64,000 nt of DNA from Escherichia phage FFH2, in sequence record KJ190158; one strand, given 5' to 3'. The position numbers and the translations under genes were made by a program. How positions within the stretch are numbered: the first letter of the stretch is position 1; every line of letters starts with the position of its first letter. Positions 1 through 64,000 of the stretch are shown piece after piece. The notes under the pieces are model-generated. The model saw nothing but the letters and a program-made list of their open reading frames with translations. It was not told the origin of the DNA and did not search any database.

Positions 1-479
1 CTGCTGAGCGTATTGACTGGATCTGCAAACAGGTCAGATATTATATCCACACGCATCACGTTGACACCGTGGTTATGGAAGGGCTTTCCTTTGGATCACG
101 CGGGGATGCCACACGTGAACTGGCTGGGTTGTTTTACGGTCTTGAAATTATGCTTTGGGATGCCTTAGCTGATTGTGAAAATGACGGCCTGTTTAAGGTC
201 CACACAGTGACACCAACAACTGCCAAAAAGTTTGCTCGTAGTCATCTTCCTGAAGAACTTGCTTTTGAGGAGAAGAAAAAGCTTGACAAAAAGACAGGTA
301 AAGAGCATACTGTGAAGAAACCTGTTACAATGGATAAAAAGTTGATGGTTAAGGCCTGCGAAGTATCTGAACCTGGGTTCCTAGACGGGATCAATTTGGT
401 ACAAGGTAAGGCCGATCTCGCAGATGCTTATTGGATAGGCAGGGCTCATCTGGAGGGATTATCGCAAAGCGTAAAATAA
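1..479 (+). CDS. RuvC-like Holliday junction resolvase, 5' end outside window
   Basis: Frame open to position 3; C-terminal GKADLADAYWIG resembles RuvC DAADALAIA acidic pair. Confidence 0.5.
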   Translation, partial: AERIDWICKQVRYYIHTHHVDTVVMEGLSFGSRGDATRELAGLFYGLEIMLWDALADCENDGLFKVHTVTPTTAKKFARSHLPEELAFEEKKKLDKKTGKEHTVKKPVTMDKKLMVKACEVSEPGFLDGINLVQGKADLADAYWIGRAHLEGLSQSVK

Positions 480-1036
480 GAAAGAAAGCTGTCAAAGCCC
501 CAGTTCATAACGGGTGGTTAAAAGATTCTAAGGACATAGCCAACTTTCGAAAAGAATTGTCAGAGGAGCAGGATGGTCTTGATCCGATCTTGTGCGAGCC
601 ACTTCGTAAGCCTTGTTTAGATCATGATCATCTGACTGGTCGTTGCAGGGGTGTTTTGTCTCAATGCACTAATACCTTTGAGGGGTATGTGCTTAAATAC
701 TGGATGAAATACTGTAACGAGTATACAGATTGCAGTTTATCAGAGGCGTTGCGCCGGATGGCTGACTATTTGGAGAAAGACTACAGCGACTTCCCGCTCC
801 ACAAAAACTACAGAGATGATATGACAAAGTTCTTGAGGAGATGCTCTAAAGCTACGATTATTGCACGAGCAGAATCAGATCTCAATCTTGTCATTGATCC
901 GGAGTGCACCAAGCATGAGGCTATTGAGTTCTACATGCAAGAGTTTATAAAGAAAACTGAGGAGAGAGATTTCTATGGGGATGAAAAAGGTATTCAATCC
1001 TTGCGACTCGGTCCTGATCAGGATGAAATACCGTAA
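431..1036 (+). CDS. Recombination endonuclease VII-like
   Basis: CLDHDHLTGRCRGVL..CTNTFEG matches T4 EndoVII core; start uncertain (TTG 431 overlaps upstream ORF, no ATG). Confidence 0.65.
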   Translation: MDRQGSSGGIIAKRKIRKKAVKAPVHNGWLKDSKDIANFRKELSEEQDGLDPILCEPLRKPCLDHDHLTGRCRGVLSQCTNTFEGYVLKYWMKYCNEYTDCSLSEALRRMADYLEKDYSDFPLHKNYRDDMTKFLRRCSKATIIARAESDLNLVIDPECTKHEAIEFYMQEFIKKTEERDFYGDEKGIQSLRLGPDQDEIP

Positions 1037-1196
1037 CTGGAAAGGTGTTGTTGCAGATCGCTGCGTTACTGAGCCTAATTTATGGTTTGGCTCTACAGAG
1101 TATCATAAAGAAGAGCAGTGGTTGATGCGTGCCTTCGATGTAGACAAGGGCGAATATCGTGACTTCGCTTTAAAAGACATTCTTCAGTTTTACTAA
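975..1196 (+). CDS. hypothetical protein
   Basis: ORF only; overlaps EndoVII end; start may be ATG 1023. Confidence 0.3.
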   Translation: MGMKKVFNPCDSVLIRMKYRNWKGVVADRCVTEPNLWFGSTEYHKEEQWLMRAFDVDKGEYRDFALKDILQFY

Positions 1197-1208
1197 GGAA
1201 TCTTAACG

Positions 1209-2192
1209 ATGATGACAAAGTTAACTCTTGAGCAAATTTTAACACTAAAGCAACAGGGATACACTAATAGACAAATTGCTCGTGAATTTTTAGGCCGTGA
1301 GTCACGTGAGAGCTGGATCCGACTGCAGCTTAAACGTGCACAAGAGAATATGTCAGAGATTGTAGGAGAAGCAACGGAGCGCTTCCTTGAAGAGCACAAA
1401 GGTGCTAAAGTTTGGGTGTATGATACAGAGACATCTCCAACAAACGGCTGGTTCTTTGGGCACTATAAGACCAACATTCAAACCTGCGGTATTGAAATTA
1501 TGCCATATATGCTAACTTTCGCAGGTAAGTGGTTAGACAGTCCTAGTGTGGTTGACTGCGCTCTTCCTGATTATAAAATGTGGAGCGAAGATATTCACAA
1601 TGATCTTGAATTGATTCAGGACTTGTGGTATTATCTTGATAAATGCGATGTAGCAGTAGCCCACAATTCAGGTTTTGACTGTGGGTGGGCCAACCAACGA
1701 TTTGCATTTCACGGGTTGCCTCCAACAAGCTCCTACAAAGAGGTTGACACCCTTAAAATGATCAAGAAGGCATTCCGTTTGAATGCAAACACTTTAGAGT
1801 ATGCATGCAAATACTTCCAACTGGCCCGACAGAAACTGATTGACCACACATTTGAAATGTGGATCAAGTGTGTCCATGGCGATCTTGAGGCATTTAAACA
1901 GATGCGGGAGTATAATGTTGGTGATATCCTGTCTCTGGAAGGCTTGTATTTGCTGGCTCGCCCGTTTGCTAAGCAGCACCCAAACATGTCATTGTACTAC
2001 CAGGACGAGGAGCCAAAGGTTCGTTGCCCACGCTGTGGTGGAGAACACCTTCACGAGGAAGAAGCTTTGGCGTATACTCAGCTGAGTGCATTTAAAACAT
2101 ACCGCTGCGAAGGTTGTGGATCTGTTGTTCGTGATCGTAACAACATCCGTACCAGAGAAGAGATGAAAAACACCCTGATTCAGATAATCTAA
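1209..2192 (+). CDS. DEDD-family 3'-5' exonuclease (DnaQ-like)
   Basis: Exo motifs VYDTETS, AHNSGFDCGW, YNVGD. Confidence 0.65.
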   Translation: MMTKLTLEQILTLKQQGYTNRQIAREFLGRESRESWIRLQLKRAQENMSEIVGEATERFLEEHKGAKVWVYDTETSPTNGWFFGHYKTNIQTCGIEIMPYMLTFAGKWLDSPSVVDCALPDYKMWSEDIHNDLELIQDLWYYLDKCDVAVAHNSGFDCGWANQRFAFHGLPPTSSYKEVDTLKMIKKAFRLNANTLEYACKYFQLARQKLIDHTFEMWIKCVHGDLEAFKQMREYNVGDILSLEGLYLLARPFAKQHPNMSLYYQDEEPKVRCPRCGGEHLHEEEALAYTQLSAFKTYRCEGCGSVVRDRNNIRTREEMKNTLIQII

Positions 2193-2198
2193 CAAGTA

Positions 2199-2228
2199 GA
2201 GGGAGGCTTGCGCCTCCCTTTTCCTTTT
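2199..2228 (+). terminator. Intrinsic terminator hairpin gggaggc-ttgc-gcctccc plus T-tract
   Basis: Perfect 7-bp stem followed by ttttcctttt directly after exonuclease stop. Confidence 0.6.
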
Positions 2229-2237
2229 GGAGGCACT

Positions 2238-3056
2238 TTGAGCAAGAAAGAGTCTAACGACAAATACTACACAAACCCTGAGTATGCAGAATATCTTGTT
2301 GGTAGAGTAAAAGACAAGTATGGGAATTGTGCATACGTTGAGCCTTCTGCTGGAAGGGGTTCTTTTTCAAAACTATTTTCAGAGATACTGTCGTACGATC
2401 TAGTACCAGATCCTGAATTTGAAGGACCAACACCGTGCATTCAGGCAAACTTCTTGGAGGTGCATCCCAAGGCAGATGTCTTCATAGGTAACCCACCATT
2501 TGGCAAGAATTCATCTTTAGCTTGCAAATTCTTTAACCATTGTGCATCGTTGCTAGATCTTGGCGGGGCTATAGCCTTCATCTTGCCACGGACATTTGAA
2601 AAAATATTTTTTGCAAACAAACTGGACATGTCTATGCACCTTGTCTACAGCGAAAGGTGCCCTAAGAACTCGTTTTTACTTAATGGCAAACCTTATGACG
2701 TGCCATGTGTTTTCCAAATTTGGGAGAAAAAGGCGTGCAATAGGGATCCTGTAGAGATTGGAGAGAATAGGTTATTTTCTTTTAGCACACCAGATGACTA
2801 CGACTTCTGTGTAAGACGTGTTGGGTATAATGCTGGAAAAGTATTGGGTGATGATGACCCAAAATCTAAAGAATCTACATATTTCATAAAATCTTTAGTT
2901 GACGGTGTTGACAGAGTGTTTGCTGAATGCTATTCTTCTTTTCAAGAAGAAGCAGGTAAGACTGCTGGAATGAAGAGTATAGGCAAGAAAGAACTACAAT
3001 ACATTTTGGAGACCCGGTATGATCAAAAGTATAGACTTGACCAAAGAACTTACTGA
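2238..3056 (+). CDS. DNA N6-adenine methyltransferase, gamma-class
   Basis: Motifs YYTNPEY, VEPSAGRGSF, IGNPPFG; TTG 2238 after GGAGG; table start 2208 lies inside terminator hairpin. Confidence 0.7.
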   Translation: MSKKESNDKYYTNPEYAEYLVGRVKDKYGNCAYVEPSAGRGSFSKLFSEILSYDLVPDPEFEGPTPCIQANFLEVHPKADVFIGNPPFGKNSSLACKFFNHCASLLDLGGAIAFILPRTFEKIFFANKLDMSMHLVYSERCPKNSFLLNGKPYDVPCVFQIWEKKACNRDPVEIGENRLFSFSTPDDYDFCVRRVGYNAGKVLGDDDPKSKESTYFIKSLVDGVDRVFAECYSSFQEEAGKTAGMKSIGKKELQYILETRYDQKYRLDQRTY

Positions 3057-3477
3057 TGCAAAAGCTTTTGGTGAGACAGCAGTACAAAGGGGGCAGGCGA
3101 TGGGACTGGCACTACCTTTCGTCTTAAAAGAGCACTTTACAGATTTTCAACTTATCAAGGGTGATAAGGGAATGCTTATCCTGGAGCATAAGTTGAGTAA
3201 GAAACGCTATAAAGTTGTTTTTAATTCTAAAGCTCCAACAAAACTGGGATTCAGAACTTACAATCTTAACCCATCCTACACTAAGGGTGTTGGAAGGGTA
3301 GAACAACAGCATTTCAGTGCCAGAGCTTCTTTAGCCCCTTTGATGCTAAATTTCTCAGGGGTGGCTTTAGGATACCTTGATAAGAAAAGAGTTCTTCATG
3401 TCCGTTTCACAGACTTTGTAACGCTCTTAGCTAACAACGAGGTTGATGAAAAGGGACGTGTAAAAACAAACTTCTAA
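3019..3477 (+). CDS. hypothetical protein
   Basis: ATG with GGAG upstream; no recognised domain. Confidence 0.45.
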   Translation: MIKSIDLTKELTDAKAFGETAVQRGQAMGLALPFVLKEHFTDFQLIKGDKGMLILEHKLSKKRYKVVFNSKAPTKLGFRTYNLNPSYTKGVGRVEQQHFSARASLAPLMLNFSGVALGYLDKKRVLHVRFTDFVTLLANNEVDEKGRVKTNF

Positions 3478-3504
3478 TAACGCATAGTATGATTGGAGAC
3501 CGAA

Positions 3505-3696
3505 ATGACACTAAAGTTAACAATTCCAGACAGCTTTTCAGAAAACTTTATCCCAGAAATGATGAGTAAGATGCGATCATTGCTTGATCAGATTGAGGAG
3601 GCTGTTTGGGAAGACGATGCTGTAGTGGCTAACGAGCTGGTAGATAAGTGTAAAAGTATTATTGATGCAGTTGAAGAATACCACGGAGGTTTTTGA
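3505..3696 (+). CDS. hypothetical small acidic protein
   Basis: ATG 3505 preceded by ggagac; table TTG 3493 less likely. Confidence 0.4.
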   Translation: MTLKLTIPDSFSENFIPEMMSKMRSLLDQIEEAVWEDDAVVANELVDKCKSIIDAVEEYHGGF

Positions 3697-4310
3697 TGGA
3701 TATTATTGTTCTTAACGCCCCACCCAGCAGTGGTAAGGATCACATTGCAGATCTCTTGTTGGAAGCTATTCCTAACTCACACCACCGCGAGGTTAAGGAG
3801 ATGCTCTTTAGTGTGGCAATTAAGGCAGCTGGTGTAACTCCTCAACTCTGGAATGCACTTTATGACCGCCACTACAAAGAAGAGCCTTGCCCTTTCTTAA
3901 TGATAGACGGCAAGCATGTTTCTCCGCGAGAATGGATGATCCATTGTAGTGAAAATCTGATTAAACCTATCTTTGGTGAAGATGCTTTCGGTAAAGCCGC
4001 AGTCGCATCTTTGAAGAAAGATTTCCCTAAAGGTAAAGGGGTTGTTGTTTACTCCGATGGTGGATTCAAAGAGGAGCTGGCATGCCTTAGCGAGTACGCA
4101 TACAGCACAGGTGGAGATCTGTTGTTGTTCCGTATTCACCGTGTCGGATATGACTGGGGAAATGATTCCAGAACCTATCTAAGTCTGGAAAAGAACGGAA
4201 TAAAAGGAATTGAGTTTGATGTTGTAAACCCTGAAGGTGCACCTTGGGAATGTGCATCGGAGATTGTGTGCAAGTATATTGATGCTAAAGAGGCCCAAGA
4301 AGAATGTTAA
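3696..4310 (+). CDS. P-loop kinase, putative deoxynucleoside monophosphate kinase
   Basis: N-terminal LNAPPSSGKDHIADL P-loop like T4 dNMP kinase; ATG 3696 after GGAGG. Confidence 0.5.
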   Translation: MDIIVLNAPPSSGKDHIADLLLEAIPNSHHREVKEMLFSVAIKAAGVTPQLWNALYDRHYKEEPCPFLMIDGKHVSPREWMIHCSENLIKPIFGEDAFGKAAVASLKKDFPKGKGVVVYSDGGFKEELACLSEYAYSTGGDLLLFRIHRVGYDWGNDSRTYLSLEKNGIKGIEFDVVNPEGAPWECASEIVCKYIDAKEAQEEC

Positions 4311-4897
4311 TCGGAATTGATGTAGATTTGACACTGGTAGATTCAGGAACAGCATGGTGGGAGTGGTTGGAGCGTTTGTATGGTCCAGCCAGTAAGACAG
4401 TCGCTAAACCTTCTAATGGACTGATGTATTACGATCTGTCAAAGTATTGGCCTGATCGCCCCAAAGAAAACATCATAGGGCCTTTTGATTTCTGGAGTGA
4501 CCCATTCCTCTACGACTTTCTTAAGCCTGAAGAGGGGGCTATTGAGGTTATGAAAGATTTGGTGGCTCGTGGTCACAAGCTTGCATTTATCTCGGTATGC
4601 AAGAAAGGTCACCTTGCATCTAAATCAAGGTTCTTAAAGCGTTGGACCAGTGATTTTATGGATCTGGACGATCACACCCAGGGTCACGGCTTCTACGCCA
4701 CACATTTCAAAGGAAATGTGGCTGTAGATGTTATAATTGACGACAGGCATGAATACCTTAACCAATTCGCTTCACGACCTGAAGTTATTAAAATCCTAAA
4801 AGATACGCCTTATGAGCAATTCGAGGAGTTAAAGGTCAGTGTTGACTATACCGCTAATAGTTGGTATAAAATAGGAAAGTTTTTAGAAGGTATTTGA
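4304..4897 (+). CDS. HAD-family 5'(3')-deoxyribonucleotidase-like
   Basis: N-terminal GIDVDLTLVD DxD motif typical of HAD nucleotidases. Confidence 0.55.
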   Translation: MLIGIDVDLTLVDSGTAWWEWLERLYGPASKTVAKPSNGLMYYDLSKYWPDRPKENIIGPFDFWSDPFLYDFLKPEEGAIEVMKDLVARGHKLAFISVCKKGHLASKSRFLKRWTSDFMDLDDHTQGHGFYATHFKGNVAVDVIIDDRHEYLNQFASRPEVIKILKDTPYEQFEELKVSVDYTANSWYKIGKFLEGI

Positions 4898-4898
4898 A

Positions 4899-5099
4899 AT
4901 GGGCAGATGTTCTAAAGGTGGCGATCCTGTAGTCAGATACGGTGACTGGCTGGAGGTATATGATCTGGGGGGTAAGCTAGTGTATGCCTCCAGGATCACC
5001 CAAGATATGTGCTCTGATATGTTTAACAGATACCTTGCATTTAAGGCCAATATAAACCCAGACGAAATTTCCAAAATTAAAACAAGGAGAGCTAAATAA
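4899..5099 (+). CDS. hypothetical protein
   Basis: ORF only. Confidence 0.4.
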   Translation: MGRCSKGGDPVVRYGDWLEVYDLGGKLVYASRITQDMCSDMFNRYLAFKANINPDEISKIKTRRAK

Positions 5100-6082
5100 T
5101 GCTAAAACTGTGCACTGCAAAGATCATTGCTGACAGCATTTCCGAGAAAGGTAAGCGTATCACCACTTTTGAACTAGAGTATCCTCGAATTATTCACTCA
5201 GAGCTTATGACGCACCGAGTATTCAGCCGAAACGCCATGTCTTCCCGTGCAGTGCCTGTCGGCAAGATGCTGCAGCAGATTGTGGAGAATCCGGCAATGC
5301 CAGTTCGCTTCGGTGTAAATAAGCGAGGGATGGAAGATGGTGGGGAACACGATCAAAAGATCCGTGTAGAGTACACTGACATGGAGCTAACCCCTGAAGA
5401 GTTTTGGAAAGAAGCTGCAAAAAACGCCGCTTGGCATGCAGAGAAGTTCGCCCTTGCTGGTTACCATAAACAAGTATGTAACCGCTTAGTGGAGCCGTTT
5501 CAGCGCATGAAAACAGTTGTAACAAGCACAGAGTGGAATAATTTTTTCCATCTCCGTTGCTGGCACGATGCGGATCCTACGATTCAGATGTTGGCTAATT
5601 GTATGTGGGAAGCTCTTGTGAATAGCACTCCTGAAATCCTTAAACCAGGTCAATGGCACACTCCATATGTAGAGCACGTTTATTTGGACGGAGAGTTTAA
5701 CTACGCTGTACGTGACACAGAAGGAAAGCTCTGCATTCTTGATACTAAAGAAGCTCTGTCTATTAGTGCTAGTTGCTGTGCACAAGTATCTTATCGAAAT
5801 ATTGACAGCACGTTTGAAAAGGCAGACAGTGTGGCTAAAAAATTGATTGGTGGGGATCGTATTCATGCAAGCCCTTACGAACACCAGGCAACACCTATGG
5901 ATCATGATAACGCAATGGAACGTTTAAACTACTACCTATCTTCATGTGAAATCACACAAGACATTAGTACTTGGCAGGAAGGTGTAACCCATCAAGACCG
6001 TGATGGTAAATTCTGGTCTGCCAACTTTTGTGGGTGGGTTCAGCACAGACAACTGCTTAATAACCACTTCGTGAAAGGTTAA
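5099..6082 (+). CDS. thyX: Flavin-dependent thymidylate synthase ThyX-like
   Basis: THRVFSRNAMSSRA matches ThyX RHRxxSxNxxSxR signature; RBS aaggaga. Confidence 0.6.
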   Translation: MLKLCTAKIIADSISEKGKRITTFELEYPRIIHSELMTHRVFSRNAMSSRAVPVGKMLQQIVENPAMPVRFGVNKRGMEDGGEHDQKIRVEYTDMELTPEEFWKEAAKNAAWHAEKFALAGYHKQVCNRLVEPFQRMKTVVTSTEWNNFFHLRCWHDADPTIQMLANCMWEALVNSTPEILKPGQWHTPYVEHVYLDGEFNYAVRDTEGKLCILDTKEALSISASCCAQVSYRNIDSTFEKADSVAKKLIGGDRIHASPYEHQATPMDHDNAMERLNYYLSSCEITQDISTWQEGVTHQDRDGKFWSANFCGWVQHRQLLNNHFVKG

Positions 6083-6111
6083 TCCTATCACAGCGATAGG
6101 TAACTTTTGTG

Positions 6112-6140
6112 TTGACTAATAGTATCAGATAATCTATAAT
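6112..6140 (+). promoter_or_regulatory. sigma70-type promoter TTGACT-N17-TATAAT
   Basis: Near-consensus -35 and -10 hexamers with 17-bp spacer, upstream of ATG 6181. Confidence 0.6.
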
Positions 6141-6180
6141 AATGGCTCACTTTGTTGGTGAGCCAGAAATGGAGACAGAT

Positions 6181-6642
6181 ATGAGTAATGTTATGATTCC
6201 TAAAAAGACATTTATTTCAGTTACTTTAGATTTCCTAGCTACCGTCCCTGGGTTTAACGTTCGCACACGAAACGGTCTCCGAGCTGCACTCTTCGCCGTA
6301 GGGTTTGATTTAAAAAATATTGATGTTCTTCGTGGAAAAAACGTTAGATGCAAAAATAAGCCAACCCATTATCGAAAGGCAGATGTATTTGCTGGTGTCA
6401 TGCGTGCAGACTTTAGATACCCACAAATGTATAACGGTGTAGATATTTTAGATGTAGATAAAGCACCTGGTGAGGCAATGCTTGTTCAAGATCTTCCGTA
6501 TGATATCCCTGTAGAGGATCGTGTTAATGTAAGAAAGTATACAAAACAATCTGAAAAGGCTGAAGATATTCATATTGTTGATGAACCTTTCAATTTTGAA
6601 GATCTGCATCGCCTAGAAAAATTATTCGGTATTGAAAGCTAA
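6181..6642 (+). CDS. hypothetical protein
   Basis: ATG 6181 with ggagaca RBS downstream of promoter; earlier ATGs lie upstream of predicted transcript start. Confidence 0.5.
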   Translation: MSNVMIPKKTFISVTLDFLATVPGFNVRTRNGLRAALFAVGFDLKNIDVLRGKNVRCKNKPTHYRKADVFAGVMRADFRYPQMYNGVDILDVDKAPGEAMLVQDLPYDIPVEDRVNVRKYTKQSEKAEDIHIVDEPFNFEDLHRLEKLFGIES

Positions 6643-6652
6643 GGTGGTGAAG

Positions 6653-6883
6653 ATGAGTCATAACTCCAAGTGGAAGGATCTTGGTTTTGCAAGTCGGGCA
6701 GAATATGTTGGCTGGCTTTGGTTCAACGGCCTGACAAACGATATTAAAATGTATGATGATGTTTATTATGACGAGTATACAGGTAAAATTATAAATATCT
6801 CTGTAGAAGAGGATACCTTTGTCCAGCAAGATACTGATACCTGCCTTGATAAATACGTTAATGAAGCGGAGGAAGCAAATTGA
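6653..6883 (+). CDS. hypothetical protein
   Basis: ATG 6653 after aaggtgg RBS. Confidence 0.45.
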   Translation: MSHNSKWKDLGFASRAEYVGWLWFNGLTNDIKMYDDVYYDEYTGKIINISVEEDTFVQQDTDTCLDKYVNEAEEAN

Positions 6884-9195
6884 TCACCAAGGTAATTAAA
6901 AGCAACGGATGTGAAGTGGCATTCGATCCAGAACGTTTAAATAAGGCAGCTATTTTCGGTGACGACGGTAACGGCAATTGGTCACACATTGCACTGGATG
7001 CATACAAACGACTGTATGATGGATGTACAACCAAAGAAGTTAACCAAGCTATCATAGACTCCTGTGTTAGCCGTAAAGACGAAGCACATTCCCGTATGGC
7101 TGGTCGTGTTCTTATTGGTCAGATTTATAAAGAGGCTTTTGGAGGGTTTACAAAGATCCCTTCCTTACCATCATTCTACAATACCATGGTTGAGAAAGGG
7201 TATTGGGAGGATATGGGCTATAGCTTTACCGAGCTAAACACTTTAGACGCTGTTATTGACCACAGTAAAGATCTCGGTTATGGCTATGCAGTCCTTAAAC
7301 AGTTTCGCGACAAATACGGGATCAAGGATACTCTTAAAGACACCTTGTTTGAATCTCCCCAGATGATGTTTATGGGGATAGCAATGGCTGTCATGAAGAA
7401 TATGCCGAAAGAACGTCGTATCAACGATGTTGTAAAATTATACACTTATCTGTCCGACTTAAAGATCAATGCCCCGACACCGTACTTAAACGGGCTGCGC
7501 ACAGGTAAGACAGGGTATGCATCTTGTTGTGTAATAAAAGCTGATGATACAGCAAAATCTATTGGTGTGGCACGTGAAGTTGCGTACACAATGACGGTTA
7601 ACCAAGCAGGTATCGGCTACTATTTATCATCAAGATCTGCAGGCGATGGTGTTCGTGGTAACACTATTAAACACATGGGTAAGATTCCATATTATCGAGG
7701 TATTGATGCTGGGGTTAAGGAGAACAGACAACAATCACGTGGCGGTTCTGCAACAGTATCATTCCTTGCACTAGACCCGCAGATTGATGAGCTAATCCGT
7801 TTGAGAAACCCTATGACTGTTGCTTCAAAAAGAATCAACACCATGGACTACTCTATAGGTATTAATAGGTCGTTTATCAACCGTGTGGCTAAGAATTTAG
7901 ATTGGATGCTTGTTTCTTATAAGCACGCGCCTCAACTGCATGAAGGTATCTTCACCATGTCTATGGAGGAGTTTGATGCAGAGGTTGATCGTATCGCTAA
8001 AGATGACAGTATTCCTAAAACATGGATCCGAGCTAGAGATCTTGCTGTTGAACTGCTCACGCAGCGTATTGAGGTTGGAAGGCTGTTCGTATACTGGACA
8101 GACGAGATGAATAGACATACACCTTTTAAAGATGTGATCTATTCAAGTAACCTGTGTGCAGAAATAGCCCTCCCGACAAAAGGCTATTCAGATATGCGTA
8201 ATATCTTCAAGCACGATGTTGATGATGGCGAAGTTGCATTGTGCTTCCTGTCATCACTTGTAGCTGGAAGGGTTACCCCAGAGGAGTATGAGGATGTTGC
8301 ATATTACACGGTGCTTATGATTGACAATGTTATGGAAATCATGACATATCCGTATGAAAATATGGAGAGCACTGTTAAAAAACGCAGATCCATCGGAGTT
8401 GGCCTTACCAATGTTGCACATTTTATTGCCAGCCACAAGGTTACTTACGGATCTCCTGAAAGTAAACAGCTTGTTCACGATCTTGCAGAACTTCACAGCT
8501 ACAGCTTGCATAAGGCAAGTTTACGGTTGGCAAAAGAGCGTGGTGTCTGCGAGTGGATGCATAAAACAAAATATCCAGAAGGTTGGTTACCAATCGACAC
8601 CTATAACAAAGAGGTCGATAGCGTGGTGAAAGATCCTTCTCTTAAACAGGATTGGGAAGGGTTACGTAAAGAAATCATTGAAAATGGTGGGCTACGTAAT
8701 AGCGTTCTTGAAGCATATATGCCTAATGAAAGCTCTTCGCTGGCAACAAACACCACTAATGGGGTTTATCCTGTCCGTGAGCACATTATCTTTAAAAAAT
8801 CGCCACAAGGGCAGGTGCTGTTTATCGTTCCTGACTATGATGAGTTGAAAGAGTATTACACCTCGGCTTGGGACGTTGATACTAACGACATGATCGATAT
8901 GTATGCTGTGATTCAAAAATTCACAGGTCAGGCAATCAGCGCGGATTTATACATAGACTACACCAAGTTGAAAGATGGTAAAATTTCAATGAAGGAGCAG
9001 CTAGGGTATCTTATCCGTGCCACTAAATTCGGGATGAAGACATGGTATTATTTAAACTCCAGGGTTGGTGCTGGTGACTCCTTGGCAGAGGAACTTCATG
9101 CCAAGAAACAGGCTGAAGATGAAACCAGAAAGAACTATCCTTTGATTGCAGATAGTTCAGTTGAAGATCCGTATTGCGAAAGTTGTGCACTATAA
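6880..9195 (+). CDS. nrdA: Ribonucleotide reductase class Ia large subunit
   Basis: 771 aa; N-terminal ATP-cone; NLCAEIALP active-site region; TTG start after GGAGG. Confidence 0.9.
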   Translation: MITKVIKSNGCEVAFDPERLNKAAIFGDDGNGNWSHIALDAYKRLYDGCTTKEVNQAIIDSCVSRKDEAHSRMAGRVLIGQIYKEAFGGFTKIPSLPSFYNTMVEKGYWEDMGYSFTELNTLDAVIDHSKDLGYGYAVLKQFRDKYGIKDTLKDTLFESPQMMFMGIAMAVMKNMPKERRINDVVKLYTYLSDLKINAPTPYLNGLRTGKTGYASCCVIKADDTAKSIGVAREVAYTMTVNQAGIGYYLSSRSAGDGVRGNTIKHMGKIPYYRGIDAGVKENRQQSRGGSATVSFLALDPQIDELIRLRNPMTVASKRINTMDYSIGINRSFINRVAKNLDWMLVSYKHAPQLHEGIFTMSMEEFDAEVDRIAKDDSIPKTWIRARDLAVELLTQRIEVGRLFVYWTDEMNRHTPFKDVIYSSNLCAEIALPTKGYSDMRNIFKHDVDDGEVALCFLSSLVAGRVTPEEYEDVAYYTVLMIDNVMEIMTYPYENMESTVKKRRSIGVGLTNVAHFIASHKVTYGSPESKQLVHDLAELHSYSLHKASLRLAKERGVCEWMHKTKYPEGWLPIDTYNKEVDSVVKDPSLKQDWEGLRKEIIENGGLRNSVLEAYMPNESSSLATNTTNGVYPVREHIIFKKSPQGQVLFIVPDYDELKEYYTSAWDVDTNDMIDMYAVIQKFTGQAISADLYIDYTKLKDGKISMKEQLGYLIRATKFGMKTWYYLNSRVGAGDSLAEELHAKKQAEDETRKNYPLIADSSVEDPYCESCAL

Positions 9196-9202
9196 TTTTA
9201 AA

Positions 9203-9222
9203 GGGGCTTCGGCCCCATTTTA
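9203..9222 (+). terminator. Intrinsic terminator ggggc-ttcg-gcccc plus attttag
   Basis: GC stem-loop and T-run immediately after nrdA stop. Confidence 0.6.
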
Positions 9223-9234
9223 GAGGTTAGAATA

Positions 9235-10323
9235 ATGGCTGTATTTAATGCTGAGAACACCGCTCATAAAACTGGTGACTATCCGCTGTTTCTAGGACAG
9301 CAAATGGGTATGTACGACTCTATCAACAAAAAATATCCACAACTGTTTGAACTATACAAAAAACAAAAAGAACAAGACTGGGCAGAGGATGAAGTGGATT
9401 TGTCGCAATCTATTTCAGATTTTGTAACATGCTCCAAGTCAACTTATGATGTGATGGTGCAGACCTTGATGTGGCAATGGGAGGCTGATAGCGTTGCGGC
9501 AAGATCGATCATCTGCCTCTTTTCACCATTCATCACTAATAGTGAGCTTTTCACTCTATTGATGAAACAGTCAGAGATTGAAGTTCTTCACGCACTAACT
9601 TACTCAGAGATTGTTAGACAATGCCTCCCCAATGCCCGTGAGATTATAGAAGAGATTCAGGAAAACCAAAACGTTCTGAGCAGATCTGGCGTTATTGTCA
9701 AATACATGCAAGAGCTTGAGGTTATTGGTGCAAAATACCGACTGGATCCTTCTAGTGTTAAAGAAGATATTGTGCGGAAATGCATTCTTAGAGCGCTTTT
9801 TGCACTTTTAGCCCTGGAAAGTATTGAGTTTATTGCAAGTTTTGCATGCACTTTCGCAGTAGCTGAACAGGGTATTTTTGTTCAGGTGGCGCAGCTTGTT
9901 CAAAAAATCATGCTTGACGAAATGCTACACTCGAAAGGTGATTTTGCCATCATTGATATCCTGCTTAATGATCCGGCATGGGAGAAAAGCTTCCTTGAGA
10001 TAAAAGGGGAGTTAAAAGAGATTCTTGATGAAGTACGAACCAAAGAGTACGGTTGGAGTGACTATATTTTCAGCGAAGGAAGAGCGATTATAGGTCTTAA
10101 CTCACCGTTGCTTAAAGAATGGGTTGACTATAACTGCTCACCAATTTATGATTACTATGGCATCGACAAAGACTTTGTGCCGCCAACAAAGGACCCTCTA
10201 CCGTTTATGCAGGTGTGGATGAAACCTTCATTGCAACAGACGGCGAACCAAGAAATGTCGAACACTGACTACCGCGTCAACACAACTGTTAACGACGCTG
10301 AAGAAGAAATTTGGGAGTTTTAA
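9235..10323 (+). CDS. nrdB: Ribonucleotide reductase class Ia small subunit
   Basis: 362 aa directly downstream of nrdA, R2-like length and composition. Confidence 0.8.
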   Translation: MAVFNAENTAHKTGDYPLFLGQQMGMYDSINKKYPQLFELYKKQKEQDWAEDEVDLSQSISDFVTCSKSTYDVMVQTLMWQWEADSVAARSIICLFSPFITNSELFTLLMKQSEIEVLHALTYSEIVRQCLPNAREIIEEIQENQNVLSRSGVIVKYMQELEVIGAKYRLDPSSVKEDIVRKCILRALFALLALESIEFIASFACTFAVAEQGIFVQVAQLVQKIMLDEMLHSKGDFAIIDILLNDPAWEKSFLEIKGELKEILDEVRTKEYGWSDYIFSEGRAIIGLNSPLLKEWVDYNCSPIYDYYGIDKDFVPPTKDPLPFMQVWMKPSLQQTANQEMSNTDYRVNTTVNDAEEEIWEF

Positions 10324-10326
10324 TAT

Positions 10327-10605
10327 ATGAGCTGTGAAAAATCTTTTTTCTTTATTATTTACGGTAAAGATAACTGCCCACATTGTGTAAGAGCAAAAGA
10401 ATTTGCAGTCAGTAAGGGTCTGCCTTTTGTATATAAGACACTTGGCGAGGGTTACACAAAAGAAGAGCTTATTGAGAAGTGCAGTCCAATCGTACCCAGA
10501 ACGTTGCCGCAGATCTTCTTAGAAAGTAATCTTGAAAGTGTCCATATAGGCGGTGCCGACGATTTCATCTCTTTTGTTAAAAATGGTTTTGGAGAGAAAA
10601 AGTGA
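10327..10605 (+). CDS. Glutaredoxin/thioredoxin-like redoxin
   Basis: CPHC redox motif in a 92-aa protein inside the nrd cluster. Confidence 0.7.
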   Translation: MSCEKSFFFIIYGKDNCPHCVRAKEFAVSKGLPFVYKTLGEGYTKEELIEKCSPIVPRTLPQIFLESNLESVHIGGADDFISFVKNGFGEKK

Positions 10606-11462
10606 AAGTTGTAAAACGGGACGGTAGAGAAGAGTTCTATAACGGAATTAAGGTGATCAAGGCGGCAGAGTCCGCCTTACTTGAGTCTGGACATACTGAA
10701 GAAGAAGCTTACCGGATCGCCTGCGCGGTTAATGAAGTTGTTGCTAACAATCTACCAACCGACCAGTGCACGATCTCTGTAAAAAATATCCATATCCTTG
10801 TTGAAGACGCTCTTATGGATATGGGTTTAAAATGTGCAGCCAGAGAATACATCCAGTATAGGCAGACAAGAGATAATAACAGAGAGGCAGGTGGAAAACT
10901 GCTTGCAGATATTAGTGGCTTCTTGGATCGCACTTGTGATGAATTTACAAAAGAAAACGCAAATAAGCCTACCAATCATGTACACACTCATCGTGACCTG
11001 CTTGCAGGCATCCTTAGCAAACACCTTGCATCAACACAGATCCTGACAGACCGTGTCTCAGAAGAGCACAATAAAGGCTTCATCCATGTGCATGATCTTG
11101 ACTACTTGATCAGTCCGTTAACAAACTGTTGTTTGGTAAATTATCCAGATATGTTGGAAAACGGATTCAACATTGGTAACGCCCATGTCAGTAAGCCGAA
11201 GTCAATAGGGGTTGCAACAACAATCCTTAGCCAAATCTCTAGTGCAGTAGCTAGTGCTCAATATGGAGGTCAGACTATGAGCCATATTGATCATTATCTG
11301 GCACAGTATGCTGAAGCGACCTATGAGAAGAACCTTAAATTTTGCCAGGAACATTGGTTGCCAGATGCTGAGACTGTTGCAATGCAAATGACAGATAAAG
11401 ACGTATTTGACAGCATGCAGACTTTGCTCTATCAAATCAATACGTTAACCTCTGTCAACGGT
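10602..11462 (+). CDS. nrdD: Anaerobic ribonucleotide reductase NrdD, exon 1
   Basis: ATP-cone VVKRDGREE; ends ...NTLTSVNG matching NrdD ...NTLHTANG before conserved QTPF. Confidence 0.8.
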
Positions 11463-12260
11463 TAACAAACTGGCCGTTGTAAAACTCTCCTAACCTCATA
11501 AGAGGGGTCGGTAAATCCGGCTAACGGGGAACGCTAAGGCGAAAGCTATGCCAATCCCGTGACTAGTTCTTACAGGAGTTGGAACGGTTGTAACGACTAA
11601 CGAAAGGCAGAGATGCTTGACAAACATTTCTGAACCAAGTAGTGTAGAGGTTAGTTGAAATACTAACTTCGAAATGGAGAGGCTCTATGAAAAAGATCAT
11701 TCTTAATGGTGAAGAATCAAACTATGTGATTGATGAGGTTGGAAACGTATACGGAAAACGTGGAATGCTACACCCAATATTGTGGGGAGGTTATGGAAAA
11801 GGTAACAAGCATGTTAAACGCCGTTATATGTACTCTTTCAACCACAAAGGTAAAAAGATTCGAATCCAAACCTCAAGGATTGTTGCCTTGTATTGTTTGC
11901 CAGATGTCCCAGAAGACCCTGAAAACTGGGAAGTGAATCATAAAGACGGCAATACATTGAATGATCATCCGTCTAACCTAGAGTGGGTTTTGCCGGAAGA
12001 TAATAAGAGACATGCTTTCCGAACAGGGCTTTGCCCAGGCAAGTGCTATAGGAAAGTGCAGGCATACAAAGGGAAAACCTTGGTGGGTGAATATCCTTCA
12101 CTCTATGCCTGTGCAAAAGCCTTAAATTTGAACGTAGGTAACGTTCATAGGGCTATCGAAGGAAATGCCGAAGGTAAGCATCTCACAATAAAGGGTTATT
12201 ATCTTATTGAAGTAGAGTAAGAGATAGTCTGGCCCTGTGGAAACACAGGGGAGGAGACAG
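11463..12260 (+). mobile_element. Group I intron interrupting nrdD, carrying an HNH homing endonuclease ORF
   Basis: Exon 1 ends on U, insert ends on G, splicing restores in-frame NGQTPF; P7-like gactag/tagtc pair; in-frame stop at intron start. Confidence 0.7.
11687..12220 (+). CDS. HNH homing endonuclease (intron-encoded)
   Basis: EVNHKDGNTLNDHPSNLEWV HNH motif; ggagagg RBS. Confidence 0.75.
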   Translation: MKKIILNGEESNYVIDEVGNVYGKRGMLHPILWGGYGKGNKHVKRRYMYSFNHKGKKIRIQTSRIVALYCLPDVPEDPENWEVNHKDGNTLNDHPSNLEWVLPEDNKRHAFRTGLCPGKCYRKVQAYKGKTLVGEYPSLYACAKALNLNVGNVHRAIEGNAEGKHLTIKGYYLIEVE

Positions 12261-13523
12261 CAGACTCCATTCATCACATTAAGTTTAGGACTGGATACCT
12301 CGGTCTTTGGTAGAATGATTACCAAAAATTACTTGAAAGTCCACAAAATGGGTCTTGGTGAAGAACGTATCACACCTGTGTTCCCTAAAGTGCTGTTCTT
12401 CCTAGAAGAGGGTGTCAACATGAACCCTGGAGATCCTAACTATGATTTGAAAAGATTGGCTCTGGAATGCTCTGCAGAGCGGATTTATCCTGACTTTGTT
12501 TCTGTTCCACTAAATCGTAAAGTGACAGGCTCGACAGATGGTAAAGTAACGAGCATGGGTTGCCGGAGTTTTCTTAGCAAATACAATGACTTGGAAACAG
12601 GCGAGGAGAAATACCTTGGCAGATTTAACTTAGGCGTTGTTAGCCTTAACCTGCCAATGATTGCGGCAAAAGCTAAAACGGAAGGTGTTGATTTCTTTGC
12701 AGTTCTTGACGAATACTTGGATCTTGCATACGAGGCTCACCTTGTAAGGGTTAACCGTCTAAAAGGAACAAAGGCAGGGCAGAACCCTATCATGTGGTGT
12801 GAAGGCGCTCTTGCTCGCCTGGATCCTGAAGAGAGTATTGATAAACTCTTCTATGACGGGTACGCTTCCATCAGTATTGGGTATATTGGTGTGTATGAAA
12901 CCTGTCAGATTTTGGGCAGAGAGGGTGACAAGGCTTTAGCTCTTGGAATCCTTCAGCACATGAAAGATGCTTGTGAGCGATATAAGAAGGAAAGTGGACT
13001 AGCATTTAGCTTGTACGGCACCCCTTCTGAGAGTTTATGCTATAAAGCTGCAACCTGTCTGGATCGTGAATATCCAGAAGTGTTGAAGCACGAGCATGAA
13101 TACCTCACCAACAGTTTCCATCAGCCAGTATGGATCAATAGTTCACCTTTTGATAAGTGGAAGTATGAAGAAGGTTTTGCTATGATCTCTTCTGGTGGCA
13201 ACATTGGATATATAGAGACACCTAACCTGAAAAACAACCTGGATGCTTTAGAGGCTCTTGTTGACTTCGGGTATAAACACATTATGTATTTTGGTATTAA
13301 CCAACCTGTGGATAAATGTCTCAAGTGTGGTTTCTCTGGTGAGTTCAGTGCAACAGCTAAAGGCTTTGTATGCCCAGAGTGTGGAAACCATGAAGAGGGA
13401 ACGATCAGTGTAATTCGACGTGTGTCCGGATACCTTTCCAGTCCTAACTCCCGTCCTTACAATAAAGGTAAGCAAGCGGAAGTTATCGAGCGAGTTAAGC
13501 ACTATGGAAGTTGTAGTTGCTGA
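12261..13523 (+). CDS. nrdD: Anaerobic ribonucleotide reductase NrdD, exon 2
   Basis: Begins QTPFITL; C-terminal Zn-ribbon CLKCG..CPECG and glycyl-radical motif RRVSGYL. Confidence 0.8.
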   Translation, partial: QTPFITLSLGLDTSVFGRMITKNYLKVHKMGLGEERITPVFPKVLFFLEEGVNMNPGDPNYDLKRLALECSAERIYPDFVSVPLNRKVTGSTDGKVTSMGCRSFLSKYNDLETGEEKYLGRFNLGVVSLNLPMIAAKAKTEGVDFFAVLDEYLDLAYEAHLVRVNRLKGTKAGQNPIMWCEGALARLDPEESIDKLFYDGYASISIGYIGVYETCQILGREGDKALALGILQHMKDACERYKKESGLAFSLYGTPSESLCYKAATCLDREYPEVLKHEHEYLTNSFHQPVWINSSPFDKWKYEEGFAMISSGGNIGYIETPNLKNNLDALEALVDFGYKHIMYFGINQPVDKCLKCGFSGEFSATAKGFVCPECGNHEEGTISVIRRVSGYLSSPNSRPYNKGKQAEVIERVKHYGSCSC

Positions 13524-13526
13524 TAC

Positions 13527-13556
13527 TTGACAAAAGCTACAAGGATGTGGCATATT
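13527..13556 (+). promoter_or_regulatory. sigma70-type promoter TTGACA-N18-CATATT with TG extended -10
   Basis: Consensus -35 and extended -10 between nrdD and downstream small ORF. Confidence 0.45.
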
Positions 13557-13586
13557 ATTGACACACAGTGAGCTAGGAGGTACAGT

Positions 13587-13703
13587 ATGTCTACAGGTAT
13601 TTATAAAATTTGCAAGTGTGGTTGTCGTTGCAATCTTCGTTGGTGCAAGGCACTGGACGATTTTATTTGGCATTGCCCTAAATGTGATGCGGAGTATCTA
13701 TGA
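13587..13703 (+). CDS. Small Cys-rich protein (38 aa), putative zinc ribbon
   Basis: aggagg RBS then ATG; MSTGIYKICKCGCRCNLRWCKALDDFIWHCPKCDAEYL; stop overlaps nrdG ATG. Confidence 0.4.
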   Translation: MSTGIYKICKCGCRCNLRWCKALDDFIWHCPKCDAEYL

Positions 13704-14173
13704 ACATTGCCGGATACACAGAAATATCTTACACCGAAGGACCAGGTATTAGAACTGCCTTATGGGTATCTGGGTGCCCACACGCTTGCCCTGGTTGCTT
13801 TAATCAGGCATTTTGGTCAAAAGATAAGGGGAGAGAGTTTACTGAAGAAGATTTGCAAAAAATCTTGTCAGATTTAGATAACCCGTCTGTGTGCGGTATC
13901 TCTCTGCTGGGTGGAGAACCATTAGCATACTATAATGAGCCAGATATTATTAGCCTGATGGAGAAAATTAAGGAAAAATTTGGTGACAAGAAAACTATTC
14001 TTGTATATACTGGGTTCACATTTGACCATATCTCTAGTGATGTTCTTAAACTGGCTGATATCATCATTGACGGTAAGTATGTAAAAGATTTACCAACCAA
14101 GAAACCGTTCCGAGGTAGCGATAACCAAAGAATGTTTAAAAAAGTAGCAGGCGGTTGGGTTCAGGTAGACTAG
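13700..14173 (+). CDS. nrdG: Anaerobic RNR activating enzyme (radical SAM)
   Basis: CPHACPGC radical-SAM cluster motif; follows nrdD. Confidence 0.8.
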   Translation: MNIAGYTEISYTEGPGIRTALWVSGCPHACPGCFNQAFWSKDKGREFTEEDLQKILSDLDNPSVCGISLLGGEPLAYYNEPDIISLMEKIKEKFGDKKTILVYTGFTFDHISSDVLKLADIIIDGKYVKDLPTKKPFRGSDNQRMFKKVAGGWVQVD

Positions 14174-14176
14174 TTG

Positions 14177-14206
14177 TTGACAAAGCTTTGTTTAGATAGG
14201 TATAAT
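14177..14206 (+). promoter_or_regulatory. sigma70-type promoter TTGACA-N18-TATAAT
   Basis: Consensus hexamers after nrdG stop. Confidence 0.55.
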
Positions 14207-14237
14207 TATCGTAAAATGAAAGAAGAGGGGGTGCCAA

Positions 14238-14351
14238 ATGGCTAAAAAAGCCTTGAAGAAGGCGTACAAAAAAGAGATTGCGCTTGAGCTTAAGAAAAAA
14301 CACAAGCGTGAAAAGAAATATCATGAGGATGAAGAGGGGGTGCAACAGTGA
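14238..14351 (+). CDS. Small basic protein (37 aa)
   Basis: RBS gaagagggggtgc then ATG; Lys-rich; below ORF-track size cutoff. Confidence 0.35.
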   Translation: MAKKALKKAYKKEIALELKKKHKREKKYHEDEEGVQQ

Positions 14352-14698
14352 CACAAGAACGTATCGATTTGGCTAATAAGTTTGTAGATCTCATTTTGCC
14401 ACGGTTAGTTACTCAACATGCAGATGCTATTTCTACTAATCTTGATGGCTTACGTCTAATGCTGAATCGCACAGATGACCCTCGTATTCGGGCTGATTTA
14501 GAAGCCTCTGCCAACAAACTGGAAAAGTTCTTGCAAGTGGACACGCAAGAAGCCTTGCACAAGATCATGGTGGAAGGTTTCTCTAAAGAATTTACCGTTA
14601 AAGAGCTTAAGGAGCTGATCCACCAAGAAGAGATGAATATCCGAGTTCAGGCTGTTGCAAGCAGCATGGAAGCGGCTATTGAAAAACTGTTGCAGTAA
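14348..14698 (+). CDS. hypothetical protein
   Basis: GTG start after second copy of gaagagggggtgc. Confidence 0.45.
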   Translation: MTQERIDLANKFVDLILPRLVTQHADAISTNLDGLRLMLNRTDDPRIRADLEASANKLEKFLQVDTQEALHKIMVEGFSKEFTVKELKELIHQEEMNIRVQAVASSMEAAIEKLLQ

Positions 14699-14736
14699 AA
14701 GTACTTGGCACATCTCAATCTGAAAGGAGTCCCAAC

Positions 14737-15525
14737 ATGGGTCGAGCTAAAGAAACAAAACGCATGCGTGATGAAGCTAGAGAGGCTCGCAAATCTGATC
14801 GCCTGCGTAAGGCTGCTGAGAAATTTGCTGACGAAAGAGAGCACACTGCTCCAGCTCTCCGACCAATGAATAAGAAGCAGCAAAAGTATCTTGATTATCT
14901 AGGGTCACGTAAGATTATTATTGTAAACGGTGTGTTTGGATCCGGTAAGACGTTCATGGCATCTGCATATGCAGGTGATCTTCTGCGTAAGAACGAGATT
15001 GATAAGATCATTGTTGCACGTCCTTACGTTCAGACAGGAAAGACTTCAGGATTTAAACCTGGAAATGCAATGCAGAAACTGTGGCCCTATCTTCGAAGCA
15101 TGATGGACACGATTTGTCGTCGTGTTGGCAAAGGTGCTTTTGCCGCAATGCTGGGAGACGGTCAGAACAGCCGTATCGAGATTTGTGAGGTTGAAAGCAT
15201 TCGTGGTCGTAGTTTCGATGAGCGATGCTTTGTCCTGATTGACGAGGCACAGCAAACTAACCCTGAAGAAATGTTGTCAATTATCACAAGGATCTCTGAT
15301 CAGGCCACCCTTGTAATTATGGGCGATAATAGCCAACGTGACATCCCTGGTAAATCTGGCCTTGCATGGGTGACGGATTTCTTTACTCGTCATCCAGATC
15401 CTGAGGTTGGAATGATCAGCTTTGATAGTCCAGACGATGTTGTTCGTTCCGGGTTGGGTCGTCAGATTGCACTCAATCTTATTGAGGATCGTGCAAATCA
15501 TATTTGGACCCCTGTTTCCGAGTAA
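14737..15525 (+). CDS. phoH: PhoH-like ATPase
   Basis: Walker A GVFGSGKT, Walker B VLIDEAQ, PhoH-like architecture; RBS aaaggag. Confidence 0.85.
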   Translation: MGRAKETKRMRDEAREARKSDRLRKAAEKFADEREHTAPALRPMNKKQQKYLDYLGSRKIIIVNGVFGSGKTFMASAYAGDLLRKNEIDKIIVARPYVQTGKTSGFKPGNAMQKLWPYLRSMMDTICRRVGKGAFAAMLGDGQNSRIEICEVESIRGRSFDERCFVLIDEAQQTNPEEMLSIITRISDQATLVIMGDNSQRDIPGKSGLAWVTDFFTRHPDPEVGMISFDSPDDVVRSGLGRQIALNLIEDRANHIWTPVSE

Positions 15526-15569
15526 TACAGAAGGGTGGTTATTCCACCCTTAGATATCTAAAACAGCTG

Positions 15570-15598
15570 TTGACAAACAGGTAAGATTTAGATATTAT
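15570..15598 (+). promoter_or_regulatory. sigma70-type promoter TTGACA-N17-TATTAT
   Basis: Consensus hexamers upstream of ATG 15629. Confidence 0.55.
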
Positions 15599-15628
15599 TA
15601 CCGGACAAGACAAGGAGAAGGAGATAGT

Positions 15629-15940
15629 ATGGCTACAATACAAGAGAGGCTGAATAAAATATACTGCCTGTTTGTCTATAACGGCGAGACAATTTTGGCA
15701 TATAAAGGATCCAAGAATGTATGGATCAAGGACAGTGGTGGTAATATAATCAACTTAGCGTTGCTACGTGAGCGCCGACACAGATTCTTTATCGAGTCTC
15801 GGATTATTGAAAGCAACACCTGCTACAGAACAGGCGATAAAGTGATTGTTGACAATGATACGTGGTATGTGGTAGACTGGCAATCATTGAGCTGTGATGC
15901 TTCTGACAATCGTAAGTATTCCCTAGTGATTGCTAAATAA
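15629..15940 (+). CDS. hypothetical protein
   Basis: ATG with aaggag RBS. Confidence 0.5.
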   Translation: MATIQERLNKIYCLFVYNGETILAYKGSKNVWIKDSGGNIINLALLRERRHRFFIESRIIESNTCYRTGDKVIVDNDTWYVVDWQSLSCDASDNRKYSLVIAK

Positions 15941-16000
15941 AGGTAAATGTGAATCAGGTTTAAATAAATAGCTTTCAACTTCCAATATTAAGGATTTCTC

Positions 16001-17050
16001 ATGAATTTAACACCTCGCAGCACCATGGTACACGGCATGAAAGAAAAACAGAACGGTTTCGAACCTATGAGTAATAAAATGTTTGGTATGCCGGGTGGTA
16101 TTATGGAAACATACAGCTACCCAACACCTGTTGTTGACCACGTTCTTTATATCGACGATTTGGAAGACTTACAAGATCATATGTCTCGTCTGCAGACGAT
16201 CCGTATGGCTCAGCCGGAAGAAAGCATTCGGGTGATCATCAATAGCCCTGGGGGTTGCGTGCACATTGCAATGGCTTATCTGCAGGCATTCCGCGAGTCT
16301 CAGGCAAGCGTTGTTGCACATGCCGAAGGGATGTGTTGCTCTGCTGGAACAATCTTATGGCTTGGTTGCAAAGAACGTACTGTGGCTCCGGACACAGAAT
16401 TTATGTTCCACTACTATCAAGGTGGCACTTATGGTAACGGTGTGAACATGAATACTCAGGTCAGCTACTGGAAAAAACGTTTTGAACGCCTGATCGAAAA
16501 ATACTACGGTGGGGTGCTGACAGAAGATGAGATCGCATCCATCACAGCTGGTGGCGAAGTGTGGTTGGACGGAGAAGAGCTGGCAGCACGCACTGGAGCT
16601 ATTATTCTGGATGAAGGCAACATACAACGCATCCAGAACGGACAAAAACCGAAAAAGCTTCTGGCAAAAGGTGATGAGGAAGGCGTGTTAGGTGAAGCAG
16701 GTCTTCCGGAGATTCACCAGTGCACATCTTTAGATGAGTTAGTTCATGCTGTTGAATCTGCAAAAGCGGGCGGTTCGAAAGGTGATGTTCACACCGTGTT
16801 CCTGAACCTGCAGATGGAAAGTGGCGAGACCGTCAGAATTGCCCTGGGTGAAATTACTTCAGAAGATCTGCAGAGATTCTCTGTCGTTGAACTTCAGGAT
16901 ATTCTGTCTCAATTGAAGACTACTCTGAACGGCGGTGAAGAGGTTAAGGTGAAAGATAAGACTCGCAAGCGTCTGGTGGATAATATTATTAAAACAGCAA
17001 AAGAGCTCAATGAAAAAATCCTGGGTGCAGGAATTGTCGAAGAAGTTTAA
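16001..17050 (+). CDS. ClpP-like serine peptidase (S14) with long C-terminal extension
   Basis: INSPGG, GMCCSAGT (Ser) and MFHYYQGG (His) align with ClpP catalytic motifs. Confidence 0.75.
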   Translation: MNLTPRSTMVHGMKEKQNGFEPMSNKMFGMPGGIMETYSYPTPVVDHVLYIDDLEDLQDHMSRLQTIRMAQPEESIRVIINSPGGCVHIAMAYLQAFRESQASVVAHAEGMCCSAGTILWLGCKERTVAPDTEFMFHYYQGGTYGNGVNMNTQVSYWKKRFERLIEKYYGGVLTEDEIASITAGGEVWLDGEELAARTGAIILDEGNIQRIQNGQKPKKLLAKGDEEGVLGEAGLPEIHQCTSLDELVHAVESAKAGGSKGDVHTVFLNLQMESGETVRIALGEITSEDLQRFSVVELQDILSQLKTTLNGGEEVKVKDKTRKRLVDNIIKTAKELNEKILGAGIVEEV

Positions 17051-17062
17051 ACATTAATTCTA

Positions 17063-17086
17063 AAGCCCTCTTCGGAGGGCTTTTAT
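17063..17086 (+). terminator. Intrinsic terminator gccctc-ttcg-gagggc plus tttt
   Basis: Stem-loop with T-tract after protease stop. Confidence 0.6.
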
Positions 17087-17101
17087 GATCTGGAGATTTG
17101 C

Positions 17102-17635
17102 ATGACTTGTGCTAGAAAACCTGATGAACAACGTAACGCCTACGATGAGTATGTGACACCGGAGTGGTGTGCAGAAGGGCTGTATGACCTTATTCCGTTC
17201 CCAGAAGACTGGACCTACTTAGAGCCTTGCAGGAATAGTGCCTCAGGTGTGTTCTACTCCCGTATGCCGTTAGGATCTGCATGGGGAGAAATCCAAGAAG
17301 GTGTTGACTATCTGAATACAGAATACAACCATGTTGACTGTATTATCACCAACCCACCATACAGCTTGGCTCGTGAGTTTGTAGACAAGGCGTTGAAAGA
17401 TGCTGACGTAGTTATTATGCTTTTACGTCTTAATTTTCTGGAAAGCAAAGCCAGATTTGAATGGTGGCTTGATAATGCACCTACCACTGTGATCACAATA
17501 TCTAAGCGTCCATCATTTCAATCAAATGGTAGAACTGACGGGCAAGCATATGCATATTTTGTATGGGACAAGAAAAACCGTCTAGACTTGCCGCCATTTA
17601 TGTGGTTGGCACCACCAGAGGCAGATTTGAAATGA
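17102..17635 (+). CDS. Phage-type DNA N6-adenine methyltransferase (small Dam-like)
   Basis: YVTPEW, LEPCRNSASG and catalytic ITNPPYS motifs. Confidence 0.65.
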   Translation: MTCARKPDEQRNAYDEYVTPEWCAEGLYDLIPFPEDWTYLEPCRNSASGVFYSRMPLGSAWGEIQEGVDYLNTEYNHVDCIITNPPYSLAREFVDKALKDADVVIMLLRLNFLESKARFEWWLDNAPTTVITISKRPSFQSNGRTDGQAYAYFVWDKKNRLDLPPFMWLAPPEADLK

Positions 17636-17916
17636 AAATGAGTGCTAAGGACAAGTTGCACCAGTTAGCGCTAAAACGTCCTGTAACGCTCCCTGACGAG
17701 CTTAACTCCATTTATGATGCGATTGTAGGGGAGATACAAAATAAAGCGTTAGCAGGCTTTCTGGGATGCGGATTTTCGATAAATCTACCCTCGCATCTCT
17801 CAGATTACTTCCCGCACATTGTTGGGGATTTGAGGGCAGGAGGTCTGCAGGTGGATGTTGTTGGCATCTCTCCGGAGAAAAATAACACAGTTGCCTACTT
17901 GACAGTGACCTGGTAG
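17632..17916 (+). CDS. hypothetical protein
   Basis: ATG overlapping upstream stop (ATGA). Confidence 0.4.
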   Translation: MKMSAKDKLHQLALKRPVTLPDELNSIYDAIVGEIQNKALAGFLGCGFSINLPSHLSDYFPHIVGDLRAGGLQVDVVGISPEKNNTVAYLTVTW

Positions 17917-17951
17917 TAGTGTATTTTGTTTTCAACAAGAGGGGGTCATTT

Positions 17952-18191
17952 ATGTACAAGTCATTCTCAATCTACTCAAGACAGGCGAAACACTACACAG
18001 AGATCCTGATCACTCAGAAAAAGTCTGTAGAAGGTGAGTGGGAGTATCACCATAAAATGTTGCGTCCAGATTGGGTTTTTGATAGACTTATTGCTATGAT
18101 CCCTCTTGGAGAAGTATACCCTCTGACAGGTCATAGGGATGCTTGGGATTTAATTGATTACATAGATTCATTTAAGGAGCCCAGTGTATGA
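17952..18191 (+). CDS. hypothetical protein
   Basis: ATG 17952 after agagggggt RBS. Confidence 0.4.
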   Translation: MYKSFSIYSRQAKHYTEILITQKKSVEGEWEYHHKMLRPDWVFDRLIAMIPLGEVYPLTGHRDAWDLIDYIDSFKEPSV

Positions 18192-18586
18192 AGATTGAGA
18201 TCACTAAAGAAGGTAAGAAAGTGTCTGGAGACTATGCAACAGTAATTCGAGATTTAATGTTTGAAACCACCAAGTTCGGCACATCTAAAGTTGGTCAAAC
18301 TGTTAGTGTGCAAGGCAATATCACCACAGGGGAGAAGATAATCATCGTGATCAAAGGACAAGATCCTGTGGAAGGAACAGTGGGCCGAGGAGGCTACCTG
18401 TGCATTTCTGAAGAACCGCGCATGCTGGTTGCTGATAACTCCACAGGTAAAAAGCGGGTATGTAACACGGACGAGGTGATGATTATCTATCCAGTCAATC
18501 CAGATGATCCGGCAACATGGATTGTGGGAAATGAAATCTTCTCTTTAGAAGAGTTATCCTTTCCAGCTCCGCGCTCTGTTCAGTAA
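18188..18586 (+). CDS. hypothetical protein
   Basis: ORF, coupled start. Confidence 0.5.
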   Translation: MKIEITKEGKKVSGDYATVIRDLMFETTKFGTSKVGQTVSVQGNITTGEKIIIVIKGQDPVEGTVGRGGYLCISEEPRMLVADNSTGKKRVCNTDEVMIIYPVNPDDPATWIVGNEIFSLEELSFPAPRSVQ

Positions 18587-18625
18587 TAATTTATCTTACC
18601 AGGGACGGTAGAAGTAGGAGGTAGC

Positions 18626-18859
18626 ATGAAAGTTAAATTTCTTACAGATTTAGGGTACCCTTCCTTGGTTGACTGCATTGGTAAAATTGTGGAAGCAAAA
18701 CGGCTATCTGCAAACGATAATGTTGTCATGGTTAAGGGAAAAGATTTATTAGCTGCAGGTGCAGAGTCTGGCAGGATCTCTCCTGACTATACATATTACT
18801 TATCTTTAAGTAATCTACCAGAACGAGGCGGCAAAGGCCTTGAAGTTGTGGAGGAGTGA
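18626..18859 (+). CDS. Small acidic protein, MKVK-family paralog
   Basis: MKVKFL N-terminus, KGKDLLAAGA core, EVVEE C-terminus shared with 22289-26674 array. Confidence 0.5.
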   Translation: MKVKFLTDLGYPSLVDCIGKIVEAKRLSANDNVVMVKGKDLLAAGAESGRISPDYTYYLSLSNLPERGGKGLEVVEE

Positions 18860-19401
18860 CAGGTATGCTTCTGATTAACTGGGAAGACCTCTATGGGGAC
18901 AAAGACCCTGTTGCGTTTGTTGATCGTAGATGGAGATACACTGAAGAACAACTGGCTGCAAAAAATTTAACTGCGAAACGCAGAAAGATCATCCAGTGCA
19001 AGTACAAATACGCACAATTTGCTGCAAAAGTGTCTCCACAAATCGAGAGTTTTGTACTTAAATTGTATGACGAATACCTCAAGTTCAAATTGGATTTTGT
19101 ACAGGTGTACCGTGCACAGGTACGCCCAGATACCAACATATGTAGATGGAAGGTTGTTTGTGACGGTAAAGATTTGCCGCTCAGCTTGACAATTGAGTGG
19201 CGTTATGGGTATCATGAGTGTGGTCTGTATGATACTTGGGATGTCATTGTAGATCCTGCTAAGTACCTGAACACAGAGGAGCTGGAATATATCAATAAGG
19301 TTATTCTCGATATGTTTTTCAGATACACCCGTGAAAACTCTGAGAAAGAACGGGATGATTTTCTTGACACCATCAGCAACCATCTGCAGTATACAATTTA
19401 A
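18856..19401 (+). CDS. hypothetical protein
   Basis: ORF only. Confidence 0.5.
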   Translation: MTGMLLINWEDLYGDKDPVAFVDRRWRYTEEQLAAKNLTAKRRKIIQCKYKYAQFAAKVSPQIESFVLKLYDEYLKFKLDFVQVYRAQVRPDTNICRWKVVCDGKDLPLSLTIEWRYGYHECGLYDTWDVIVDPAKYLNTEELEYINKVILDMFFRYTRENSEKERDDFLDTISNHLQYTI

Positions 19402-19419
19402 CCTACAAAGGGAGGGCTA

Positions 19420-19644
19420 ATGAGTATAAATGTTGTGCTAATAGGCTACCTGGTAATAGCCGTTATAACAGCGGTATTCTTGACAGGTATATGCATCGTG
19501 TCTAGACGAAAGGTGAAGTTTGATGATTTTATCACCATCATCACTGCTGCACCTTTTTGGCCTATTGTTATCTTCATCGTAATAATGTGCCTAGTTGATT
19601 ACTACAAGAATATTCGTAAGGAGAAAAAGGAGAGTAGGGATTGA
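19420..19644 (+). CDS. Small membrane protein (2 predicted TM)
   Basis: Hydrophobic segments VLIGYLVIAVITAVFL and FWPIVIFIVIMCLV. Confidence 0.5.
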   Translation: MSINVVLIGYLVIAVITAVFLTGICIVSRRKVKFDDFITIITAAPFWPIVIFIVIMCLVDYYKNIRKEKKESRD

Positions 19645-19875
19645 GACCGCACCTAAAACTGTTTATACTGTTCTTAAAGAGATTGCGTTCTACGCAGATC
19701 TTAGCCAGGCACCTTTATGGGAAAAGAGCATGTATTTAAAATGGTGCGTTAATTTAGGGAGACCTTCCAGTGTTTCAAGCCATGTTTATTGAGATGCTAT
19801 CTGGGGTATTGTTACTGGTAGCCATCTTAGGTGGTGCAGTTCTGATGTATAACTATCTTGAAAAAGGAGACAGCA

Positions 19876-20061
19876 ATGGCAAAAAATAAATCTTTAGAGC
19901 AGGCTGAAAACCTTCTCCACGAGCTGGTAAAGGAGTGGAAAGTTGAATACTCAGATTTTAATGCACGAGAGGGTGAAGATTATTGGCCTACGGAGCGCTC
20001 AGAGGGCGAATGGTATCAAGATTTTATAGAGTGGTTATATCAGACGTGCGATGAGGGGTGA
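19876..20061 (+). CDS. hypothetical protein
   Basis: ATG 19876 after aaaggaga. Confidence 0.4.
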   Translation: MAKNKSLEQAENLLHELVKEWKVEYSDFNAREGEDYWPTERSEGEWYQDFIEWLYQTCDEG

Positions 20062-20063
20062 CG

Positions 20064-20519
20064 ATGTTTGTTAAATATGTAAAAACGTGCCTCAACAGTC
20101 TTGGCAGAGAGCATTGGTACACCTTACTTGAAAAAGGAGAAATTTTAACAAAATCTGGAAAGATAACTTTGATACCCTTGGACGATAAAGACCCGTCACT
20201 CCTTGTCATAGATGATTACGTTACAGGTGTGTCGTACGAGGTCTCTGTGGAGAGGTTAATACGCAGAGCTGGCGGCCCTTGTGATCAAAGAGAGTATGTT
20301 TTCGATTCCGTTACAGAGAGGGATCATCCGTCTTTAATGTTCAGGATGGTAATCAGGGATATGAGGTCATCTATAGATAGGATCGTAAAGGACATTAAGG
20401 AACCTTTTAGGGTAAAAGTTAAGAAGTTTTTTGATTCTAAGATTAACATACTTGCTGTTGTGCTAGGCGTAATTCAACTTCTGTTAATTTTGCACTATTT
20501 TGAACTGTTGTTTAAGTAG
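20064..20519 (+). CDS. hypothetical protein with C-terminal TM helix
   Basis: ATG after gagggg; hydrophobic C-terminus. Confidence 0.45.
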   Translation: MFVKYVKTCLNSLGREHWYTLLEKGEILTKSGKITLIPLDDKDPSLLVIDDYVTGVSYEVSVERLIRRAGGPCDQREYVFDSVTERDHPSLMFRMVIRDMRSSIDRIVKDIKEPFRVKVKKFFDSKINILAVVLGVIQLLLILHYFELLFK

Positions 20520-20579
20520 TGTGCAACAAGGCACAAAGGATGTGCCATAATTAAACAAATTAAGAAAGAGGTAGAGAGA

Positions 20580-20927
20580 ATGTCAAAGATTAAATCGATA
20601 TTAATGTGGGTAGCTGTTGTGGCTTTTGTAGGATACTGGACTTGGGAAACTGAATTAAAAGATATCGGATATACCAGTCTTGAGAGCAAGGCATGCATTG
20701 GCATAACCGATGCATTCAGGCAAAATGCTATGGATCACGAATGTGTCGATGCAGATATAGATGAGAAACTGTCTAAGGACAAGGATTTTTACCATGGTCA
20801 TGCCTTGCTTGATAGTGGTGACACTGTAGAATTCTGGTCGTGGTTCCGTGAAGATGGAACAATAAAGACAGCAGTAAAGATTTCCAACAAAGAGTTAATG
20901 CTGTTGCAGCAGAAGGAGGTGCAATGA
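20580..20927 (+). CDS. hypothetical protein with N-terminal TM/signal anchor
   Basis: RBS agaggtagag; N-terminal ILMWVAVVAFVGYW. Confidence 0.5.
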   Translation: MSKIKSILMWVAVVAFVGYWTWETELKDIGYTSLESKACIGITDAFRQNAMDHECVDADIDEKLSKDKDFYHGHALLDSGDTVEFWSWFREDGTIKTAVKISNKELMLLQQKEVQ

Positions 20928-21211
20928 TTTGGATATCCTACACTGATGGCACCATGCTGTATACTGCAGGTACTAGGTATGAAGTTCAGGAGGACGATAA
21001 AAAATTTATCGTAAAAACATTTGACAAGGACGACAACCTTTTGTTAGAATTGACTTACAAGGTTGGGGAGGTATCTAGCATCCAATTGGATTGCGGTCAT
21101 AAAGATAACCCGCTCAAGAAACCTGGGGTAGGTAAAGCTTCAGAAGAACGCCTGTCTCGTATTGCAGAAAGCGTTTCTGCACAAAAATCTAAGAAGAGGA
21201 TTAGAAAATGA
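20924..21211 (+). CDS. hypothetical protein
   Basis: ORF, coupled start. Confidence 0.45.
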   Translation: MIWISYTDGTMLYTAGTRYEVQEDDKKFIVKTFDKDDNLLLELTYKVGEVSSIQLDCGHKDNPLKKPGVGKASEERLSRIAESVSAQKSKKRIRK

Positions 21212-21408
21212 GTGACAAAATTCTTAAATTTAATACCTACTATGAGAATGATTTGAACGATCTGTATTATATAGTGCGTAGCGAAAACCCAAATGTAGTA
21301 CTGTTTTGCCGAGAACCTTTCAAAAAAGAGGAGATTGAATCTACCATGGATGTGGATCAGATTTCACACCTGCTGCTCCTTGGATCATTAAAAGAGGCAG
21401 TATTCTAA
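21208..21408 (+). CDS. hypothetical protein
   Basis: ORF, coupled start. Confidence 0.45.
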   Translation: MSDKILKFNTYYENDLNDLYYIVRSENPNVVLFCREPFKKEEIESTMDVDQISHLLLLGSLKEAVF

Positions 21409-21427
21409 ACCAGGATGGAGGGTTTTT

Positions 21428-21613
21428 ATGAAGCACTATTGTCTGTCTGGTAGAATGGGTGCAGATTGTGATTGGGTTTTCTTAAAACTTGTCAGCATTC
21501 GAGAGTCCATTTCAGAGGAAGAGCAAGAAAGTGAGCTAATGTCCTGGATCAACCATTACGGTAACACTTTTCGGCATGTTAAGGTAGAAGAGTTGCCAAG
21601 TGAGGCTGATTGA
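21428..21613 (+). CDS. hypothetical protein
   Basis: ORF only. Confidence 0.4.
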   Translation: MKHYCLSGRMGADCDWVFLKLVSIRESISEEEQESELMSWINHYGNTFRHVKVEELPSEAD

Positions 21614-21615
21614 CT

Positions 21616-21705
21616 ATGATTGCATCAATATTAACGTTTATGGGTGGCGTGGCATTCGGATTCATTGTTTGCCTGTTTATAGTGATTATGTCTATGCGAG
21701 GCTGA
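21616..21705 (+). CDS. Small hydrophobic peptide (29 aa)
   Basis: MIASILTFMGGVAFGFIVCLFIVIMSMRG fills gap between two ORFs. Confidence 0.3.
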   Translation: MIASILTFMGGVAFGFIVCLFIVIMSMRG

Positions 21706-21708
21706 ATT

Positions 21709-22005
21709 ATGAAACTTTTTGAGTGGTTTAAAAAGTTTAAATATAAAGCTGTAGCCATCGTGCCGTGGTCCATTCAGTGGGTTGATGAAGGTGGTCTACC
21801 AATACCTGGTGACAAAGATACTGGGTACTGGATTATGATGGAGAACGGGTTTGGAAAGCGAAAGTATACGTGCACAAACTCTACTCGATCTGCGCTTAAT
21901 AGAGTGCCTGGTTACAAACTTATGGTTGTGTGGAAAATGTCAGGCGTGCCTCCAGCTAATGCTCAATTTCTTACTGACAATCCGACCACGGTAGAGGAAG
22001 ATTGA
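21709..22005 (+). CDS. hypothetical protein
   Basis: ORF only. Confidence 0.45.
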   Translation: MKLFEWFKKFKYKAVAIVPWSIQWVDEGGLPIPGDKDTGYWIMMENGFGKRKYTCTNSTRSALNRVPGYKLMVVWKMSGVPPANAQFLTDNPTTVEED

Positions 22006-22007
22006 TA

Positions 22008-22289
22008 ATGAAAAAGATTAACAGTGGTGAAGTTGAGTTTAAACTTGTCGGGAAAGGCACTTACTGGGAAGTTCGTCAAAAGGTATATTTGTTCGGTCTT
22101 ATTCCCTATTGGTCTAAATTCTACTGGGGAGCTAACGAGTGGGGAAGATACGCCACCAAATCAATGGCACTTATTGGTATAGCAGAGTACATTGCAGCCA
22201 GAGATAGGGTTGGAGACACTTATTACTATACTGCGGACGATATTCGTAACAGTGTTTACGTCCCACAACCACCTGATGGAGACCGTTGA
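22008..22289 (+). CDS. hypothetical protein
   Basis: ATG 22008 after gaggaag. Confidence 0.45.
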   Translation: MKKINSGEVEFKLVGKGTYWEVRQKVYLFGLIPYWSKFYWGANEWGRYATKSMALIGIAEYIAARDRVGDTYYYTADDIRNSVYVPQPPDGDR

Positions 22290-22513
22290 TGAAAGTTAAA
22301 GTTTTAGATTCAAGCTTCTATATTGGTCAGGAGCCTTTAGTAGGAAAAGTGTTTACTGCTGTCCCTAACGAAGATTACCCTGACCTTTTAAAAATAAAAG
22401 GAGCAGATCTTATTGCCGCTGGTGCATCTCAGGAATGCTTTGACAGTCAGTGGACCTACAACTTTGCCCTAGGTGAGGATGTAGAGGTAGTGGAGGACGA
22501 TCATGAAGGTTAA
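22289..22513 (+). CDS. Small acidic protein, MKVK-family paralog
   Basis: MKVKVLDSSFYIGQ..IKGADLIAAGA..VEVVEDD. Confidence 0.5.
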   Translation: MKVKVLDSSFYIGQEPLVGKVFTAVPNEDYPDLLKIKGADLIAAGASQECFDSQWTYNFALGEDVEVVEDDHEG

Positions 22514-22757
22514 AATTCTTGATTCTAACGTCTACTTGGGACAATCCTTCCTGAATGGAAAGGTCGTTCCTGCGGTATACTTTGAAGGGTTGCCGTGGGA
22601 TGATCCTGTGCGGCAACATCACAGTTATGTAGGCCACAACGTGGTGTTTATCTTGGGATCAGACCTGATCACCGCTGGTGCACCTGAATATTATTTCGGG
22701 GAAGAGTCCTACTATGCCTTTGGGGTAGGGTCAGATGCAGATATTGTAGAGCTGTGA
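22503..22757 (+). CDS. Small acidic protein, MKVK-family paralog
   Basis: MKVKILDSNVYLGQ..LGSDLITAGA..DIVEL. Confidence 0.5.
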   Translation: MKVKILDSNVYLGQSFLNGKVVPAVYFEGLPWDDPVRQHHSYVGHNVVFILGSDLITAGAPEYYFGEESYYAFGVGSDADIVEL

Positions 22758-22769
22758 TGGGTAACCGTT

Positions 22770-23168
22770 GTGAAAAATAAACTGTTTAAAGTTACAATGA
22801 AAATTCGCGGGGCTTGGAGCGTAAAGCAAGGGCGTATTCCAGAATTTGAGAAAGACTTCTACGTAGTCTCCACCTCGGAGGAGGCTGCATGCTGGCAGGC
22901 TGGCTATGCCTATGCAAGAACCTGGTACGAAGGGTACCAGACTGGGGGCTATGACGGAGAAATTATCAGCAAGGGTGTAGAAGAAATTAATGTGTTGACA
23001 AGTGAAAAAGTTTTTGTTATAGTGCATCCAGATTCCAGAGTGAAGCATTACTGGAATGCCAGAACAAAAACTTGGACACCGTTTGCAGATTCTGCTACGC
23101 CACTTTTAAACCAGAAAGCTCTTGACTCTGCCCCAAGTTATGGGGTTGTTGAAGAAAAGCTAAACTGA
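22770..23168 (+). CDS. hypothetical protein, paralog of 24975-25370
   Basis: Shares VIVHPDSRVKHYWNARTKTWTPF with VMRHPHSNIAYYWDVLNNEWTPDL. Confidence 0.5.
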   Translation: MKNKLFKVTMKIRGAWSVKQGRIPEFEKDFYVVSTSEEAACWQAGYAYARTWYEGYQTGGYDGEIISKGVEEINVLTSEKVFVIVHPDSRVKHYWNARTKTWTPFADSATPLLNQKALDSAPSYGVVEEKLN

Positions 23169-23185
23169 AACAGTGAGGTGTCACC

Positions 23186-23476
23186 ATGATGGATTTAATT
23201 CTAAATATTGATAACGCAGGAGAGTTTAAAGACGATGGTGTAACAAGCATGGACAAACCCTGCTCTGCTAAGGTTGACTCAAAATGGACCTACAAGTTTG
23301 ACGGAGAGATCTTCGCAAATGATGAGAAGGTTGTAGATGCTGCAGCCATTTTAAACGCTCTAGGGTACGACCCTGTGAATTCTTTGATCAAGGATCCTGT
23401 TGAGTTTGCAGAGTATGTTCGAAAAATGGCAGATCTTGCTGTGGATATTTTAAAAACTATCGACAACAAGCTGTAA
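23186..23476 (+). CDS. hypothetical acidic protein
   Basis: ORF only. Confidence 0.45.
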   Translation: MMDLILNIDNAGEFKDDGVTSMDKPCSAKVDSKWTYKFDGEIFANDEKVVDAAAILNALGYDPVNSLIKDPVEFAEYVRKMADLAVDILKTIDNKL

Positions 23477-23482
23477 AAACTG

Positions 23483-23511
23483 TTGACACAACGCTTCAGA
23501 TTTAGTATCAT
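23483..23511 (+). promoter_or_regulatory. sigma70-type promoter TTGACA-N17-TATCAT
   Basis: Consensus -35; followed by hairpin 23521-23544 and hpf ATG 23559. Confidence 0.5.
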
Positions 23512-23558
23512 TGTTTTCAAAGAGGGTTTGGTTCCCTCTTCTTTAAAAGGAACACGTT

Positions 23559-23876
23559 ATGCAAATTGAAATCACTGGCAACGTAGAAATCACTGAAGGT
23601 ATGGTGTCTTTCATTTCCCACAAAATGTCTAAGCTGGAGCGTTTGCACCCCTCTGCCAACTATGCACGTGTGAGTGTAAAAGTTGAAAATGATCACCAGG
23701 AAGTTATGGCGCTCATTTTTGACAATTCTGGAAAAGAAGTTATTGCCAGGGCTAAAGGTAGTGATGCTTACGAGGCAACTGACCGTATGGTAGATGTTGC
23801 AGCACGTCAGCTGGCTAAATGCGGTGGAAAGAAAGGTAAGGGGAAAGGCAAAGTAAAGATTGACTTTGGAGAATGA
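23559..23876 (+). CDS. hpf: Ribosome hibernation promoting factor / RaiA (YfiA) family homolog
   Basis: MQIEITGNVEITEGM..KLERL..VSVKVEN..GKEVIARAKGSDAYEATDRMVDVAARQLAK aligns along full length with E. coli HPF/RaiA. Confidence 0.8.
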   Translation: MQIEITGNVEITEGMVSFISHKMSKLERLHPSANYARVSVKVENDHQEVMALIFDNSGKEVIARAKGSDAYEATDRMVDVAARQLAKCGGKKGKGKGKVKIDFGE

Positions 23877-24013
23877 GGTGCTACAATGGGCGTGATTAAG
23901 AAACTAGTCCCAAATGTAGAGATTGCATGCTTTGAAATTATGTTTGCAATCGCAGTTGTAGTTAATGTGTTAGGTTACGGCTATTAATATCAAATAATTG
24001 AGGAGACCTCTAA

Positions 24014-24283
24014 ATGAAAATTAAATTATTCAAAACTGAGCTGGCAGACAAAAACTGTGGACTGGTTGAAGGCATGATTGTCGAAGCACGACCAGTTGAC
24101 TATATGAAGGTGGTTCGTGATGCCCTGGGTGAAGGTTTTGATCTGATGGAGCCAGCTCTGCGAGAAGATGTTATCGAGATGGCTAAAAAGCACACACCTG
24201 AAGGAATGGTGGTGTTTGTTGCACCAGGTAACGGAGAAGAGTTGATTGTAACTCCGGATGTGTATGAGATTGTAGAGGAATAA
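24014..24283 (+). CDS. Small acidic protein, MKVK-family paralog
   Basis: MKIKLFKTEL..YEIVEE. Confidence 0.5.
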   Translation: MKIKLFKTELADKNCGLVEGMIVEARPVDYMKVVRDALGEGFDLMEPALREDVIEMAKKHTPEGMVVFVAPGNGEELIVTPDVYEIVEE

Positions 24284-24374
24284 TCCTGCTTGGATTAGCA
24301 TACTTCCTCGACAAGGAAGGTTTGTAATTATTTGTGGGAAAGGAATCCCAATCTCTTACCATAGGTGATACTAT

Positions 24375-24638
24375 ATGATTGTTTATTTTAAAACTTCAGG
24401 TGGATACCCTGATTCTCAAAGCTTGATCGGAAAAACGTGCACAGCATACTCACCTCTTGATGAGGAGGTAGGCGATATTCTACGAAATATGTATCGGATT
24501 GATCCCCAAGAAGCCTTTGATCAAAACCTTGTATTTGTCAAGGGCTCAGACATGAAGTCTTTGGGAGCATTCCCTGAAGCAGATGATGATGCCGTTTATT
24601 CGTTCATGACCCCTTTTGAAGCTATGGTTGTCGGGTGA
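24375..24638 (+). CDS. Small acidic protein, MKVK-family related
   Basis: IGKTCTAY..VKGSDMKSLGA core. Confidence 0.45.
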   Translation: MIVYFKTSGGYPDSQSLIGKTCTAYSPLDEEVGDILRNMYRIDPQEAFDQNLVFVKGSDMKSLGAFPEADDDAVYSFMTPFEAMVVG

Positions 24639-24642
24639 TAAT

Positions 24643-24975
24643 ATGAAAGTACGCTTTATTGGTGAAACAATTCCTGTGCATCTCCGGTCGCCTGAAGATT
24701 CTGCAGATCTTGCATCTCAGAAGGCGAGAGGTTATGATAAGAAAGTAATCTCAACCGATGTAGAACTTGAGGCTACTAGTCTACCTGACCCTGCTGCATT
24801 CTTTAATCATTATGGATACTATTTCAGCAATCTGATGAATATCGGTGAGCTTGTGTTTATTAGTGGTGGAGAAATTGTTAGCAAGCTTGGCGGCGATCCG
24901 GATGTCTTTCATGAAACCTGTCCTTTTGCATTTGTGGTAGGTTCAGATGTGGAAGTTATTGAGGAGGTGCGGTAA
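24643..24975 (+). CDS. Small acidic protein, MKVK-family related
   Basis: ATG 24643; C-terminal GSDVEVIEEV. Confidence 0.45.
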   Translation: MKVRFIGETIPVHLRSPEDSADLASQKARGYDKKVISTDVELEATSLPDPAAFFNHYGYYFSNLMNIGELVFISGGEIVSKLGGDPDVFHETCPFAFVVGSDVEVIEEVR

Positions 24976-25370
24976 TGGTAAGCCTATACCGTGTTGAGTA
25001 TAGCTCAGATACTGTGTACAACGTAAGAAGCAAAGATCGCAGCGACAGAGTGCAAGAAATGTATGTTCTTGCCGACAGTCCGTTATCTGCAGCGTTCAAG
25101 GCAGGGGCTCTTGCATCTCGTTGGAAATTTGAAGGCGGATCTTTCTATGAAGAAACCCTTGAAGATTCTGTTGTTATTTCTTCTGTAGAGGTTTCAGATG
25201 ACTACGAAGGGAAAAAGTTCGTAATGCGGCACCCACACAGCAACATTGCGTACTACTGGGATGTTCTGAACAACGAGTGGACCCCAGATCTTCAGAAGGC
25301 TACTGTGCTAACACCGTTTTTGGCAGATAAGTTCCCACCAGAAGGTAATTTATCCGCACTGTTTCAGTAA
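24975..25370 (+). CDS. hypothetical protein, paralog of 22770-23168
   Basis: Shared HPxS..YW..WTP block. Confidence 0.5.
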   Translation: MVSLYRVEYSSDTVYNVRSKDRSDRVQEMYVLADSPLSAAFKAGALASRWKFEGGSFYEETLEDSVVISSVEVSDDYEGKKFVMRHPHSNIAYYWDVLNNEWTPDLQKATVLTPFLADKFPPEGNLSALFQ

Positions 25371-25388
25371 TTTTCTTGCACACAGGTG

Positions 25389-25417
25389 TTGACAACACCA
25401 ACCCTGTGTGAAATAAT
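25389..25417 (+). promoter_or_regulatory. sigma70-type promoter TTGACA-N17-AATAAT
   Basis: Consensus -35 with A/T-rich -10. Confidence 0.45.
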
Positions 25418-25449
25418 ACCTTCATCTTAACAAGACGGGAGACTGATTG

Positions 25450-25707
25450 ATGAAGATTAAACTGAAAAACCTTGAAATGGCAGAGATTCAGGATGGTGTT
25501 GATTTCCGCTCTAAAGATGGTGACATCTTAGAGGTAAATCTTCCAACCTACGAGCTGATTAAAGGTTTTGGCAACGTTCAGGAAGAGGATATTCCAGAAA
25601 TTCTTATGATGTTGATTCTTGACGGAACTGTGTTTGTAGGTGAAGGTGAGAACGCTATTGCAATCCCAGGCCATTTTTATGAAGTAGTTGACGAAGAGGT
25701 GCTGTAA
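25450..25707 (+). CDS. Small acidic protein, MKVK-family paralog
   Basis: MKIKLKNLE..FYEVVDEEVL; ATG after gggag. Confidence 0.5.
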   Translation: MKIKLKNLEMAEIQDGVDFRSKDGDILEVNLPTYELIKGFGNVQEEDIPEILMMLILDGTVFVGEGENAIAIPGHFYEVVDEEVL

Positions 25708-26058
25708 ATGAAAGTAGAAATTACCGGTTTTGATGTGAATGTGGTTCCGGAAGATATTTTAGCTAAACTTCCAGAAGGTTTTGGTAACGGCGTTGTGGTG
25801 GATGCTGTTCCTCCTACCAAAGACATTCTGCTGCAGTATGGTGTAGCAGAGGAAGATGTCGATAAAGTTCTTACAATGATGGCAATCGATCGTGTTGTCG
25901 TTGTTAAAGGTCTCGATAATTTTGAGAGTGATCCACTGATTATTCGTGGAGATGACTACAAAATCATCGATAATGAAGGCCAAGAGTTCTATGAGCCTTG
26001 TGCAGAAGATATTCTTAACTTATTACTGGAAGCAGGCACCGAAGAGGAGGACGAATAA
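25708..26058 (+). CDS. Small acidic protein, MKVK-family paralog
   Basis: MKVEITGFDV..; strongly acidic tail. Confidence 0.5.
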   Translation: MKVEITGFDVNVVPEDILAKLPEGFGNGVVVDAVPPTKDILLQYGVAEEDVDKVLTMMAIDRVVVVKGLDNFESDPLIIRGDDYKIIDNEGQEFYEPCAEDILNLLLEAGTEEEDE

Positions 26059-26387
26059 TGAAGATTGACCCGTTACTGAAGGCTCGTGCAGAAAAAGCGT
26101 ACACCATTAAGTTGACCAACTTGGTTCCTACTTGTCATCCGGATGTAGGTTGGCCCGAAGGTTTGGTGGAGGGAACTGTAACAGCTGCATACCTTCCTAA
26201 CATCAAATACCTCATGGAAATCTTGGAGCTGGATGAGGAAACGGCAGAAGAGTTCCAGTTGGACATGAAACAAAGTGGGACTCTGGTTATTCACGGGTGG
26301 TATAATACTAAAGATGCAGAAGACCCTCTGGTAACTTCTAATCTGGCATATGAAATCTTAGGGCCTTTGAACCTGGAGGAAGACTAA
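26058..26387 (+). CDS. Small acidic protein
   Basis: Coupled ORF in array. Confidence 0.5.
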   Translation: MKIDPLLKARAEKAYTIKLTNLVPTCHPDVGWPEGLVEGTVTAAYLPNIKYLMEILELDEETAEEFQLDMKQSGTLVIHGWYNTKDAEDPLVTSNLAYEILGPLNLEED

Positions 26388-26674
26388 TGAAAGATCTGGT
26401 TAAGATTAAGATTAAAGATACCAATGGAGAACTCAGTCATTTTGGAATTAATGATGGTGACGAGCTGATCGCACACCTGCCTACCAAGGAGGTTGTAAGC
26501 AAAGCAGTTGCCGGAGAAGAAGCTGCAATGCAGGCTGCAGGTGTGGATGAAAACTATGTAGCTATGTGCATGTGCCGAGATCAGGTTGTTCTGTATAAAG
26601 CGTATCGACCAAACGGAGCCACGGAGTGGCTTGTATTCCGACCCGAAGGATATGAAATCTTAGAGGCACTATGA
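26387..26674 (+). CDS. Small acidic protein
   Basis: Coupled ORF in array, C-terminal YEILEAL. Confidence 0.5.
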   Translation: MKDLVKIKIKDTNGELSHFGINDGDELIAHLPTKEVVSKAVAGEEAAMQAAGVDENYVAMCMCRDQVVLYKAYRPNGATEWLVFRPEGYEILEAL

Positions 26675-26763
26675 TAAATCTTGCCAAGGTTGCAACGGCA
26701 CTGTTAATTATTTGCTGGTCAGTAACCTTAACACTGTGTCTTGTATTTCAGTGAGGTGCTTGT

Positions 26764-27027
26764 ATGAACATCCTGATGTGGGTTATAGCAGTGGCGTTTG
26801 TTGCATGTTTTTGCTGCTGGGTTGCGGTGAGGATTTCTGTAGCTACCCTTCGGAAGTTGGGGTTCTCAGAATGGGATATTAATATCCTTTCTTTTCGCAA
26901 TGAAACAATCTCAGCCGCCCTGCTTTGTAAGAAATTTAAGTGGGAACCTTGTGAGGTCATGAGCTATCTAAGAACAGGCGATATCCCTGAAAGATTTAAA
27001 AAAGTTCTTGACGGCAAGGATAAATGA
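26764..27027 (+). CDS. Small membrane protein
   Basis: N-terminal ILMWVIAVAFVACFCCWVAV TM segment. Confidence 0.45.
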   Translation: MNILMWVIAVAFVACFCCWVAVRISVATLRKLGFSEWDINILSFRNETISAALLCKKFKWEPCEVMSYLRTGDIPERFKKVLDGKDK

Positions 27028-27182
27028 CAGTATAGTGACTAACAAGAGGTGAGGGGTGACTGATTTTACTGAAGCTTTAATGATGGCCTTGTCTGTTTTA
27101 GCGCTATCGGTGTGTTTTGGGGCGTTATTCACATCTCTGGTTAAAGTTTTACATACAGTATTATTACCCAAGGAGCGCAGTA

Positions 27183-27434
27183 ATGACGAAGATTGACTTG
27201 AATGCTGGTGATCATGTTGTTGTCAAATGCATTGGAGATTATCTTGGATTCACAATCGGCAATACTTACGAGGCGGTAGTGGCGAAGGTTTATCATGATA
27301 AAGTCCTCAGTCTTGTATTTGACTGTGATGATGACGGAGATGACCGTTACGTCTGTGAGGTGCTGGCTCGTGACGATAGTGAAGACCAGAAATTCCTGGT
27401 TATTGAACTGAACGGTATTTTTGTAGAACGTTAA
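27183..27434 (+). CDS. hypothetical acidic protein
   Basis: ATG 27183 after aaggag. Confidence 0.45.
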   Translation: MTKIDLNAGDHVVVKCIGDYLGFTIGNTYEAVVAKVYHDKVLSLVFDCDDDGDDRYVCEVLARDDSEDQKFLVIELNGIFVER

Positions 27435-27462
27435 TTTAAAACAACATAAGGAGACTCTTACT

Positions 27463-27768
27463 ATGGCTAAATCTAAAGTTGAACTGTTCACCTCTCTTCC
27501 TTCTGACACTGCAGAGCGTGATCGCCTTCGCAAAACAATCGAAGAACTGGTGGAACTCCAACTTCAGATTAAAGATCTGAAAGATGCCATTAAGGATATC
27601 ATTCTCGTTGAGAAGCAGGATCACCTGTATTCTCCTAAATTCATCAAATCTCTGGTTGCTACCGAGTTTGATATTCGCTATGAGGCTGAAAAACGTCGAG
27701 CTAAAATCGAAGAAGAGGTTGAGCACATGTCCGAGGCAGACATTCTGTTCAAACGCTCTGTAGAATAA
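27463..27768 (+). CDS. hypothetical coiled-coil protein
   Basis: ATG with aaggaga RBS; followed by strong terminator. Confidence 0.5.
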   Translation: MAKSKVELFTSLPSDTAERDRLRKTIEELVELQLQIKDLKDAIKDIILVEKQDHLYSPKFIKSLVATEFDIRYEAEKRRAKIEEEVEHMSEADILFKRSVE

Positions 27769-27774
27769 TGACAA

Positions 27775-27800
27775 AGAGGGGGGCTTGGGCCCCTCTTTTT
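27775..27800 (+). terminator. Intrinsic terminator gagggg..cccctc plus ttttt
   Basis: GC-rich stem-loop and T-run. Confidence 0.6.
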
Positions 27801-27823
27801 ACTATCTATGGAGGAGATTTAAG

Positions 27824-28156
27824 ATGGGTATACCGATCACTGTAAAAGAATTGAATGAACGTGATGCAGGTGGTCTATGGCCTGCACGAAAAATACGCTG
27901 CATCCGTATGAAAGAGAACCTTGAGCATCTTGAGCAACAGAAACGGATTGAGGTTGGCGATATTTTCGAAGTATTTTATTCTGATCGCCGTAACTGGGAA
28001 ACCATTCAACCTTCCGGTTTTGTTCTTGCTAAGCTTGACACTGGAGAAGTGATTGTTCCTGGGTTGGATATTGTCTTCGAAATTATACAGGAGTGGGATC
28101 CGGACAAGATTAGATACGAAGAGCTATTCGGTGAAGGTATTATCAAACCTGTGTGA
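27824..28156 (+). CDS. hypothetical protein
   Basis: ATG 27824 after ggaggag. Confidence 0.5.
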   Translation: MGIPITVKELNERDAGGLWPARKIRCIRMKENLEHLEQQKRIEVGDIFEVFYSDRRNWETIQPSGFVLAKLDTGEVIVPGLDIVFEIIQEWDPDKIRYEELFGEGIIKPV

Positions 28157-28164
28157 GGTGGATT

Positions 28165-28464
28165 ATGTCTACAAAGGCGGCTAAATACTCCTATATGCCA
28201 TCAACCTCTGCAGAGGTAGACTTTAGTTTCGATGTGTTTCCACTGTTTGAGGTGGTTCTGGCATACCCAACAATACTATCTACTCCTGAATCACTTGTGC
28301 CTGTTAAGTTGCAGAACGCTATGCATTACATGCACTACAACAACAAATGTAGGCACAGATGGTGTCAGGACGAGGAAAAAGATTTGGATAGTTTGAGAGA
28401 TTTTGACAGTCACCTTTTGACACCTTTCAGCTACTCCAACCTTGATAAGCCCTCGTGGGTATAG
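28165..28464 (+). CDS. hypothetical protein
   Basis: ATG 28165 after gaggtgg. Confidence 0.45.
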   Translation: MSTKAAKYSYMPSTSAEVDFSFDVFPLFEVVLAYPTILSTPESLVPVKLQNAMHYMHYNNKCRHRWCQDEEKDLDSLRDFDSHLLTPFSYSNLDKPSWV

Positions 28465-28488
28465 CAAAATATCAAATTTAAGACACCT

Positions 28489-28515
28489 AGGACGCTCTGT
28501 GGCGTCCTTTTCTTT
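28489..28515 (+). terminator. Intrinsic terminator aggacgc-tctgtg-gcgtcct plus T-tract
   Basis: 7-bp stem and T-run after stop at 28464. Confidence 0.55.
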
Positions 28516-28726
28516 ATCTGGTGCACGATTGCATACCTTGGGTAGTTAATCTCATTACAGAGCGTTTAAGAGCTCCCTACAAACAACTCCATATTTCGAG
28601 CGTAGCGAGAACGCACGTCCGTTTTGACCCAAATCACCATACGCTCGGATTTTAACCAAACCCTCGCGGCGTTTCTGTGGACACATTACCGATCCAGTGA
28701 TAGTATCCACACATAGTTTGTAGAAT

Positions 28727-28828
28727 ATGGAGTACACAATGAGAACATTGTCCGAAGTTTTAGTGGTGATCCTGATGATCATTACGTCCATAGCGGCTGT
28801 TGCCGGAATACTCACGGGTGGAACATGA
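28727..28828 (+). CDS. Small hydrophobic peptide (33 aa)
   Basis: MEYTMRTLSEVLVVILMIITSIAAVAGILTGGT; stop overlaps next ATG. Confidence 0.3.
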   Translation: MEYTMRTLSEVLVVILMIITSIAAVAGILTGGT

Positions 28829-29037
28829 TCAACACACATGCATCTGAAGAGACATCCGAAGGAGTTACCATCTGTCCCTTGGCTGAGCCAGTGAAAGAGG
28901 AAAACTTCGATTCTGAAGATTATCCATCTCCGTCCCAGGTAGATCCTGAGGCTGATGACCTAACGTGGGAAGACATCGTAGATATCTGGTTCTCTATTAT
29001 GCCTGAGCACGAAGAGTTCAGGGGTGGTAGACTATGA
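28825..29037 (+). CDS. hypothetical acidic protein
   Basis: ORF only. Confidence 0.45.
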   Translation: MINTHASEETSEGVTICPLAEPVKEENFDSEDYPSPSQVDPEADDLTWEDIVDIWFSIMPEHEEFRGGRL

Positions 29038-29156
29038 AGCACCGAGCCCACACAGGTTCCTCATACTAAAGCATGGCCTGAAGAGGCAAACGTGCATAAT
29101 TCCTGCGCATTTGGACGTATAATCCTGTTCACACTCTCATTTCCAGAGGAGATTTT

Positions 29157-29372
29157 ATGAAGATAGAAATATTTGGTGGAGCTGACAACACTCGTGGCCT
29201 GATTTACCTTGAATTTGATGAATCATACCTGCCAGAGGTGTTAAATATAGACTCTGTTGCTGAGGCTTTGGGAGTAAACCCTAAAGAACTCCACTCTTGT
29301 GCTGAGATCGATGGTTGGGAAGAGACCATGAACATTGATTTCAGTGAAGTAGAGGATGAACCGCTGGACTGA
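29157..29372 (+). CDS. hypothetical acidic protein
   Basis: RBS agaggag; last rightward ORF before ORF-free region. Confidence 0.45.
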   Translation: MKIEIFGGADNTRGLIYLEFDESYLPEVLNIDSVAEALGVNPKELHSCAEIDGWEETMNIDFSEVEDEPLD

Positions 29373-29499
29373 CACACAATTAGCTGCCCGGCTAAAGTGC
29401 TGGAAGCACCTATAACACATCTTTCAACTAAATTTCCTACCACCACAATCACTTACCTCCCACACATGACTGTTTGCTTGTTTAGTGAGCAGTCATGCC

Positions 29500-29527
29500 T
29501 TGACATTCTTGCCTATCCTGATAAAAT
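29500..29527 (+). promoter_or_regulatory. sigma70-type promoter TTGACA-N16-TAAAAT with TG extended -10, firing into ORF-free region
   Basis: Consensus -35, extended -10; preceded by 8-bp inverted repeat catgactg..cagtcatg; no ORF downstream. Confidence 0.5.
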
Positions 29528-30841
29528 TAAGTTCTTCTCTTTTCTTTTACCGAGTAATTCGGGTTTTCTGTTCTCTTCGGTTTGAAGGGGTATAGAGATA
29601 CACCTGAGTGAACAGGGTGAACAACCGAACATTTGGCTATGGCATTAGCATGGCGAAGCGGACGGGTGACGAAAGAGGGGCCGGAGGACACCAGTCACTG
29701 CCATATGATATATGGGTGATAACCTGAAGAGTCTGAATAAGTGTTTAAGTACCAGTCAGAGGAAAAGGTGAATGGTAGCCGAAGGGGGAGGGGGGTTTCT
29801 TGTATCTTTAATTTGTATATTATGTATACACTTGTAAACCAATCTCATCTGAATTTGTTTACCACACAAAGTGGATAGGGACAAATATTACCTATTAAAC
29901 TTGAATTATTTATAGAAATACCACAACACCACTTAAGTCTTTGATTTTACACACAAATCCTACAGATATTCACCCTCCATATTTAACATACCTGTAACAT
30001 ATTCCATACCCTACCTGACCGATCAATTCACCCAACTACATCCCCATATTTTCCCTGTCTGTACTACCCCTGCCCCGCCGGGAGTCCCGTCATATCTGGC
30101 TTTCCAGCAAATATCACACCCACAAATATCATTGCCTGAAGAGGGTTTCATCCCATAATACATGCCTTACCTGAAGAGCGCTTCATACACCACGTAAATT
30201 TTTTAATTGACCCCCTCCCCGCCGCCGGAGAGGTTGGCTTTTCCCACACAGACCTGAAGAGTCAGCCAGAAATATCTGAACAGGTCCAGCTATGCCACGA
30301 TTTTGTGCTTGTCCTACAGGAGTGCCTCCCTGTCAGGAGCCGGTAGCGACTGGAGTGCTGCCAGGCGGACGAAATGGGAATCATTCTCATTCTTATAACA
30401 ATTCTCAAATATCGAGGCAGTGAGGCAAATTAATAGGTGAGGCCGTTCACACAATGGCACAACATTTGCAACCTATCTTGTGGGAGTGAATGAGAATACC
30501 TATCATTGTGAGAATAGTTATCATTACGGGCAATTTAACATAATACCCATTATGCGCACCACTGGCGATCCATACAGGGATTGATAACATGGGTTACTGT
30601 TTACACACATAACAATTATATTTCTTACTATTTGTGTGGGATATAGTTAGCAGCCGATAGATTAGATATTGACCTGTAGACTTCCAACCGTCCAGACGTC
30701 TAAACGCCCACACAACAAGGGTTATACATACACAACTGAATGTAAACAGGGCCGCAAAAATGCTACCATACAAGCTTGTAAATTTTTCATGCAGCACTTG
30801 ACAAAGAGGAGGAAAACTTGTCTGACACTTTAGACACAATA

Positions 30842-30888
30842 GTGACATAATATGACATAATGGTGACACTGAACATAATTGACATGCC
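30842..30888. repeat. Tandem 10-bp iterons (G/A)TGACA(T/C)(A/T)AT
   Basis: gtgacataat-atgacataat-ggtgacactg-aacataattgacatgcc. Confidence 0.55.
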
Positions 30889-30992
30889 TGACTGTTTACA
30901 TAGCTAACTATTCATACAGAAATGATAAGCCATGCCATTCGTTTGCATGATAATAATTAACTTGTTTACAATAGATGACATAATATAAAAGC

Positions 30993-31025
30993 AGGGCAAC
31001 TATTAGAAGATCTATAGTTGCCTTG
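30993..31025. repeat. Near-perfect palindrome around GGCAACTAT / ATAGTTGCC
   Basis: agggcaactat-tagaagatc-tatagttgccttg; 9-mer recurs at 31052 and 31159. Confidence 0.55.
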
Positions 31026-31774
31026 CTTGTTATGTCATGATTAACTAAATACAAGGCAACTATGATCTGATTAATAGTTTGCAGACAAACTATCACGGGG
31101 GTGATGGTTACTGCTTTTATATTATGTCGCGACTCCGTCGCGCCATGCCATTCGTTTGCATAGTTGCCTTATTGTTACAGATAAAATAATTGTATTGTTA
31201 ATTATTTCTTATCTTTCTCTTAGTCATCTAATGATTCCAGTCAGTATAGTAATGTACAGTAAACATTAGACGACTAAAGATTTCTCTGTTTATTATAACT
31301 TACCGTGACAATTTCAGGCTGTTTACGAAAAATGTTGACACCTGGGCCGATTTATGTTATGCAGTTTACACGAATAATTATTTTATGCAGGTATTGACTA
31401 TTCCGTTATTCTATGGTTGGAATAAATACTTAGCAGACTATAGAATGGTGAGCGTACGTAAATTCTGAGATCTGGCGGCTATAGTTATACTCGATTTTTC
31501 ACGTAGAACACGCTTTTGTTAGTGTGTAAGTGTATGACTTATAAAGATTTTTAGTTGTTGACAAGATATTGAAGATGTGCATCAGGTTAAATTTTGTGCA
31601 ATAGCGGCATTACGTGCAATTTTGAGAGAGAAAACGGGTAAAAATGGCCTTGCTATCACACAATGAAAAATTATGCAATAGTTATTTTACATGTATGTTT
31701 GTACAGTGTGTGGGATTGATGGCTAGTCAATTATTCCACTTGCCAGGCTGGGCCGTTTGTGGTAGGAGAAATAC

Positions 31775-31806
31775 AGACAAAAAGAAAGGGGCCTTTTAAA
31801 GCCCCT
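31775..31806 (-). terminator. Intrinsic terminator for leftward cluster
   Basis: aggggc..gcccct stem followed on minus strand by ttctttttg. Confidence 0.55.
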
Positions 31807-31824
31807 GATAGTTTAGTTAAGAAA

Positions 31825-32244
31825 TTATAATGATTCGTATATTTCATAGATTCGATTTGCCAGGTCGTTACGGTAGCGGAATTTTTCCTCACGTTTGATC
31901 ATCAGATCTTTAAAGCCATATTCTTTAAGCACTTCATTAACTTTATGGCGGCATACCTTCATATTATCCTGTGCGTCACCAATAAACCTGTTGCTATGGT
32001 GCATGGCTTTAATTTCTTCTTCCAGGACCAGAGCAACTATGCGGACCGGATCAAGCTGATAGGCGGTAACATCCATGCGGCATTGTAAACGACTTTTTAC
32101 GTCTGCCACCGGATATACTGCAACCTCTTCCCCGTCAACATTGACAATAATTAGTTTACCATCGATTTCGAATCCTTTCGCCGCCGGACCGTGACAAAAA
32201 GCGTTATCAAAGCTATATGCCGGATTATTAGATTTAATGTTCAT
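31825..32244 (-). CDS. hypothetical protein
   Basis: ORF with own promoter (32294-32322) and terminator. Confidence 0.55.
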   Translation of the reverse strand: MNIKSNNPAYSFDNAFCHGPAAKGFEIDGKLIIVNVDGEEVAVYPVADVKSRLQCRMDVTAYQLDPVRIVALVLEEEIKAMHHSNRFIGDAQDNMKVCRHKVNEVLKEYGFKDLMIKREEKFRYRNDLANRIYEIYESL

Positions 32245-32293
32245 GGTGTTTTTACCTCTTAGTTAATTTTCTTACAACTTCCCTTCAAAAAAG

Positions 32294-32322
32294 AATATAG
32301 CAAAACTGCCGATCCTTGTCAA
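32294..32322 (-). promoter_or_regulatory. sigma70-type promoter TTGACA-N17-TATATT (minus strand)
   Basis: Reverse complement gives consensus -35 and -10 upstream of gene 31825-32244. Confidence 0.5.
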
Positions 32323-32390
32323 CCAAGGATAGCATAATTTTTATGTGATCAAGGGGCTTTATTGCCCCCCTGATCGTGCAACTTGTTGTA

Positions 32391-32654
32391 TTATTTGTTG
32401 CTCATCCAGTTTTCCCAAGCTGCCTGATAATCTGCCTCACTGCGGCGGATCTCTTCTTGTTCTTCAAGCCGGATCTCTTCTTCCAGGTACCCCAGGATAT
32501 CGGCTTTTTTGGTCTGGCGTAACATCCAATCATCTTTTTTACGAGTAAAGATCTTATAAGCTTTCTCGCAAACCTCTTTTTTGCTACCTTTTTGGACTTC
32601 AAGAACACGATAAGCCATATATTGAACTAGTTTGAGCTGGTCAAGACGTTTCAT
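32391..32654 (-). CDS. hypothetical protein
   Basis: RBS aaagaggaaaac; flanked by GC hairpins. Confidence 0.5.
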   Translation of the reverse strand: MKRLDQLKLVQYMAYRVLEVQKGSKKEVCEKAYKIFTRKKDDWMLRQTKKADILGYLEEEIRLEEQEEIRRSEADYQAAWENWMSNK

Positions 32655-32714
32655 AGTGTTTTCCTCTTTGTGCGGTTCTGATTAGTGGGCCTTTTGGCCC
32701 GTGTCATTATCTTA

Positions 32715-32987
32715 TTACTTATGGCGGCAGAATTCAAGCGTTTTTAATTGATAATCTTCCTCAGCCTGGAGTACTACCGCCTCGATCATTTCGTTGGCAT
32801 TGTTAAAGCCATAACCTTTAGCGAACTCATCCGCGCCACCTTCGTGATCATGTTCTGCGTTCATCGCTTCCACAAAATGGAATTCCAAATTGTTGAGGTA
32901 GGGGCTTGATGTTCCGTCCTCTTTTTCGATGAGATCCCAGATAGCATTAAAACGTGATTCGACTTCTTGATTAATCCAGCTTGACAT
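32715..32987 (-). CDS. hypothetical acidic protein
   Basis: RBS agagaggaaaac. Confidence 0.5.
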   Translation of the reverse strand: MSSWINQEVESRFNAIWDLIEKEDGTSSPYLNNLEFHFVEAMNAEHDHEGGADEFAKGYGFNNANEMIEAVVLQAEEDYQLKTLEFCRHK

Positions 32988-33198
32988 AATGTTTTCCTCT
33001 CTTCTGGTTGTTGTGTGGGCACTTTTGCCCCTTCAAGATAAATGTTACCCCACCCCCTGGCAGATGTCAACGGTTTTTATAGTTCTTATATGACAGGCAG
33101 GCCCGGTGATTGTCTCCCCCCGTCGCCAGGTGCCTGCCGTTGAATAAGTATAACAAAAAACAGGACCATTGCAAGCCCTGTTTTCTAGTCAATAAGGA

Positions 33199-33390
33199 TT
33201 ATATTTTTTCGCCTATGTAGTCCGGTCGGTTTTTCTCTGTCATGCGCTTTAGCAATTCTTGCATGTTACTTATGGCTTGTAGTGTATCCCCTTCCAGGCT
33301 TGAATCAACATAATCAGGATCGTCTATGACCTTTCTATGATTATGATAACGCAGTACCGCTAATACCTTTCTAACTTGTTCGATATTCAT
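33199..33390 (-). CDS. hypothetical protein
   Basis: ORF only. Confidence 0.4.
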   Translation of the reverse strand: MNIEQVRKVLAVLRYHNHRKVIDDPDYVDSSLEGDTLQAISNMQELLKRMTEKNRPDYIGEKI

Positions 33391-33402
33391 TTTTACCGCT
33401 CT

Positions 33403-33537
33403 TTAAAACAAGGTGCCAACCGTTTCCAATAGATCACTGACTACCAGGACAATACTGATCAGCACATACCTAACCATAAGGGGAAAGAGCGCCAGCGATC
33501 CCGCCACAATCCCCAAGGTGATGATTATCTTTCTCAT
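33403..33537 (-). CDS. Small membrane peptide (44 aa)
   Basis: MRKIIITLGIVAGSLALFPLMVRYVLISIVLVVSDLLETVGTLF; starts 2 nt after upstream stop. Confidence 0.3.
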   Translation of the reverse strand: MRKIIITLGIVAGSLALFPLMVRYVLISIVLVVSDLLETVGTLF

Positions 33538-33539
33538 GG

Positions 33540-33824
33540 TTAACGGTTTACGTAAGCTTTACCGTTTACGGTGATGGGCAGATCTTCCAGGTCTGGATCT
33601 TCCTTAAGGTCGCGAGCAAGCTCACCGCACCGGATACCCTCGAATCCGTAGTACTCTGTCGTGCCGTCCTGGAAAGTTTTAGCGGCAAGGCATAAGCGAT
33701 AAGTAACCCCGATTTGATTGACGGCATGAATATCCGTTAGATTAACCTCTTTTGCCAGCTCTTTAGCCATTACAGGCGCATTAAGTCCAACAACCAGGGC
33801 AACCACTGCGATCATCTTTTTCAT
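33540..33824 (-). CDS. Small secreted/periplasmic protein
   Basis: N-terminal MKKMIAVVALVVGLNAPVMA resembles Sec signal peptide. Confidence 0.5.
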   Translation of the reverse strand: MKKMIAVVALVVGLNAPVMAKELAKEVNLTDIHAVNQIGVTYRLCLAAKTFQDGTTEYYGFEGIRCGELARDLKEDPDLEDLPITVNGKAYVNR

Positions 33825-33915
33825 TGTGTCTATCCTCTTTCTGCTACGTTTAAGGCGGCGGTAACCGCCTGTTTATGCTTTGTTGGTTAATTTTCGGGTA
33901 TCGGTATAAATTAAA

Positions 33916-34131
33916 CTATGCTGTACGCTCAACTATAACAACGGTTTGGGGGATCTCCCCTTCCACCACTAGTAAGGCCTTTTTCTGCGTGATAGATATC
34001 TTTACCCGTTGCAGCGTGGCGGTGAAGTCTTTCATTTCGTCACGTGGTGTTTTAGTGCAATGCCAGATTTCAGGCTTGCCGATCTGTAAGTTGCGTAAAA
34101 ATTCTGTTTTTCCTGTTTTGTTAGTGATCAT
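33916..34131 (-). CDS. hypothetical protein
   Basis: ORF only. Confidence 0.4.
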   Translation of the reverse strand: MITNKTGKTEFLRNLQIGKPEIWHCTKTPRDEMKDFTATLQRVKISITQKKALLVVEGEIPQTVVIVERTA

Positions 34132-34140
34132 TTGTCAACC

Positions 34141-34245
34141 TCACCCGATACCGTTGGAAGACAAGATCACATTAGCCATGGTTGCAATCAGGCCAATACC
34201 TAAGGCAATAACCAGGATCACAGCATCAATTAATTTTTGTTTCAT
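34141..34245 (-). CDS. Small membrane peptide (34 aa)
   Basis: MKQKLIDAVILVIALGIGLIATMANVILSSNGIG. Confidence 0.3.
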   Translation of the reverse strand: MKQKLIDAVILVIALGIGLIATMANVILSSNGIG

Positions 34246-34322
34246 GGTGTTTATTCTCTTCTGTTAGTAACCTTATTCATGGGGCCGTAGCAGCGGCCCC
34301 AGGGTAAGGCGGCTATATGCTT

Positions 34323-34568
34323 TTAGTGTTTCATTCCAACCATCGCGGCACGGATCGCCGTAGTGCTGTACTTGAAGCCGTCCGGGGTCTTATCTTGTCC
34401 GGTTAGCTCCAGAAAAAGCATCATATCCCGCGCCGCATCATTACGATTAGCATTGGCGTTAATAAAGCCTTGGGCCAACCGGTACAATGACTCATCGTTA
34501 TTAATCCAAAGGCTTACATTCCAATGAGTTTTGTTTTTGTAACCGTTATAACCTTTATTGCTTTTCAT
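34323..34568 (-). CDS. hypothetical protein
   Basis: RBS aagaggtaaac. Confidence 0.45.
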   Translation of the reverse strand: MKSNKGYNGYKNKTHWNVSLWINNDESLYRLAQGFINANANRNDAARDMMLFLELTGQDKTPDGFKYSTTAIRAAMVGMKH

Positions 34569-34659
34569 GGTGTTTACCTCTTCTTTGTTCCAGGTGGCGG
34601 ATCATTCTACCACCTTATGTATTATGCTTTGTTAGATGGTTGTTTGTTGTCAAACTATT

Positions 34660-34839
34660 TTAACGATAATCATCATATGCTTTATTGACCTGGCGAATAT
34701 AACATTCAAAAGCTAGATCAATAGATTTATATTCACGGATATATTCACCGTAGGAAACCACATACATTTCTATAGCTTCCTCATATGCGAGTAGAATAGA
34801 ATCTAAGCCTACGATCTCAGTCTTTGCAATAATAGCCAT
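34660..34839 (-). CDS. hypothetical small protein (59 aa)
   Basis: ATG after aaagagga RBS; below ORF-track cutoff. Confidence 0.4.
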   Translation of the reverse strand: MAIIAKTEIVGLDSILLAYEEAIEMYVVSYGEYIREYKSIDLAFECYIRQVNKAYDDYR

Positions 34840-34914
34840 GATTTTTATCCTCTTTGTGGTTGGTGGGGCTTGTTGCCCCCTTTGATTTATATATTACAGT
34901 CTTATATGGTCATG

Positions 34915-35148
34915 TCAACTATTTTCAAAAAATTTTTCTGCTGTGATATTCTTCCCGGTAGGGTTCGCTACTTTCAAAATTTTATCATGCACTGGACGCC
35001 CAAAAGAATAAGCGCCGTACACAGTAAACCAATAATCGCCGTCAGGTTGTACTATTACCGCCGCATATGGTACGCCTTTTTCGTTTTTGCTGACAAAATA
35101 GATCACATTGCCATTAATAGCCTCAGCGCGTTTAATTTGTTCCATCAT
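34915..35148 (-). CDS. hypothetical protein
   Basis: RBS aagagagg. Confidence 0.45.
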   Translation of the reverse strand: MMEQIKRAEAINGNVIYFVSKNEKGVPYAAVIVQPDGDYWFTVYGAYSFGRPVHDKILKVANPTGKNITAEKFFENS

Positions 35149-35202
35149 GATGATTTACCTCTCTTTATTTTCATAATTGGGGCCTTTTCGGCCCCGCCAG
35201 GT

Positions 35203-35487
35203 TTATTTATTGATAGCGTGCAGTGGGAAAGGTACGCCAGGTTGATAAATAACCTTTACAACCTCATCAGGACAAAAGAAGTTGCAGAACTCACCGCAAT
35301 ATGCCTCATCCTCTTTCAACTCTTCATCAACATACTCAAAAAAGTAGTCGATGCTTGGATAATCCTGGCCGGGATTATAGTCAACCATCGTTAATAATAA
35401 CTCTTGATCATTCCGTAGGATGTGCATACCCGCTTTTAAGTATTTTGCTTCCATTTCTACTACATCGCCAGCGGTAACAATAGCCAT
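35203..35487 (-). CDS. hypothetical acidic Cys-containing protein
   Basis: ORF with RBS. Confidence 0.45.
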   Translation of the reverse strand: MAIVTAGDVVEMEAKYLKAGMHILRNDQELLLTMVDYNPGQDYPSIDYFFEYVDEELKEDEAYCGEFCNFFCPDEVVKVIYQPGVPFPLHAINK

Positions 35488-35689
35488 GATTTTAACTCCT
35501 ATCTATCTGGTCAACGATTGGGGGCCTCCCCCTCGACAACTCTTATTATCCATATTGTCGGGAATGATGCAAGTACTTCTTTAAAAATTTTTTAAGCGCC
35601 CCGTATGCCGTTGTAACGCCAAAATAATAAAGGCCATGCGGTTGCATGGCCTTTATGTGATTATATTGCTGCAGGCCCTGCTAGGGGCC

Positions 35690-36040
35690 TTATTTTGCAT
35701 TCTTGCCTGTATTGCCGCCACGGTACCAGCGTCTGCGGTGAAAATGGTAATAATCACCCTCGGCATTAAACATCAGATGATTTTCAATAACCAGCTTACG
35801 AAGGTAGGCCGGATCTTGTTCCATTCTTGCCAGATTCCAGCGGCTGTTACGTAAGCGTATAAATTCCATATTCAGGCCGTTGATTGCAGTATGGATGTCA
35901 AAGTAACCACCTTTGAGACGTTCACGCATGGCGTTAAGCTCAACACAATATACAGATTTCTCACAAATCAAGGTATTAGCTATGGCGCGGACCTGGGCAA
36001 GGGGGTTAAGCTCATTAAGGTAATATAGTTTTATTTTCAT
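35690..36040 (-). CDS. hypothetical protein
   Basis: ORF with RBS caggtg. Confidence 0.45.
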   Translation of the reverse strand: MKIKLYYLNELNPLAQVRAIANTLICEKSVYCVELNAMRERLKGGYFDIHTAINGLNMEFIRLRNSRWNLARMEQDPAYLRKLVIENHLMFNAEGDYYHFHRRRWYRGGNTGKNAK

Positions 36041-36057
36041 AAAATCACCTGCTGAAA

Positions 36058-36366
36058 TTAGTTTGAGAAAACATCGTTCACAATAGCGATCACAATGCCG
36101 CCCACCTTGTCACGGTCAACAACGCACAAATCACCATAGATCATGCGGTAGTCTGGATGATCTTTCACAGAATAGTCAATAAGTGTTTTCTTGTCGTCCA
36201 GCTTCGTAACTTCCATTCTCATAACGATATGAGAATCATCAAAGGCATTATTCCGAAAAGTCATAGCCTGACCGCCAGGGCACCCGGTGATCTCCACTTC
36301 CACACCATCTACGATCTGACCATCAAAGAAATAAAGATTATTAGCCTGGATAAACATGTCTATCAC
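36058..36366 (-). CDS. hypothetical protein
   Basis: RBS aaggagtg; conserved 45-bp element upstream. Confidence 0.45.
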   Translation of the reverse strand: MIDMFIQANNLYFFDGQIVDGVEVEITGCPGGQAMTFRNNAFDDSHIVMRMEVTKLDDKKTLIDYSVKDHPDYRMIYGDLCVVDRDKVGGIVIAIVNDVFSN

Positions 36367-36450
36367 TCCTTGTTAACTGCGTGGTCTTTTAACAGGGTTT
36401 AAATTTACTTTATTGATGGCCCTGAAGTCAAGGCCATCTAAAAATAAATT

Positions 36451-36651
36451 TTACAGGCCTACAATCTCTTTGATTCGTTTAACCGCCGCCTCAGCGCCTT
36501 GGGGGTAAAAATTATGGTAACCAATCACGCGAGTGATACTAATCGCCGTTTGATGATCTTCATAGTCGCCCTTGAAGATTTCTTGACCGTCAATCAGCAC
36601 GGCAATTTTTTCTTCTTTTTTGAAGTTAATAACGCGGATATTGTTGCTCAT
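36451..36651 (-). CDS. hypothetical protein
   Basis: RBS aaaggagaaac. Confidence 0.45.
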   Translation of the reverse strand: MSNNIRVINFKKEEKIAVLIDGQEIFKGDYEDHQTAISITRVIGYHNFYPQGAEAAVKRIKEIVGL

Positions 36652-36930
36652 TTTTGTTTCTCCTTTCTGGTTTTTGTGTTGGTGGGGATGTTTCCCCGTT
36701 GATTGTTATTATCCATATTGCGGACCAGATTGCAACACCCTGGAAGAAAAATTTTTTGAAAAAGTTAAGCCCCCATGATCGGGGGCGTTATCAGTTACTT
36801 ATAGCAATAAAGTACATTCCTACCCCTAACAATATTTCAAGGGCGATGATCTCAAGCCATACCATAACACGGCGCACCTTATCAGCGCATGGCTTATCCT
36901 TGGTTGTCATCGTCTCCCCCTTCCCTCCTG

Positions 36931-37152
36931 TTAGTAGTGACGTGGTTTACAATGGCCCCCAGGAGTCCTATCACCACGCACACCACAAGAAAAATTATCT
37001 CCGCTGTTGTTCGATCCATTGTTATAAAATTCCTCAAGATCAGGCCTGAAAATAAAGCGTTCGTTATTGAATCCGTCACGCCAGGCGGCTGGCTTCAAAT
37101 CTTCACTAAAGGGATTAATTAACGTGACGTTATTTAAACGGCTGGTCCACAT
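36931..37152 (-). CDS. hypothetical protein
   Basis: ATG 37152 after gagagga; alternative overlapping frame 36894-37016 encodes a TM peptide. Confidence 0.35.
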   Translation of the reverse strand: MWTSRLNNVTLINPFSEDLKPAAWRDGFNNERFIFRPDLEEFYNNGSNNSGDNFSCGVRGDRTPGGHCKPRHY

Positions 37153-37503
37153 ATTTTCTATTCCTCTCAAATAGGCGATCCGCCTCAGTTAAACATATCT
37201 CATGGGCTTGGTCTCTGGTTTTAGCCTCATCAAAAACCTGTTGTGCCAGGCTGCAGCGTAGGGAGACTGGAAGATCACTATAATAGGCGTTGACAAACGT
37301 TTGTGCGTCATACAGGTCGGAAAACACTTTACCCTTTCTATTATCGCCCTTGTCAACAATTGCAAGGATAACCAATACAATAGTTGCAACCACTCCCAGG
37401 AAAATAGATATAACAAACCATAGAAAAGCGGATCTACCTATCTTGCCAGCGATCCAGGCGTTGAACAAGGCAACTACTACAGCCAAAATAATAAATTCCA
37501 TTC
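37130..37503 (-). CDS. Membrane protein (2 predicted TM)
   Basis: ATG 37503 after aaagagg; hydrophobic N-terminal half. Confidence 0.45.
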
Positions 37504-37565
37504 TATGTACCTCTTTTGCAGTTCTGTTTAACAATAAGGCGGCAAATATGCCGCCTGTTACCTGA

Positions 37566-37946
37566 TTAAAAATTATCGCCGTAAATCTTTCCGCTTTCTG
37601 CCCACACCACCACGCGGGGCATGTTATCCCATACATCTTGTTTCAGATTTAACGCGTGCAATTCTTCGGTGGTGCTCATACCAGGCACGGGCTGATTGTA
37701 TACTGCAAAACGACCACCTGCATAATCATAGGCCAGGGTTAAATCACACTGAATCATCTTTTTGATCATGGCGTTGAGCATAGCGTTAGCCGCATACTGG
37801 TCACGTTTTAAAGGCAACTCTTTGATTAGTTTGCGATAGTTTTCAATGTGATCGCACACTGTTTCACGTGGAAGATCTTTCATATCCTCGCGAAAGGTAA
37901 CCAGGTTAAACATAACGGTGTCAATAGCTTTAGTAGTGTTTTTCAT
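37566..37946 (-). CDS. hypothetical protein
   Basis: RBS aagaggaaaac. Confidence 0.5.
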   Translation of the reverse strand: MKNTTKAIDTVMFNLVTFREDMKDLPRETVCDHIENYRKLIKELPLKRDQYAANAMLNAMIKKMIQCDLTLAYDYAGGRFAVYNQPVPGMSTTEELHALNLKQDVWDNMPRVVVWAESGKIYGDNF

Positions 37947-38035
37947 AATGTTTTCCTCTTTGTTTTGTGTGGGGCAAACGTCTTGCCCCCTTGAGTTTTA
38001 ATATAGCAGGTTTTTAGATTATTGCAACACTTTAT

Positions 38036-38659
38036 TTATGAAAAACTCATCTCTCCATATTCATCTACATCAAACCGCCAATCATTGGCCTCAATAAGGC
38101 CGATCAGGTTTTCGGTAGTGAACTGCTCTAGATAGGCCTCCTCCAGGTCTACGTAAACCTTGCGGGATAGCTCCCGTACCGTCTCGGTGATCAGCTCTTC
38201 CAGGTCTTCCACTTTGTTTTCTTGTTTGGCGGTCAGATCTAGCCAGGTGGTATCAATGTATCCGCTTACAGTGTTTTCATGGCTGTAATGGCTGTACTTG
38301 TCGCGTTCAATACTGGCTGATAACTCGCCATCGTGCATTGTGCCGAACAAGTGACGAATTGATCGGAACTTGGTCAGGGCCTTTACTTTACGCAAGAATT
38401 TTTCTAAATCCACGTTTTCAGCACTGATTGACGCGCCGTCACCCTGGCACCAAAAGCCGGACCAATGTACATCGGTATCTTCAAGGCCGTACTCTGGAAA
38501 AACTTGTTCTTTATAATATTCAATTACACTTTCTGCGAAAAAATCCTCTCCGCTGTGTTCTTCTCTTTCGCGGACCATTTCAATAGCTTTTTCTTTTTGT
38601 TCGTCGGTCAGCACGTCGAAAGATAAATTGCAACCTGTGGTAATGTTAACGGTGGTCAT
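38036..38659 (-). CDS. hypothetical strongly acidic protein (207 aa)
   Basis: RBS aggagaaaat; very high Asp/Glu content. Confidence 0.5.
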   Translation of the reverse strand: MTTVNITTGCNLSFDVLTDEQKEKAIEMVREREEHSGEDFFAESVIEYYKEQVFPEYGLEDTDVHWSGFWCQGDGASISAENVDLEKFLRKVKALTKFRSIRHLFGTMHDGELSASIERDKYSHYSHENTVSGYIDTTWLDLTAKQENKVEDLEELITETVRELSRKVYVDLEEAYLEQFTTENLIGLIEANDWRFDVDEYGEMSFS

Positions 38660-38733
38660 GATATTTTCTCCTGTTTTCTTTGTTAGTGGCGGGAAGTTTT
38701 CCCGCCTGTGTGTTTAATTATACTTATTGAGAT

Positions 38734-38994
38734 TTACTTGTCAACACTATTTTTTAAATTATTGTGGCGCAAAATGTTTAAAATCTCTTCAACGTCATCA
38801 ACACGGCGGCAATTTTTAAACGCTACCAATTGCCCCATGATTTTAATCACTGGGCGGCCTTGCCAGTGCCCCTGGAGAAAGCGCGCCTTGACTTTATCGG
38901 TGGGACTATCACGCCACCAAATGGCCTTGTTATTGCAGTAGTAAAAATTATTCAGGACAATATCAACTTTATCAAAATTTTTTAATTTACGCAT
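38734..38994 (-). CDS. hypothetical basic protein
   Basis: RBS aaggagtaaac. Confidence 0.45.
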   Translation of the reverse strand: MRKLKNFDKVDIVLNNFYYCNNKAIWWRDSPTDKVKARFLQGHWQGRPVIKIMGQLVAFKNCRRVDDVEEILNILRHNNLKNSVDK

Positions 38995-39239
38995 AGTGTT
39001 TACTCCTTCCTTCTTGCTTTGATGTGGTTAGTATATCCGGACTATTCCAAGGTGTCAAGCTTTAAATAAAATCACTGTCAATGATATTTTTAACACCATA
39101 AAACGGCCCTAGGCGATGTTTTCAGGTTAATAAAGGGGATTGCATAGGTAGGGGCTTTTGTGGCGTTTGTGGGGCCAACCAGGGGCGCTATTCGTAGGAT
39201 AGAAATAAAAAGCCCCGCACAATGGCGGGGCGTTGGTTG

Positions 39240-39437
39240 CTATTTGTCTTTGTGGCGGTATCGTTCCGCCTGTCGTTCACGTTCCAAAAGCAGGCCCGGT
39301 AATTTGCGATCATAGTGATTTCTCCAGATCTTCCCGAACCTTTTCGGTTTATTCAGTTTATTGTTACGCTGGCGGCGTTCCGGCAGCTCTTCGGAATCGT
39401 GGGGGCGCTTTACAATTTTTTCGAAATTAATTTTCAT
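39240..39437 (-). CDS. hypothetical basic protein
   Basis: ATG 39437 after aagggggcg. Confidence 0.4.
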   Translation of the reverse strand: MKINFEKIVKRPHDSEELPERRQRNNKLNKPKRFGKIWRNHYDRKLPGLLLERERQAERYRHKDK

Positions 39438-39780
39438 AAACGCCCCCTTTACTGATCTCAATATTTGCCTGAATCGCCCGGATACGACGTTTTATAGTCT
39501 CCTGATCCTTGCAATCATATCCCCAAAAGTCTACGATTTTTGCGCCGCCAGCCTTTAAGCGGTATAATGTTTCTTGCATCTTGTAAGCTGGGATCGGTCT
39601 CGGTGTTACCTGGTCCCCTTTCCCATCCTTGTACTTGATAATGTAGTCTTCGTTGTCGTTGAATACCCAAAATGGGTATTCTGTAAGCGCGTTGCTCTCT
39701 TTTTCGTTTTTGGATTGGATCTTGTTTACAATTAAAGCCGTAGCAATAGCGCCAATAATAAAACTTGCCCCGCTGATCAT
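39427..39780 (-). CDS. hypothetical protein with N-terminal TM helix
   Basis: ATG 39780 after aaaggagaaag. Confidence 0.45.
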   Translation of the reverse strand: MISGASFIIGAIATALIVNKIQSKNEKESNALTEYPFWVFNDNEDYIIKYKDGKGDQVTPRPIPAYKMQETLYRLKAGGAKIVDFWGYDCKDQETIKRRIRAIQANIEISKGGVYEN

Positions 39781-39856
39781 GTTACTTTCTCCTTTCATTG
39801 TGCTGATAAACTATCTTTATAGATGGCCCTGCCACCAGGACCACCGAAAAAACAGT

Positions 39857-40102
39857 TTATTTGACGATACCGACAAAACAGATCCCGCCTTCCCCTATAT
39901 AGGCAATATCGGTAATTTTATAATTTGTCAAGATCCGCGTGTTCAGATCATTAATAAAATCGGTCATCGCGTTGGTGTAGTTGTCTTCCGTGTCTAAGGC
40001 ATAATCCCAGGTGTAAACCTTTTTACGTCCGAAGCCTTTTACCATGATACGGGCGCTTTTGGTGTTGGTAGGGGCATAATATTTGGTAATTAGTGCGGCC
40101 AT
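39857..40102 (-). CDS. hypothetical protein
   Basis: RBS agaggag. Confidence 0.45.
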   Translation of the reverse strand: MAALITKYYAPTNTKSARIMVKGFGRKKVYTWDYALDTEDNYTNAMTDFINDLNTRILTNYKITDIAYIGEGGICFVGIVK

Positions 40103-40191
40103 TGTTTTAACTCCTCTATATTAGTTCAGTGTTAACAGTGTAAAGTTTACTTTATTGATGGCCCTGGAGTCAAGGCCATCTAAAAATAAAT

Positions 40192-40533
40192 TTACTCGTT
40201 TTCTTCCAGTTCTGCAAGCTCTTCTTTCACTTCTTCAAGCTCTGTCTGTAATTCTTGGTATTCTTCATCGTCCTCAATATCCAGGCTGTCGATGTAGTCG
40301 CTAAATCCGCAGCGGTAAGCGATAGGATCTAGCTCCTTGAGGATACGCGACGGAAGAAAAGAAATGTTTCCGATCATAATTTCGCCGTAGATCTCGTCTA
40401 ACCATTCATCATAGTTTTCGTCGTACTTGTCCTCGTCGATTTCAAAGTTATCGATCTTATTCTCAAGGTCTGCGATCTGTTTTTTCAGCGCGGCGATCTG
40501 CATGGCTTTTTCTGCGGCGGTCATAGTAGTCAT
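40192..40533 (-). CDS. hypothetical acidic coiled-coil protein
   Basis: RBS aaaggagaaaac. Confidence 0.45.
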   Translation of the reverse strand: MTTMTAAEKAMQIAALKKQIADLENKIDNFEIDEDKYDENYDEWLDEIYGEIMIGNISFLPSRILKELDPIAYRCGFSDYIDSLDIEDDEEYQELQTELEEVKEELAELEENE

Positions 40534-40611
40534 GGTGTTTTCTCCTTTTGTGTGTTCTGGGAAGTTTTCCCGTTTATGTGTTTAGTATACTGATCTAAGT
40601 TAGCTTGTCAA

Positions 40612-40731
40612 TTAAAAGTTTAAGAAAAATTTTGCGATACCGTTGGCGCTACCCATCAACATTTGCGCCAGGATGTAACCAATGATGCAAACGATAATAG
40701 TTACCTTTGTGTGCTGGCGTGTAGTACTCAT
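40612..40731 (-). CDS. Small membrane peptide (39 aa)
   Basis: Strong RBS aaaaggagg; MSTTRQHTKVTIIVCIIGYILAQMLMGSANGIAKFFLNF. Confidence 0.4.
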   Translation of the reverse strand: MSTTRQHTKVTIIVCIIGYILAQMLMGSANGIAKFFLNF

Positions 40732-40810
40732 CTTCAAGCCTCCTTTTAGCTTAACTGGGATTAGTTTACTTTATTGATGGCCCTGGCGTCAAGACCATCT
40801 AAAAATAAAC

Positions 40811-41206
40811 TTAGTAAGTTTTCAGTACTTTCCCGTCCAATCTGTCAAGCTGGATCTCGATAGCTGCAGAAAACCTATTATAAACCACATCGCCCATGGA
40901 GTCCAGCCAATCTATGACGTTATACACCTGCTCTTTATTCTTGCAAGTCCGGATCCGTTTCATTACGTAAGACGGATCAATATTAGTGCTCTCGTTGTTG
41001 TGGTCATGCGCCTGGCCTGCTGCATTAGTTATAGATTTTACAACCACCTGAAAGGGCTTTAAGGTGCCTTTTGCGTTCATCTCACGCGCTTTTGCGGCGC
41101 GGTTGTTATATGTTACACAACGGCGGCAAATGTTGACCAAATGCATATCAATAATTTTTTCATCGTTTGCCAGTTCGTTCATGATGCGGCGTACGTTCTT
41201 ATTCAT
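40811..41206 (-). CDS. hypothetical protein
   Basis: RBS aaaggaaaaag. Confidence 0.45.
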   Translation of the reverse strand: MNKNVRRIMNELANDEKIIDMHLVNICRRCVTYNNRAAKAREMNAKGTLKPFQVVVKSITNAAGQAHDHNNESTNIDPSYVMKRIRTCKNKEQVYNVIDWLDSMGDVVYNRFSAAIEIQLDRLDGKVLKTY

Positions 41207-41292
41207 GATCTTTTTCCTTTGTGTTGGCGGGAAACATTCCCGCCTTTTGTGCCCAGTTTACTTTAATTTTGCAGCGTGTCAATAATTTTTTT

Positions 41293-41691
41293 TTATTCGT
41301 GGGCGCATGTCACAATGTGCTTTTTATACCCCAGGTGGGCAGCAAGTGCTGACAAAAACTCATCTTCATAGATCCAGCCGTTGGCAGTGATCCCCATAGC
41401 ATTTAACGCGCTTTCAAGTGCTGCATTGGCCTTATCATAACCGTGACCGCTCGCCTTGCCACCAGTATAACCGTACTTGTTGTTCTTGCTGTCGTGCATC
41501 CAAAAGACGCAATAATGAGTGTTACCGCTGGAGGCGGCATAGTACCGGATCTCCGCTACTTCGTGCAAATTATTATCATCGTCCAGGCCAACCAGATTAT
41601 AAGCCTTGTAAAATCCACGATCACGGCGGCAGTTCTTGACATCAGAAAAAGAGAAGTCGGCATTGTCAAAATTAAAGGTTGTGGTTTTCAT
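41293..41691 (-). CDS. hypothetical protein
   Basis: RBS aagaggataaaatc. Confidence 0.45.
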   Translation of the reverse strand: MKTTTFNFDNADFSFSDVKNCRRDRGFYKAYNLVGLDDDNNLHEVAEIRYYAASSGNTHYCVFWMHDSKNNKYGYTGGKASGHGYDKANAALESALNAMGITANGWIYEDEFLSALAAHLGYKKHIVTCAHE

Positions 41692-41755
41692 GATTTTATC
41701 CTCTTAGTGTCTTTTGTGATTTCAGTATATTTTGTGTCGGGGCGTATGTCAATAC

Positions 41756-41953
41756 TTATTTTTTATTAAACCAGTGATTGATCTGACCTTTTGTCAGGGC
41801 GCAACGATTAAGTTGGTGCCGGGTATAGCTCTGACCGCGACGGAATTTATAAAGGCCTTGCCCGTTGTTGATGGTTACGTCCACCTGGCAAACCATTTGA
41901 TCGGTGACCACCTGGCGAGCGTTGCGACGTACTTTGATTCCGTAGGCGTTCAT
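41756..41953 (-). CDS. hypothetical basic protein
   Basis: RBS gagaggataaaaaatc. Confidence 0.45.
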   Translation of the reverse strand: MNAYGIKVRRNARQVVTDQMVCQVDVTINNGQGLYKFRRGQSYTRHQLNRCALTKGQINHWFNKK

Positions 41954-42038
41954 GATTTTTTATCCTCTCTGTTAATTAGTGTGGTGTTGTTCACCTTGCG
42001 AGGATAAGAATAACAAGAACTGTCCGAGCTGTCAACTA

Positions 42039-42215
42039 TTAGTTAAAATTATTTTTTGGGCGGAATTCTCCAGCCGCCGCCCCTGCCAGGTTAACCATCA
42101 TTTTTTCGTACTCTTCTTTATATTCCAACGCTCCCGCTATAGCCTTTTCAACCAGGGCGATAGCCTCAGCGTCATTAATAGCTACATTTTCCAGGGGGAT
42201 CATATTACCTTTCAT
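42039..42215 (-). CDS. hypothetical small protein (58 aa)
   Basis: Strong RBS agaggaggtacaaaa then ATG; first gene downstream of repeat region on minus strand. Confidence 0.45.
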   Translation of the reverse strand: MKGNMIPLENVAINDAEAIALVEKAIAGALEYKEEYEKMMVNLAGAAAGEFRPKNNFN

Positions 42216-42474
42216 TTTTGTACCTCCTCTTCAATTGTTACCTATCCTATAGCATAGGCCCACCAGGTTTACAAGCCTTCATTCTCTCCTACCTGGTCAG
42301 TTAGGTCCTGCCAGGCTGGCCCCACTAGGTTGCAGCGGTTAGTGCATCAGGTTAGAAAAATTTTTTGAAAAGTGTTGACAGCGGCCCCGCCAGGTGGCAC
42401 AATATACCTATCGAAAGGACGGCAGGCACCGGTGACGGGGGAGACAACCACCGGGGATGGGCGCTGCATAAAAT

Positions 42475-42497
42475 GAGAACGGTTATCATTATCATTT
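42475..42497. promoter_or_regulatory. Fur-box-like site
   Basis: Reverse complement aaatgataatgataaccgttctc matches GATAATGATAATCATTATC at about 16 of 19. Confidence 0.4.
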
Positions 42498-42610
42498 AAA
42501 AATTTATGCAAAAAATCCTTGCTTTCTTTGTCCTGTGTGATACTATAATAACAAGCCGGGGCAACAGGGGCCGGGAGACAATCACCGGGCCTGCCCGTTA
42601 TTCTGCAAAC

Positions 42611-42627
42611 GAGAATGATTATCATTC
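42611..42627. promoter_or_regulatory. Fur-box-like site
   Basis: gagaatgattatcattc / rc gaatgataatcattctc matches Fur consensus at about 15 of 16. Confidence 0.4.
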
Positions 42628-43231
42628 AAAATTCTAAATGAGAACTCCTCGCATTTAATAAATTTAATTAGCACGCTAATTACACTCCGTAACAATTTAC
42701 TATAAAATAGTATCCACTAAAATATTCCCATATAGAAATTTTAAAAATCCATTTCTGAAAACGAAAAATCGATTTCGTCCCTAAAAATTTCAGGCCTAGA
42801 TCCGGAACGATTTCCAGAAAATCCGATTCAGAAAACGAAAAACAGATCGAGTACTGAGAAATTTATCGAGAAAAATTTTCAGAAAATCCAAGCCCTGAAA
42901 TGAAAAGTAGATCGAGTACCTGGAAAGCTGCACCGCAACTTCAAGATAGTGGTTAGATTGTTACCATAGAAGGTCAAGGGTAAGTGGAGGAAGTTCTAGT
43001 AGAGGGAGGTTAGCATGTGTGGGAAATCTATAATGGTGGCCTGGAATATAGTGCAAACGATAGGATGAGTTATTCAGCTTGTCGCGCCTACTCTGAAAAA
43101 TCCATTTTAGTTTTCGATCCATTTTCTGATTTTCTAAGAATTTTAAAATATCCGGCCCGGTGAAATATCAAAAGGAGGAAATCCATTTTAGAAATCCCCC
43201 TTATACTTGATATGCCAGGAATTTTCAAGTA

Positions 43232-43561
43232 TCAGCTGTCTTTGTTTTTAGGTTTGTACATGCGCAGAGGTATGGTCTTTGTAACATTCCATTTCCTCAA
43301 CCCTTCCCAGCTCCAGTTGTGGGCGTGATACCCGGTTATGCATGCACTGCTGGCGTGATCATAAGCATAAGAGAACGCTATGTGCACCAGGTGGGGCCAG
43401 TCCTTCCACGGCTGTGGACCGTAAGCCTTTCTCCAACACCGACACAAACTAATTGTCTCAAGAATAGGGAGAATAACAATTCCATATACCACCACCAGAA
43501 TGGTCAGTGCAATGATTGTCAGGAACACATACCCTGCAGTTGAAATGATGATCTCTGTCAT
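43232..43561 (-). CDS. Membrane protein
   Basis: N-terminal TM segments IIISTAGYVFLTIIALTILVVVYGIVILPIL. Confidence 0.5.
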   Translation of the reverse strand: MTEIIISTAGYVFLTIIALTILVVVYGIVILPILETISLCRCWRKAYGPQPWKDWPHLVHIAFSYAYDHASSACITGYHAHNWSWEGLRKWNVTKTIPLRMYKPKNKDS

Positions 43562-43761
43562 TTGTCGTCCCCTTTCTTACGAATATAGATGTGAGAGCCT
43601 GCCTGTATATAAATTTCTCGACCATCCTCTGCAAAGATATGAAATACACGATCACCTTCGTACTCGATACGAGATATCTTCATAATGGTCTTTCCACCTG
43701 GGATACGGATCTCGTCCCCCACAGCGATGTTCCATGCAGATTTAAGCTTAAACATCTGCAC
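43558..43761 (-). CDS. hypothetical protein
   Basis: RBS aaggaggg. Confidence 0.45.
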   Translation of the reverse strand: MQMFKLKSAWNIAVGDEIRIPGGKTIMKISRIEYEGDRVFHIFAEDGREIYIQAGSHIYIRKKGDDK

Positions 43762-43993
43762 CCTCCTTTGGGAACTTGAACTCTGGCATAGCCATATACG
43801 CTACAACAGGGTTGTGATCAAAGTAGAACTGACCGTTAATTATCCCGGTTTTGTCCACATAGTTACCAGATCCTGCAAGAACAACCTCGCAAGCTCCGAA
43901 ATCCACATTGCCATTCTCATCTGCCATGGCTACAATATACTTTCCTAGAGGCATGTTTTTAACGCCGTCTACAAATGTCCACCCTTTGTTCAT
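43748..43993 (-). CDS. hypothetical protein
   Basis: RBS aggagat. Confidence 0.45.
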   Translation of the reverse strand: MNKGWTFVDGVKNMPLGKYIVAMADENGNVDFGACEVVLAGSGNYVDKTGIINGQFYFDHNPVVAYMAMPEFKFPKEGADV

Positions 43994-44014
43994 AACTTTA
44001 TCTCCTGGACTTTC

Positions 44015-44347
44015 TTAAGGTAACCAGTAAACAATTTCGCCTTTCAGTTCCATGTCGTTACCGACATAGATTTTCCAGCCATCCATTTTAGCCACTGCAG
44101 GAGTGAAGTCCGAAGAACCACTAACCTCTTTCCAAGTCCCGTAGTCAGGTTGCCAGATATAGAATCCACCTTCCTTGTCCCATGCTCCATATACCACATC
44201 GAGCAGGTTGCCCATTGCAACAATAGTAGGCCGTGGGAACAATGCATCTACAGATGCGCCACAATATCTAGTATCTTTTAAATTGCACTCCCAAAAGATG
44301 TCTGCCAGTGTGGCGGCGATAGCTTTACGTCTTTCTAATGTTACCAT
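44015..44347 (-). CDS. hypothetical protein
   Basis: ORF only. Confidence 0.45.
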   Translation of the reverse strand: MVTLERRKAIAATLADIFWECNLKDTRYCGASVDALFPRPTIVAMGNLLDVVYGAWDKEGGFYIWQPDYGTWKEVSGSSDFTPAVAKMDGWKIYVGNDMELKGEIVYWLP

Positions 44348-44354
44348 ATCATAC

Positions 44355-44546
44355 TCACTTGTTGTTGATAAGTTCTAAAACTTTCTGTCTTACTTTGTCA
44401 AGGTCTGTGGATTCAAAAACTGTACGATATCCCCAACTTTGCCCATAGGAGTGACTGCAATCCCCGTAGCACCATTGCTCAATTTGATAGTATTCAAGGA
44501 ACGGGTGCTGTCTAACTATGATACCATCCCGGTTAAAAATTACCAT
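44355..44546 (-). CDS. hypothetical protein
   Basis: ORF only. Confidence 0.4.
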   Translation of the reverse strand: MVIFNRDGIIVRQHPFLEYYQIEQWCYGDCSHSYGQSWGYRTVFESTDLDKVRQKVLELINNK

Positions 44547-44609
44547 AATACATCACTCTCTGTTAGTTTATGCATATATTATACACTGCAGTTTTCAGAT
44601 GTCAATCTT

Positions 44610-44804
44610 TTACAGGTTACTCCAGTATAATCGGCATTTACATTTTGGGCAATAAGGTTCTTTTATGTAATAACCATCAGTCTTTGGAACACTTTTTGGT
44701 GCAGTTTTAAGATTGTACCTGGTAAAACATCGGAAGCAGGTTACCTCTCCCACCTGTTGATCGTTGATCCACTCACCAGAGTAAAGCTCTTTCTTGTTTC
44801 TCAT
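44610..44804 (-). CDS. Small C4 zinc-ribbon protein
   Basis: ATG 44804 after gggagag; CFRCF..CPKCKC. Confidence 0.45.
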   Translation of the reverse strand: MRNKKELYSGEWINDQQVGEVTCFRCFTRYNLKTAPKSVPKTDGYYIKEPYCPKCKCRLYWSNL

Positions 44805-45054
44805 AATTCTCTCCCAAATCCTCTGCAATCTTATACCAAAATCTCCAGCCAGAAAGCACACGGGAACACTTTGAGGATTGAATCTTTACTTGGCTCGGAA
44901 GTTCTTTTTCCGTATGGTAGGTAGAAATACCCTCCTGCAGACTCTAACACAGCCCCTTCGGTTGTATCTATCACAGCCAGAATTAAGATTTTAGTCTCCA
45001 TAGTGCTCCCTCTCTCAATCGTTGTGGTGACTATACCATCTCAAAAACCAGCTG

Positions 45055-45552
45055 TCAACACTTTTTGTACTCCACCACGATAATATCCATATCAAAAGTG
45101 GCAAGGTTAATAACGTCCTCTACGTGCTCCCACTTCAAACCGCCTATGCCGCACCCGATCTTAGGGATGTAGAATGGTAAAGTCGATCCACTGAATACCT
45201 CATTGACTAGCTCAAAGCCTTTCAGGATTGAGAAATATTCAGCATTAGGTCCTGGGTAGAACTGAGTATACAGATTGATTCCGTAGACAATACCTCTCGG
45301 AGATAAGTGCTCCCATCGGGAGAACGCACCCAGTTTACTTAGGCAACCATGTCTGGTCTCTTTGTCAGCTGCCAATGCTTGAGGGAACTCACGGGCAATC
45401 TGTTTTGCTATCCCCTTGCCCATTGTGTGGAAGCAGTTACAACCGTGGATCAGGTGACCAGCACCACTCTTAAAAAGGGAGATTAAATCTCCCTCTACAG
45501 TATCAATAATCACGGTATGCCAGCTCCTCTTCCACAATTTCAAAAAACTCAT
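45055..45552 (-). CDS. Macro-domain protein (ADP-ribose binding/processing)
   Basis: GDLISLF..HGCNCFHTMGKGIAKQI and IPKIGCGIGG fit macro-domain Gly-rich motifs; start ATG 45552 assumed. Confidence 0.55.
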   Translation of the reverse strand: MSFLKLWKRSWHTVIIDTVEGDLISLFKSGAGHLIHGCNCFHTMGKGIAKQIAREFPQALAADKETRHGCLSKLGAFSRWEHLSPRGIVYGINLYTQFYPGPNAEYFSILKGFELVNEVFSGSTLPFYIPKIGCGIGGLKWEHVEDVINLATFDMDIIVVEYKKC

Positions 45553-45928
45553 CCCAACCTTGTGGCATATTTGAGTTACCGAAGTGGCTTTCATAGTAAA
45601 GGTTCTTACCGCTAGGAAGGTAGAAATCTGTTACCTCATAAAATCCACAATCGTCGCACTCACCTTCTTCAAACTTGGCCTTAACCTTAATACCGAGGAA
45701 GGTGAAAAGTTTATGGACATCTTCAGTTTCGAACTCCCAGGGAATGTTGTTTTCCGCATCGGTGTAGAACTGGATCAGCAGACCATTGTCCAGTTTACCA
45801 AAATACTCTGTGAAGTAACTTCCTTCCCAGAAATCTTTATGACAAATAATATCCATGCGTTTGCCCATAATAATGGTGTGAGCGTTTTGGGCATCGTCAC
45901 GAATCAGTTTTGGCATTTCATAGATCAT
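45503..45928 (-). CDS. hypothetical acidic protein
   Basis: ORF; overlaps macro-domain start. Confidence 0.45.
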   Translation of the reverse strand: MIYEMPKLIRDDAQNAHTIIMGKRMDIICHKDFWEGSYFTEYFGKLDNGLLIQFYTDAENNIPWEFETEDVHKLFTFLGIKVKAKFEEGECDDCGFYEVTDFYLPSGKNLYYESHFGNSNMPQGWDEFFEIVEEELAYRDY

Positions 45929-45996
45929 CTTAGTTCTCCGGGTTCAACAGGTGGTGGCGCTACAGGAAGATCATAAAACATAGCTATCACAGTCTC

Positions 45997-46194
45997 TTAC
46001 ACAGGAATTGCTTCAAACAGGCCGTTATCTATACCGTCCTTCAGATAGAGATTATATTCTATGTCGGTATCTGTGTAAAGGGCAGCATCCAGCATTCTAT
46101 CTGTGAGTCCATCCATTGGGTGGAGAAACCACCACCCACGCCAGTCAAAGTAACAGCCTGGTGCATCTTCTCTTACACGGATTCGATAAATCAT
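45997..46194 (-). CDS. hypothetical protein
   Basis: RBS aggaggcc. Confidence 0.45.
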   Translation of the reverse strand: MIYRIRVREDAPGCYFDWRGWWFLHPMDGLTDRMLDAALYTDTDIEYNLYLKDGIDNGLFEAIPV

Positions 46195-46290
46195 GGGCAG
46201 TGGCCTCCTGTTAGTTATACATCCCAGTTTTCTTCGTTCATCACGTCCTCCCGTTCTATGAAGTTATAATTGCACACCTTTCAACCTGTG

Positions 46291-46707
46291 TCAACAGAAA
46301 ACTTCAACAAATTCTTCCACAGTTTTAATGTCGTGGGAAAAAGGTTTACGGCTATAACGGGCAATAGCACTATCAACCACCGCCCGGTACTCTAAATCTT
46401 CAGAGTATTTCATGAAGCATTGTAGCGTCTCTGGACAGATAGCTAAATAGCTCCACCACCCCTCTTCAGATTGGTAGTCGAATCCCATACTCTCCAACCA
46501 TGAAGCGTACACACCTGCACCCTCTAGCCAGTGGGTATTTTCATCAAGAAATTTATTCACCGACATGTGTGCTTCCAGGCACTCGTCAAGCTCTTTTCCG
46601 TTAACCAGCCATGCACTGACTGTGGCGCATCCGAGGTCTACAGATTGAGTTGACAGGTTGTATTGGTCATAGTTCTCAGGTTTAACAATGATATCTTCTA
46701 ATGTCAT
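46291..46707 (-). CDS. hypothetical acidic protein
   Basis: RBS aaggagatctgaaa. Confidence 0.5.
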   Translation of the reverse strand: MTLEDIIVKPENYDQYNLSTQSVDLGCATVSAWLVNGKELDECLEAHMSVNKFLDENTHWLEGAGVYASWLESMGFDYQSEEGWWSYLAICPETLQCFMKYSEDLEYRAVVDSAIARYSRKPFSHDIKTVEEFVEVFC

Positions 46708-46721
46708 TTTTCAGATCTCCT

Positions 46722-46754
46722 TATACAAAAATGCCCCACCCTTTCGGGCAGGGC
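46722..46754 (-). terminator. Intrinsic terminator gccctgccc-gaaa-gggtggggc plus T-run
   Basis: 9-bp stem with GAAA tetraloop followed by attttt after SSB stop; identical copy at 58445-58474. Confidence 0.6.
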
Positions 46755-46769
46755 TATGTTAACTAGATG

Positions 46770-47996
46770 TTAAAACGGTATGTCATCATCAAAGGCGTAC
46801 TGTGCTGGATTCTGATCCATCGGGTCATCTTCCTCATCATTTACAGGAGGAGCGTCTACAGTGTTTTGCTGTGGAGCTGCTTCCTGTTTGGCAGCCTGAG
46901 GTTCTTGATGGTCAGTTGACCCAGCACCGTTCTTGATCCAATCGTACAACGGCTCAGCCAGATTAGTCAAGACATCTTTTGCTTCTGCAGTAATTGCCAC
47001 TGCAAAATCATCAACTTTCGTTTTCTTGTCAATACGGCGACAAGCGTTCAACACCGCATTACCGACACTGGCACCTACTTCATCTTCAGTTCGGTTGGTG
47101 GCTTGAGCATACTCTTTCTTAAGCTCAATGGTGACTACGTGCAGTGTTTTAGCCACTCCCAGTGGGTCGTCTACCTTAAACCCGCGATCCAGGATGATCT
47201 GCAACGCATTGATGCTATGCCCCGTTTCCACACCGATAGGGTCGTAAGAGGATTTACGCTTGCCACCAGATCCTTGAGTGCCGTTCTCTGCCTTAGGGGG
47301 ATAGGCCTTGAAACCACTGATAATGTTTCCGGTGTCTTTGTCAACAATGGCTGCAACACGACCACCTACCACCAGGTCTTTAAGCTGCTCATCAGTTACA
47401 ACCATAGCACCTTCGCCAATCTTGTGGTCATTAACAGTAACCACGTTGCCAACAATCTGAGTCACATCACCATAGATGCGTAAAACGTCCTGATTGGCAT
47501 TCTGCTGAGGTTTCTGCTTCTGGCCTTGTGATTGTGCACCTTGTTGCTGTTTTTGCTGCTGAGTCGCTGCTGGAGCCTCTCCTGCACCCAGCTTAACCAT
47601 CTTAGCCAGTGAGCCCTTGTAATAGGTCTTACCGTTATGCTCGTTTGCCTTCAAAGGGATATTTACGATCCATCCTGGCGTTACGGTTTCCCACTTGTCA
47701 TCAATCTTAACAGAGACAGAGTCTTGATGACCTGGTTTAAGCAGCTTATCACCCATGCTGATCCAGACTTCTTCACCACCTTGAAGCAGGTTATCAGAGG
47801 AATCCAGTTCAGAAATCAGTAAAGAGATGGTGTGGCTGGATTCAATTTTCTTACCTTGCCACACAGTGGTTTTAATACCTGTTGTAGGATCAGCACCTTT
47901 AATAGGCTTGATGCTAACACGTTTAATCATGCCGTGAGCTAGTAAAACAGTTTCACGCGGATTCATTGGGTTAGCGAATTGTTGAATAACGCTCAT
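46770..47996 (-). CDS. ssb: ssDNA-binding protein with SSB-type acidic C-terminal tail
   Basis: Ends DDDIPF identical to E. coli SSB tail; Gln/Gly-rich linker; N-terminal domain not assigned. Confidence 0.6.
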   Translation of the reverse strand: MSVIQQFANPMNPRETVLLAHGMIKRVSIKPIKGADPTTGIKTTVWQGKKIESSHTISLLISELDSSDNLLQGGEEVWISMGDKLLKPGHQDSVSVKIDDKWETVTPGWIVNIPLKANEHNGKTYYKGSLAKMVKLGAGEAPAATQQQKQQQGAQSQGQKQKPQQNANQDVLRIYGDVTQIVGNVVTVNDHKIGEGAMVVTDEQLKDLVVGGRVAAIVDKDTGNIISGFKAYPPKAENGTQGSGGKRKSSYDPIGVETGHSINALQIILDRGFKVDDPLGVAKTLHVVTIELKKEYAQATNRTEDEVGASVGNAVLNACRRIDKKTKVDDFAVAITAEAKDVLTNLAEPLYDWIKNGAGSTDHQEPQAAKQEAAPQQNTVDAPPVNDEEDDPMDQNPAQYAFDDDIPF

Positions 47997-48361
47997 TATT
48001 TGTCTCCTTGTTCTTCGTTAGTGCTTGCCGTGTGTGCGAACCCTGCTTGAATTAATTTGTCCTGAACTTGAGCCAACAGGCCCATTGCAAAACTTGTGGT
48101 CCCAGAGAGGGCCATCAGCATATCCCGTTGTTGAGCTACCCAACCTAAGGCATAGTCCAAACGACGATATTTTTCTTCTTCACGCAGAGCCTGAAATAAT
48201 TGTTCAGCCTCCGGTTGTTGTGTGAGCTCCTGAAGTCTTCCCATGAAAGAAGAAAGCACTAGCAAAAGAGACACTTGATCTTTACTTAACCCTAAGAAAA
48301 ATTCTTGAGGTTGTTCTTGCTCGTTCATCGCAACCGACTCTTGATCGTTCATTTGTTCCAT
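47996..48361 (-). CDS. hypothetical protein
   Basis: Stop overlaps SSB start. Confidence 0.45.
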   Translation of the reverse strand: MEQMNDQESVAMNEQEQPQEFFLGLSKDQVSLLLVLSSFMGRLQELTQQPEAEQLFQALREEEKYRRLDYALGWVAQQRDMLMALSGTTSFAMGLLAQVQDKLIQAGFAHTASTNEEQGDK

Positions 48362-48444
48362 TATGGAATCTCCGATTTTATTTGAACAACATAGAAGGAG
48401 ACACTATTTTAGCATCCCCTTCTGTAAATTACAATAGGTATTTG

Positions 48445-48690
48445 TTAGCCAATCACTTCGAAAGTTCCCCAATTCCCGTCCAGCAGGCAGGTGATCGGAT
48501 CCCCATCGTCGTCAAAGATTTCAAAGTTTTCAGCATCCAGGATGTGGCCCTCGAACACAATACTTTCGTCGCCACCACCAGAGATAACAGCGTATTCCTT
48601 ACCTTGAGTCAAGTTTTGACACCCTTTGCCACCAAAACCTACTTCAACACAACGTACTTTCTGTCCTGCGCGAGCAACTACTTCAGTCAT
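48445..48690 (-). CDS. hypothetical protein
   Basis: RBS aggagacc. Confidence 0.45.
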   Translation of the reverse strand: MTEVVARAGQKVRCVEVGFGGKGCQNLTQGKEYAVISGGGDESIVFEGHILDAENFEIFDDDGDPITCLLDGNWGTFEVIG

Positions 48691-48707
48691 CTTAAGGTCT
48701 CCTGATA

Positions 48708-49028
48708 TTAATCGTCAAGTTCAAAATAGATTTTAACAGCTTCATCGAAGATTGGAATCCCGATGTTGTTGATAAGCTGCCAAACTACCATATCTTTACC
48801 TGGATCTGGGAGAATGTCAACCTTTCTCCATGCGCTGTATACCCAGTTCGGACCGCCTTCTGCACTAACTGGCAGATTTTCACCAGCCTCCTGTAGATAC
48901 TTATACAGCAAAAGATATTCTGGATACTCCAGAACACTGTCCTCTGTAGTATATAGCAGTTCACGGTATACTTTTAAGAACCCTGCTGGGGTGATGTTTT
49001 CAGTCTTCATTTGCTGCTTCTCCTGCAT
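48708..49028 (-). CDS. hypothetical protein
   Basis: ORF only. Confidence 0.45.
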   Translation of the reverse strand: MQEKQQMKTENITPAGFLKVYRELLYTTEDSVLEYPEYLLLYKYLQEAGENLPVSAEGGPNWVYSAWRKVDILPDPGKDMVVWQLINNIGIPIFDEAVKIYFELDD

Positions 49029-49389
49029 TCATCAGATCTGCCATAGCGTCACCCACGAAGAGAACAACCACATCGTTTACCGCGTCAGCATCATCTTTGT
49101 TGACGTTGCTGAATTTAGGACACACAGCAATAATCATATAGACACCGTTACCCACCTGAACTGTCCGTGTGGTGCACATCATGGCGGTATTTGTGCCTTC
49201 TTTGAAGGCGAAGCCTTGAAGACGCTCCTCTAGAGTGTTACCGGTAGACTTCAGAAGCGCCAGCTCGTCCAAGGCATAGATGATATCTCCGGAAGTTAGT
49301 GTTGCCTTGCCATCAGACACCATAATCACTCCATCAGCACCGTCAAGCTTAGAGGCTTCAAAGATATCAATATCCCAAATATTTTTCAT
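49000..49389 (-). CDS. hypothetical protein
   Basis: ORF only. Confidence 0.45.
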   Translation of the reverse strand: MKNIWDIDIFEASKLDGADGVIMVSDGKATLTSGDIIYALDELALLKSTGNTLEERLQGFAFKEGTNTAMMCTTRTVQVGNGVYMIIAVCPKFSNVNKDDADAVNDVVVLFVGDAMADLMNAGEAANED

Positions 49390-49721
49390 TACGCTTCCTC
49401 GTCGTCTAAGTAATCATCAAGAGAGGTGAAGATTTCACCGAAGTATTCTAAGATTTCTAGCTCACGTGTGGTGCAGCAAACATAATCGCCTTGGTCGTCC
49501 TTAATAGTGGCCTCTTTACCCAGAATATCTACTTCAAGTTCATCGTTCAACAGGACGGCCCCTGTGTAAACTTTGTCAGCTGTGCAGTCCCGAAAAGCAG
49601 AGTCCTTCTCCAGATAGTCTGGCTTAACCTTGGCTTTAATTCGTTGGTATTGTTTGGTCATTGTTGTGGTCCCCTTTCGTTTTGATAGGACCATTGTATT
49701 AGGTCCTATCGCTGTTGTCAA
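49389..49721 (-). CDS. hypothetical protein, paralog of 49725-49979
   Basis: Shared KVKPDY..AFRDCTADKVY vs ITLKPEC..AFKDCTVGAIY. Confidence 0.45.
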   Translation of the reverse strand: MTTAIGPNTMVLSKRKGTTTMTKQYQRIKAKVKPDYLEKDSAFRDCTADKVYTGAVLLNDELEVDILGKEATIKDDQGDYVCCTTRELEILEYFGEIFTSLDDYLDDEEA

Positions 49722-49724
49722 GTA

Positions 49725-49979
49725 TTAATGTTCAGGTTTTACAAAAACGACTTCATTAACAGTGCACCAGACAGAGTCTCCTTCATCATCTTTAAAGGTA
49801 AGGCACTGTGCTGAGTTTTCCAGCTCATCGATCTCTTCTTGTGATAAAGGGGCCCCTTCTTCCAGAAGGGCTTTTACCAGAGGGTTCTCACAAAACTCTG
49901 CTTCATAAATTGCACCGACTGTGCAATCTTTAAAAGCTCGGTCATTTGCAACGCATTCTGGCTTCAAAGTAATTTTCAT
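49725..49979 (-). CDS. hypothetical protein, paralog of 49389-49721
   Basis: See paired gene; RBS aaggagactg. Confidence 0.45.
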   Translation of the reverse strand: MKITLKPECVANDRAFKDCTVGAIYEAEFCENPLVKALLEEGAPLSQEEIDELENSAQCLTFKDDEGDSVWCTVNEVVFVKPEH

Positions 49980-50055
49980 CTTGGCAGTCTCCTTAGTTAT
50001 TTAAAAATCACCGATCTGTTTGTGTGAAGCATCTTATATCTAATCTTACTTCTTG

Positions 50056-50427
50056 TCAATGGCTATTTTCAATCAGCCACACAGGGTCGAGGTAAATTTG
50101 TTGGCGTGTTGCCCAATGACAAACTTCATTGTACATCTGAATCTCTTTGTCCGTCAGTTCACGAATAGGCTCATCTATACCCTCATTTTTGTGGTAATCC
50201 CAGTCGGCATCGATTTCCCACAGCCATGACTTGTTGTCACCACGCTTACGCACACAGAAGTCACCGGGACGGCCTGCCAATGCATTTAAGAACTCGTTCT
50301 CCGCTCGCTCTTGGAGAATACTAAGGAGCAAAACGTTAGAACATGACCGTAGAATATGCTTCAGCTCACAATCATCAATCTCAACTTCAATACGTTGTTT
50401 GACTGTGTGGGTACCTTTTACTAACAT
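50056..50427 (-). CDS. hypothetical protein
   Basis: ATG 50427 after gaggagg. Confidence 0.45.
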   Translation of the reverse strand: MLVKGTHTVKQRIEVEIDDCELKHILRSCSNVLLLSILQERAENEFLNALAGRPGDFCVRKRGDNKSWLWEIDADWDYHKNEGIDEPIRELTDKEIQMYNEVCHWATRQQIYLDPVWLIENSH

Positions 50428-50437
50428 CCTACCTCCT

Positions 50438-50632
50438 CTAAACGAACTCTGCAAGGGTTGTGTTGTTCACTGCACCGCAGTAAATGGAGTATCCCAGCCC
50501 ATTAGAGTGCAGAAACCACGGCGTTCCGAAATTATCTTTCACGTAGACATCGCCGTTGCTTGTAAAGGGCCAATATTCTTCGCCAAGGGTAAAATACCTA
50601 CTCATACCTTCAGCAAGATACTTTACTTTCAT
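50438..50632 (-). CDS. hypothetical protein
   Basis: ORF only. Confidence 0.4.
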   Translation of the reverse strand: MKVKYLAEGMSRYFTLGEEYWPFTSNGDVYVKDNFGTPWFLHSNGLGYSIYCGAVNNTTLAEFV

Positions 50633-50856
50633 AGGTCCTCTTCTACAGCTACAAACTTGGCAAGCAGGGTGGTTCCGTAGATATGATACTCACCGTTTGC
50701 CAGATGGGAGATAAACCAGGCAATCCCTTCCTCGTCTTTAATCATCTTGTTTGCACGATTTTTATCGTAATAAACCTCGTAGGTCTTTCCTTCTTTAAAG
50801 AATGACAGGTCTGTCATCTTTTCTTCTACAAAAGTAGCTTTAACCAAAGTTGTCAT
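50629..50856 (-). CDS. hypothetical protein
   Basis: ORF only. Confidence 0.4.
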   Translation of the reverse strand: MTTLVKATFVEEKMTDLSFFKEGKTYEVYYDKNRANKMIKDEEGIAWFISHLANGEYHIYGTTLLAKFVAVEEDL

Positions 50857-51170
50857 TGATCGGTCTCCTTCTTGTTAAGTCTGAATACTGCAATAATAAC
50901 ATTCCCAAGGTGCAGTGTCAAATCATTTCCAAGATACCACAACATTCCACGGTCATCTTTGATGAAAGGGTAACAATCTGGTGCCTTCCAGACATTGTAC
51001 ACTTTCCCAACCTGAAAGAAATCAGGCCCTGTTGGGATTTTGGTACCAGGCCACACTTGAGATACCTGAACACACTCCACCTGCATAATAACAGGGATAG
51101 TCATAGATGTAAATGTTTTTGTTGGTTCTACTACCATAAAAGTCTCCTCTTTGCTCAACAACACTTCCAT
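50853..51170 (-). CDS. hypothetical protein
   Basis: ORF-track GTG start 51227 would overlap polymerase exon 2; ATG 51170 chosen, no clear RBS. Confidence 0.3.
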   Translation of the reverse strand: MEVLLSKEETFMVVEPTKTFTSMTIPVIMQVECVQVSQVWPGTKIPTGPDFFQVGKVYNVWKAPDCYPFIKDDRGMLWYLGNDLTLHLGNVIIAVFRLNKKETDQ

Positions 51171-51186
51171 GTGTTGATAGTTTACA

Positions 51187-51540
51187 TTAGTGACAATCAC
51201 CCCAATTACGACCACACAAGTATTCACCTGTGATCTGGAACGGGACTCCCATCATTTTAGAAGCTTGCCAGAAGCAATGTACCACCATTTCGCCCACAGG
51301 ACTCCAGATAAGTTCAAGCTTTCCGTCATCGTTCAAGATAGGATCGTACACCGTGTTTCCGTCTCTGTCAACCACTTCGTTTCCGTCCTCATCCTTGCGT
51401 GCCTTTTTGTACTTATGACCGTCGAACACATGAAGTTTGGCCTCCTGCTCTGCCTTAAATGCTTCCAGTTCTTCGATTGTGTCGAAGGTGTACACAGTCT
51501 TATACTTCGGTGTGTCAGGGACTTGAAGCTGATATTCATC
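51187..51540 (-). CDS. DNA polymerase family A, exon 2 (C-terminal, begins DE of motif C)
   Basis: Begins DEYQLQV completing YYH-DE; ends GRNWGDCH like T7 pol terminal GPNWAICH. Confidence 0.75.
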   Translation of the reverse strand, partial: DEYQLQVPDTPKYKTVYTFDTIEELEAFKAEQEAKLHVFDGHKYKKARKDEDGNEVVDRDGNTVYDPILNDDGKLELIWSPVGEMVVHCFWQASKMMGVPFQITGEYLCGRNWGDCH

Positions 51541-52383
51541 CATCTGTTCAGGTAGGTCGTTAAGCTACCCCGCACCATTACGTGCATAGCCATACAGTTT
51601 CCTGTATGGATCGGACTACCTCACTGCCTTGGTAACAAGGCACCTCCCATTTCGACCGCACTTGCTGGCCTACTCTACTCGCTTCTTCACACCAACCTAT
51701 GTTGGAGCTATGCTTTCGATAGTCTCTGAACGTTACTACCAGGTGTAGTTTTTAGAGATATGTTTCCACTGTCTTCTTTGCTTTATAGCCCTGACGGTCT
51801 CATAAGGATATCCAAGATCCCTAATCTCGCATTGTCGTAGACCACTCTGCAACAGTTCGCAAATCTCTATTACCTCATCTTCTGTCAGCACAGCGTTAGC
51901 ATTATACTCACCAACTGGCCTTACTCTGAGGTCATTATCATAGGCGTGCTTGATATTTCCACCAGGGGTGGTCCATTCTAGGTTCCAGTATGCATTGTTG
52001 TACTTATTCCCATCCTTATGGTTCACCCATGTGAGTCTTTCAGGATCTGGGTTTGATACAAAGCATTCAGCAACCAGGTGGTGGACACCTTTTGTGCACT
52101 GCTTCCCCTCGATTAGCATGGTTACGCAAAGGTAACCTCTACCATTATCAAAACAAAACATTGTTGTATGATCACGTTTCGATAAAGGTATTGTTCCATC
52201 ATCAAACACGGTATACCCGTGATAATCAGCTGTTCTAGCCATTTTAACTACACCCCTTTAGTCTTCGCTGCGGATTAGCATATTGAGCTTTTACCATACT
52301 CAGGTGTAAAAGTCAACTTAGCTTCCCCGTCAATTAAAGAGGTTATTCGACATAGATTACTCTATGAAGCCACAATGTTATTT
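51541..52383 (-). mobile_element. Group I intron in DNA polymerase gene, carrying an HNH homing endonuclease ORF
   Basis: Insert splits HDE motif; exon 1 ends on U, insert ends on G; agacta/tagtc P7-like pair in 195-nt 3' core. Confidence 0.7.
51736..52242 (-). CDS. HNH homing endonuclease (intron-encoded)
   Basis: VNHKDGNKYNNAYWNLEWTTPGGNIKH HNH motif; RBS aaagggg. Confidence 0.7.
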   Translation of the reverse strand: MARTADYHGYTVFDDGTIPLSKRDHTTMFCFDNGRGYLCVTMLIEGKQCTKGVHHLVAECFVSNPDPERLTWVNHKDGNKYNNAYWNLEWTTPGGNIKHAYDNDLRVRPVGEYNANAVLTEDEVIEICELLQSGLRQCEIRDLGYPYETVRAIKQRRQWKHISKNYTW

Positions 52384-54807
52384 ATGGTAATAAATAATAC
52401 GACGAACACCTTCATCGTACCACCCACGCTTCACCATTTGGTGGTGCATGAGTATCCCAACTAAGTCACACAACGATGCACCACCATTTTGTTGGTATGC
52501 ATTAAGTAAAGAGTGTTTAGATCGGGTCCAGATGGCATGACCATCAAAAGAGTAGATAAACTTCTTACCCGTTGCTTCCCAGAATTTCTCCAGATCCTCT
52601 TTACGGCCCTTAAGACCAGGGTTGGCATCCCAAAGCGCATCGATTACCCTTTGTCCCAACTCTGGAGAGATGTCCAGCATATCTGCAACTTTATCTTTTT
52701 GTGCCCCGTACATAACCCCATACGTGATAGGTTTACCGTCGTTACGGGACACCTCTCTGCCTGCTACTTTTGTATATGCCTCAGCATTGTTTTGGTGTGC
52801 GTCTCCGTTACTTACAACATCATAATACAAGCCGTTGTCGAACTCAAAGGCACCCCAAGCCCCGATAAGCTGCTCTAAGTTGGACCCGTCAATACCGATC
52901 TCAAAGTATCCAGGAGGAACACCCCACAGACTACGCATCTCTTTACCCATAACCACTTTAGGAGATGGTTTAGGCATGTTTGCACAAATACTGTGTTTCT
53001 GTCTGGAAGTGTTTGTTAATCCAGAGCTTTTAGCAGGAAGCTTATGGTCAATCTTCAAACGTGGGTGATTAAGAAGACCAGTGTCAACCTTATCCTCCTT
53101 GATTGGATCAAGTACCGATCTGCGGTTTCGCAATGATAACCATAAGACGATATCTTTAGCCATCTCTCCGTTCAATTTTTCAAGATTCGGACACAGGTGT
53201 CCAAACGTATCTTTCAGTTGCGGAGAAGTAATAAGTGCCCTAGCTTTTCTACGTATTTTCCCGAATACTTCCTTTTTAATCCTTTCGGAGTTAGGAAAGC
53301 TTCGGAACTTGTGCACTGTTGTCTGAAACTTAGCATCAGTTTTGTTCCAGAAGTTGATAATTAGGTCACAATACTCTGACTCTAAAAGCTCGTCCATGTA
53401 TGCATATACTCGTGCATCAACATCTGCATCAGGTAGAGCTTTCTTCTTGCTGTCTTTAGTTACATCCTTAGTTCTCCACATTGTCGGAAGCCAACCAGCA
53501 CTGATCAGGTATCGCTTAATGTCGTCCTGATTGCTGATTTTCATAGGTATCTTGCAGTCAGGCATTCGCTTCTGCTGCAGATCGCTTATTGCCTGATCCA
53601 TCAGCTCTTTAGGCAAAGGTTGTGGTGTGGAGGTGCCCTTAATATAGCCTCTCAAGAAATCAGCCATCTTATCGTGGTCTTTGCAGCCCATCTCTTCACA
53701 CCATTTTATCCCCATTTTACTGACATCTCCTGTGGAGGTAAATGCTCGCTTAGGTGGGGCTTTGAACTCTAAAGCGCTCATGTCTACAGGATAGCCAAGC
53801 TTATCTTTTAACCATTTCCAACCATTATTGGAGATTGTCCCATCTTGGTTAAACGGCTTTTCAGGGAACTTGGGCCGCTGAGACATTGACAGCTCTTTTA
53901 AAGGTAGTTGTGGTTCAACACGATCAGCTATTTCTTTCATCCACGCATCGCAACGGTCACGTAAAGCAATAGCCCCGTCTATGTCGAAATACACACCCTG
54001 ACGGGCCTGCAGCTCCATCAGGAAGTGCTGCAGCATGCCTCGACGTAGTGCGTTCTTCCAGGTGATCTTCTTGAACCCTTTCGGCTTCTCTTTGGCTGGA
54101 TCGTACATAAAGTTCTGCATGTCAGATTTGCCGTAGAATACACCTTTTGATTCCGCTACCAGCTCTTTCCAGAGCAGCTCCTGGATGATAACGTCCTCGA
54201 ATACACGATCCACATACTTCCACAACGGAAGATCGCGCCAGTCATCAATTTGAACTTTCTGGTTACCAAGGGCGTAGCCCCATGCCATAAGGCCGTGAGG
54301 ACCAACAGGCTGCATTTTCTTAGTAACCGGGTTGAATACAGAGTCCGGACAACCTTTTGGTAAAGGGCGATCAGGCCACAAGATTCGGCTCATCGCCAAC
54401 GTATCAAACAGGTTAACCTGGTGGTCGTTGATAGTCCCCATACATTTAGGATCACGGAACATATCAAAATGAATACCGGATAATCTCTCCATCAGCATAA
54501 AGTCATAACTGTAGCAGTTATGGCAGTTCAAAGCTGTTGGTGACCAGTCGGAATTGCCTGTAAGCCAACCCTCCAACTCCGAAAAATCTGCTATGCGAAC
54601 TTCAAAATCCTTATAAAGAGTTTTCTTTGCCAGAATAAAGTTCTTAGCCTTCTCTATATCCTCCTCGGAGTAGTGTGTGCGGTCATTTAGAGGAAGGAAC
54701 AGCATAAAACGGTTCTTATTCAGCTCTTTAAACAGGCCGCAATGATAATAAAGATCTGGGTCTTCCAAAAGCCCTGAGGCCTCCAGATCGAAGCACCAAT
54801 TACTCAT
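52384..54807 (-). CDS. DNA polymerase family A, exon 1 (3'-5' exo and polymerase motifs A/B)
   Basis: Exo I CFDLEASG; motif B KPITYGVMYGAQ; region QQNGGASLCDLVGIL..KRGWYDEG aligns with T7 pol just upstream of HDE. Confidence 0.8.
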
Positions 54808-55538
54808 ACTGTCTCCTCCTGTGTCTTCTCAGCATTCTTTCTTGCAGCTATTGCATCGTCCCTGTTCTTGAAATACCCAAGGCATTTCCTTTTACCATCT
54901 ACATGAATTCTGGCTACCCATCTTTCATGGGTTTTATCCCAATTCACCCCTGAGCAACCGCTGGTGTTATTATACTGCACGGCTCTTCCACTCTTGTGCG
55001 AAAAACCATTATCTTCGAAGAACTTTCTTGCCCACTCTGCCTCTTCAAAAGTTCTGTACTGGCCTAGCCAGACCCTTTCACCTACAGAGTCTGTGCCTTG
55101 AGCTACCCATGCCCCTCTTTCTTCAGAATAGTGCACCCCGACCCTGCCAGATTTGTTGTTGCTACGAGGTATCTTGCAACTTTTCTTTTTGTTATCTGTA
55201 GGTTCGAGTAGTTGCAAATTATGAATACTGTTGTCAGCCACACCACCTGTTTCCCTTATCTCCTTGATGTGGTCAACCTCATACCCTTCCGGTACAGGAC
55301 CGTTAAACATTTCCCAGATTATAACGTGGGCACCTTTAGTGCAATGCTTTCCTAGACTAACCACAGGCCTGCCATCAGCATCTTGCCCCTTGTCAGCTCT
55401 GGAGCCTGCTGAAGTTTTAACATATCCTACACCGCTGCCTGCCAGAATGTCTATCTTCCAAAAAAGATTTTGACCGTCATACTCCAATATTTCTGACCAC
55501 AAGTGATTAGCTACACAGTGATCTCTGAACTCGTTCAT
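54804..55538 (-). CDS. Free-standing HNH endonuclease with AP2-like DNA-binding repeats
   Basis: YEVDHIKEIRETGGVADNSIHNLQLL HNH; two GV(H/N)..ERG/W..WVA AP2-like repeats. Confidence 0.65.
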   Translation of the reverse strand: MNEFRDHCVANHLWSEILEYDGQNLFWKIDILAGSGVGYVKTSAGSRADKGQDADGRPVVSLGKHCTKGAHVIIWEMFNGPVPEGYEVDHIKEIRETGGVADNSIHNLQLLEPTDNKKKSCKIPRSNNKSGRVGVHYSEERGAWVAQGTDSVGERVWLGQYRTFEEAEWARKFFEDNGFSHKSGRAVQYNNTSGCSGVNWDKTHERWVARIHVDGKRKCLGYFKNRDDAIAARKNAEKTQEETV

Positions 55539-55596
55539 AAAGTGTTCTCCTTAAAGGGGAGGCGGTTGTACTACCCCTCCCACTCTTTGTTAAACA

Positions 55597-57675
55597 TTAA
55601 AAAGGTGTTTCATCATCCTCAAAACCAGGGACCGGATCAGAGGATGGATCATCGTATTGGAGGTCTTCCTGCGTGTCAATAGGCTTGACAGTGGGTGTTA
55701 CAACCTTATCAGCCACAACCTTGCCCATAGGTGTTTCTACAACTGCATGCTCTTGATCCTCAAACATAGCCTGAGGTCTCCAAACAACCTCCCCACCTTC
55801 TCCGTCTGTAAACATTTGCATTTCTTTGTCCCAGTACCAATTACTGGCATCATGGAACTTACCTGTGTGCGGGTCCATAACTAAAGTGTCAGCAATACCT
55901 AAAGTTTTTGCTGGACGGTTCTTAAGACCTACCAGACGGACACGTCCACGAGAACGATCCACCATTTCTTCGGCCTCGACACCTATGACTACCCAACTCA
56001 ACTGTTCAAGCCCAGCCGATCCTCGCAAATTCTCTTTTCGCACAGGATACCAGAAAGGTAACGGGTTACCATCTTTGTCCTTAGGAGGCACAATCTCTGT
56101 ACGTTTGAGGTGAGCGATCACCAAGATAAACACGTTAAACTGCTTACAAAACGCAGCCAGTTGGGTCATAGCCATGTCCAGTTCTTTTCGCTCATCCTTA
56201 ACATTAAGCCCTGAAATTACCATGGACAGGTGATCCAGCACAATATAACGACAATAGTACAGGCAAACCATTTGCTTAAGCTTGGTAATCAACTCGTCCA
56301 CCGGAATAGACCCGAAATGTTTGAACACTTTGATTTTTCCAGCTTTTGCCCATGATTGGTGAATCTCTGCGTGTTCTTGATCAGTTAAAAACTGGCTAGG
56401 ATCTTCAACAAACTCTTTAACATCAAACCCTAACTGGTTTGCATACAAGGAGTTAATTGCTTCCTCTGGATCCTCCTCAAGATGGATCATGCATAGACGA
56501 TCATCCTCTTCATAGTCATCGGCCTTCGGGCATGTCGGGTCCATTAAGTATCTTGCAATACAGTGTTCCAGTTTTTTAGCCACGGTTGTTTTACCGCCGC
56601 CTGATGGACCTGTAAGCATTACGAGTGTCCCTTTGTGCAAGCCTTTTAGCATTTTTTGCAGTTTTGGGAACTCTGCACTGATATCTACCCCGTTGGAAGT
56701 CTTTTTCCGCAAAGACTCGATAGAGAAGTCTTCTAAATCCGACACAGCATCAGGCACATATTTAACAGGGTGCCGGAACATGTTGACAATATCTTCCAGC
56801 TTTTTAGCCTTCAGCATGTCTCGGATATCTTTTACACCGTCAGGGTCATTTACTTCACCAGGGTATTCTACGTGGTAAACGTTATCAGCCATCAAAAATG
56901 CTGCGATATTGTGCGTGGCCTCAACACCTTTAATGACGTGTTTTTGCTTCTCTACCTCGTTAGCTGCATCGTTATCCATTGCCAGCACAACTGTTCCATA
57001 GCTACGGATAAACTTCTCATTGTTTGCAAAAGTATCTACTGCGTTTGCACATCCACAGTTAATTCCAACAAAAGGCAGGCAGGGTTTTCCTGCCAGATCA
57101 CCACCGTTGATAACTGCGTCGATCCCGTCCTGGACCTCTTTAGCCCACTGCTTCACCTTTGCCGGGGCTTTAGCGTTGGTGAGAATCCCTTTTACTTGTA
57201 TCTGATATGCAGCCTGCCATGCTGCAATAACATCACCTTCTCCCTCACAAACGTTAATCTGCTTACGGTTGTTGGAAGATGCACACAGCTTTTGACCAAA
57301 CATCTGGGAGTTGGCCTTTACGATGCCAACAACGGAGAAATGGCCCCTTTGCTCTTTAGGAATAGTCCAGTCACGCTTTTTGAAACCAGACAGATTTCCG
57401 TAGCGGTCGTAATATGGGAAATATGTTGCAGTGACTGTCACACCGTCTTCTTGGGACAATGCTGATCGCACACCAAAATATTGTGCAGCCATCAGACCGA
57501 TATTTTGTTGTGGGACAGGGACAATTTTAGTATTTTCTAAAACAGTCTCTACAGTTTCAACTTCTTTTTCATCACGATAGTCTCGTTTCACACTTCCCCC
57601 ACTTTTATACTTAGTTGCTTTCGGGTTTGGCTCACCGAAACGGTTGTATGCAGATGCCATAAATTTACTTCCCAT
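55597..57675 (-). CDS. Primase-helicase (T7 gp4-like)
   Basis: Walker A LTGPSGGGKTT in C-terminal helicase half; N-terminal primase-like half; start may be ATG 57660. Confidence 0.75.
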   Translation of the reverse strand: MGSKFMASAYNRFGEPNPKATKYKSGGSVKRDYRDEKEVETVETVLENTKIVPVPQQNIGLMAAQYFGVRSALSQEDGVTVTATYFPYYDRYGNLSGFKKRDWTIPKEQRGHFSVVGIVKANSQMFGQKLCASSNNRKQINVCEGEGDVIAAWQAAYQIQVKGILTNAKAPAKVKQWAKEVQDGIDAVINGGDLAGKPCLPFVGINCGCANAVDTFANNEKFIRSYGTVVLAMDNDAANEVEKQKHVIKGVEATHNIAAFLMADNVYHVEYPGEVNDPDGVKDIRDMLKAKKLEDIVNMFRHPVKYVPDAVSDLEDFSIESLRKKTSNGVDISAEFPKLQKMLKGLHKGTLVMLTGPSGGGKTTVAKKLEHCIARYLMDPTCPKADDYEEDDRLCMIHLEEDPEEAINSLYANQLGFDVKEFVEDPSQFLTDQEHAEIHQSWAKAGKIKVFKHFGSIPVDELITKLKQMVCLYYCRYIVLDHLSMVISGLNVKDERKELDMAMTQLAAFCKQFNVFILVIAHLKRTEIVPPKDKDGNPLPFWYPVRKENLRGSAGLEQLSWVVIGVEAEEMVDRSRGRVRLVGLKNRPAKTLGIADTLVMDPHTGKFHDASNWYWDKEMQMFTDGEGGEVVWRPQAMFEDQEHAVVETPMGKVVADKVVTPTVKPIDTQEDLQYDDPSSDPVPGFEDDETPF

Positions 57676-58429
57676 TAATTCTGCTCCTTACTACAGGCTC
57701 GTTTGCTAAGAATACGGCTTTTGCCCAGCCACGTGGTGTGAGGCTTCGGATCATCTTCGTTCTTGCACTCTTTCCACCCAGCTTGGCGTGTTGCATGGAA
57801 TACCCGCTAACCGCGTCAACTATTTGCGGGACAGGTTTTGTGGCCGGGATTATAAATCCATTACCTATCCAGCCGCAAGTTATTTTTGGATAGGCATCAC
57901 GTGGAGCTATAAATTCAGGAAACCAGGGGTTTACATCATCCTCCGGTAAATACCCGCCATAGTCAGAAGGGTGAAAACGGTAATCAGGTTTGCGCCACAG
58001 TGTGGACATAACACCCACAGGATTCTCTACATGCCACGGGCAATCGTAAATCTCTCCCAACTCTTCTGCAACCCGAGCATCCTTTACAGCATTAATCTGG
58101 ATCAGCGGGTCCTTAGCCAGCTTCTTCTTAAAGTGTGCAGCACCTGACACCGCTAAGTGGGTGCACGGAGGAAATGCAAGAACAAAGTCCGGAGCGGGGT
58201 ACATGCAGAAAGTTTCCTGAGGGAACCATGGATCAATCCAATAATCTACATAGTGAATATTTGGATGATCGGTGATCACCTCTGCATAACTGCCGTGGTC
58301 AGCACCTTCTGCATTAAAGCACAGGCACAGGTACCCAGCTTTTGCCCAGTCAATAACTGCACCACCAGACCCGTCAAATAGGCTCCACACAACACCTTTG
58401 TGGTAGTGTTCTTTGTAGATGAATTTCAA
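57665..58429 (-). CDS. DNA cytosine-C5 methyltransferase-like
   Basis: Motif I LFDGSGG, motif IV FPPCT, motif VI HVENPVG; TTG 58429 after ggagac; table GTG 58459 lies in terminator stem. Confidence 0.6.
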   Translation of the reverse strand: MKFIYKEHYHKGVVWSLFDGSGGAVIDWAKAGYLCLCFNAEGADHGSYAEVITDHPNIHYVDYWIDPWFPQETFCMYPAPDFVLAFPPCTHLAVSGAAHFKKKLAKDPLIQINAVKDARVAEELGEIYDCPWHVENPVGVMSTLWRKPDYRFHPSDYGGYLPEDDVNPWFPEFIAPRDAYPKITCGWIGNGFIIPATKPVPQIVDAVSGYSMQHAKLGGKSARTKMIRSLTPRGWAKAVFLANEPVVRSRINGK

Positions 58430-58444
58430 TTTGCTGTCTCCTAA

Positions 58445-58474
58445 TGCAAAAAGCCCCACCCTTTCGGGCAGGGC
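58445..58474 (-). terminator. Intrinsic terminator, identical to 46722-46754 hairpin
   Basis: gccctgcccgaaagggtggggc then tttttg on minus strand. Confidence 0.55.
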
Positions 58475-58480
58475 CTAATG

Positions 58481-58963
58481 TTAAACCCGGATACCTATTG
58501 TATACTCGGTGGATACCAATGTCAAATCTAAATTTAAAATTTCTTGCATCTCATAGTATGCGTCCAGGGTGAGATACATTTCCCCATCCTTTTCTACATA
58601 TTTGTCCAAGTGCTTGAGGCATTTCGGATAACTATCAAGTGCAGCTTTCAGGCACTCAAACTCTGTGCTGTTGATGAACCCTTCCATCTTGGCTACCCGT
58701 TCTGGGGTAACGATAGCACTGTAGTGAGATTTAGCTTCCTGAATGCAATGCGTCCAAGCATCAACCTTCTCTTCGAAAAGCCCGAAGAACTTCTTTTTGG
58801 TGAGCTTCAGATTCTTCAAGTGCTTAAGCACTCGGTTGCCGATTACAGCCACATCACGAAACTTAAGGATCACCTTGTCGATATCCTCGCGGCCTATTTT
58901 CACAAAGCAGGCTTCGCACATTTCAGGGGCTGCGTAACCTACTTTCCACATAAAATCTGACAT
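58481..58963 (-). CDS. hypothetical protein
   Basis: RBS aaggagaagg. Confidence 0.5.
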   Translation of the reverse strand: MSDFMWKVGYAAPEMCEACFVKIGREDIDKVILKFRDVAVIGNRVLKHLKNLKLTKKKFFGLFEEKVDAWTHCIQEAKSHYSAIVTPERVAKMEGFINSTEFECLKAALDSYPKCLKHLDKYVEKDGEMYLTLDAYYEMQEILNLDLTLVSTEYTIGIRV

Positions 58964-58975
58964 ACCGCCTTCTCC

Positions 58976-59371
58976 TTATTCCTTAAAAGCTATGATATCA
59001 TAGGAACTTGCAGATGATTCTGGTGAAGAATGACTCCAGTCCAGGTCATCAGAATAGTCAGCGTACTGTGCGCCACTACGCAGTTTGTATTTTACCCACT
59101 TACCTGGTGCAGGGTTTTCACCACCTTCCCATACTTCCCAGCCTTCTGGCAGGCCGTCCTGAGCGTAGTCATCCACCTCACTAATGATCTTAGGGTTTGG
59201 CACCAAGATCCCCGCAGGCTCTTCCTTCCGGATAAGTGTCCACACAGCGTAGGTGTCTGAGCAGGCGCATGATAGTAAAGTATATCCACTATTCAGAACT
59301 TCTGCAAGCTCTTTTTCAGCATCTTCCAATTTGGTTAAGTGGTATTGGATAATCTTCACACCTGTAATCAT
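58976..59371 (-). CDS. hypothetical acidic protein
   Basis: ORF only. Confidence 0.45.
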   Translation of the reverse strand: MITGVKIIQYHLTKLEDAEKELAEVLNSGYTLLSCACSDTYAVWTLIRKEEPAGILVPNPKIISEVDDYAQDGLPEGWEVWEGGENPAPGKWVKYKLRSGAQYADYSDDLDWSHSSPESSASSYDIIAFKE

Positions 59372-59676
59372 CAGAAACCTCCCACTTCTTCAGCAAATGC
59401 AGCTGCTGTCGTCGCTGCATCCAGATATGACTCTAGTTCACGGGCTGCACGTTTGTAAATTGAGTGGCGCATATCGTTTGGCAGTTGGTGGAAGTCCACC
59501 TCTTCACCGTTGTGGTAAACATGCACATCAGTGATTTGTCTAAATCCATAATAGTCAACATCAGAATCACGGCACTCTGGGTCTGGCAACTGGACAACTG
59601 CCTGAGCTTCCACAGTGAACATATCGTCAAGTTCGAAATCGATTTCAAAAGTGTATGGTTTATAACGTTTCATCAT
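59371..59676 (-). CDS. hypothetical protein
   Basis: RBS aaagagtac. Confidence 0.45.
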   Translation of the reverse strand: MMKRYKPYTFEIDFELDDMFTVEAQAVVQLPDPECRDSDVDYYGFRQITDVHVYHNGEEVDFHQLPNDMRHSIYKRAARELESYLDAATTAAAFAEEVGGF

Positions 59677-59689
59677 TTGATTGTACTCT

Positions 59690-61015
59690 TTATTGATCAG
59701 ACTTATCTTTCGTAATTAAGGTCGGAGTAAGTTTGTAATAGCGGAAGCCACCACCACCTTGCCAGTTTACAGACTTAGAAATACCCCCTTGATCTTCACC
59801 ATCGATCACTTTTTCCAAGCGCGGAATAATATGGGTATGACAATGATCACCTAGCTCGATTGAGATCCAACGTCTTTTCATCTTGTGAGCTACAGCAGCA
59901 GTAGTTCCCGAACCACCGAATGAATCCAATACCAAATCGCCTTCTAGCGTACACATTTCGAAAATCCGCTTCAAAAGAGCTTCTGGTTTTTTCCCATTTT
60001 TGAAACTAACGCCGCCTTCATTTGCTATTCCATTCCAACTAATGTCTGTCCAAACATCAGTTATTAGTTCTGCAGGTTGCATCTCACCGTCAATTTCCAA
60101 AAGTCTATTGGAGTAAAAGACCATTTGCCTACCATTTGCGATATAAAATCCTTCAACATCCTCATTTGGATGTACATAAACCTTATTCCTATCTCTCTTT
60201 GACTTCTCGATAGTTTCTTTTCTCTTTATTTTAGCTCCACCACCAATTGCAACAGATTGAAATACACGTTCTGCATTATCAATTGCGAATTGTGCTAATT
60301 CATCATCGAATGTATCAGGCAGTTTTTTCTTGGCTTCTTTTGCATCTTTATAGCCATTGGCCTTTGCAAACGCATCGGCAATACCGCACCACGTCCAATT
60401 TTTATAATGGTCGTCCGGGTTTAATAAGTATTTGTTATACCCTGTATCATACCCTTTAGGTATATAGATTTTGTTAAGCGGTTTCTGGGTGCGATCTTTT
60501 GCATATACAAGCAAAAAGTTTGCTGTGGAGAAAACTGTAGCTCCTGTTGCCTTAAATCCTGAAGGGGAGTTTGTGGTCATCGATATGGTATTTAACTGAT
60601 TTGCACGACCAAAAATCTCGTCCATCAAAACTTTTAAATACGCCATTTCGCAATCATCTAAGTGAACGAATATTACCCCATCATCACTTAGAAGATTACG
60701 AATTATTTCTAACCTATCCCTCATTAAGCCCAGCCAAATGGAATGCTCCAGGCTATCATCGTAGTGCTCAAAAGCCCTTCCGGTATTGAATGGTGGGTCG
60801 ATGTAAACACACTTCACTTTGCCTGTATACTCTTGCTCTAGCGCCTTCAATGCTAATAAGTTATCTCCAAAAATCAGTTTATTATCAAAAATATCGTTTT
60901 CGGTCACTTTCTGGCTGCGGTAAGACTTGCTCGAATCTTCTAACAAAATGTGCGGCTCTAGCTTTTTGCGCTCGTTTTTACCTATCCAGGTAAGTTCTAA
61001 TTTAGTTTTGCTCAT
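59690..61015 (-). CDS. DNA methyltransferase, beta-class amino-MTase (Type III Mod-like)
   Basis: Catalytic IDPPFNTG precedes AdoMet motif DSFGGSGTT; N-terminal LTWIGK. Confidence 0.7.
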   Translation of the reverse strand: MSKTKLELTWIGKNERKKLEPHILLEDSSKSYRSQKVTENDIFDNKLIFGDNLLALKALEQEYTGKVKCVYIDPPFNTGRAFEHYDDSLEHSIWLGLMRDRLEIIRNLLSDDGVIFVHLDDCEMAYLKVLMDEIFGRANQLNTISMTTNSPSGFKATGATVFSTANFLLVYAKDRTQKPLNKIYIPKGYDTGYNKYLLNPDDHYKNWTWCGIADAFAKANGYKDAKEAKKKLPDTFDDELAQFAIDNAERVFQSVAIGGGAKIKRKETIEKSKRDRNKVYVHPNEDVEGFYIANGRQMVFYSNRLLEIDGEMQPAELITDVWTDISWNGIANEGGVSFKNGKKPEALLKRIFEMCTLEGDLVLDSFGGSGTTAAVAHKMKRRWISIELGDHCHTHIIPRLEKVIDGEDQGGISKSVNWQGGGGFRYYKLTPTLITKDKSDQ

Positions 61016-61076
61016 CGTTTGGTGCTCTCCTTAGTTTTTGTGGGGAGGAGTGCCTCCCCTTTATACTCACATCTTA

Positions 61077-61418
61077 CTACTCAAGGTCTTCAGAGTCAAG
61101 CTCAAAAAGAATCAAACTGTGCATGCCTGCAGAGAGATCAACACACCCTGCAACAATAAGGGTCTGATAGTAAGGTTCAGCACCCTCAATGTCTTCGTTA
61201 AAATCTACAACAAGATAGTCACCTTTGTTAAAGGTGTATTTGTCCGATGTAAACGCAAAACCTGCCCAGTCCCCGACTGCAGGATCTTTATCAGTCACCT
61301 TTGTTAGCAGCAGGTCTTTTTCACGAGATCTTTTAGTAAAATCGTGAATCACAACATCCTTCTCTTCAGGAGTTGGATTGCCACACACGTAGTTAACTAT
61401 ATTTCTCCACAAACTCAT
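61077..61418 (-). CDS. hypothetical protein
   Basis: Stop overlaps downstream start. Confidence 0.45.
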   Translation of the reverse strand: MSLWRNIVNYVCGNPTPEEKDVVIHDFTKRSREKDLLLTKVTDKDPAVGDWAGFAFTSDKYTFNKGDYLVVDFNEDIEGAEPYYQTLIVAGCVDLSAGMHSLILFELDSEDLE

Positions 61419-62785
61419 ACGTCCCCCTCTTCTGCTCTGGTTTCAAAATCTTTCCTGACAATTTTGTCTAAGTCAGGGAATGTTGTATTGTAAAACTCTA
61501 CGACTCGCGGGTCAACAATAATGTCAACTTCTCTTAGTGGACGCAACAAGTTTATTCCTTGTATTGTCTTAACTCTACTCAAAGCGACATACGTCATCCC
61601 AGGAGAGAAAGCTCCGTTCTTTCCAAGGTCTAGGTTGTAACAATCTAGCGTAAGTCCTTGACTTTTATGAGATGTTACGGCGTACCCAGATTTCAGAGGA
61701 AGTTGCTTGTATGACCCAATCACTACCCTCTCTATAAACTTCTCCATCTTCCTTTCTGCAATGTTGTATCTTTGAGAGGGCTTATACTCGTTATTCTCCC
61801 ACAACCTCTGCTCTATGTCAACCTGTGTTCCATCTTCAAGCTCTACCACCACCGCCTTGTTCTTAAATTTAACAATTGTGGCACGTGTTCCGTTAACATA
61901 ATAAGGTACTTTGTGCGTCGGGTCAACATCGTTGGCGGTTATCATAACTTTCATGCCAATTTTCAACTTCATCTCCTGCTCAACTGGCAGGGTGGAGGGA
62001 AACTTACCCTTCATTTCACCAGTGTATACCTTCTCTGGGGCGTTGATGGCATCATAGAACCTTCTGTTTACTTCCTCTGCTTGTTTGTTGGTGGCGCAAA
62101 TTGTGAGAGCATCTGTTGGTACACCACCTTTGTAACAGCGAGCATTAAGTTCTGCTACAACCTCTTTTATGCGACGACCCTCACGAACACAGTTGAGCAT
62201 TGTGGCAAATCGAATAGACTCCTGTCGGAACTGATCTATTAGGGCTATGTTGTGGAGGTCAAGCTCTTTCCAAGATTCGGTGTAGCAACACAGGTCCGTA
62301 TGGTAGAAGTTGAAGTAGGCTTCCTTCTCCATAGAAGAGACAACAGGAGGTGCCTGGTAAAAATCGCCAAACAATATGACCTGTATGCCTCCGAAAGGTT
62401 TGTCATTTTTTCGAAGGAAGCGGAGTTTCCTATCCATCTCTATAAACTTATCAGCACGGATCATAGAGATTTCATCGATAATTAGGATGGTAAATGCCTT
62501 GCTTTTCAAAGGCTTTGCTGTTTTTGCCCTTATTGCGGTCCAGTCCGACTCCATGCTCACACCTGCTGCAAGATCGAATGTTCGGTGTGCTGTTGCTCCA
62601 TTAACGTTTAAAGCGGCTACCCCTGTCGGGGCAACCGTTATGCAAGAGTCTCCATACATTGACTGGATCATGTTGATGAGATACGTCTTCCCACAACCTG
62701 CAGGTCCTGAAACGAAGACATTCTCACCGCTCATGATTGCAATGAGGGCAGCATCTGTGCCTACGTCATACTGCCCTTTTTCCAT
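61415..62785 (-). CDS. SF1 helicase, Dda/RecD-like
   Basis: Walker A VSGPAGCGKT, Walker B LIIDEISM, motif VTSHKSQGLT. Confidence 0.75.
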   Translation of the reverse strand: MEKGQYDVGTDAALIAIMSGENVFVSGPAGCGKTYLINMIQSMYGDSCITVAPTGVAALNVNGATAHRTFDLAAGVSMESDWTAIRAKTAKPLKSKAFTILIIDEISMIRADKFIEMDRKLRFLRKNDKPFGGIQVILFGDFYQAPPVVSSMEKEAYFNFYHTDLCCYTESWKELDLHNIALIDQFRQESIRFATMLNCVREGRRIKEVVAELNARCYKGGVPTDALTICATNKQAEEVNRRFYDAINAPEKVYTGEMKGKFPSTLPVEQEMKLKIGMKVMITANDVDPTHKVPYYVNGTRATIVKFKNKAVVVELEDGTQVDIEQRLWENNEYKPSQRYNIAERKMEKFIERVVIGSYKQLPLKSGYAVTSHKSQGLTLDCYNLDLGKNGAFSPGMTYVALSRVKTIQGINLLRPLREVDIIVDPRVVEFYNTTFPDLDKIVRKDFETRAEEGDV

Positions 62786-63990
62786 TACGCCTCCTCGTAG
62801 ATAATGTCGATGATGTTACCATCACGGTCAACTACGTATTCAATCGGATCGCCATCTTTGCGTGATTCCGGTGCTGCTACGATTTCGTAGCGGCATGCAC
62901 GGCACTTAGCACTGTTGTGTTGGTATGGCACACTAACCACATCCGCAGGGTCAACCATAACCATCATTACAGTGCCATAGCCCGCTGCATACTCTTTGCT
63001 GGCGCAGTGCAGGCCATAAGAACACGCAGCTTCCGGATCATCTTCTACAAAGTTACGAGGCATGGACACAAAAGCACCCTGGTATTGTGGAACTTTACCG
63101 CTGTGCCAATCCACCCACCTGCTCCCGTTAAACTGAACCCCCTTATAGCAAATGATTCGACCATCTTCTGCAACCTGGATGTCATTAGCCTGCATGAAAT
63201 CGTAGAGCATGTTCACAGATTTTGCAGACGGGTTGCGTAGCAGACGGACAAGGAATTTAACATATCGGTCGTCCAGTGTTCCATCTACATAATCTTCCTC
63301 AATTTTCTTTGCAATGGTGGATCGCATCTCTACACCGTAGTAGTAGAGCTTACCATCTTTCATGATCAGGTTGTCTGCAAGTGTGGTGAACTCATTCTTG
63401 CGTTCCAGCCAGACAAGGATTTCACCAATTGCCTCGTCATATTCCTGAACAGAGATATGATCGAAGACTTTCTGGTAAACTTCCTCACTTTCGCTGCGGC
63501 GAATTTCAAAAATGCCTTCGTTGCAGGTGATCTGGAGGAGTTCCCCGCAAATAACTACCAAAGGCTCGATGCTTCGAGTCTGTTGCTGAGACACACTGCT
63601 CACCACCTCCAGCACCGGATCTTTGACTTCTACTAAAGGTTCTTCTGACTTGATTGCCACTCCAGTGAACCCCACACCGTGAACAACACACAGTGGGTAT
63701 ACCACACCCCAACGTTTAACGGAACCTTCCCCTAAGTCTAAGATCATGGCGTACTTACCGTTATCTTCCAGCCCATATCGAAATAAACGGGCCTCTTCAC
63801 GGGTTTCAAAATCCTCACGGGTGTAGCAGACGCTGTCACGGTCAGGATCGAACAGCTCTGGGGCACCTACTGCCAGTGTCCAGGTTGTGTCACCTTTCTC
63901 AATGGCACATGTGAAACCCTTCTTCTCAAGTTCTGCACGGCGGTCGCGTGCTTCTTTACGAGTTTTGAAATGTTCGTAGATGAAAATCAT
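62785..63990 (-). CDS. hypothetical protein (401 aa)
   Basis: Large ORF heading replication block; no motif recognised by eye. Confidence 0.5.
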   Translation of the reverse strand: MIFIYEHFKTRKEARDRRAELEKKGFTCAIEKGDTTWTLAVGAPELFDPDRDSVCYTREDFETREEARLFRYGLEDNGKYAMILDLGEGSVKRWGVVYPLCVVHGVGFTGVAIKSEEPLVEVKDPVLEVVSSVSQQQTRSIEPLVVICGELLQITCNEGIFEIRRSESEEVYQKVFDHISVQEYDEAIGEILVWLERKNEFTTLADNLIMKDGKLYYYGVEMRSTIAKKIEEDYVDGTLDDRYVKFLVRLLRNPSAKSVNMLYDFMQANDIQVAEDGRIICYKGVQFNGSRWVDWHSGKVPQYQGAFVSMPRNFVEDDPEAACSYGLHCASKEYAAGYGTVMMVMVDPADVVSVPYQHNSAKCRACRYEIVAAPESRKDGDPIEYVVDRDGNIIDIIYEEA

Positions 63991-64000
63991 CTTGGTCTCC

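Follow-up and report, generated by a model that had tools for sequence, protein, structure and literature searches.

Clusters of Fur-operator-like boxes in a non-coding hub and in the terminal repeat of rV5-like virulent coliphages

Introduction

Fur boxes are textbook elements. In Stx1-converting prophages, a single Fur box overlaps the stx1 promoter and controls the toxin cargo gene of a temperate phage, and virulent cyanophages carry PhoB boxes before pstS and phoA, as well as NtcA sites, in the promoters of auxiliary metabolic genes. Arrays of palindromes are also found in phage replication origins, such as the four 19-bp dyad iterons that lie beside an AT-rich stretch in lambda ori, and the primary origin of T7 consists of tandem promoters followed by an AT-rich region.

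The 64,000-nucleotide stretch of Escherichia phage FFH2 analysed here (sequence record KJ190158; hereafter, the window) contains two clusters of 19-bp inverted repeats that score like the operators of Escherichia coli Fur. As at stx1, where a phage-borne function responds to iron, these would be host Fur operators on phage DNA, but here the phage is virulent, and several boxes at a time are grouped in conserved clusters that occupy its non-coding hubs and have no protein gene after them. They resemble the cyanophage sites in that a lytic phage would borrow a nutrient-sensing transcription factor of its host by means of the cognate sites, although no gene is served here, the putative targets being non-coding transcripts, an origin-like region and the genome ends. 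The arrays of 19-bp dyad repeats, and the tandem promoters predicted to fire into AT-rich repeats, recall lambda ori and the T7 origin, but no initiator gene was identified, there is no skew switch, and the repeats match a host repressor operator rather than a phage-specific iteron. Compared with the stx1 and cyanophage precedents, what is new is the occurrence of multi-box, phased, non-promoter Fur clusters in a non-coding hub and in the terminal repeat of virulent phages. Sigma-70 promoters and a non-coding region are mentioned in the genome papers of rV5 and CB7, Fur sites are not, and full-text searches on Fur boxes and phage returned only host-side Fur papers.

Results and discussion

Genomic setting

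A megablast search with positions 41000-44500 retrieved 123 phage records with 90-97% identity, all of them rV5-like myoviruses (Vequintavirus, ~137 kb), and the window is that of a Vequintavirus, an rV5-like virulent coliphage. Among the GenBank records retrieved, 16-18 are titled 'Campylobacter phage' (host C. jejuni) and are ~95% identical to this Vequintavirus over the whole query; host misassignment or contamination is the probable origin of these records.

The box clusters occupy two gene-free places. One is a stretch of ~2.2 kb (29585-31825) between the end of a + strand gene block and the end of a - strand block, which contains the 459-bp direct terminal repeat (DTR) along with many weak promoter-like sites, and corresponds to the 'non-coding' box of the rV5 paper. 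The second cluster is housed in a non-coding gap of ~1 kb (42216-43231), around which all genes are small hypothetical early genes on the - strand in annotated relatives. In each relative fetched, a gene-free gap of similar size (0.8-1 kb) surrounds the element. A 92-aa open reading frame at 42347-42625(-) (rV5 ORF198, phrog_14993), which spans both box units, was rejected as a gene: because it is disrupted by an indel or a stop in two close relatives (EdH4 and L070) and has no counterpart in other genera, we consider it non-coding and probably an annotation artefact that was carried into a protein family. No Rfam family matches the region, either at the gathering score or at an E of 1-5 or below, and ARAGORN predicts no tRNA in the window. 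One Klebsiella phage record (the Mydovirus K45PH128C2; OY978796.1, L002) has tRNA-Ile and tRNA-Met genes annotated at 1420-1573, across the homologous leader and box region; ARAGORN does not reproduce them, so that they are likely false calls, and a tRNA reading of the locus was rejected.

Fur boxes score like genuine host operators

The original prediction placed two Fur-box-like sites in this gap and both are there: against the classical 19-mer GATAATGATAATCATTATC, 42475-42493(-) matches at 16/19 and 42611-42629(-) at 15/19 positions. A better register is the 19-bp 9-1-9 palindrome AATGAKAATNATTMTCATT, which was resolved from the repeat in relatives and is the register of the single-dimer model that Chen et al. 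2007 (PMC2189734) proposed for Fur. The motif GAGAAY-N3-TATCATT, refined from the copies themselves, has exactly four occurrences (30492, 30510, 42475 and 42611) and near-copies at 42640 and 30373. In the 9-1-9 register the boxes are the following:

30373-30391: first Fur box of the DTR, AATGGGAATCATTCTCATT, 20.8 bits
30489-30525: second and third Fur boxes of the DTR, abutting, AATGAGAATACCTATCATT (30489-30507, 20.3 bits) and TGTGAGAATAGTTATCATT (30507-30525, 19.9 bits)
42472-42490: Fur box pair 1, first box, AATGAGAACGGTTATCATT, 23.0 bits
42478-42496: Fur box pair 1, overlapping partner at a 6-bp offset, AACGGTTATCATTATCATT, 17.2 bits
42608-42626: Fur box 2, AACGAGAATGATTATCATT, 23.8 bits
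42637-42655: Fur box 3, weaker, AATGAGAACTCCTCGCATT, 15.1 bits

Box 3, which had been missed in the earlier prediction, starts exactly 29 bp after the start of box 2, and its rV5 equivalent scores 18.6 bits. Box 2 is identical in 5/5 aligned Vequintavirus sequences and has a partner of its own at 42614 (12.4 bits), 6 bp from its start at 42608. Overlapping sites at a 6-bp (or 3-bp) offset are typical of Fur clusters and permit multi-dimer binding (PMC2189734); this overlap is seen at both 42472/42478 and 42608/42614, and likewise in relatives and in other phage contigs.

Scores were obtained with a symmetric 19-bp Fur matrix (15 bits), for which the best site was taken from each of 13 promoter regions that Fur represses in E. 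coli K-12 (NC_000913.3; fepA-fes, fepD-entS, fepB-entC, fhuA, fiu, tonB, cirA, exbB, ryhB, fecI, fecA, fhuF and fhuE), a set of only 13 sites that were picked after seeding with the consensus. Under leave-one-out scoring, these genuine operators reach 12.1-23.3 bits (median 18.6), and five boxes of the window, with 19.9-23.8 bits, fall in the upper part of that range. The prediction thus passed clearly when scored by matrix, the boxes scoring like the best Fur operators of the host. The sites at 30.4-30.5 kb, which had been regarded as weaker relatives, are present, yet they score 20.8, 20.3 and 19.9 bits and, given these scores and the chance controls that follow, are not weak.

The Fur consensus is AT-rich and of low complexity, and weak matches to it (8-14 bits) are common in the window, as would be expected if the boxes were chance AT-rich matches without function. 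Against this, five sites reach at least 19.9 bits, whereas simulated genomes yield ~0.05 sites of at least 19 bits per 138-kb genome. The next best match elsewhere in the 64-kb window has 15.5 bits, and sites of at least 14 bits number 10, compared with a mean of 1.46 in Markov-1 simulations. The matrix is also specific, in that all matches of at least 15 bits in 64 kb of real E. coli DNA lie in Fur-regulated intergenic regions. In the complete rV5 genome, matches of at least 17 bits occur only in two clusters (5 observed versus 0.25 expected), the equivalents of 30.37-30.53 kb and 42.47-42.66 kb of the window, and none precedes nrd or any other protein gene. Since the boxes are, in addition, clustered, phased and kept across genera, statistics and conservation together refute the chance reading.

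The phage boxes share with E. coli operators such as those of fhuA, fecI, ryhB, fhuF and exbB the inverted repeat AATGA(T/G)AAT-N-ATT(A/C)TCATT and the high-information columns, as well as partners at a 6-bp offset and scores in the upper genuine range. Box 2, read as its reverse complement AATGATAATCATTCTCGTT, and the fhuA operator, TATAATAATCATTCTCGTT, disagree at 2/19 positions, and box 1, AATGAGAACGGTTATCATT, resembles the fecI operator, TATGAGAATGGTTATCATT; the GAGAAT arm, which sets many phage boxes apart from the textbook consensus, is also present in the ryhB, fhuA, fecI and exbB operators. When 33 distinct phage boxes were turned into a matrix of their own, its per-column correlation with that of Fur was r = 0.93, the maximum in 2000 column permutations being 0.65. 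In contrast with the E. coli operators, the phage boxes stand off the -35/-10 elements, form arrays with a 29-bp period, are carried by a virulent phage genome, including its terminal repeat, and have a stronger G at position 6 (69% after symmetrisation), where E. coli operators prefer T and have G in 27%. Their left arm is almost always GAGAAT and the left and right arms are asymmetric.

Predicted rightward promoters, leaders and repeats in the gap

Along the + strand, the gap contains P1, a leader, box pair 1, P2, a second leader copy, boxes 2 and 3, a candidate P3 and iteron-like repeats, all promoters being consensus predictions:

42375-42403, + strand: predicted sigma-70 promoter P1, TTGACA-17-CACAAT with TG, bearing the upstream signature AAAnGTGTTGACA of the phage early type
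42439-42455, + strand: leader motif copy 1, GGGAGACAACCACCGGG (repeat family D7)
42519-42549, + strand: predicted promoter P2, TTGCTT-16-TACTAT with TGn, or TATAAT with a 19-bp spacer
42573-42607, + strand: leader motif copy 2, GGGAGACAATCACCGGG...TGCCCGTTATTCTGCAA
42679-42723, + strand: candidate promoter(s) P3 just 3' of the boxes, ATTACA-18-TAAAAT and TTTACT-16-TAAAAT
42726-42926, + strand: three iteron-like direct repeats of ~62 nt, spaced 74 and 65 bp (repeat families D1-D3, I1-I2)

The two promoter-leader-box units are duplicates of each other (repeat families D5 and D7), and leader copy 2 is the most conserved non-box sequence across genera. P3 is clearer in Seunavirus and Mydovirus (TTGACA-18-GAAAAT, TTGACT-17-GATACT). 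Beyond the three direct repeats, short further copies of the AAATCCATTTC type extend up to ~43200 in both orientations, in AT-rich, origin-like sequence, and relatives have analogous repeats containing GATCGAG. P1 points against the flanking genes and bears the AAA-N3-TGTTGACA element of phage early promoters, on the strand opposite to them. This element has copies on the - strand at 33065, 38739, 41277 and 45053, and rightward copies at 31327-31340(+) and 42367-42380(+), where all genes run leftward; both rightward copies are in gene-free regions near Fur-box clusters.

P1 and P2, both predicted rightward sigma-70 promoters, precede no gene, and the boxes lie ~55-100 nt downstream of them, 5' of the iteron-like repeats: pair 1 at ~+62 to +86 of P1, and boxes 2 and 3 at ~+54 to +101 of P2. 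The classical Fur geometry, with a box over or adjoining the -35/-10, was not found, the boxes being at ~+54 to +101 of P1/P2 and 16-23 nt upstream of the -35 of the candidate P3. On the - strand, a 9/12 scan across genera revealed no conserved promoter; the sequence TTGAAT-18-CAGAAT, with a box in its spacer, was rejected because the second base of its -10 varies (A/T/G) among genera and unit 1 lacks such a promoter. Of the two links originally suggested, to early and to non-coding RNA transcription, the second holds, the boxes being at a conserved distance downstream of predicted promoters without genes, and the first is not supported, no box lying before early protein-coding genes.

A conserved promoter-leader-box unit

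In distant blastn searches, no part of the gap other than 42580-42662, where the end of the leader and boxes 2 and 3 are located, could still be aligned in other genera, with 71-88% identity. The element is present in at least 249 GenBank phage records from about eight genera, with Escherichia, Klebsiella, Salmonella, Cronobacter, Pectobacterium, Enterobacter, Serratia and Proteus as hosts, and its boxes there score 20-27 bits. A module of promoter, leader and Fur-box array is common to Vequintavirus, Mydovirus, Seunavirus, Certrevirus and Phapecoctavirus, and relatives have 1-5 boxes each, of 17-27 bits, usually with an exact 29-bp period. Information content is high across the 19-bp box only, the 10-bp spacers of the 29-bp arrays being variable. 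In a uniform promoter scan, the + strand positions of P1 and P2 were kept in every genus: the -35 of P2 lies 86-93 nt before the first box in all genera, P1 lies ~160 nt further upstream, and P3 is often found just after the array. When relatives were fetched from IMG/VR by the leader motif alone, a box of at least 20 bits appeared at +32 or +62 in 12/13 loci. From this retrieval and the promoter scan, the conserved unit can be defined as promoter, leader and Fur box(es), a unit that is duplicated in Vequintavirus and Certrevirus.

Because the boxes are inside the predicted P1 and P2 transcripts and their palindromes are foldable (RNAalifold draws a 6-bp hairpin in the box), they might act as hairpins in non-coding RNAs or as DNA cruciforms. 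Compensatory base-pair changes, the hallmark of a structured RNA, were nevertheless not found. RNAalifold detects essentially no covariation (term of -0.05 kcal/mol), and positions 6 and 14 are complementary in 18/33 distinct boxes, G6 occurring with A14 13 times (Fisher p = 1.0), which is the independent variation predicted by independent half-site recognition by a dimeric protein. With no Rfam family match either, and with DTR boxes that have no upstream promoter, we hold such a role in RNA or cruciform structure to be very improbable.

Boxes of the same kind also occur outside this phage group, in viral contigs that share no detectable protein with rV5 and that have clusters of 4-13 high-scoring boxes, many of them in overlapping pairs at a 6-bp offset. 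These IMG/VR array contigs, which were selected for one exact box, are L019 (2948-3150), L024 (1976-2095), L061, L041/L014, L092 (10941-13535), L106, L038, L025, L032 and L104/L098. One array contig without rV5 protein similarity carries a DUF4055 portal, other phage contigs reach 13 boxes in 13.7 kb, and boxes in IMG/VR contigs are ~2-fold enriched near contig ends by hand count. Arrays of Fur operators may, to judge from these contigs, be widespread in phage genomes.

A second cluster, in the terminal repeat

The other cluster of the window belongs to a terminal repeat:

30364-30822: direct terminal repeat (DTR), 459 bp, identified by homology to the repeat_region annotated in phage Gotham

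The record MT884010.2 begins at the same base as the left boundary of the DTR, and we infer that this boundary is the physical genome end. As the Gotham repeat_region maps to 30364-30822, the box at 30373 starts 9 bp from that end, and, as the cluster lies inside a direct terminal repeat, the three DTR boxes would be present at both ends of the virion DNA. They have no convincing promoter partner, only weak 9/12 matches. Another record, LC739538.1 (phage phiWec189), starts 1 nt before the Fur box at 42472, where the assembly may have broken at the duplicated unit, without this being a true terminus.

Host Fur as the probable reader of the boxes

The box motif is unchanged among genera whose surrounding DNA no longer aligns and, since arrays of these boxes recur in contigs that have no protein in common with rV5, a shared host factor is favoured; a shared and highly conserved host protein would be the most economical reader. 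Fur is, to our knowledge, the only host protein with this specificity, and binding of the boxes by host Fur in vivo is probable. A Fur encoded by the phage itself is excluded at the sensitivity of tblastn, a search with E. coli Fur having found no homologue in this phage group, and a local regulator was discarded because none of the 10 flanking ORFs, all PHROGs of unknown function, has a Pfam DNA-binding domain.

Three features speak against Fur, namely the preference for G at position 6, the near-constant GAGAAT left arm and the strict 29-bp phasing, which is not a known Fur feature, and they could indicate a different protein. The boxes would then be iterons or operators of a phage-encoded DNA-binding protein with Fur-like specificity, the candidates being a replication initiator whose origin would lie in the gap, and a terminus or packaging factor acting at the DTR. 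The phased 19-bp palindromes (29-bp period, 2-5 copies) beside AT-rich iteron-like repeats, which recall phage origins such as lambda ori, are consistent with such a protein, as are the bias at position 6 with the asymmetry of the two arms, the box placed 9 bp from the genome end and the lack of any box with the classical promoter-overlap geometry. We nonetheless consider it unlikely, given the two null searches above for a Fur-like protein and for DNA-binding domains in the neighbouring ORFs, a motif that stays constant across unalignable genera and in contigs sharing no rV5 protein, and a match to the Fur matrix that holds column by column (r = 0.93), beyond the consensus alone. The best explanation, to which we give somewhat better than even credence, is that the boxes are operators for host Fur that act as an iron-dependent gate.

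Gating, origin activation and titration

If the boxes are such operators, Fe(II)-Fur dimers of the infected cell would bind incoming and replicating phage DNA at the two conserved non-coding places. The functional unit in the gap would be a sigma-70 promoter that fires rightward, followed by a conserved ~55-nt leader and then by one to five Fur boxes, the whole facing against the leftward early genes and towards the iteron-like AT-rich repeats. Bound Fur may act there as an iron-dependent roadblock or occluder on the non-coding transcripts of P1 and P2 and on P3 just downstream, and this gate would decide whether transcripts enter the repeat region, which is a candidate origin and antisense to early genes. 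The DNA ends would also be coated with Fur, because three boxes sit in the DTR, the first of them 9 bp from the end. Starting from the observed identity in sequence with Fur operators, the geometry and the conservation, we infer Fur occupancy, the sign of its effect and its consequence. That gating of transcripts in cis is the main role under selection is a tentative proposal, for which we would claim rather less than an even chance.

The gated process could be origin activation, since tandem promoters leading into AT-rich repeats, in a phage group whose member rV5 encodes a T7-like DNA polymerase and a primase-helicase, resemble the primary origin of T7. Arrays and AT-rich iteron-like repeats are both present; no initiator was recognised among the 10 neighbouring ORFs and no strand-skew switch was seen at the gap.

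Replication would multiply the boxes. The 6-7 boxes of at least ~15 bits, together with the second DTR copy, amount to ~9-10 strong operators per linear genome, and replication of these should titrate Fur in the manner of a multicopy plasmid in the Fur titration assay, where a single Fur box on such a plasmid suffices to derepress fhuF (PMC2189734). Titration could itself be the selected function: decoy operators would soak up Fur as the genome replicates, with their position in cis being secondary, and the derepression of host iron uptake and RyhB would feed the iron-dependent ribonucleotide reductases of the phage. The presence of NrdA/B and NrdD/G in rV5, the lack of boxes before phage protein genes and the phage contigs with up to 13 boxes in 13.7 kb agree with this possibility. 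However, the distances between promoter, leader and box are fixed across genera and the unit is duplicated in Vequintavirus and Certrevirus, which argues for a role in cis because a pure decoy needs neither a fixed position nor a promoter, and a benefit within one lytic cycle is conjectural; we judge titration as the selected function to be quite unlikely, both as a decoy in general and as a supply route to the reductases.

A broader picture can be drawn, although at this breadth it is speculative and we give it little credence. The virulent enterobacterial myoviruses of a whole clade, along with phages that seem unrelated to them, would use the iron sensor of the host as a structural and regulatory co-factor. 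Arrays of top-affinity Fur operators would gate transcripts, made by host RNA polymerase, by which a T7-style origin is primed or activated, so that phage DNA would replicate only with enough iron for ribonucleotide reduction. The arrays would also coat the genome ends and, with rising copy number, soak up Fur and thereby derepress iron uptake by the host. The more general statement, that the phage reads or manipulates the iron status of its host, is probably correct as far as the operator sequences tell. Should Fur bind, the course of phage development, or of iron metabolism in the infected host, would depend on how much iron is supplied, and iron would be added to the few nutrient signals of the host that lytic phages read. 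This would bear on phage therapy in the gut or urinary tract, where iron is scarce, many of the at least 249 box-carrying phage genomes being therapy candidates.

Other conserved elements of the hub

Two further elements accompany the promoters in relatives of this phage. The sequence TTGTAAAGAAnTGTAAAGA (GTAAA-N5-GTAAA), which is absent from the window, is conserved directly 5' of the P2 -35, for example in L110 (~1125-1150), L109, L112, L002, L108 and L111. We take GTAAA-N5-GTAAA to be the CpxR consensus box, which makes TTGTAAAGAAnTGTAAAGA a possible second host-regulator site in the same hub. Most genera, Vequintavirus not being among them, also have a conserved GC-rich segment of ~100 nt between P1 and P2, GACGCCACCCCACGGCGAAAAGGCGGGGCTAAC...GGAAGGTGGATCGCCGGTAG (L110 ~1015-1120, L109 ~1035-1135, L108 ~1085-1180, L002 ~1310-1400, L112, L113, L052, L127, L129, L131 and L134). 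It lies behind its own sigma-70 promoter, has no Rfam match and is a candidate structured non-coding RNA. Its alifold energy is -10.6 kcal/mol, a single pair covaries, and a small pseudoknot is possible (CCCC/GGGG, where two loci have CCAA/TTGG).

Follow-up and report, generated by a model that had tools for sequence, protein, structure and literature searches.

A T4 Tk.4/AdfM-related macrodomain gene in Escherichia phage FFH2 with a probable role against DarTG2

The macrodomain gene and its surroundings

The DNA that we analyzed (the window) is a stretch of 64,000 nt from the ~137-kb genome of Escherichia phage FFH2 (KJ190158). Over positions 44000-47000 it was 95-96% identical, along the full length, to more than 100 Vequintavirus (rV5-like) myophages of E. 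coli, among them HdK5, O157 typing phage 14 and APECc02. The open reading frame with both of the Gly-rich motifs highlighted in the initial annotation is on the minus strand, with its TGA stop at 45055-45057. Small ORFs on the same strand form a long series around it, and a replication module that also holds a methylase and a PIF1-like helicase lies about 7 kb upstream. The features of this region are as follows.

45055..45513, minus strand: most likely macrodomain coding sequence, 152 aa, GTG start, TGA stop; Vequintavirus homologue of T4 Tk.4/AdfM
45524..45529, minus strand: Shine-Dalgarno-like GAGGAG, 10 nt upstream of the GTG, invariant in the window, HdK5 and rV5_ev147
45514..45552, minus strand: N-terminal extension from ATG 45552, probably untranslated as part of the macrodomain protein, within the 3' end of the upstream gene
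45503..45928, minus strand: upstream gene, 141 aa, PHROG 8157, function unassigned; 11-nt overlap of its stop with the macrodomain start
46051..46079, minus strand: sigma-70-like promoter TTTACA-17-TATAAT (11/12, consensus match only), nearest upstream of the two-gene unit
46754..46733: terminator-like hairpin
46770..47996, minus strand: gene for a 408-aa protein (PHROG 4477, function unassigned) with no Pfam match, a Gln/Pro-rich linker and the end ...QYAFDDDIPF
52378..54807, minus strand: family-A DNA polymerase ORF, 809 aa, replication module
55597..57675: DnaB-like helicase, replication module

In its longest form the reading frame extends from an ATG at 45594 down to the stop and encodes 179 aa, and the initial annotation had the gene begin at the ATG at 45552. 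We rejected this second start: in HdK5 (96% identical) the codon is CTG, and translation from it would produce a 50-nt overlap with the upstream gene. Our analysis favored the GTG at 45511-45513 instead, because this codon and the GAGGAG upstream of it are unchanged across three vequintaviruses (window, HdK5 and rV5_ev147), and because homologues down to 39% identity, including T4 Tk.4, share its first residue (MII/MIV...). The orthologues in the HdK5 and rV5_ev147 records are annotated as 459-nt coding sequences at the equivalent position. Judged by these comparisons, the true coding sequence is most likely 45055..45513, encoding a GTG-initiated, slightly acidic protein of 152 aa (14 Lys plus Arg, 16 Asp plus Glu). 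Nei-Gojobori dN/dS values of 0.09 and 0.12 against HdK5 and rV5_ev147, respectively, showed that it is a real protein gene under purifying selection.

Several Vequintavirus records already label the orthologous gene as a 'macro domain protein' or 'phosphatase'. In phage vB_Eco_Alma (3835..4428), a downstream 171-nt ORF mistakenly bears the label 'Putative macro domain protein', and the true macrodomain gene is called as a 369-nt coding sequence named 'Phi92_gp185', which is 90 nt short of its 459-nt orthologues and corresponds to a start at an internal Met31. Among the relatives of positions 44000..47000, several vequintaviruses carry ~600 bp, annotated as endonuclease VII or homing endonuclease, that the window does not have. 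Sixteen records named 'Campylobacter phage' also match this region at more than 90% identity (e.g., MG065635, phage C12, host C. jejuni, at 96%); their host labels are probably wrong, or the phages are contaminants.

The 11-nt overlap between the stop of the 141-aa gene and the macrodomain start suggests that the two genes are probably co-transcribed and translationally coupled. Promoter-like sites were more frequent in positions 43000-48500 than in shuffled sequence (18 vs 10.1 +/- 2.8), and these consensus matches fit early transcription by the host polymerase. The placement in a replication/early block that had been proposed for the gene is consistent with this picture, as it lies among small minus-strand ORFs and sigma-70-like promoters, downstream of the polymerase and helicases. 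The ten flanking ORFs matched only PHROGs of unknown function and no Pfam family, and we therefore identified no functional partner among these neighbors. Furthermore, none of the 30 ORFs searched with Pfam within the 64 kb of the window, these ten and 20 further medium and large ones, contained a NADAR/AdfN, ART, Nudix, Tpt1 or other NAD/ADP-ribose domain.

Other features of the window were also recorded. The DDDIPF end of the 408-aa protein corresponds to the acidic C-terminal tail of E. coli SSB; the protein is a candidate SSB of the phage, or a mimic of the SSB tail, and could recruit host proteins that interact with SSB or compete for them. An ORF-poor region of ~2 kb (~29600..31800) between divergent plus- and minus-strand gene blocks contains repeated GGCAACTAT/ATAGTTGCC units at about 30989-31028, 31055 and 31160-31177 as well as a 20-nt direct repeat with exact copies at 30929 and 31142; it may serve as an origin or regulatory region. 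On the plus strand, the gene for the anaerobic ribonucleotide reductase is apparently split into ORFs 10602..11465 and 12237..13523, with an HNH endonuclease ORF (11687..12220, Pfam HNH_3) between them; nrdD of HdK5 is a single gene of 2124 nt, which suggests an insertion of the homing-endonuclease or intron type. An ORF for an endonuclease with HNH_3 and AP2 domains (54804..55538, minus strand) adjoins the 809-aa polymerase ORF, and the HdK5 polymerase has 925 aa; a mobile endonuclease may have inserted in or beside the polymerase gene.

Fold, class and the ADP-ribose pocket

The protein matched the Pfam Macro family (PF01661) with 27.7 bits and an E-value of 2.7e-6, above the gathering score of 22 bits, and matched PHROG 335 ('phosphatase') with an E-value of 4.7e-59 over residues 23-178 of the 179-aa ORF. 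A database search returned 93 homologues, nearly all of them on phage-sized contigs or in metagenomes. An AF2 model built with an 81-sequence alignment (pLDDT 96.7, pTM 0.91) has a three-layer alpha/beta/alpha macro fold, and its Foldseek search of the PDB gave 173 matches at E <= 0.001, which among the matches listed were all macrodomains or designed proteins. TARG1 was the top match (E 2.6e-10, TM 0.78/0.85), followed by Poa1p, the DarG macrodomains of T. aquaticus and M. tuberculosis, BT1257 and SCO6735; TM scores to the solved macrodomains of TARG1, Poa1p, DarG and SCO6735 ranged from 0.72 to 0.85. The family profile searched against the PDB gave M. tuberculosis DarG (1e-16), SCO6735 (2.2e-16), BT1257 (4e-16) and TARG1 (1.3e-14), and the best single-sequence PDB match was M. 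tuberculosis DarG (2.6e-7). In BFVD the leading fold matches were a Marseillevirus protein with an SNF2-subfamily annotation and Tk.4 of Acinetobacter phage 133. The macro-domain identity given in the initial annotation thus stood, by profile as well as by fold. On the predicted structure, the protein is a stand-alone macrodomain of the ALC1-like class, with TARG1, Poa1p, DarG, BT1257 and SCO6735 as its nearest structures.

We also considered and rejected membership in the DarG antitoxin family itself. The NCBIfam (NF048014) and PADLOC DarG profiles gave weak scores of 47-49 bits, and the NCBIfam match (47 bits against a cut-off of 250) covered only profile positions 3-141 of 338; the protein has neither the C-terminal domain nor the catalytic Lys of DarG.

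Alignment of 81 homologues revealed three conserved motifs, with the consensus HGCNCFHTMGAGIA, NLYTQFxPGP and IPxIGCGIGG. Their positions in the window, assigned from the family alignment and from alignments to known macrodomains, are as follows.

45406..45447, minus strand: motif HGCNCFHTMGKGIA, residues 23-36, with His23, Asn26 and the first Gly-rich loop (G32-x-G34) of the putative ADP-ribose pocket; family alignment and alignments to DarG, SCO6735, TARG1 and Poa1p
45247..45276, minus strand: motif NLYTQFYPGP, residues 80-89, with the invariant Gln84; alignments
45139..45168, minus strand: motif IPKIGCGIGG, residues 116-125, second Gly-rich (putatively diphosphate-binding) loop; alignments

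The IPKIGCGIGG motif was present exactly as it had first been described. The other Gly-rich motif was also present, and only its spacing had been misread: the actual sequence is GDLISLFKSGAGHLIHGCNC, with six rather than four residues between the Leu and GxGH. Eight residues (G24, N26, G34, A36, N80, Q84, P117 and G120) are invariant among the 81 homologues, and N26, G32/G34 and G120/G122/G125 are invariant or more than 90% conserved. Asn26 and the Gly loops align with their equivalents in DarG, SCO6735 and TARG1, Asn26 corresponding to N22 of T. aquaticus DarG, N23 of PhiKZ AdfM and N27 of SCO6735. The sequence features of an ADP-ribose pocket, a conserved Asn after strand 2 and two Gly-rich loops, are thus present by alignment.

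The catalytic Lys of Lys-type ALC1-like macrodomains (DarG K80, TARG1 K84) was absent from all 81 homologues, in which its position is occupied by the invariant Gln84, the counterpart of SCO6735 Gln85. Asp125 of the TARG1 Lys/Asp dyad is also absent from the protein: GCGLDRLQW of TARG1 aligns with GCGIGGLKW, which places a Gly there. With Gln84 plus His23 and Asn26 of its HxCN motif, the protein carries the residues that mark Gln-type ALC1-like macrodomains.

Phage relatives and the proposed function

By tblastn, homologues were found in 2,781 of 50,697 phage records, most of them from large myophages that infect enterobacteria, Vibrio, Pseudomonas, Acinetobacter and Aeromonas. The gene matched in T4-like genomes is tk.4. 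T4 Tk.4 aligned end to end (residues 1-150) with 39% identity (E 2e-40), and Tk.4 of phage PP01 was 43% identical. The window protein and T4 Tk.4 belong to the same PHROG-335-type family, are of similar length (152 aa here, 155 aa in T4), and share the motifs HGCNCFHTMG, NLYTQ-PGPN and IG-GIG, in which Gln takes the place of the Lys. Each is a small protein that stands alone and is encoded in a block of small non-structural genes of a large virulent E. coli myophage. They differ in lineage (Tevenvirinae for T4, Vequintavirinae for the window gene), in the upstream neighbor, which is the 141-aa gene here and vs in T4, and at Cys121 and Gly125, which are Ala and Lys in T4. The 163-kb Enterobacteria phage GEC-3S (NC_025425) has a copy at 50405..50857 that is 68% identical to the Vequintavirus protein; in view of the 39% identity of T4 Tk.4, this suggests lateral gene exchange between large myophage lineages.

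In a recent preprint, tk.4 was the single hit when a T4 transposon library was challenged with DarTG2 (HIDEN-SEQ), and a clean tk.4 knockout was DarTG2-sensitive, for which reason the gene was named adfM, for anti-DarT factor macrodomain (bioRxiv 10.1101/2025.11.20.689424). There, removal of ADP-ribose from DNA by T4 AdfM is a proposal based on genetics, and a second library is described in Bas54, a Vequintavirinae phage. Earlier work had found that T4 without adfA and adfN remains DarTG2-resistant (PMC11825919). A second, DarG-like phage macrodomain, gp104 of PhiKZ, independently received the name AdfM; it was shown to clear an oligonucleotide in vitro of the ADP-ribose added by DarT2, and it protects chimalliviruses (PMC13309987). 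ICP1 AdfB was examined as a possible relative and rejected; with its 77 aa it mimics the C-terminal domain of DarG and is no macrodomain. In the literature on the Vequintavirus macro domain and on AdfM, we found no test of the rV5-like copy.

The DarG2 macrodomain and PhiKZ gp104 resemble the window protein in fold, class, the pocket Asn (N22/N23 vs N26), the Thr before the catalytic position and the Gly loops, and DarT2-modified DNA is the proposed target of all three. However, both have a catalytic Lys (FPTK), whereas the window protein has Gln (YTQ). DarG further differs in its C-terminal DarT-binding domain and its length (338 vs 152 aa), and PhiKZ gp104 in being only about 21% identical and in acting in a phage-nucleus context that is absent here. 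The orphan macrodomains SCO6735 of Streptomyces coelicolor and BT1257 are closer at the active site, since both have Gln at the DarG/TARG1 catalytic-Lys position and a GCG-x-x-GG loop, and in SCO6735 H24, N27 and Q85 correspond to His23, Asn26 and Gln84, and K34 to Lys33. These two proteins are bacterial and only about 23% identical to the phage protein. SCO6735 undoes the thymidine-ADP-ribosylation of DNA by DarT, both in vitro and in cells, its Q85A and Q85E variants are inactive, and its proposed mechanism has a backbone-held water act while the Gln positions the distal ribose (PMC9411070). Its processivity on DNA was credited to a mobile loop bearing Lys residues (PMC9411070). SCO6735 is DNA-damage-regulated and has an electropositive groove, unlike the slightly acidic phage protein, and its mobile loop after the Gln is longer and carries two Lys (K89 and K94); the corresponding segment of the window protein (QFYPGPNAEY vs QHGMKTGSKGAPVRY) lacks Lys and falls short of this length by several residues. 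Most members of the phage family have Ala in place of Lys33.

Taking these comparisons together, we consider it probable that the protein is an early-expressed, soluble, single-domain hydrolase that removes DarT2-added ADP-ribose from phage DNA and so counters DarTG2, with Gln-assisted chemistry likely. Its substrate, timing and chemistry we infer from homologues, alignments and consensus matches. The gene would be transcribed early by host RNA polymerase from sigma-70-type promoters, together with the 141-aa gene. Asn26 and the two Gly-rich loops would bind the ADP-ribose moiety, as alignment and fold predict, and the enzyme would cut the N-glycosidic bond between ADP-ribose and thymine on DarT2-modified single-stranded phage DNA, a step modeled on the genetics of T4 and the biochemistry of PhiKZ gp104 and SCO6735. 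The invariant Gln84 in place of Lys makes catalysis of the SCO6735 type, with the Gln positioning the distal ribose for attack by a backbone-held water, likelier than the Lys-dependent type of DarG and TARG1. By analogy with the homologues, replication and transcription would be restored and the phage would escape abortive infection by DarTG2. Several findings count against this reading: the protein is only 39% identical to the T4 protein with the phenotype and ~21% identical to the biochemically characterized PhiKZ AdfM, the catalytic Lys and the SCO6735-type loop are absent, Lys33 is poorly kept, the protein is acidic, and its N-terminal motif is Poa1p-like.

The last of these findings bears on a different role, in which the protein would hydrolyze small ADP-ribose derivatives, as a Poa1p-like ADP-ribose-1''-phosphate phosphatase or an O-acetyl-ADP-ribose deacetylase that clears RNA-repair or sirtuin by-products or destroys NAD-derived immune signals or toxins. 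Yeast Poa1p is among the top sequence and fold matches (fold E about 1e-9) and shares the N-terminal HxCNC...G-G-GIA motif, and His23 and Thr30 of the phage protein align with its H23 and S30, which are mutated in PDB entries 6lfs and 6lft; only the titles of these entries point to a catalytic role. The names 'phosphatase', 'A1pp phosphatase motif' and 'Poa1p_like' in GenBank, RefSeq and PHROG agree with such an activity, but they come from motif transfer and not from an assay. Poa1p gives a lower TM (0.66-0.73) and has insertions relative to the phage protein, does not share the NLYTQ motif, and serves a eukaryotic tRNA-splicing by-product pathway with no evident counterpart here. The invariant Gln84 is common to SCO6735 and BT1257 and not to Poa1p, which we take to have Ser at this position. 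Among the 30 ORFs of this part of the genome, Pfam searches revealed no Tpt1/KptA, RNA ligase, sirtuin or other NAD/ADP-ribose domain. Iyer et al. (2022) predicted that low-molecular-weight ADP-ribose derivatives are the main targets of phage macrodomains and argued that most of these proteins act on them (PMC9503650). Nevertheless, the sole known phenotype of a family member, that of T4 tk.4, is counter-defense against DarTG2, and we regard a small-molecule role as unlikely. Of the functions suggested in the initial annotation, that against ADP-ribosylating toxins gained support from the literature on the T4 Tk.4 and PhiKZ gp104 homologues, and that against NAD-derived signals gained no specific support.

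Human TARG1 (C6orf130/OARD1), structurally the closest match (TM 0.78-0.85 at an rmsd of about 2.5 A) and likewise a single domain of ~150 aa, is a protein Glu/Asp-ADP-ribose hydrolase. This raises the alternative that the phage enzyme removes ADP-ribose from protein or RNA, either against other host ADP-ribosyltransferase toxins or to tune ADP-ribosylation made by the phage itself, with DarT2-modified DNA as a side substrate at most. SCO6735 acts on protein as well as DNA substrates (PMC9411070), and the spread of the family over 2,781 phage records points to a pressure wider than that of a single defense system. However, TARG1 is only 22-24% identical, and its Lys84/Asp125 dyad for protein substrates is replaced by Gln84 and Gly. 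Moreover, T-even phages with Tk.4 were reported to be sensitive to the mRNA ADP-ribosyltransferase system CmdTAC (PMC11618068), so that the Tk.4 family does not obviously counter RNA ADP-ribosylation. That tk.4 was the single hit of the T4 screen on DarTG2 also speaks against this alternative, to which we give little credence.

Finally, the absence of the canonical catalytic Lys could mean that the protein does not catalyze at all and acts by binding, as a holder of ADP-ribose or a stoichiometric inhibitor of DarT. In vitro, SCO6735, DarG and TARG1 inhibit DarT through interaction even when they are catalytically dead (PMC9411070). However, the Gln essential in SCO6735, Asn26 and the Gly loops are invariant in the 81 homologues, which indicates a conserved active site, and the DarG C-terminal DarT-binding domain is missing, as the length and the profile score show. 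Action by binding alone is thus highly improbable.

Beyond removal of DarT2 adducts by a Gln-type enzyme, which remains our favored reading, we entertain one rather doubtful extension: Tk.4-type macrodomains, instead of being DarG in miniature, may form a mechanistically distinct Gln-type branch with a wider substrate range, of which the Vequintavirus copy perhaps works with a partner. Such a branch could be defined by the invariant NLYTQ, in which the Thr found in DarG and TARG1 is joined to the Gln found in SCO6735. Its substrates might extend past DarT2-modified thymidine to other base- or RNA-linked ADP-ribose adducts and to ADP-ribose-derived signals, a range that would help to explain why ~5% of sequenced phage records carry such a gene. 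The Vequintavirus copy, coupled to the 141-aa protein, might act with it as a partner.

Meaning for rV5-like phages

For near-identical phages the macrodomain annotation is already in GenBank, and the role of the family was reported for T4 in 2025. Our analysis established that the window gene is real and under purifying selection, and it defined its start, its fold and class, its motif equivalences and its homology to Tk.4. The finding is sound but largely expected, and it opens no new question. A modest addition is that T4-type AdfM proteins are, by sequence, Gln-type and distinct from Lys-type DarG and PhiKZ AdfM. With Gln rather than Lys at the catalytic position, as in SCO6735, the choice of mutants and mechanisms for T4-type AdfM proteins becomes sharper. 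Altogether, a probable anti-DarTG2 function can be assigned to a conserved gene of the rV5-like phages; since such phages are in wide use for the biocontrol of E. coli O157 and in phage-therapy cocktails, the assignment helps to predict their host range on strains that carry DarTG2.

Follow-up and report, generated by a model that had tools for sequence, protein, structure and literature searches.

The locus

The DNA analysed here (“the window”) is a stretch of 64,000 nucleotides from Escherichia phage FFH2 (sequence record KJ190158), an rV5-like Vequintavirus. The gene of interest, which is listed with its domains and principal neighbours in Table 1, is an open reading frame (ORF) with an ATG start that encodes 408 amino acids, the coordinates in the table including the stop codon. 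An earlier note had proposed an ORF of this length at this position without giving its strand; the frame is real, and it lies on the minus strand. A strong Shine-Dalgarno sequence (AAGGAG) is found 8 nt 5' of the ATG, which itself overlaps the stop codon of an upstream ORF of 121 aa (TAATG), and the two genes are likely to be co-transcribed. A promoter-like site at 48434-48406, with only a weak match to the consensus, lies 5' of the 121-aa ORF. A conserved two-gene module formed with the upstream ORF was considered and ruled out, since the ORFs preceding the gene in rV5 and its homolog in phage ESCO5 are dissimilar, no similarity having been found between the 121-aa ORF and its positional counterpart in ESCO5.

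At the other end of the gene, the stop codon TAA directly follows the codon for Phe408 (46770-46775) and is itself followed by a terminator-like hairpin and by the ribosome-binding site of the next gene. The carboxylate of this phenylalanine is therefore the true C-terminus of the protein. A hidden C-terminal extension reached by readthrough or frameshifting was rejected, because no frame encodes one.

Table 1. Features of the SSB-like gene and of its replication neighbours, in window coordinates
Feature	Residues	Position	Strand	Basis
Terminator-like hairpin (9-bp stem, 7 GC pairs, then T-run; begins 16 nt past the stop)		46733..46754	-	
Whole gene, 408-aa SSB-like protein (PHROG 4477)	1-408	46770..47996	-	ORF and translation; profile match
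Acidic tip YAFDDDIPF (SSB-Ct type), free C-terminal Phe	400-408	46773..46799	-	Identity to E. coli SSB; conservation
Disordered acidic Q/P-rich linker	358-399	46800..46925	-	pLDDT <50; net charge -9
Four-helix bundle (predicted)	250-357	46926..47249	-	AlphaFold2; most conserved part of family
Short Gly/Lys-rich linker	238-249	47250..47285	-	pLDDT <50; composition
OB2, minimal five-strand OB barrel (predicted)	169-237	47286..47492	-	AlphaFold2
Internal disordered Gln-rich linker (12 Q of 27)	142-168	47493..47573	-	pLDDT <50; composition
OB1, all-beta OB fold (predicted)	1-141	47574..47996	-	AlphaFold2
Upstream 121-aa ORF, without Pfam match		47996..48361	-	Stop overlaps ATG of SSB-like gene
Family-A DNA polymerase gene		51187..54807	-	DNA_pol_A Pfam match on 809-aa ORF; collinear with 925-aa PolA of KP869112
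DnaB-type helicase-primase, 692 aa		55597..57675	-	ORF; Pfam DnaB_C/AAA_25 on identical protein

E. coli O157 typing phage 14 encodes the identical protein (AKE47163.1; 100%), and the copy in phage rV5 (V5) has 99.3% identity to it. Of 291 phage records, essentially all label the protein “hypothetical”, and in one Vequintavirus record (PV763136) every CDS carries this label. Matches were also obtained in 17 records named “Campylobacter phage”, among them MG065635.1, MG065654.1, MG065655.1 and MG065662.1, whose copies are 98.8-100% identical to the coliphage protein and whose genomes are rV5-sized (135-141 kb); near-identical copies in genomes of this size suggest that the hosts are mislabelled or that coliphage was carried over during isolation.

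Family membership and sequence searches

The protein is a full-length match to phrog_4477, a family of unknown function (E = 2.8e-173; residues 1-408 on positions 1-393 of the 393-position profile). A profile search of 1.84 billion cluster representatives returned 252 relatives, 169 of them at E <= 1e-10, where each representative stands for a cluster at 50% identity. By length, the members of the family fall into long forms (345-420 aa) and many short forms (260-300 aa), the latter without the middle domain. All of the ten short-form relatives that were tested match phrog_4477, most of them via the half that contains the helical bundle and the tail, and two of them (P0076 and P0081) via the N-terminal domain as well. 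One short form, the homolog of ESCO5 (Phapecoctavirus), has 295 aa, ends in EPPMDFDDDIPF and has been labelled “single-stranded DNA-binding protein” by its depositors.

No relationship to canonical SSBs was detected outside the tail. A Pfam search with the protein gave no domain, the SSB family PF00436 being absent at E <= 1, and PF00436 matched none of 35 family members at E <= 0.1. Searches of the PDB (phmmer/hmmsearch) found no sequence relative of the protein apart from the tail, and the family profile matched E. coli-type SSB chains solely via the tail ...PPMDFDDDIPF, at non-significant E values (0.36-0.68). When OB1 or OB2 was compared by hhalign with an alignment of canonical SSBs, the probability was below 1%. 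Significant E values in a viral fold library were obtained solely with uncharacterised members of the family, and no description of the PHROG 4477 family was found in the literature. The view, expressed in the earlier note, that the N-terminal part does not resemble a standard SSB is thus borne out at the level of sequence, by the Pfam and hhalign results, but not at the level of the predicted fold, which is of the OB type.

Predicted domain architecture

The AlphaFold2 model of the protein, which was built with a 35-sequence family alignment and in which the fragment 169-360 was re-modelled (pLDDT 88), contains three confident domains with disordered segments between them. The predicted OB1 and OB2 are of the RPA/SSB structural type, so that the OB-fold core of a canonical SSB appears in the predicted structure, and conserved aromatic and lysine positions are present in the predicted OB folds. 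OB1 is proposed to be the main domain for binding single-stranded DNA (ssDNA). OB2 is confined to the long-form members of the family, the short forms having one OB fold only, and it is net acidic; for both of these reasons it is regarded only as a possible contributor to DNA binding. No relationship between OB1 and OB2 was detectable by hhalign, and the Gln-rich linker which joins them differs in both sequence and length across the family.

The most conserved motif of the family sits in the four-helix bundle and not in the OB folds (D252, G255, G259-H260, N263, H286, T289, K293, G308 and G312). In the enterobacterial members, a ligand or metal might be bound by His260, His286 and Cys319, all three of which are replaced in distant short forms. 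A search for a specific structural relative of the bundle found none, the matches being to generic helical bundles; a role in oligomerisation or partner binding is proposed for it.

The SSB of phage N4 activates transcription by E. coli RNA polymerase, and if the bundle of the present protein contacted RNA polymerase or a sigma factor, then the protein would be a dual-function SSB which also activates phage transcription. Such a role, which would be an addition to SSB activity and no alternative to it, is extremely improbable: the similarities of the bundle are generic (5-12% identity) and mixed with unrelated helical proteins, and by sequence, Pfam searches connected the protein neither with sigma factors nor with N4 SSB.

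The C-terminal tail

The translation of the gene ends in ...NPAQYAFDDDIPF*, and the tail peptide with F408 at its end reads ...PAQYAFDDDIPF. The last seven residues, FDDDIPF, are the same as the C-terminus of E. coli SSB, which confirms the host SSB tail DDDIPF recognised in the earlier note and extends the identity to seven residues. The same note had described a Gln-rich linker before the tail. This description holds in part: the strongest glutamine stretch is the internal linker between the OB folds, while the 42 residues which do precede the tip (358-399) contain 7 Q, 6 P and 10 D+E and form a mixed Q/P/acidic segment. The AlphaFold2 model has pLDDT below 50 at residues 362-404, where a disordered acidic segment runs into the tip, and the protein thus presents a disordered linker followed by ...DDDIPF at the true C-terminus. 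In a tblastn search of the window with E. coli SSB, this tail with its linker gave the sole match (E = 0.003). Among the real ORFs of the window, none but this one has an acidic end of the form [IVLMF]PF.

The tail is conserved well beyond the close relatives of the window protein. Pro407 and Phe408 are invariant in the 35-sequence family alignment, which reaches down to 22% identity, and an [IVLMFA]PF end after an acidic run is found in 105 of the best 146 of the 252 representatives, the remaining ends among these 146 being mostly fragments or near-variants (IPFN, LPW, LDF). In several family members, from enterobacterial phages, the identity to E. coli SSB extends over the final 12 residues, EPPMDFDDDIPF. 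Judged from these alignments, the tail is a hallmark of the family and no chance feature.

The replication neighbourhood

The genes on the same strand have the order, from 5' to 3', RecD-like helicase, methyltransferases, DnaB-type helicase-primase, family-A DNA polymerase, about ten small ORFs and the SSB-like gene. The short-form homolog of ESCO5 also lies downstream of the polymerase. On metagenomic contigs which carry a family member 24% identical to the query (L013/L014), the order is helicase (DnaB_C), DNA_pol_A, two small ORFs and the homolog, followed by ThyX and RNR genes. On contigs with a member 26% identical (L011/L012), the homolog lies downstream of a helicase-primase, HNH and GIY-YIG endonuclease genes and two ORFs without Pfam match, and no polymerase was identified at that locus.

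No CDS annotated as an SSB is present in positions 5300-131952 of the 131952-bp genome KP869112 (96% of the genome), and a tblastn search of the same positions with E. coli SSB again matched only the tail of the target gene. A phage equipped with a polymerase, a helicase-primase, ligases and nucleotide-metabolism genes of its own would be expected to have an SSB as well, and the 408-aa protein is the sole candidate found.

A different role has to be weighed against this. Conservation within the family is highest in the bundle, and RecO-like matches were obtained; on these grounds, the protein might not coat DNA at all, and might instead act as an adaptor of the replisome or of recombination (as helicase loader or recombination mediator) in which the OB folds and the bundle bind proteins or junctions and the tail plugs into the phage and host SSB network. 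Such an adaptor is unlikely, because RecO-type mediators bind the SSB tail and do not carry one, because the predicted OB and helical domains are set apart by disordered linkers and not packed together, and because an OB core followed by a long acidic linker and an SSB-Ct tip is the layout of an SSB. It would also leave a phage that has its own polymerase and helicase-primase with no recognisable SSB.

Insertions and other genes near the locus

The PolA gene of the window is split by an 843-bp insertion (51541-52383, minus strand) relative to the uninterrupted gene of KP869112, which results in ORFs of 809 aa and 118 aa. The 118-aa C-terminal PolA ORF (51187-51543) ends in ...H, as do other PolAs. 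The insertion carries a 168-aa HNH-like ORF (51736-52242). Its 5' edge (52164-52393) gives a full-length match to the Rfam group I intron which stays below threshold (26.8 bits, the gathering score being 50; E = 1.8e-4), and the element is probably a homing endonuclease borne on an intron. A further insertion of 776 bp (54768-55543, minus strand), which replaces 45 bp of KP869112, separates the helicase-primase gene from PolA. Its ORF at 54804-55538 (minus strand) encodes a 244-aa protein with HNH_3 and AP2 matches, a free-standing endonuclease of the homing type, and HNH genes occur at the same helicase/PolA junction in the metagenomic relatives L011 and L015.

The terminase large-subunit gene of KP869112 is annotated as two “terminase-like” CDSs split by a “recombination endonuclease VII” gene (38242-40672; L008 32943-35373), and a second gene with this annotation lies at 55360-55965 of KP869112, which corresponds to about 123-728 of the window. 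The rV5-like phages appear to be heavily colonised by endonucleases of the endonuclease VII type. A few genes downstream of the SSB-like gene, a 179-aa ORF (45055-45594, minus strand) corresponds to the “macro domain protein” of KP869112 (ECTP14_02390); going by this sequence assignment, it may bind or remove ADP-ribose, possibly as a counter-defence protein.

A second acidic tail on the helicase-primase

A genome-wide scan for acidic, aromatic-terminated C-termini found a second tail of related type, on the helicase-primase, whose sequence ends in ...PVPGFEDDETPF (...GFEDDETPF; 55600-55626, minus strand). An acidic stretch with an x-P-F end is present in 112 of 120 helicase-primase homologs, down to 42% identity, examples being FDNDTPF, DLDSDSPF and EDDEPF. 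The helicases on the distant contigs end in ...VVDF and ...PETF, and PolA adjoins the helicase on L013. Acidic tails which terminate in phenylalanine are therefore found on both the SSB-like protein and the helicase-primase, with a family-A polymerase encoded alongside, which is the T7-type arrangement. In phage T7, the tails of gp2.5 and gp4 dock on the T7 DNA polymerase; the gp5 structure 6P7E contains a tail peptide of gp4 (DTDF), which guided the placement of the gp2.5 tail (PMC12339929). The helicase-primase of the window is proposed to follow the same docking principle.

Since the helicase-primase has a similar, conserved acidic x-P-F tail and a family-A polymerase is encoded nearby, the phage polymerase or helicase is probably a further docking partner for the tip of the SSB-like protein; the family-A polymerase is the partner proposed, and by analogy with T7 the tail probably serves contacts within the phage replisome too. 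The mimicry of the host envisaged in the earlier note is to this extent too narrow an account of the tail, because the phage's own helicase-primase bears one like it. The identity of the tip to that of the host, which spans 7-12 residues across the family, nevertheless exceeds the generic “acidic plus Phe” character of the helicase tail, and this argues that host SSB partners are addressed as well.

The same closeness to the host, which extends to seven residues for the window protein and to 12 for enterobacterial-phage relatives, would also be expected of a decoy, that is, of a protein which titrates or redirects ExoI, RecQ, PriA, the chi subunit and other partners of the host SSB tail, or which blunts defences that monitor SSB or ssDNA, and for which ssDNA binding is secondary or absent. 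A decoy is very unlikely. It would have no need for two OB folds with conserved aromatic and lysine positions, or for a conserved slot beside the polymerase in very divergent phages, and canonical phage and plasmid SSBs (those of mEp235 and a Vibrio phage) bear the same tail as working SSBs.

An extension after the terminal phenylalanine in some relatives

In some relatives the terminal ...IPF or ...TPF is followed by an extension of about 15 aa, AP[IV]GLQYxxxx[IV][YH]xL, which is absent from the window gene. Its bearers, divergent members of the family among them, include P0001 (the largest cluster, with 533 sequences), P0006, P0019, P0044, P0048, P0051, P0070, P0102, P0228 and P0236. The extension also ends the canonical OB-fold SSBs of two unrelated phages, mEp235 (in the variant APVTLPFPRHAIHAI; L004 1375-1881) and Vibrio phage BT-1011 (L005 1333-1881), as well as two helicase-primase homologs. 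Partners of the SSB-Ct bind the carboxylate of the phenylalanine, and an extension would bury or mask that group.

The uncapped allele, of the rV5 type, ends in ...CCGTTTTAA, and its capped counterpart is that of rV5_ev158 (L003 2524-3161), in which the extension comes from a 638-bp “endonuclease VII” cassette placed precisely at the junction of Phe codon and stop codon, with the ATG of the endonuclease lying within the extension in a different frame. An endonuclease gene adjoins the extension in three of six neighbourhoods (rV5_ev158, Mt1B1_P17 (L006 949-2347) and the helicase P0236) and is absent in the other three (mEp235, Vibrio phage BT-1011 and P0048). As a strict rule, the explanation of the extension as a mere by-product of a downstream homing endonuclease was therefore rejected, since it fails for these last three; it is also contradicted by the helicase of the window, which has an HNH neighbour yet no extension.

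Proposed function

The gene most probably encodes the replicative ssDNA-binding protein of its rV5-like phage, a non-canonical SSB whose tail would dock phage partners, host partners or both. This reading is favoured because two OB folds are predicted, because the gene has a conserved position in the replication module, and because no other SSB is annotated in 96% of the genome. Of the two options which the earlier note left side by side, a phage SSB and a different protein that mimics the SSB tail, the first is thus preferred on the grounds of predicted fold and synteny, and because those parts of the genome that were examined contain no other recognisable SSB; the second is the less likely. 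The note had also named a canonical OB-fold SSB as the finding that would count against it. The fold is indeed OB by prediction, while the sequence family, the tandem OB folds with a four-helix bundle and the two disordered linkers are non-canonical, so that what the gene encodes is most likely a familiar kind of protein in an unusual form, SSB-like by function and outside PF00436.

On the mechanism, we infer ssDNA binding, an oligomeric state and the tail contacts as follows. OB1, possibly together with OB2 in the long forms, would coat ssDNA at the phage replication fork by means of the conserved aromatic and lysine residues, and the four-helix bundle would self-associate or bind a phage partner. 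At the end of the long, acidic and disordered linker, the FDDDIPF tip, with its free Phe carboxylate, would be presented as a docking peptide for the phage polymerase or helicase and for host SSB-interacting proteins, which a tip identical to the E. coli SSB-Ct should be able to engage. In the absence of DNA, the acidic linker may fold back on the DNA-binding surface, as has been proposed for the tails of E. coli SSB and HK620 SSB (PMC5928155).

A more far-reaching version of this proposal, to which only a low probability is assigned, would make the protein the hub of a tail-coded replisome, in which partners from the phage and from the host read one acidic x-P-F peptide that the helicase-primase bears too, the cap after the phenylalanine in related phages switches the tail off or re-addresses it, and the bundle is a new module for partner binding or regulation. 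If this were true, then the tail cap would be a previously undescribed way of modulating SSB-Ct signalling.

Significance

An SSB function is the expected one, and some depositors already label short-form relatives “SSB”. The assignment of PHROG 4477 as a family of non-canonical SSBs, with tandem OB folds, a bundle and a host-type tail, would fill a gap in the replisome of the Vequintavirinae and Stephanstirmvirinae, which are common in biocontrol and therapy against E. coli, Salmonella and Klebsiella and whose SSB is “hypothetical” in most of the records examined; the gain in annotation would amount to roughly 250 protein clusters at 50% identity. Phage SSBs have been reported as triggers of bacterial defence systems, and the identity of the SSB gene matters for the reading of defence-escape mutants. 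The protein also offers a tractable system for asking whether an SSB tail identical to that of the host serves host partners, the phage polymerase and helicase, or both.

Comparison with known systems

The protein of the window resembles the E. coli-type SSBs (PF00436, including phage and plasmid copies such as that of mEp235) in its predicted OB core, its disordered Q/P-rich acidic linker, its FDDDIPF tip with a free Phe carboxylate and its replication context. It differs from them in that its OB domains are without detectable sequence homology to theirs, in that there are two OB folds per chain with a Gln-rich linker between them, in that an extra, highly conserved four-helix bundle is predicted between the OB folds and the tail, and in size (408 aa, as against about 170-180 aa). 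Several OB folds per chain are also found in eukaryotic and archaeal RPA and in the two-OB SSBs of Deinococcus-Thermus, but there is no sequence relationship to these proteins, and unlike in such multi-OB SSBs, OB1 and OB2 show no detectable relationship to each other by hhalign, are joined by a long disordered linker and are reduced to one OB in the short forms. To our knowledge, no characterised SSB combines tandem OB folds with a Gln-rich linker, a conserved four-helix bundle and a host-identical tail.

The likeness to the T7 system of gp2.5, gp4 and gp5 lies in the occurrence of acidic tails with a terminal phenylalanine on both an SSB-type protein, here with a predicted OB core, and a helicase-primase, with a family-A polymerase alongside. 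The divergent SSB of phage HK620 is a distant homolog of canonical SSB which elutes at ~95 kDa, the monomer being of 21 kDa, and for the recruitment of the phage partner Sak4 on ssDNA it requires its last six residues, which are SSB-Ct-like (PMC5928155). It thus provides a precedent for the use of a host-like tail in phage-internal contacts, but within a recombination module, as against the PolA and helicase-primase module in which the present protein is encoded.

Follow-up and report, generated by a model that had tools for sequence, protein, structure and literature searches.

A mobile group I (IA2) intron with an I-HmuI-like HNH gene very probably interrupts catalytic motif C of a family A DNA polymerase in a Vequintavirus

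In the window, the 64,000-nt stretch of Escherichia phage FFH2 (KJ190158) analysed here, a DNA polymerase reading frame stops inside its own catalytic motif C and the rest of the motif is found at the start of a second frame downstream, which raises the question of whether the enzyme is made as two polypeptides or as one chain from a spliced mRNA. The upstream frame (54807..52378; all features described here are on the minus strand) ends ...RRIIYYH-K-stop by reading into the AAA-TAA that opens the insert, and the downstream frame (51543..51187) starts M-DEYQLQV. The reading preferred here, and held with high confidence, is that motif C of a family A polymerase is interrupted in the window by a mobile group I intron (subgroup IA2) with an I-HmuI-like HNH gene. 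The source phage is an rV5-like Vequintavirus, a 137-kb myovirus.

When position 52384 is joined to 51540 a single open frame of 925 codons is obtained, which reads YYHDEYQ and restores motif C (HDE). Exon 1 (54807..52384) consists of 808 codons ending ...RRIIYYH, and exon 2 (51540..51187) of 117 codons and a stop, starting DEYQLQV and ending GRNWGDCH. This join had been proposed in a sequence-only reading of the same DNA, and its coordinates and ORF ends hold to the base; its description of an 843-bp insert that begins after U, ends with G and contains an HNH ORF and a 195-nt 3' core was likewise confirmed.

A phmmer comparison of the spliced polymerase with T7 gp5 (E = 1.4e-13) gave an alignment that crosses the junction, with ...IIYYHDEYQL in the phage protein against ...MAWVHDEIQV of motif C in T7. 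Motif A is found in exon 1, GIDGSNLE against GIDASGLE in T7, and only after the splice do motifs A (D..S..E) and C (HDE) reside in one polypeptide. Exon 1 alone reaches 27.9 bits with Pfam DNA_pol_A, below the cutoff of 34.3, and exon 2 matches the C-terminal portion of phrog_8888, a family of phage DNA polymerases (E = 1.3e-58). That GRNWGDCH resembles the end of the T7 polymerase, as also suggested earlier, was not borne out: the phmmer alignment to T7 stops just past HDE, and exon 2 alone searched against solved structures gave no polymerase and no T7 match. On these comparisons the gene is that of a T7-like family A polymerase, interrupted inside catalytic motif C after the His codon and before that for Asp.

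The boundaries of the insert (52383..51541, 843 nt, after U52384 and with terminal G51541) are fixed by the existence of insert-free alleles. In JeffSchatz, Murica, pangalan and others, exon 2 is contiguous with exon 1 and the sequence reads ...TATTACCAT|GATGAG... within one 925-codon gene, and since the flanking bases differ the boundary cannot be shifted. The arrangement goes well beyond what chance would give. The ligated exons are predicted to read ...UAUUACCAU|GAUGAAUAU..., and the predicted spliced protein is 100% identical to the insert-free alleles over 179 aa across the junction. The GenBank proteins QXV85587.1, QBQ78111.1 and YP_011997695.1 are the exact product of this splice junction, and the WalterGehring and HdK5 records hold exactly the protein predicted by it.

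The insert contains the parts of a putative ribozyme on both sides of the HNH gene. The 5' segment (52383..52243, 141 nt) comprises P1, the internal guide, P2, the 5' strand of P3, P4, P5/P5a/P5b, P4', P6 and the 5' strands of P6a and P6b, while the 3' segment (51735..51541, 195 nt) comprises the 3' strands of P6a and P6, P7, P7.1, P7.2, P3', P8, P7', P9, P9.1, P9.2 and a tail with the terminal G. The 8-nt internal guide sequence CAUUGUGG (52377..52370) pairs with both exon ends; in P1 its GUGG pairs with CCAU of exon 1, the splice site being marked by a U.G wobble that is invariant in 13 of 13 homologues, and in P10 (helix 2, four pairs, 96% of cells paired) its CAUU pairs with GAUG of exon 2. 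The agacta/tagtc elements, pointed out earlier as P7-like, are the two strands of P7: GAGACUA (51726..51720), situated after a bulged A and with the G.C pair at the guanosine-binding position, and UAGUCC (51618..51613), placed by the covariation alignment. P7 (helix 9) has six pairs, two of them with compensatory change, together with the invariant G.C pair and the bulged A.

Downstream of the 5' strand of P7 follow a P7.1 hairpin, the bases GUA and a 17-nt P7.2 hairpin, both hairpins covarying (helices 10 and 11) and P7.1 being absent from the two Vibrio-phage alleles. The hallmark of subgroup IA2 is a pair of additional helices, P7.1 and P7.2, that lie between P7 and P3' and are linked by G-U-A (PMC3428280), and by this criterion the intron belongs to IA2. 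Folding the entire 843-nt intron to minimum free energy without constraints gives P1, P2, the long-range P3, P5a/b, P6, P6a, P6b, P8 and P9. In the same fold 52255..52246 (GGGUGUAGUU, the 5' strand of P6b), which overlaps a G-rich run resembling a Shine-Dalgarno sequence ahead of the HNH start codon, pairs with 51750..51741 (AACUACACCU, the 3' strand), within the final codons of the HNH ORF. P6b may mask the ribosome-binding site of the endonuclease.

Covariation was analysed in 13 distinct homologous introns from Vequintavirus, Avunavirus, Seunavirus, Certrevirus and Vibrio phages, using a curated alignment in which N padding made MAFFT keep columns. For the 71 proposed pairs in 15 helices (P1-P10), 99.7% of 908 cells are canonical, and all 71 are canonical in the window sequence. 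Compensatory changes on both sides occur in 37 of the 71 pairs. The variable-length hairpins (P5, P6a, P7.1, P8, P9, P9.2) had been aligned in the light of the structure, a bias in its favour; the fixed-length blocks (P2, P3, P4, P7, P7.2, P9.1), which needed no such guidance, covary too. The observed covariation values were reached by none of 500 shuffles, and pairing falls to 34-44% when the partners are slid by 1-3 columns.

A scan of the whole window with Rfam at the gathering threshold gave no match, and in a permissive scan the intron reached 26.8 bits on RF00028 (threshold 50 bits), with its 5' half only. The low score is explained by the 507-nt ORF, which interrupts P6 and so splits the model, and for this reason ORF-less alleles of relatives were used for the covariance-model check that had been called for. 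Both the JLBYU08 allele (329 nt, 72.5 bits) and the allele of navn and MaxTheCat (276 nt, 64.7 bits) score above the threshold, as does another ORF-less allele of the same backbone (54.4 bits); the rV5 intron is the identical 276-nt allele.

The ORF itself (52242..51736) encodes a protein of 168 aa and is situated within the loop closed by P6a/P6b. It contains the HNH motif residues NHKDG (from residue 74), NLEW (from 87) and NIKH (from 96) and matches phrog_59 (E = 1.5e-36). The best solved structure is I-HmuI (1U3E, E = 3e-5), in an alignment that spans residues 34-100 only, with the HNH core ...vnHKDGNKyNN..NLeW..., and Pfam HNH_3 gives 17.7 bits, under its cutoff of 24.8. The identical protein is found in GenBank as the H-N-H homing endonuclease of phage FFH2 and is present on 69 contigs. 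By these matches the ORF product is an HNH endonuclease similar to I-HmuI. The guide pairing in P1 and P10, the covariation, the Rfam scores of ORF-less alleles and the presence/absence variation described below all support the group I intron with an HNH gene that had been proposed.

In the mechanism that we propose the transcript would fold as a P1-P10 ribozyme, in which an external guanosine attacks after U52384, held in the U.G wobble by the guide bases GUGG, whereupon the freed end of exon 1 would attack past the terminal G51541 while the neighbouring guide bases, CAUU, keep exon 2 in line. The outcome would be an mRNA that encodes the 925-aa polymerase with an intact HDE. The sequences show where the insert begins and ends, how the ribozyme folds and covaries, to which family the endonuclease belongs and that the insert is present in some genomes and absent from others; self-splicing of the window copy is suggested by its structure and by the homologous intron of Pectobacterium phage CB7. 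In a mixed infection the endonuclease would most likely nick or cut insert-free polymerase alleles near the insertion site, its putative target being their ...UAUUACCAU|GAUGAG... region, and repair off the intron-bearing genome would copy the intron in (homing).

The sequence-only reading had named one alternative, a polymerase expressed as two polypeptides, which we consider very improbable. In such a case an 809-aa protein ending YYHK and a 118-aa protein starting MDEYQ would assemble without RNA splicing, with the insert as nothing more than a homing endonuclease cassette in a split gene. Both pieces are indeed open reading frames, and the insert-bearing alleles, which all end in G, always have NUG before exon 2 (AUG here, UUG or GUG elsewhere). 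A precedent is the non-spliced NrdA of phage Aeh1, split by mobE (as cited in PMC7344957), and one intron-like insert in another gene of CB7 did not splice (PMC7344957). The break would, however, part His from Asp-Glu inside one catalytic motif, the sequence CGACCUACCUGAACAG before the exon-2 ATG is without a Shine-Dalgarno element, and insert-free alleles encode the same protein as a single chain. Moreover, the ORF is flanked by all the parts of a ribozyme that covariation shows to be maintained, and ORF-less alleles retain this ribozyme, for which a simple cassette would have no use. The CB7 insert at the same site was found to splice, by RT-PCR and Sanger sequencing (PMC7344957). This CB7 intron, situated between CB7_51 and CB7_49, has a homologous backbone at the identical site (ATTTATTACCAT|AAGTAACATTGTGG...) but differs from that of the window in its HNH gene, which is a different one of 127 aa, and in a longer P5 extension, and CB7 has a second intron farther upstream in the same polymerase gene.

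An intron that is real in the family but decayed in the window is, in our judgement, just as improbable as two polypeptides; this copy would splice poorly or not at all and the phage would live on residual splicing or be impaired. The 26.8 bits of the window copy could be taken in this direction, as could the homing-cycle model, in which introns and endonuclease genes degenerate once fixed, but the score is accounted for by the ORF in P6 and no modelled pair is lost. Outside the P6a block, two aligned positions of the curated alignment separate the window core from the JLBYU08 allele with its 72.5 bits. The endonuclease ORF is intact, its product being identical to the protein on the 69 contigs mentioned above, and many plate-isolated phages have near-identical HNH-bearing alleles. 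An intein or other in-frame protein-level element, for which the intein in the same gene of the relative Mangalyan might speak, is refuted, as translation in the polymerase frame ends at the second codon of the insert (YYH-K-stop); the HNH ORF has a start codon of its own, in another frame, and the RNA-structure evidence speaks for an RNA intron instead.

The group I intron preferred here is already known, as public records of near-identical phages annotate it with the same splice junction. The polymerase CDS is annotated as a join in the BASEL phages WalterGehring and MaxTheCat, and HdK5 has likewise the same intron. WalterGehring carries the same 168-aa HNH gene in P6a as the window, with 96% DNA identity, and the insertion site is common to the window, WalterGehring, MaxTheCat, HdK5 and CB7 (…UAC CAU | …G | GAU GA…). 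In the rV5 paper only terminase introns are described and the polymerase is taken as a 775-aa product. Many public records, among them those of rV5, FV3, APECc02, navn and JLBYU08, give the polymerase as two genes or its C-terminal exon as hypothetical, and the main value of the present result is correct annotation, the true product very probably being one 925-aa enzyme. No new mechanism is involved.

In E. coli Pol I, motif C is His881-Asp882-Glu883. The T7-like phages PhiI and W31 are reported to have an IA2 intron with an HNH ORF in P6a, encoding the endonuclease I-TslI, at position 881 of the Pol I numbering (PMC3428280). By that numbering their introns are at the His|Asp position of the window, through either common descent or independent use of one site; the host polymerase is T7-like in both cases, whereas PhiI and W31 are podoviruses and the window is from a 137-kb myovirus. 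The PhiI and W31 endonucleases have the accessions AAV53690 and AAV53693, and AY769990.1 is among the nucleotide records. The I-HmuI-type introns are also group I introns that encode HNH endonucleases, which nick one strand, in phage family A polymerase genes, but their site, 674 by the E. coli count, belongs to the fingers region and not to motif C (PMC3428280).

The distribution of the intron was studied in 60 evenly spaced records out of 115 from Vequintavirus, of which 31 are intron-less, 13 have an ORF-less intron and 12 the 842/843-nt intron with the HNH gene. The comparison with intron-less relatives, suggested at the outset, thus showed about half of the close Vequintavirus genomes to be without the insert at exactly this place and to encode the same protein. 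The ORF-less alleles, of 254-329 nt, retain the ribozyme. Presence and absence among near-identical phages is a signature of mobility, and homing would explain this patchy distribution. The locus offers a clean natural series for the homing cycle, with phages that are 93-98% identical and have an intron-less, an ORF-less or an endonuclease-bearing allele. Exon 2 has three synonymous sites, at +6, +9 and +12, that could serve as flanking markers of co-conversion. Three pattern matches in IMG/VR (L023, L024 and L029) lack a coding exon on their upstream side and were rejected as chance. The Klebsiella phage K45PH128C2 has the same intron, identical to that of SSE121, in a record rich in pseudogene flags, and was left out of the analysis beyond this identity.

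The ribozyme backbone at the polymerase His|Asp-Glu site was found in several states: without an ORF, with one or the other of two HNH genes in P6a that are unrelated to each other, and with a LAGLIDADG gene close to P7.1. It is possible, although we hold it doubtful, that this one backbone is a modular carrier which has undergone repeated swaps of endonuclease genes, plus movement or module exchange between unrelated genes, guided by a 7-8-nt target that these have in common, as could happen through reverse splicing. If true, this would concern ORF swapping and inter-gene movement that have rarely been documented with natural intermediates. The P1-P2 module, including the guide AUUGUGG, is also present on otherwise different introns in nrdD (anaerobic ribonucleotide reductase), where the insertion site is again His|Asp, in the same CCAU|GAU exon context.

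The DNA polymerase gene is divided on the minus strand between an 809-codon ORF (54807..52378), which ends ...GVRRIIYYH-K-stop, and a C-terminal ORF of 118 codons (51543..51187), which starts M-DEYQLQV and terminates GRNWGDCH, with an inner ORF of 168 codons (52242..51736) between the two. Removal of 52383..51541 joins CAU to GAU in a single 925-codon frame, ...RRIIYYHDEYQLQV..., and the removed insert opens with AAAUAA directly after a U and closes with ...ACAGAUG. The coordinates and counts of the sequence-only reading, which had placed an HNH-bearing intron at polymerase motif C, proved exact (an insert of 843 nt, 195 nt of it 3' of the inner ORF). In a search of solved structures T7 DNA polymerase aligned with the C-terminal third of the spliced product (E = 1.4e-13), with GIDGSNLE on motif A and IIYYHDEYQL opposite MAWVHDEIQV of T7, and the splice thus restores motif C. 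This region of the window shows 96–98% identity to rV5-like E. coli Vequintavirus phages (among them WalterGehring, ECML-10, APECc02 and FV3).

A 179-aa peptide across the predicted junction was searched against phage genomes and gave one unbroken match of 98–100% identity in JeffSchatz, pangalan, Murica, CarlMeissner and ECP26, while in other phage genomes it was split into two matching pieces. The DNA of JeffSchatz and Murica reads ...TATTACCAT↓GATGAG... with no insert in between (the arrow marks the insertion point), and the JeffSchatz polymerase is annotated as a single CDS of 2,778 nt (925 codons and stop). Since the flanking bases differ at each boundary the insertion point cannot be shifted, and the comparison with intron-less relatives fixes the exact boundaries. 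Remoter polymerases are likewise contiguous across this point, in 4MG, Seunavirus, Certrevirus, Vibrio phage ICP1 and Pseudomonas PAK_P1-like phages.

A covariance-model search, which the sequence-only reading had proposed, gave a divided answer. With Rfam RF00028 the window itself reached 26.8 bits (E = 7.6e-4, 5.5-kb scan), below the threshold of 50 bits and in the 5' half of the intron only, because the 507-nt ORF interrupts the model. Relatives hold ORF-less versions of this backbone (329 nt in JLBYU08; 276 nt in navn, in MaxTheCat and also in rV5), and those tested scored above the threshold, with 72.5 bits for JLBYU08 and 64.7 bits for navn and MaxTheCat; an allele of a PVP-SE1-like Salmonella phage scored 54.4 bits. 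Outside P6a the ribozyme core of the window differs from the JLBYU08 allele at 2 aligned positions in the curated alignment.

Covariation was analysed in 13 distinct homologous introns from Vequintavirus, Avunavirus, Seunavirus, Certrevirus, a Vibrio phage and an IMG/VR contig, every one at the same His↓Asp position, which were aligned via conserved blocks with the helices P1, P10, P2–P9, P7.1, P7.2, P9.1 and P9.2 written out. In this alignment, biased toward structure since variable-length hairpins were aligned from bases or loops, canonical pairing was 99.7% (908 cells, 71 pairs), both-sided changes occurred in 37 of the 71 pairs and none of 500 shuffles came up to the real alignment in paired fraction or covariation score; when the 3' partners were slid 1–3 columns as a control only 34–44% paired. 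The fixed-length blocks P2, P3, P4, P7, P7.2 and P9.1 likewise covary, without any structure-guided alignment choice. An unconstrained minimum-free-energy fold of the whole 843-nt intron recovered P1, P2, the long-range P3, P5a/b, P6, P6a, P6b, P8 and P9. An 8-nt guide, CAUUGUGG (52377..52370, minus strand), pairs with CCAU of exon 1, where a U.G wobble falls on the splice site, and also with GAUG of exon 2. In P7 a bulged A adjoins an invariant G.C pair, and P7.1 is joined to P7.2 by G-U-A, the mark of subgroup IA2 (PMC3428280). The guide pairing, the P7 features and the P7.1/P7.2 linker match the textbook mechanism.

The inner 168-aa product matched the phrog_59 HNH endonucleases (E = 1.5e-36), and its top solved-structure match was I-HmuI (1U3E, E = 3e-5) across the HKDGNK.NN..NL.W core, in agreement with the HNH endonuclease that had been suggested for the insert; Pfam HNH_3 by itself was below cutoff. 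I-HmuI, a nicking enzyme, belongs to the polymerase intron of SPO1. An identical 168-aa protein is already present in GenBank, labelled as a phage FFH2 homing endonuclease. In the window the ORF is located in the loop closed by P6a (ACUA/UAGU, stop codon included) and a P6b of 10 bp, whose 5' strand overlaps the G-rich ribosome-binding stretch of the ORF, so that the P6b stem may mask HNH translation. Judged by its sequence, the insert is a mobile group IA2 intron of the usual kind, and its HNH gene is I-HmuI-like.

The same site and backbone are found in Pectobacterium phage CB7, where the intron separating CB7_51 from CB7_49 begins ATTTATTACCAT↓AAGTAACATTGTGG and was shown to be spliced by RT-PCR and Sanger sequencing (PMC7344957). 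The intron interpretation is supported by this spliced homolog together with RF00028 on the ORF-less alleles, the covariation and the insert-free alleles. That the window holds a decayed copy is unlikely, since its sequence forms a canonical pair at each modelled position and its endonuclease ORF is unbroken. A polymerase made as two polypeptides without splicing is highly improbable; it would split a catalytic triad, exon 2 is not preceded by a ribosome-binding site, and a complete covarying ribozyme, retained even in ORF-less alleles, would be left unexplained. An intein is ruled out by the in-frame stop codon.

The window intron is not new: near-identical phages carry it as an annotated feature, and splicing has been demonstrated for a homolog. 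The WalterGehring and MaxTheCat polymerases are recorded as joined CDSs by the BASEL authors, who set intron boundaries via comparative genomics (PMC8594841), and the junction of the window applied to WalterGehring gives exactly QXV85587.1, a protein identical to QBQ78111.1 (HdK5) and YP_011997695.1. In the genome paper of rV5 the polymerase appears as a 775-aa product and terminase introns are the only ones named, and in several public records the locus is still entered as a pair of polymerase genes or with a hypothetical protein. In E. coli Pol I motif C is His881-Asp882-Glu883, and we therefore take insertion site 881 of the T7-like phages PhiI and W31 to be the same position as that of the window intron. 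In these phages the introns, placed by E. coli Pol I numbering, are reported to be of subgroup IA2 with the HNH ORF in P6a (PMC3428280). The window intron helps annotation correction and serves as a natural homing series.

Among 60 evenly spaced records out of 115 Vequintavirus records matching the spliced gene, 31 had no intron, 12 an ORF-less intron of 276 nt, one an ORF-less intron of 329 nt and 12 an HNH intron of 842/843 nt; three carried extra insertions (one of 969 nt, two larger) and one record was partial. Such variation in presence is a signature of mobility. In CB7 and phiTE the same backbone holds an HNH gene of 127 aa, in SSE121 and PBES02 one of 163–172 aa. At the same site in the PVP-SE1-like phages SEW_6S and PVP-SE1, it holds a 197-aa LAGLIDADG gene after the P7 5' strand (intron positions 192–785), with P6a a short ORF-less hairpin, and endonuclease gene and ribozyme thus appear to have been united independently more than once. 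Two remoter family A polymerases from IMG/VR have related introns at the same His↓Asp position (...IVYH↓DEIQL and ...IEYH↓DEVQL), one of 265 nt and ORF-less, the other of ~1,454 nt and bearing one or more HNH-like ORFs. Adjoining the insertion site, at +6, +9 and +12 of exon 2 (51529–51535), three synonymous third-position differences (GAUGAAUAUCAG vs GAUGAGUACCAA) are common to the window and JLBYU08 and differ from the five other close relatives compared, some of which bear the intron and some of which lack it; the alleles of Seunavirus and Certrevirus have GAUGAAUACCAG. A co-conversion tract or variation in the target site could account for the three differences.

Directly upstream of the polymerase, with a 4-nt overlap with its start codon, is a free-standing gene for a 244-aa HNH and AP2-domain endonuclease (54804–55538, minus strand; Pfam HNH_3 43.8 bits, AP2 31 bits), found in navn and WalterGehring and missing in JLBYU08 and Mangalyan. 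In phage Mangalyan polymerase exon 1 has an in-frame insertion of 969 nt (3474–4442 of the Mangalyan locus) after the equivalent of window codon 671 (...SNGDAH↓QNN...), which is absent from the window polymerase. Its 323 aa start with Cys, end in ...CGN ahead of a further Cys and match the Hint domain weakly (E = 8e-4), and it looks like an intein. The NHEP1 gene has the same additional 969 nt, and YP-6 (+1245 nt) and JEP1 (+1297 nt) fit intein plus ORF-less intron by arithmetic only.

In the window nrdD (anaerobic ribonucleotide reductase; 10602–11465 and 12237–13523, ...TLTSVNG↓QTPFITLSLG...) is split by a second likely group I intron (11463–12260, plus strand, the 3' boundary placed from the length difference only; RF00028 27.7 bits, E = 0.0049) with an HNH ORF (11687–12220). 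P1 (AACGGU/GCCGUUG), P7 (ACGACUA/UAGUCU) and a GAAA-capped P9 are readable in it. The ~798 nt at this site are missing from rV5, JLBYU08, LL12 and many others, and this intron is thus also variably present. About 16 unannotated GenBank MG0656xx 'Campylobacter phage' records (host Campylobacter jejuni) show 86–98% identity to E. coli rV5-like phages in the polymerase and nrdD regions, and their host label looks doubtful. The nrdD introns of three uncultured phages (IMG/VR loci L017, L018 and L027) are located at ...HFH↓D(I/M)DY..., share the exon context CCAU↓GAU with the polymerase site and open with the ~41 nt of the polymerase intron, CCAU↓AAAUAAAAUUGUGGCUUU..., including the same guide sequence and P2 (77–85% identity), while their P3–P6 are unrelated to it.
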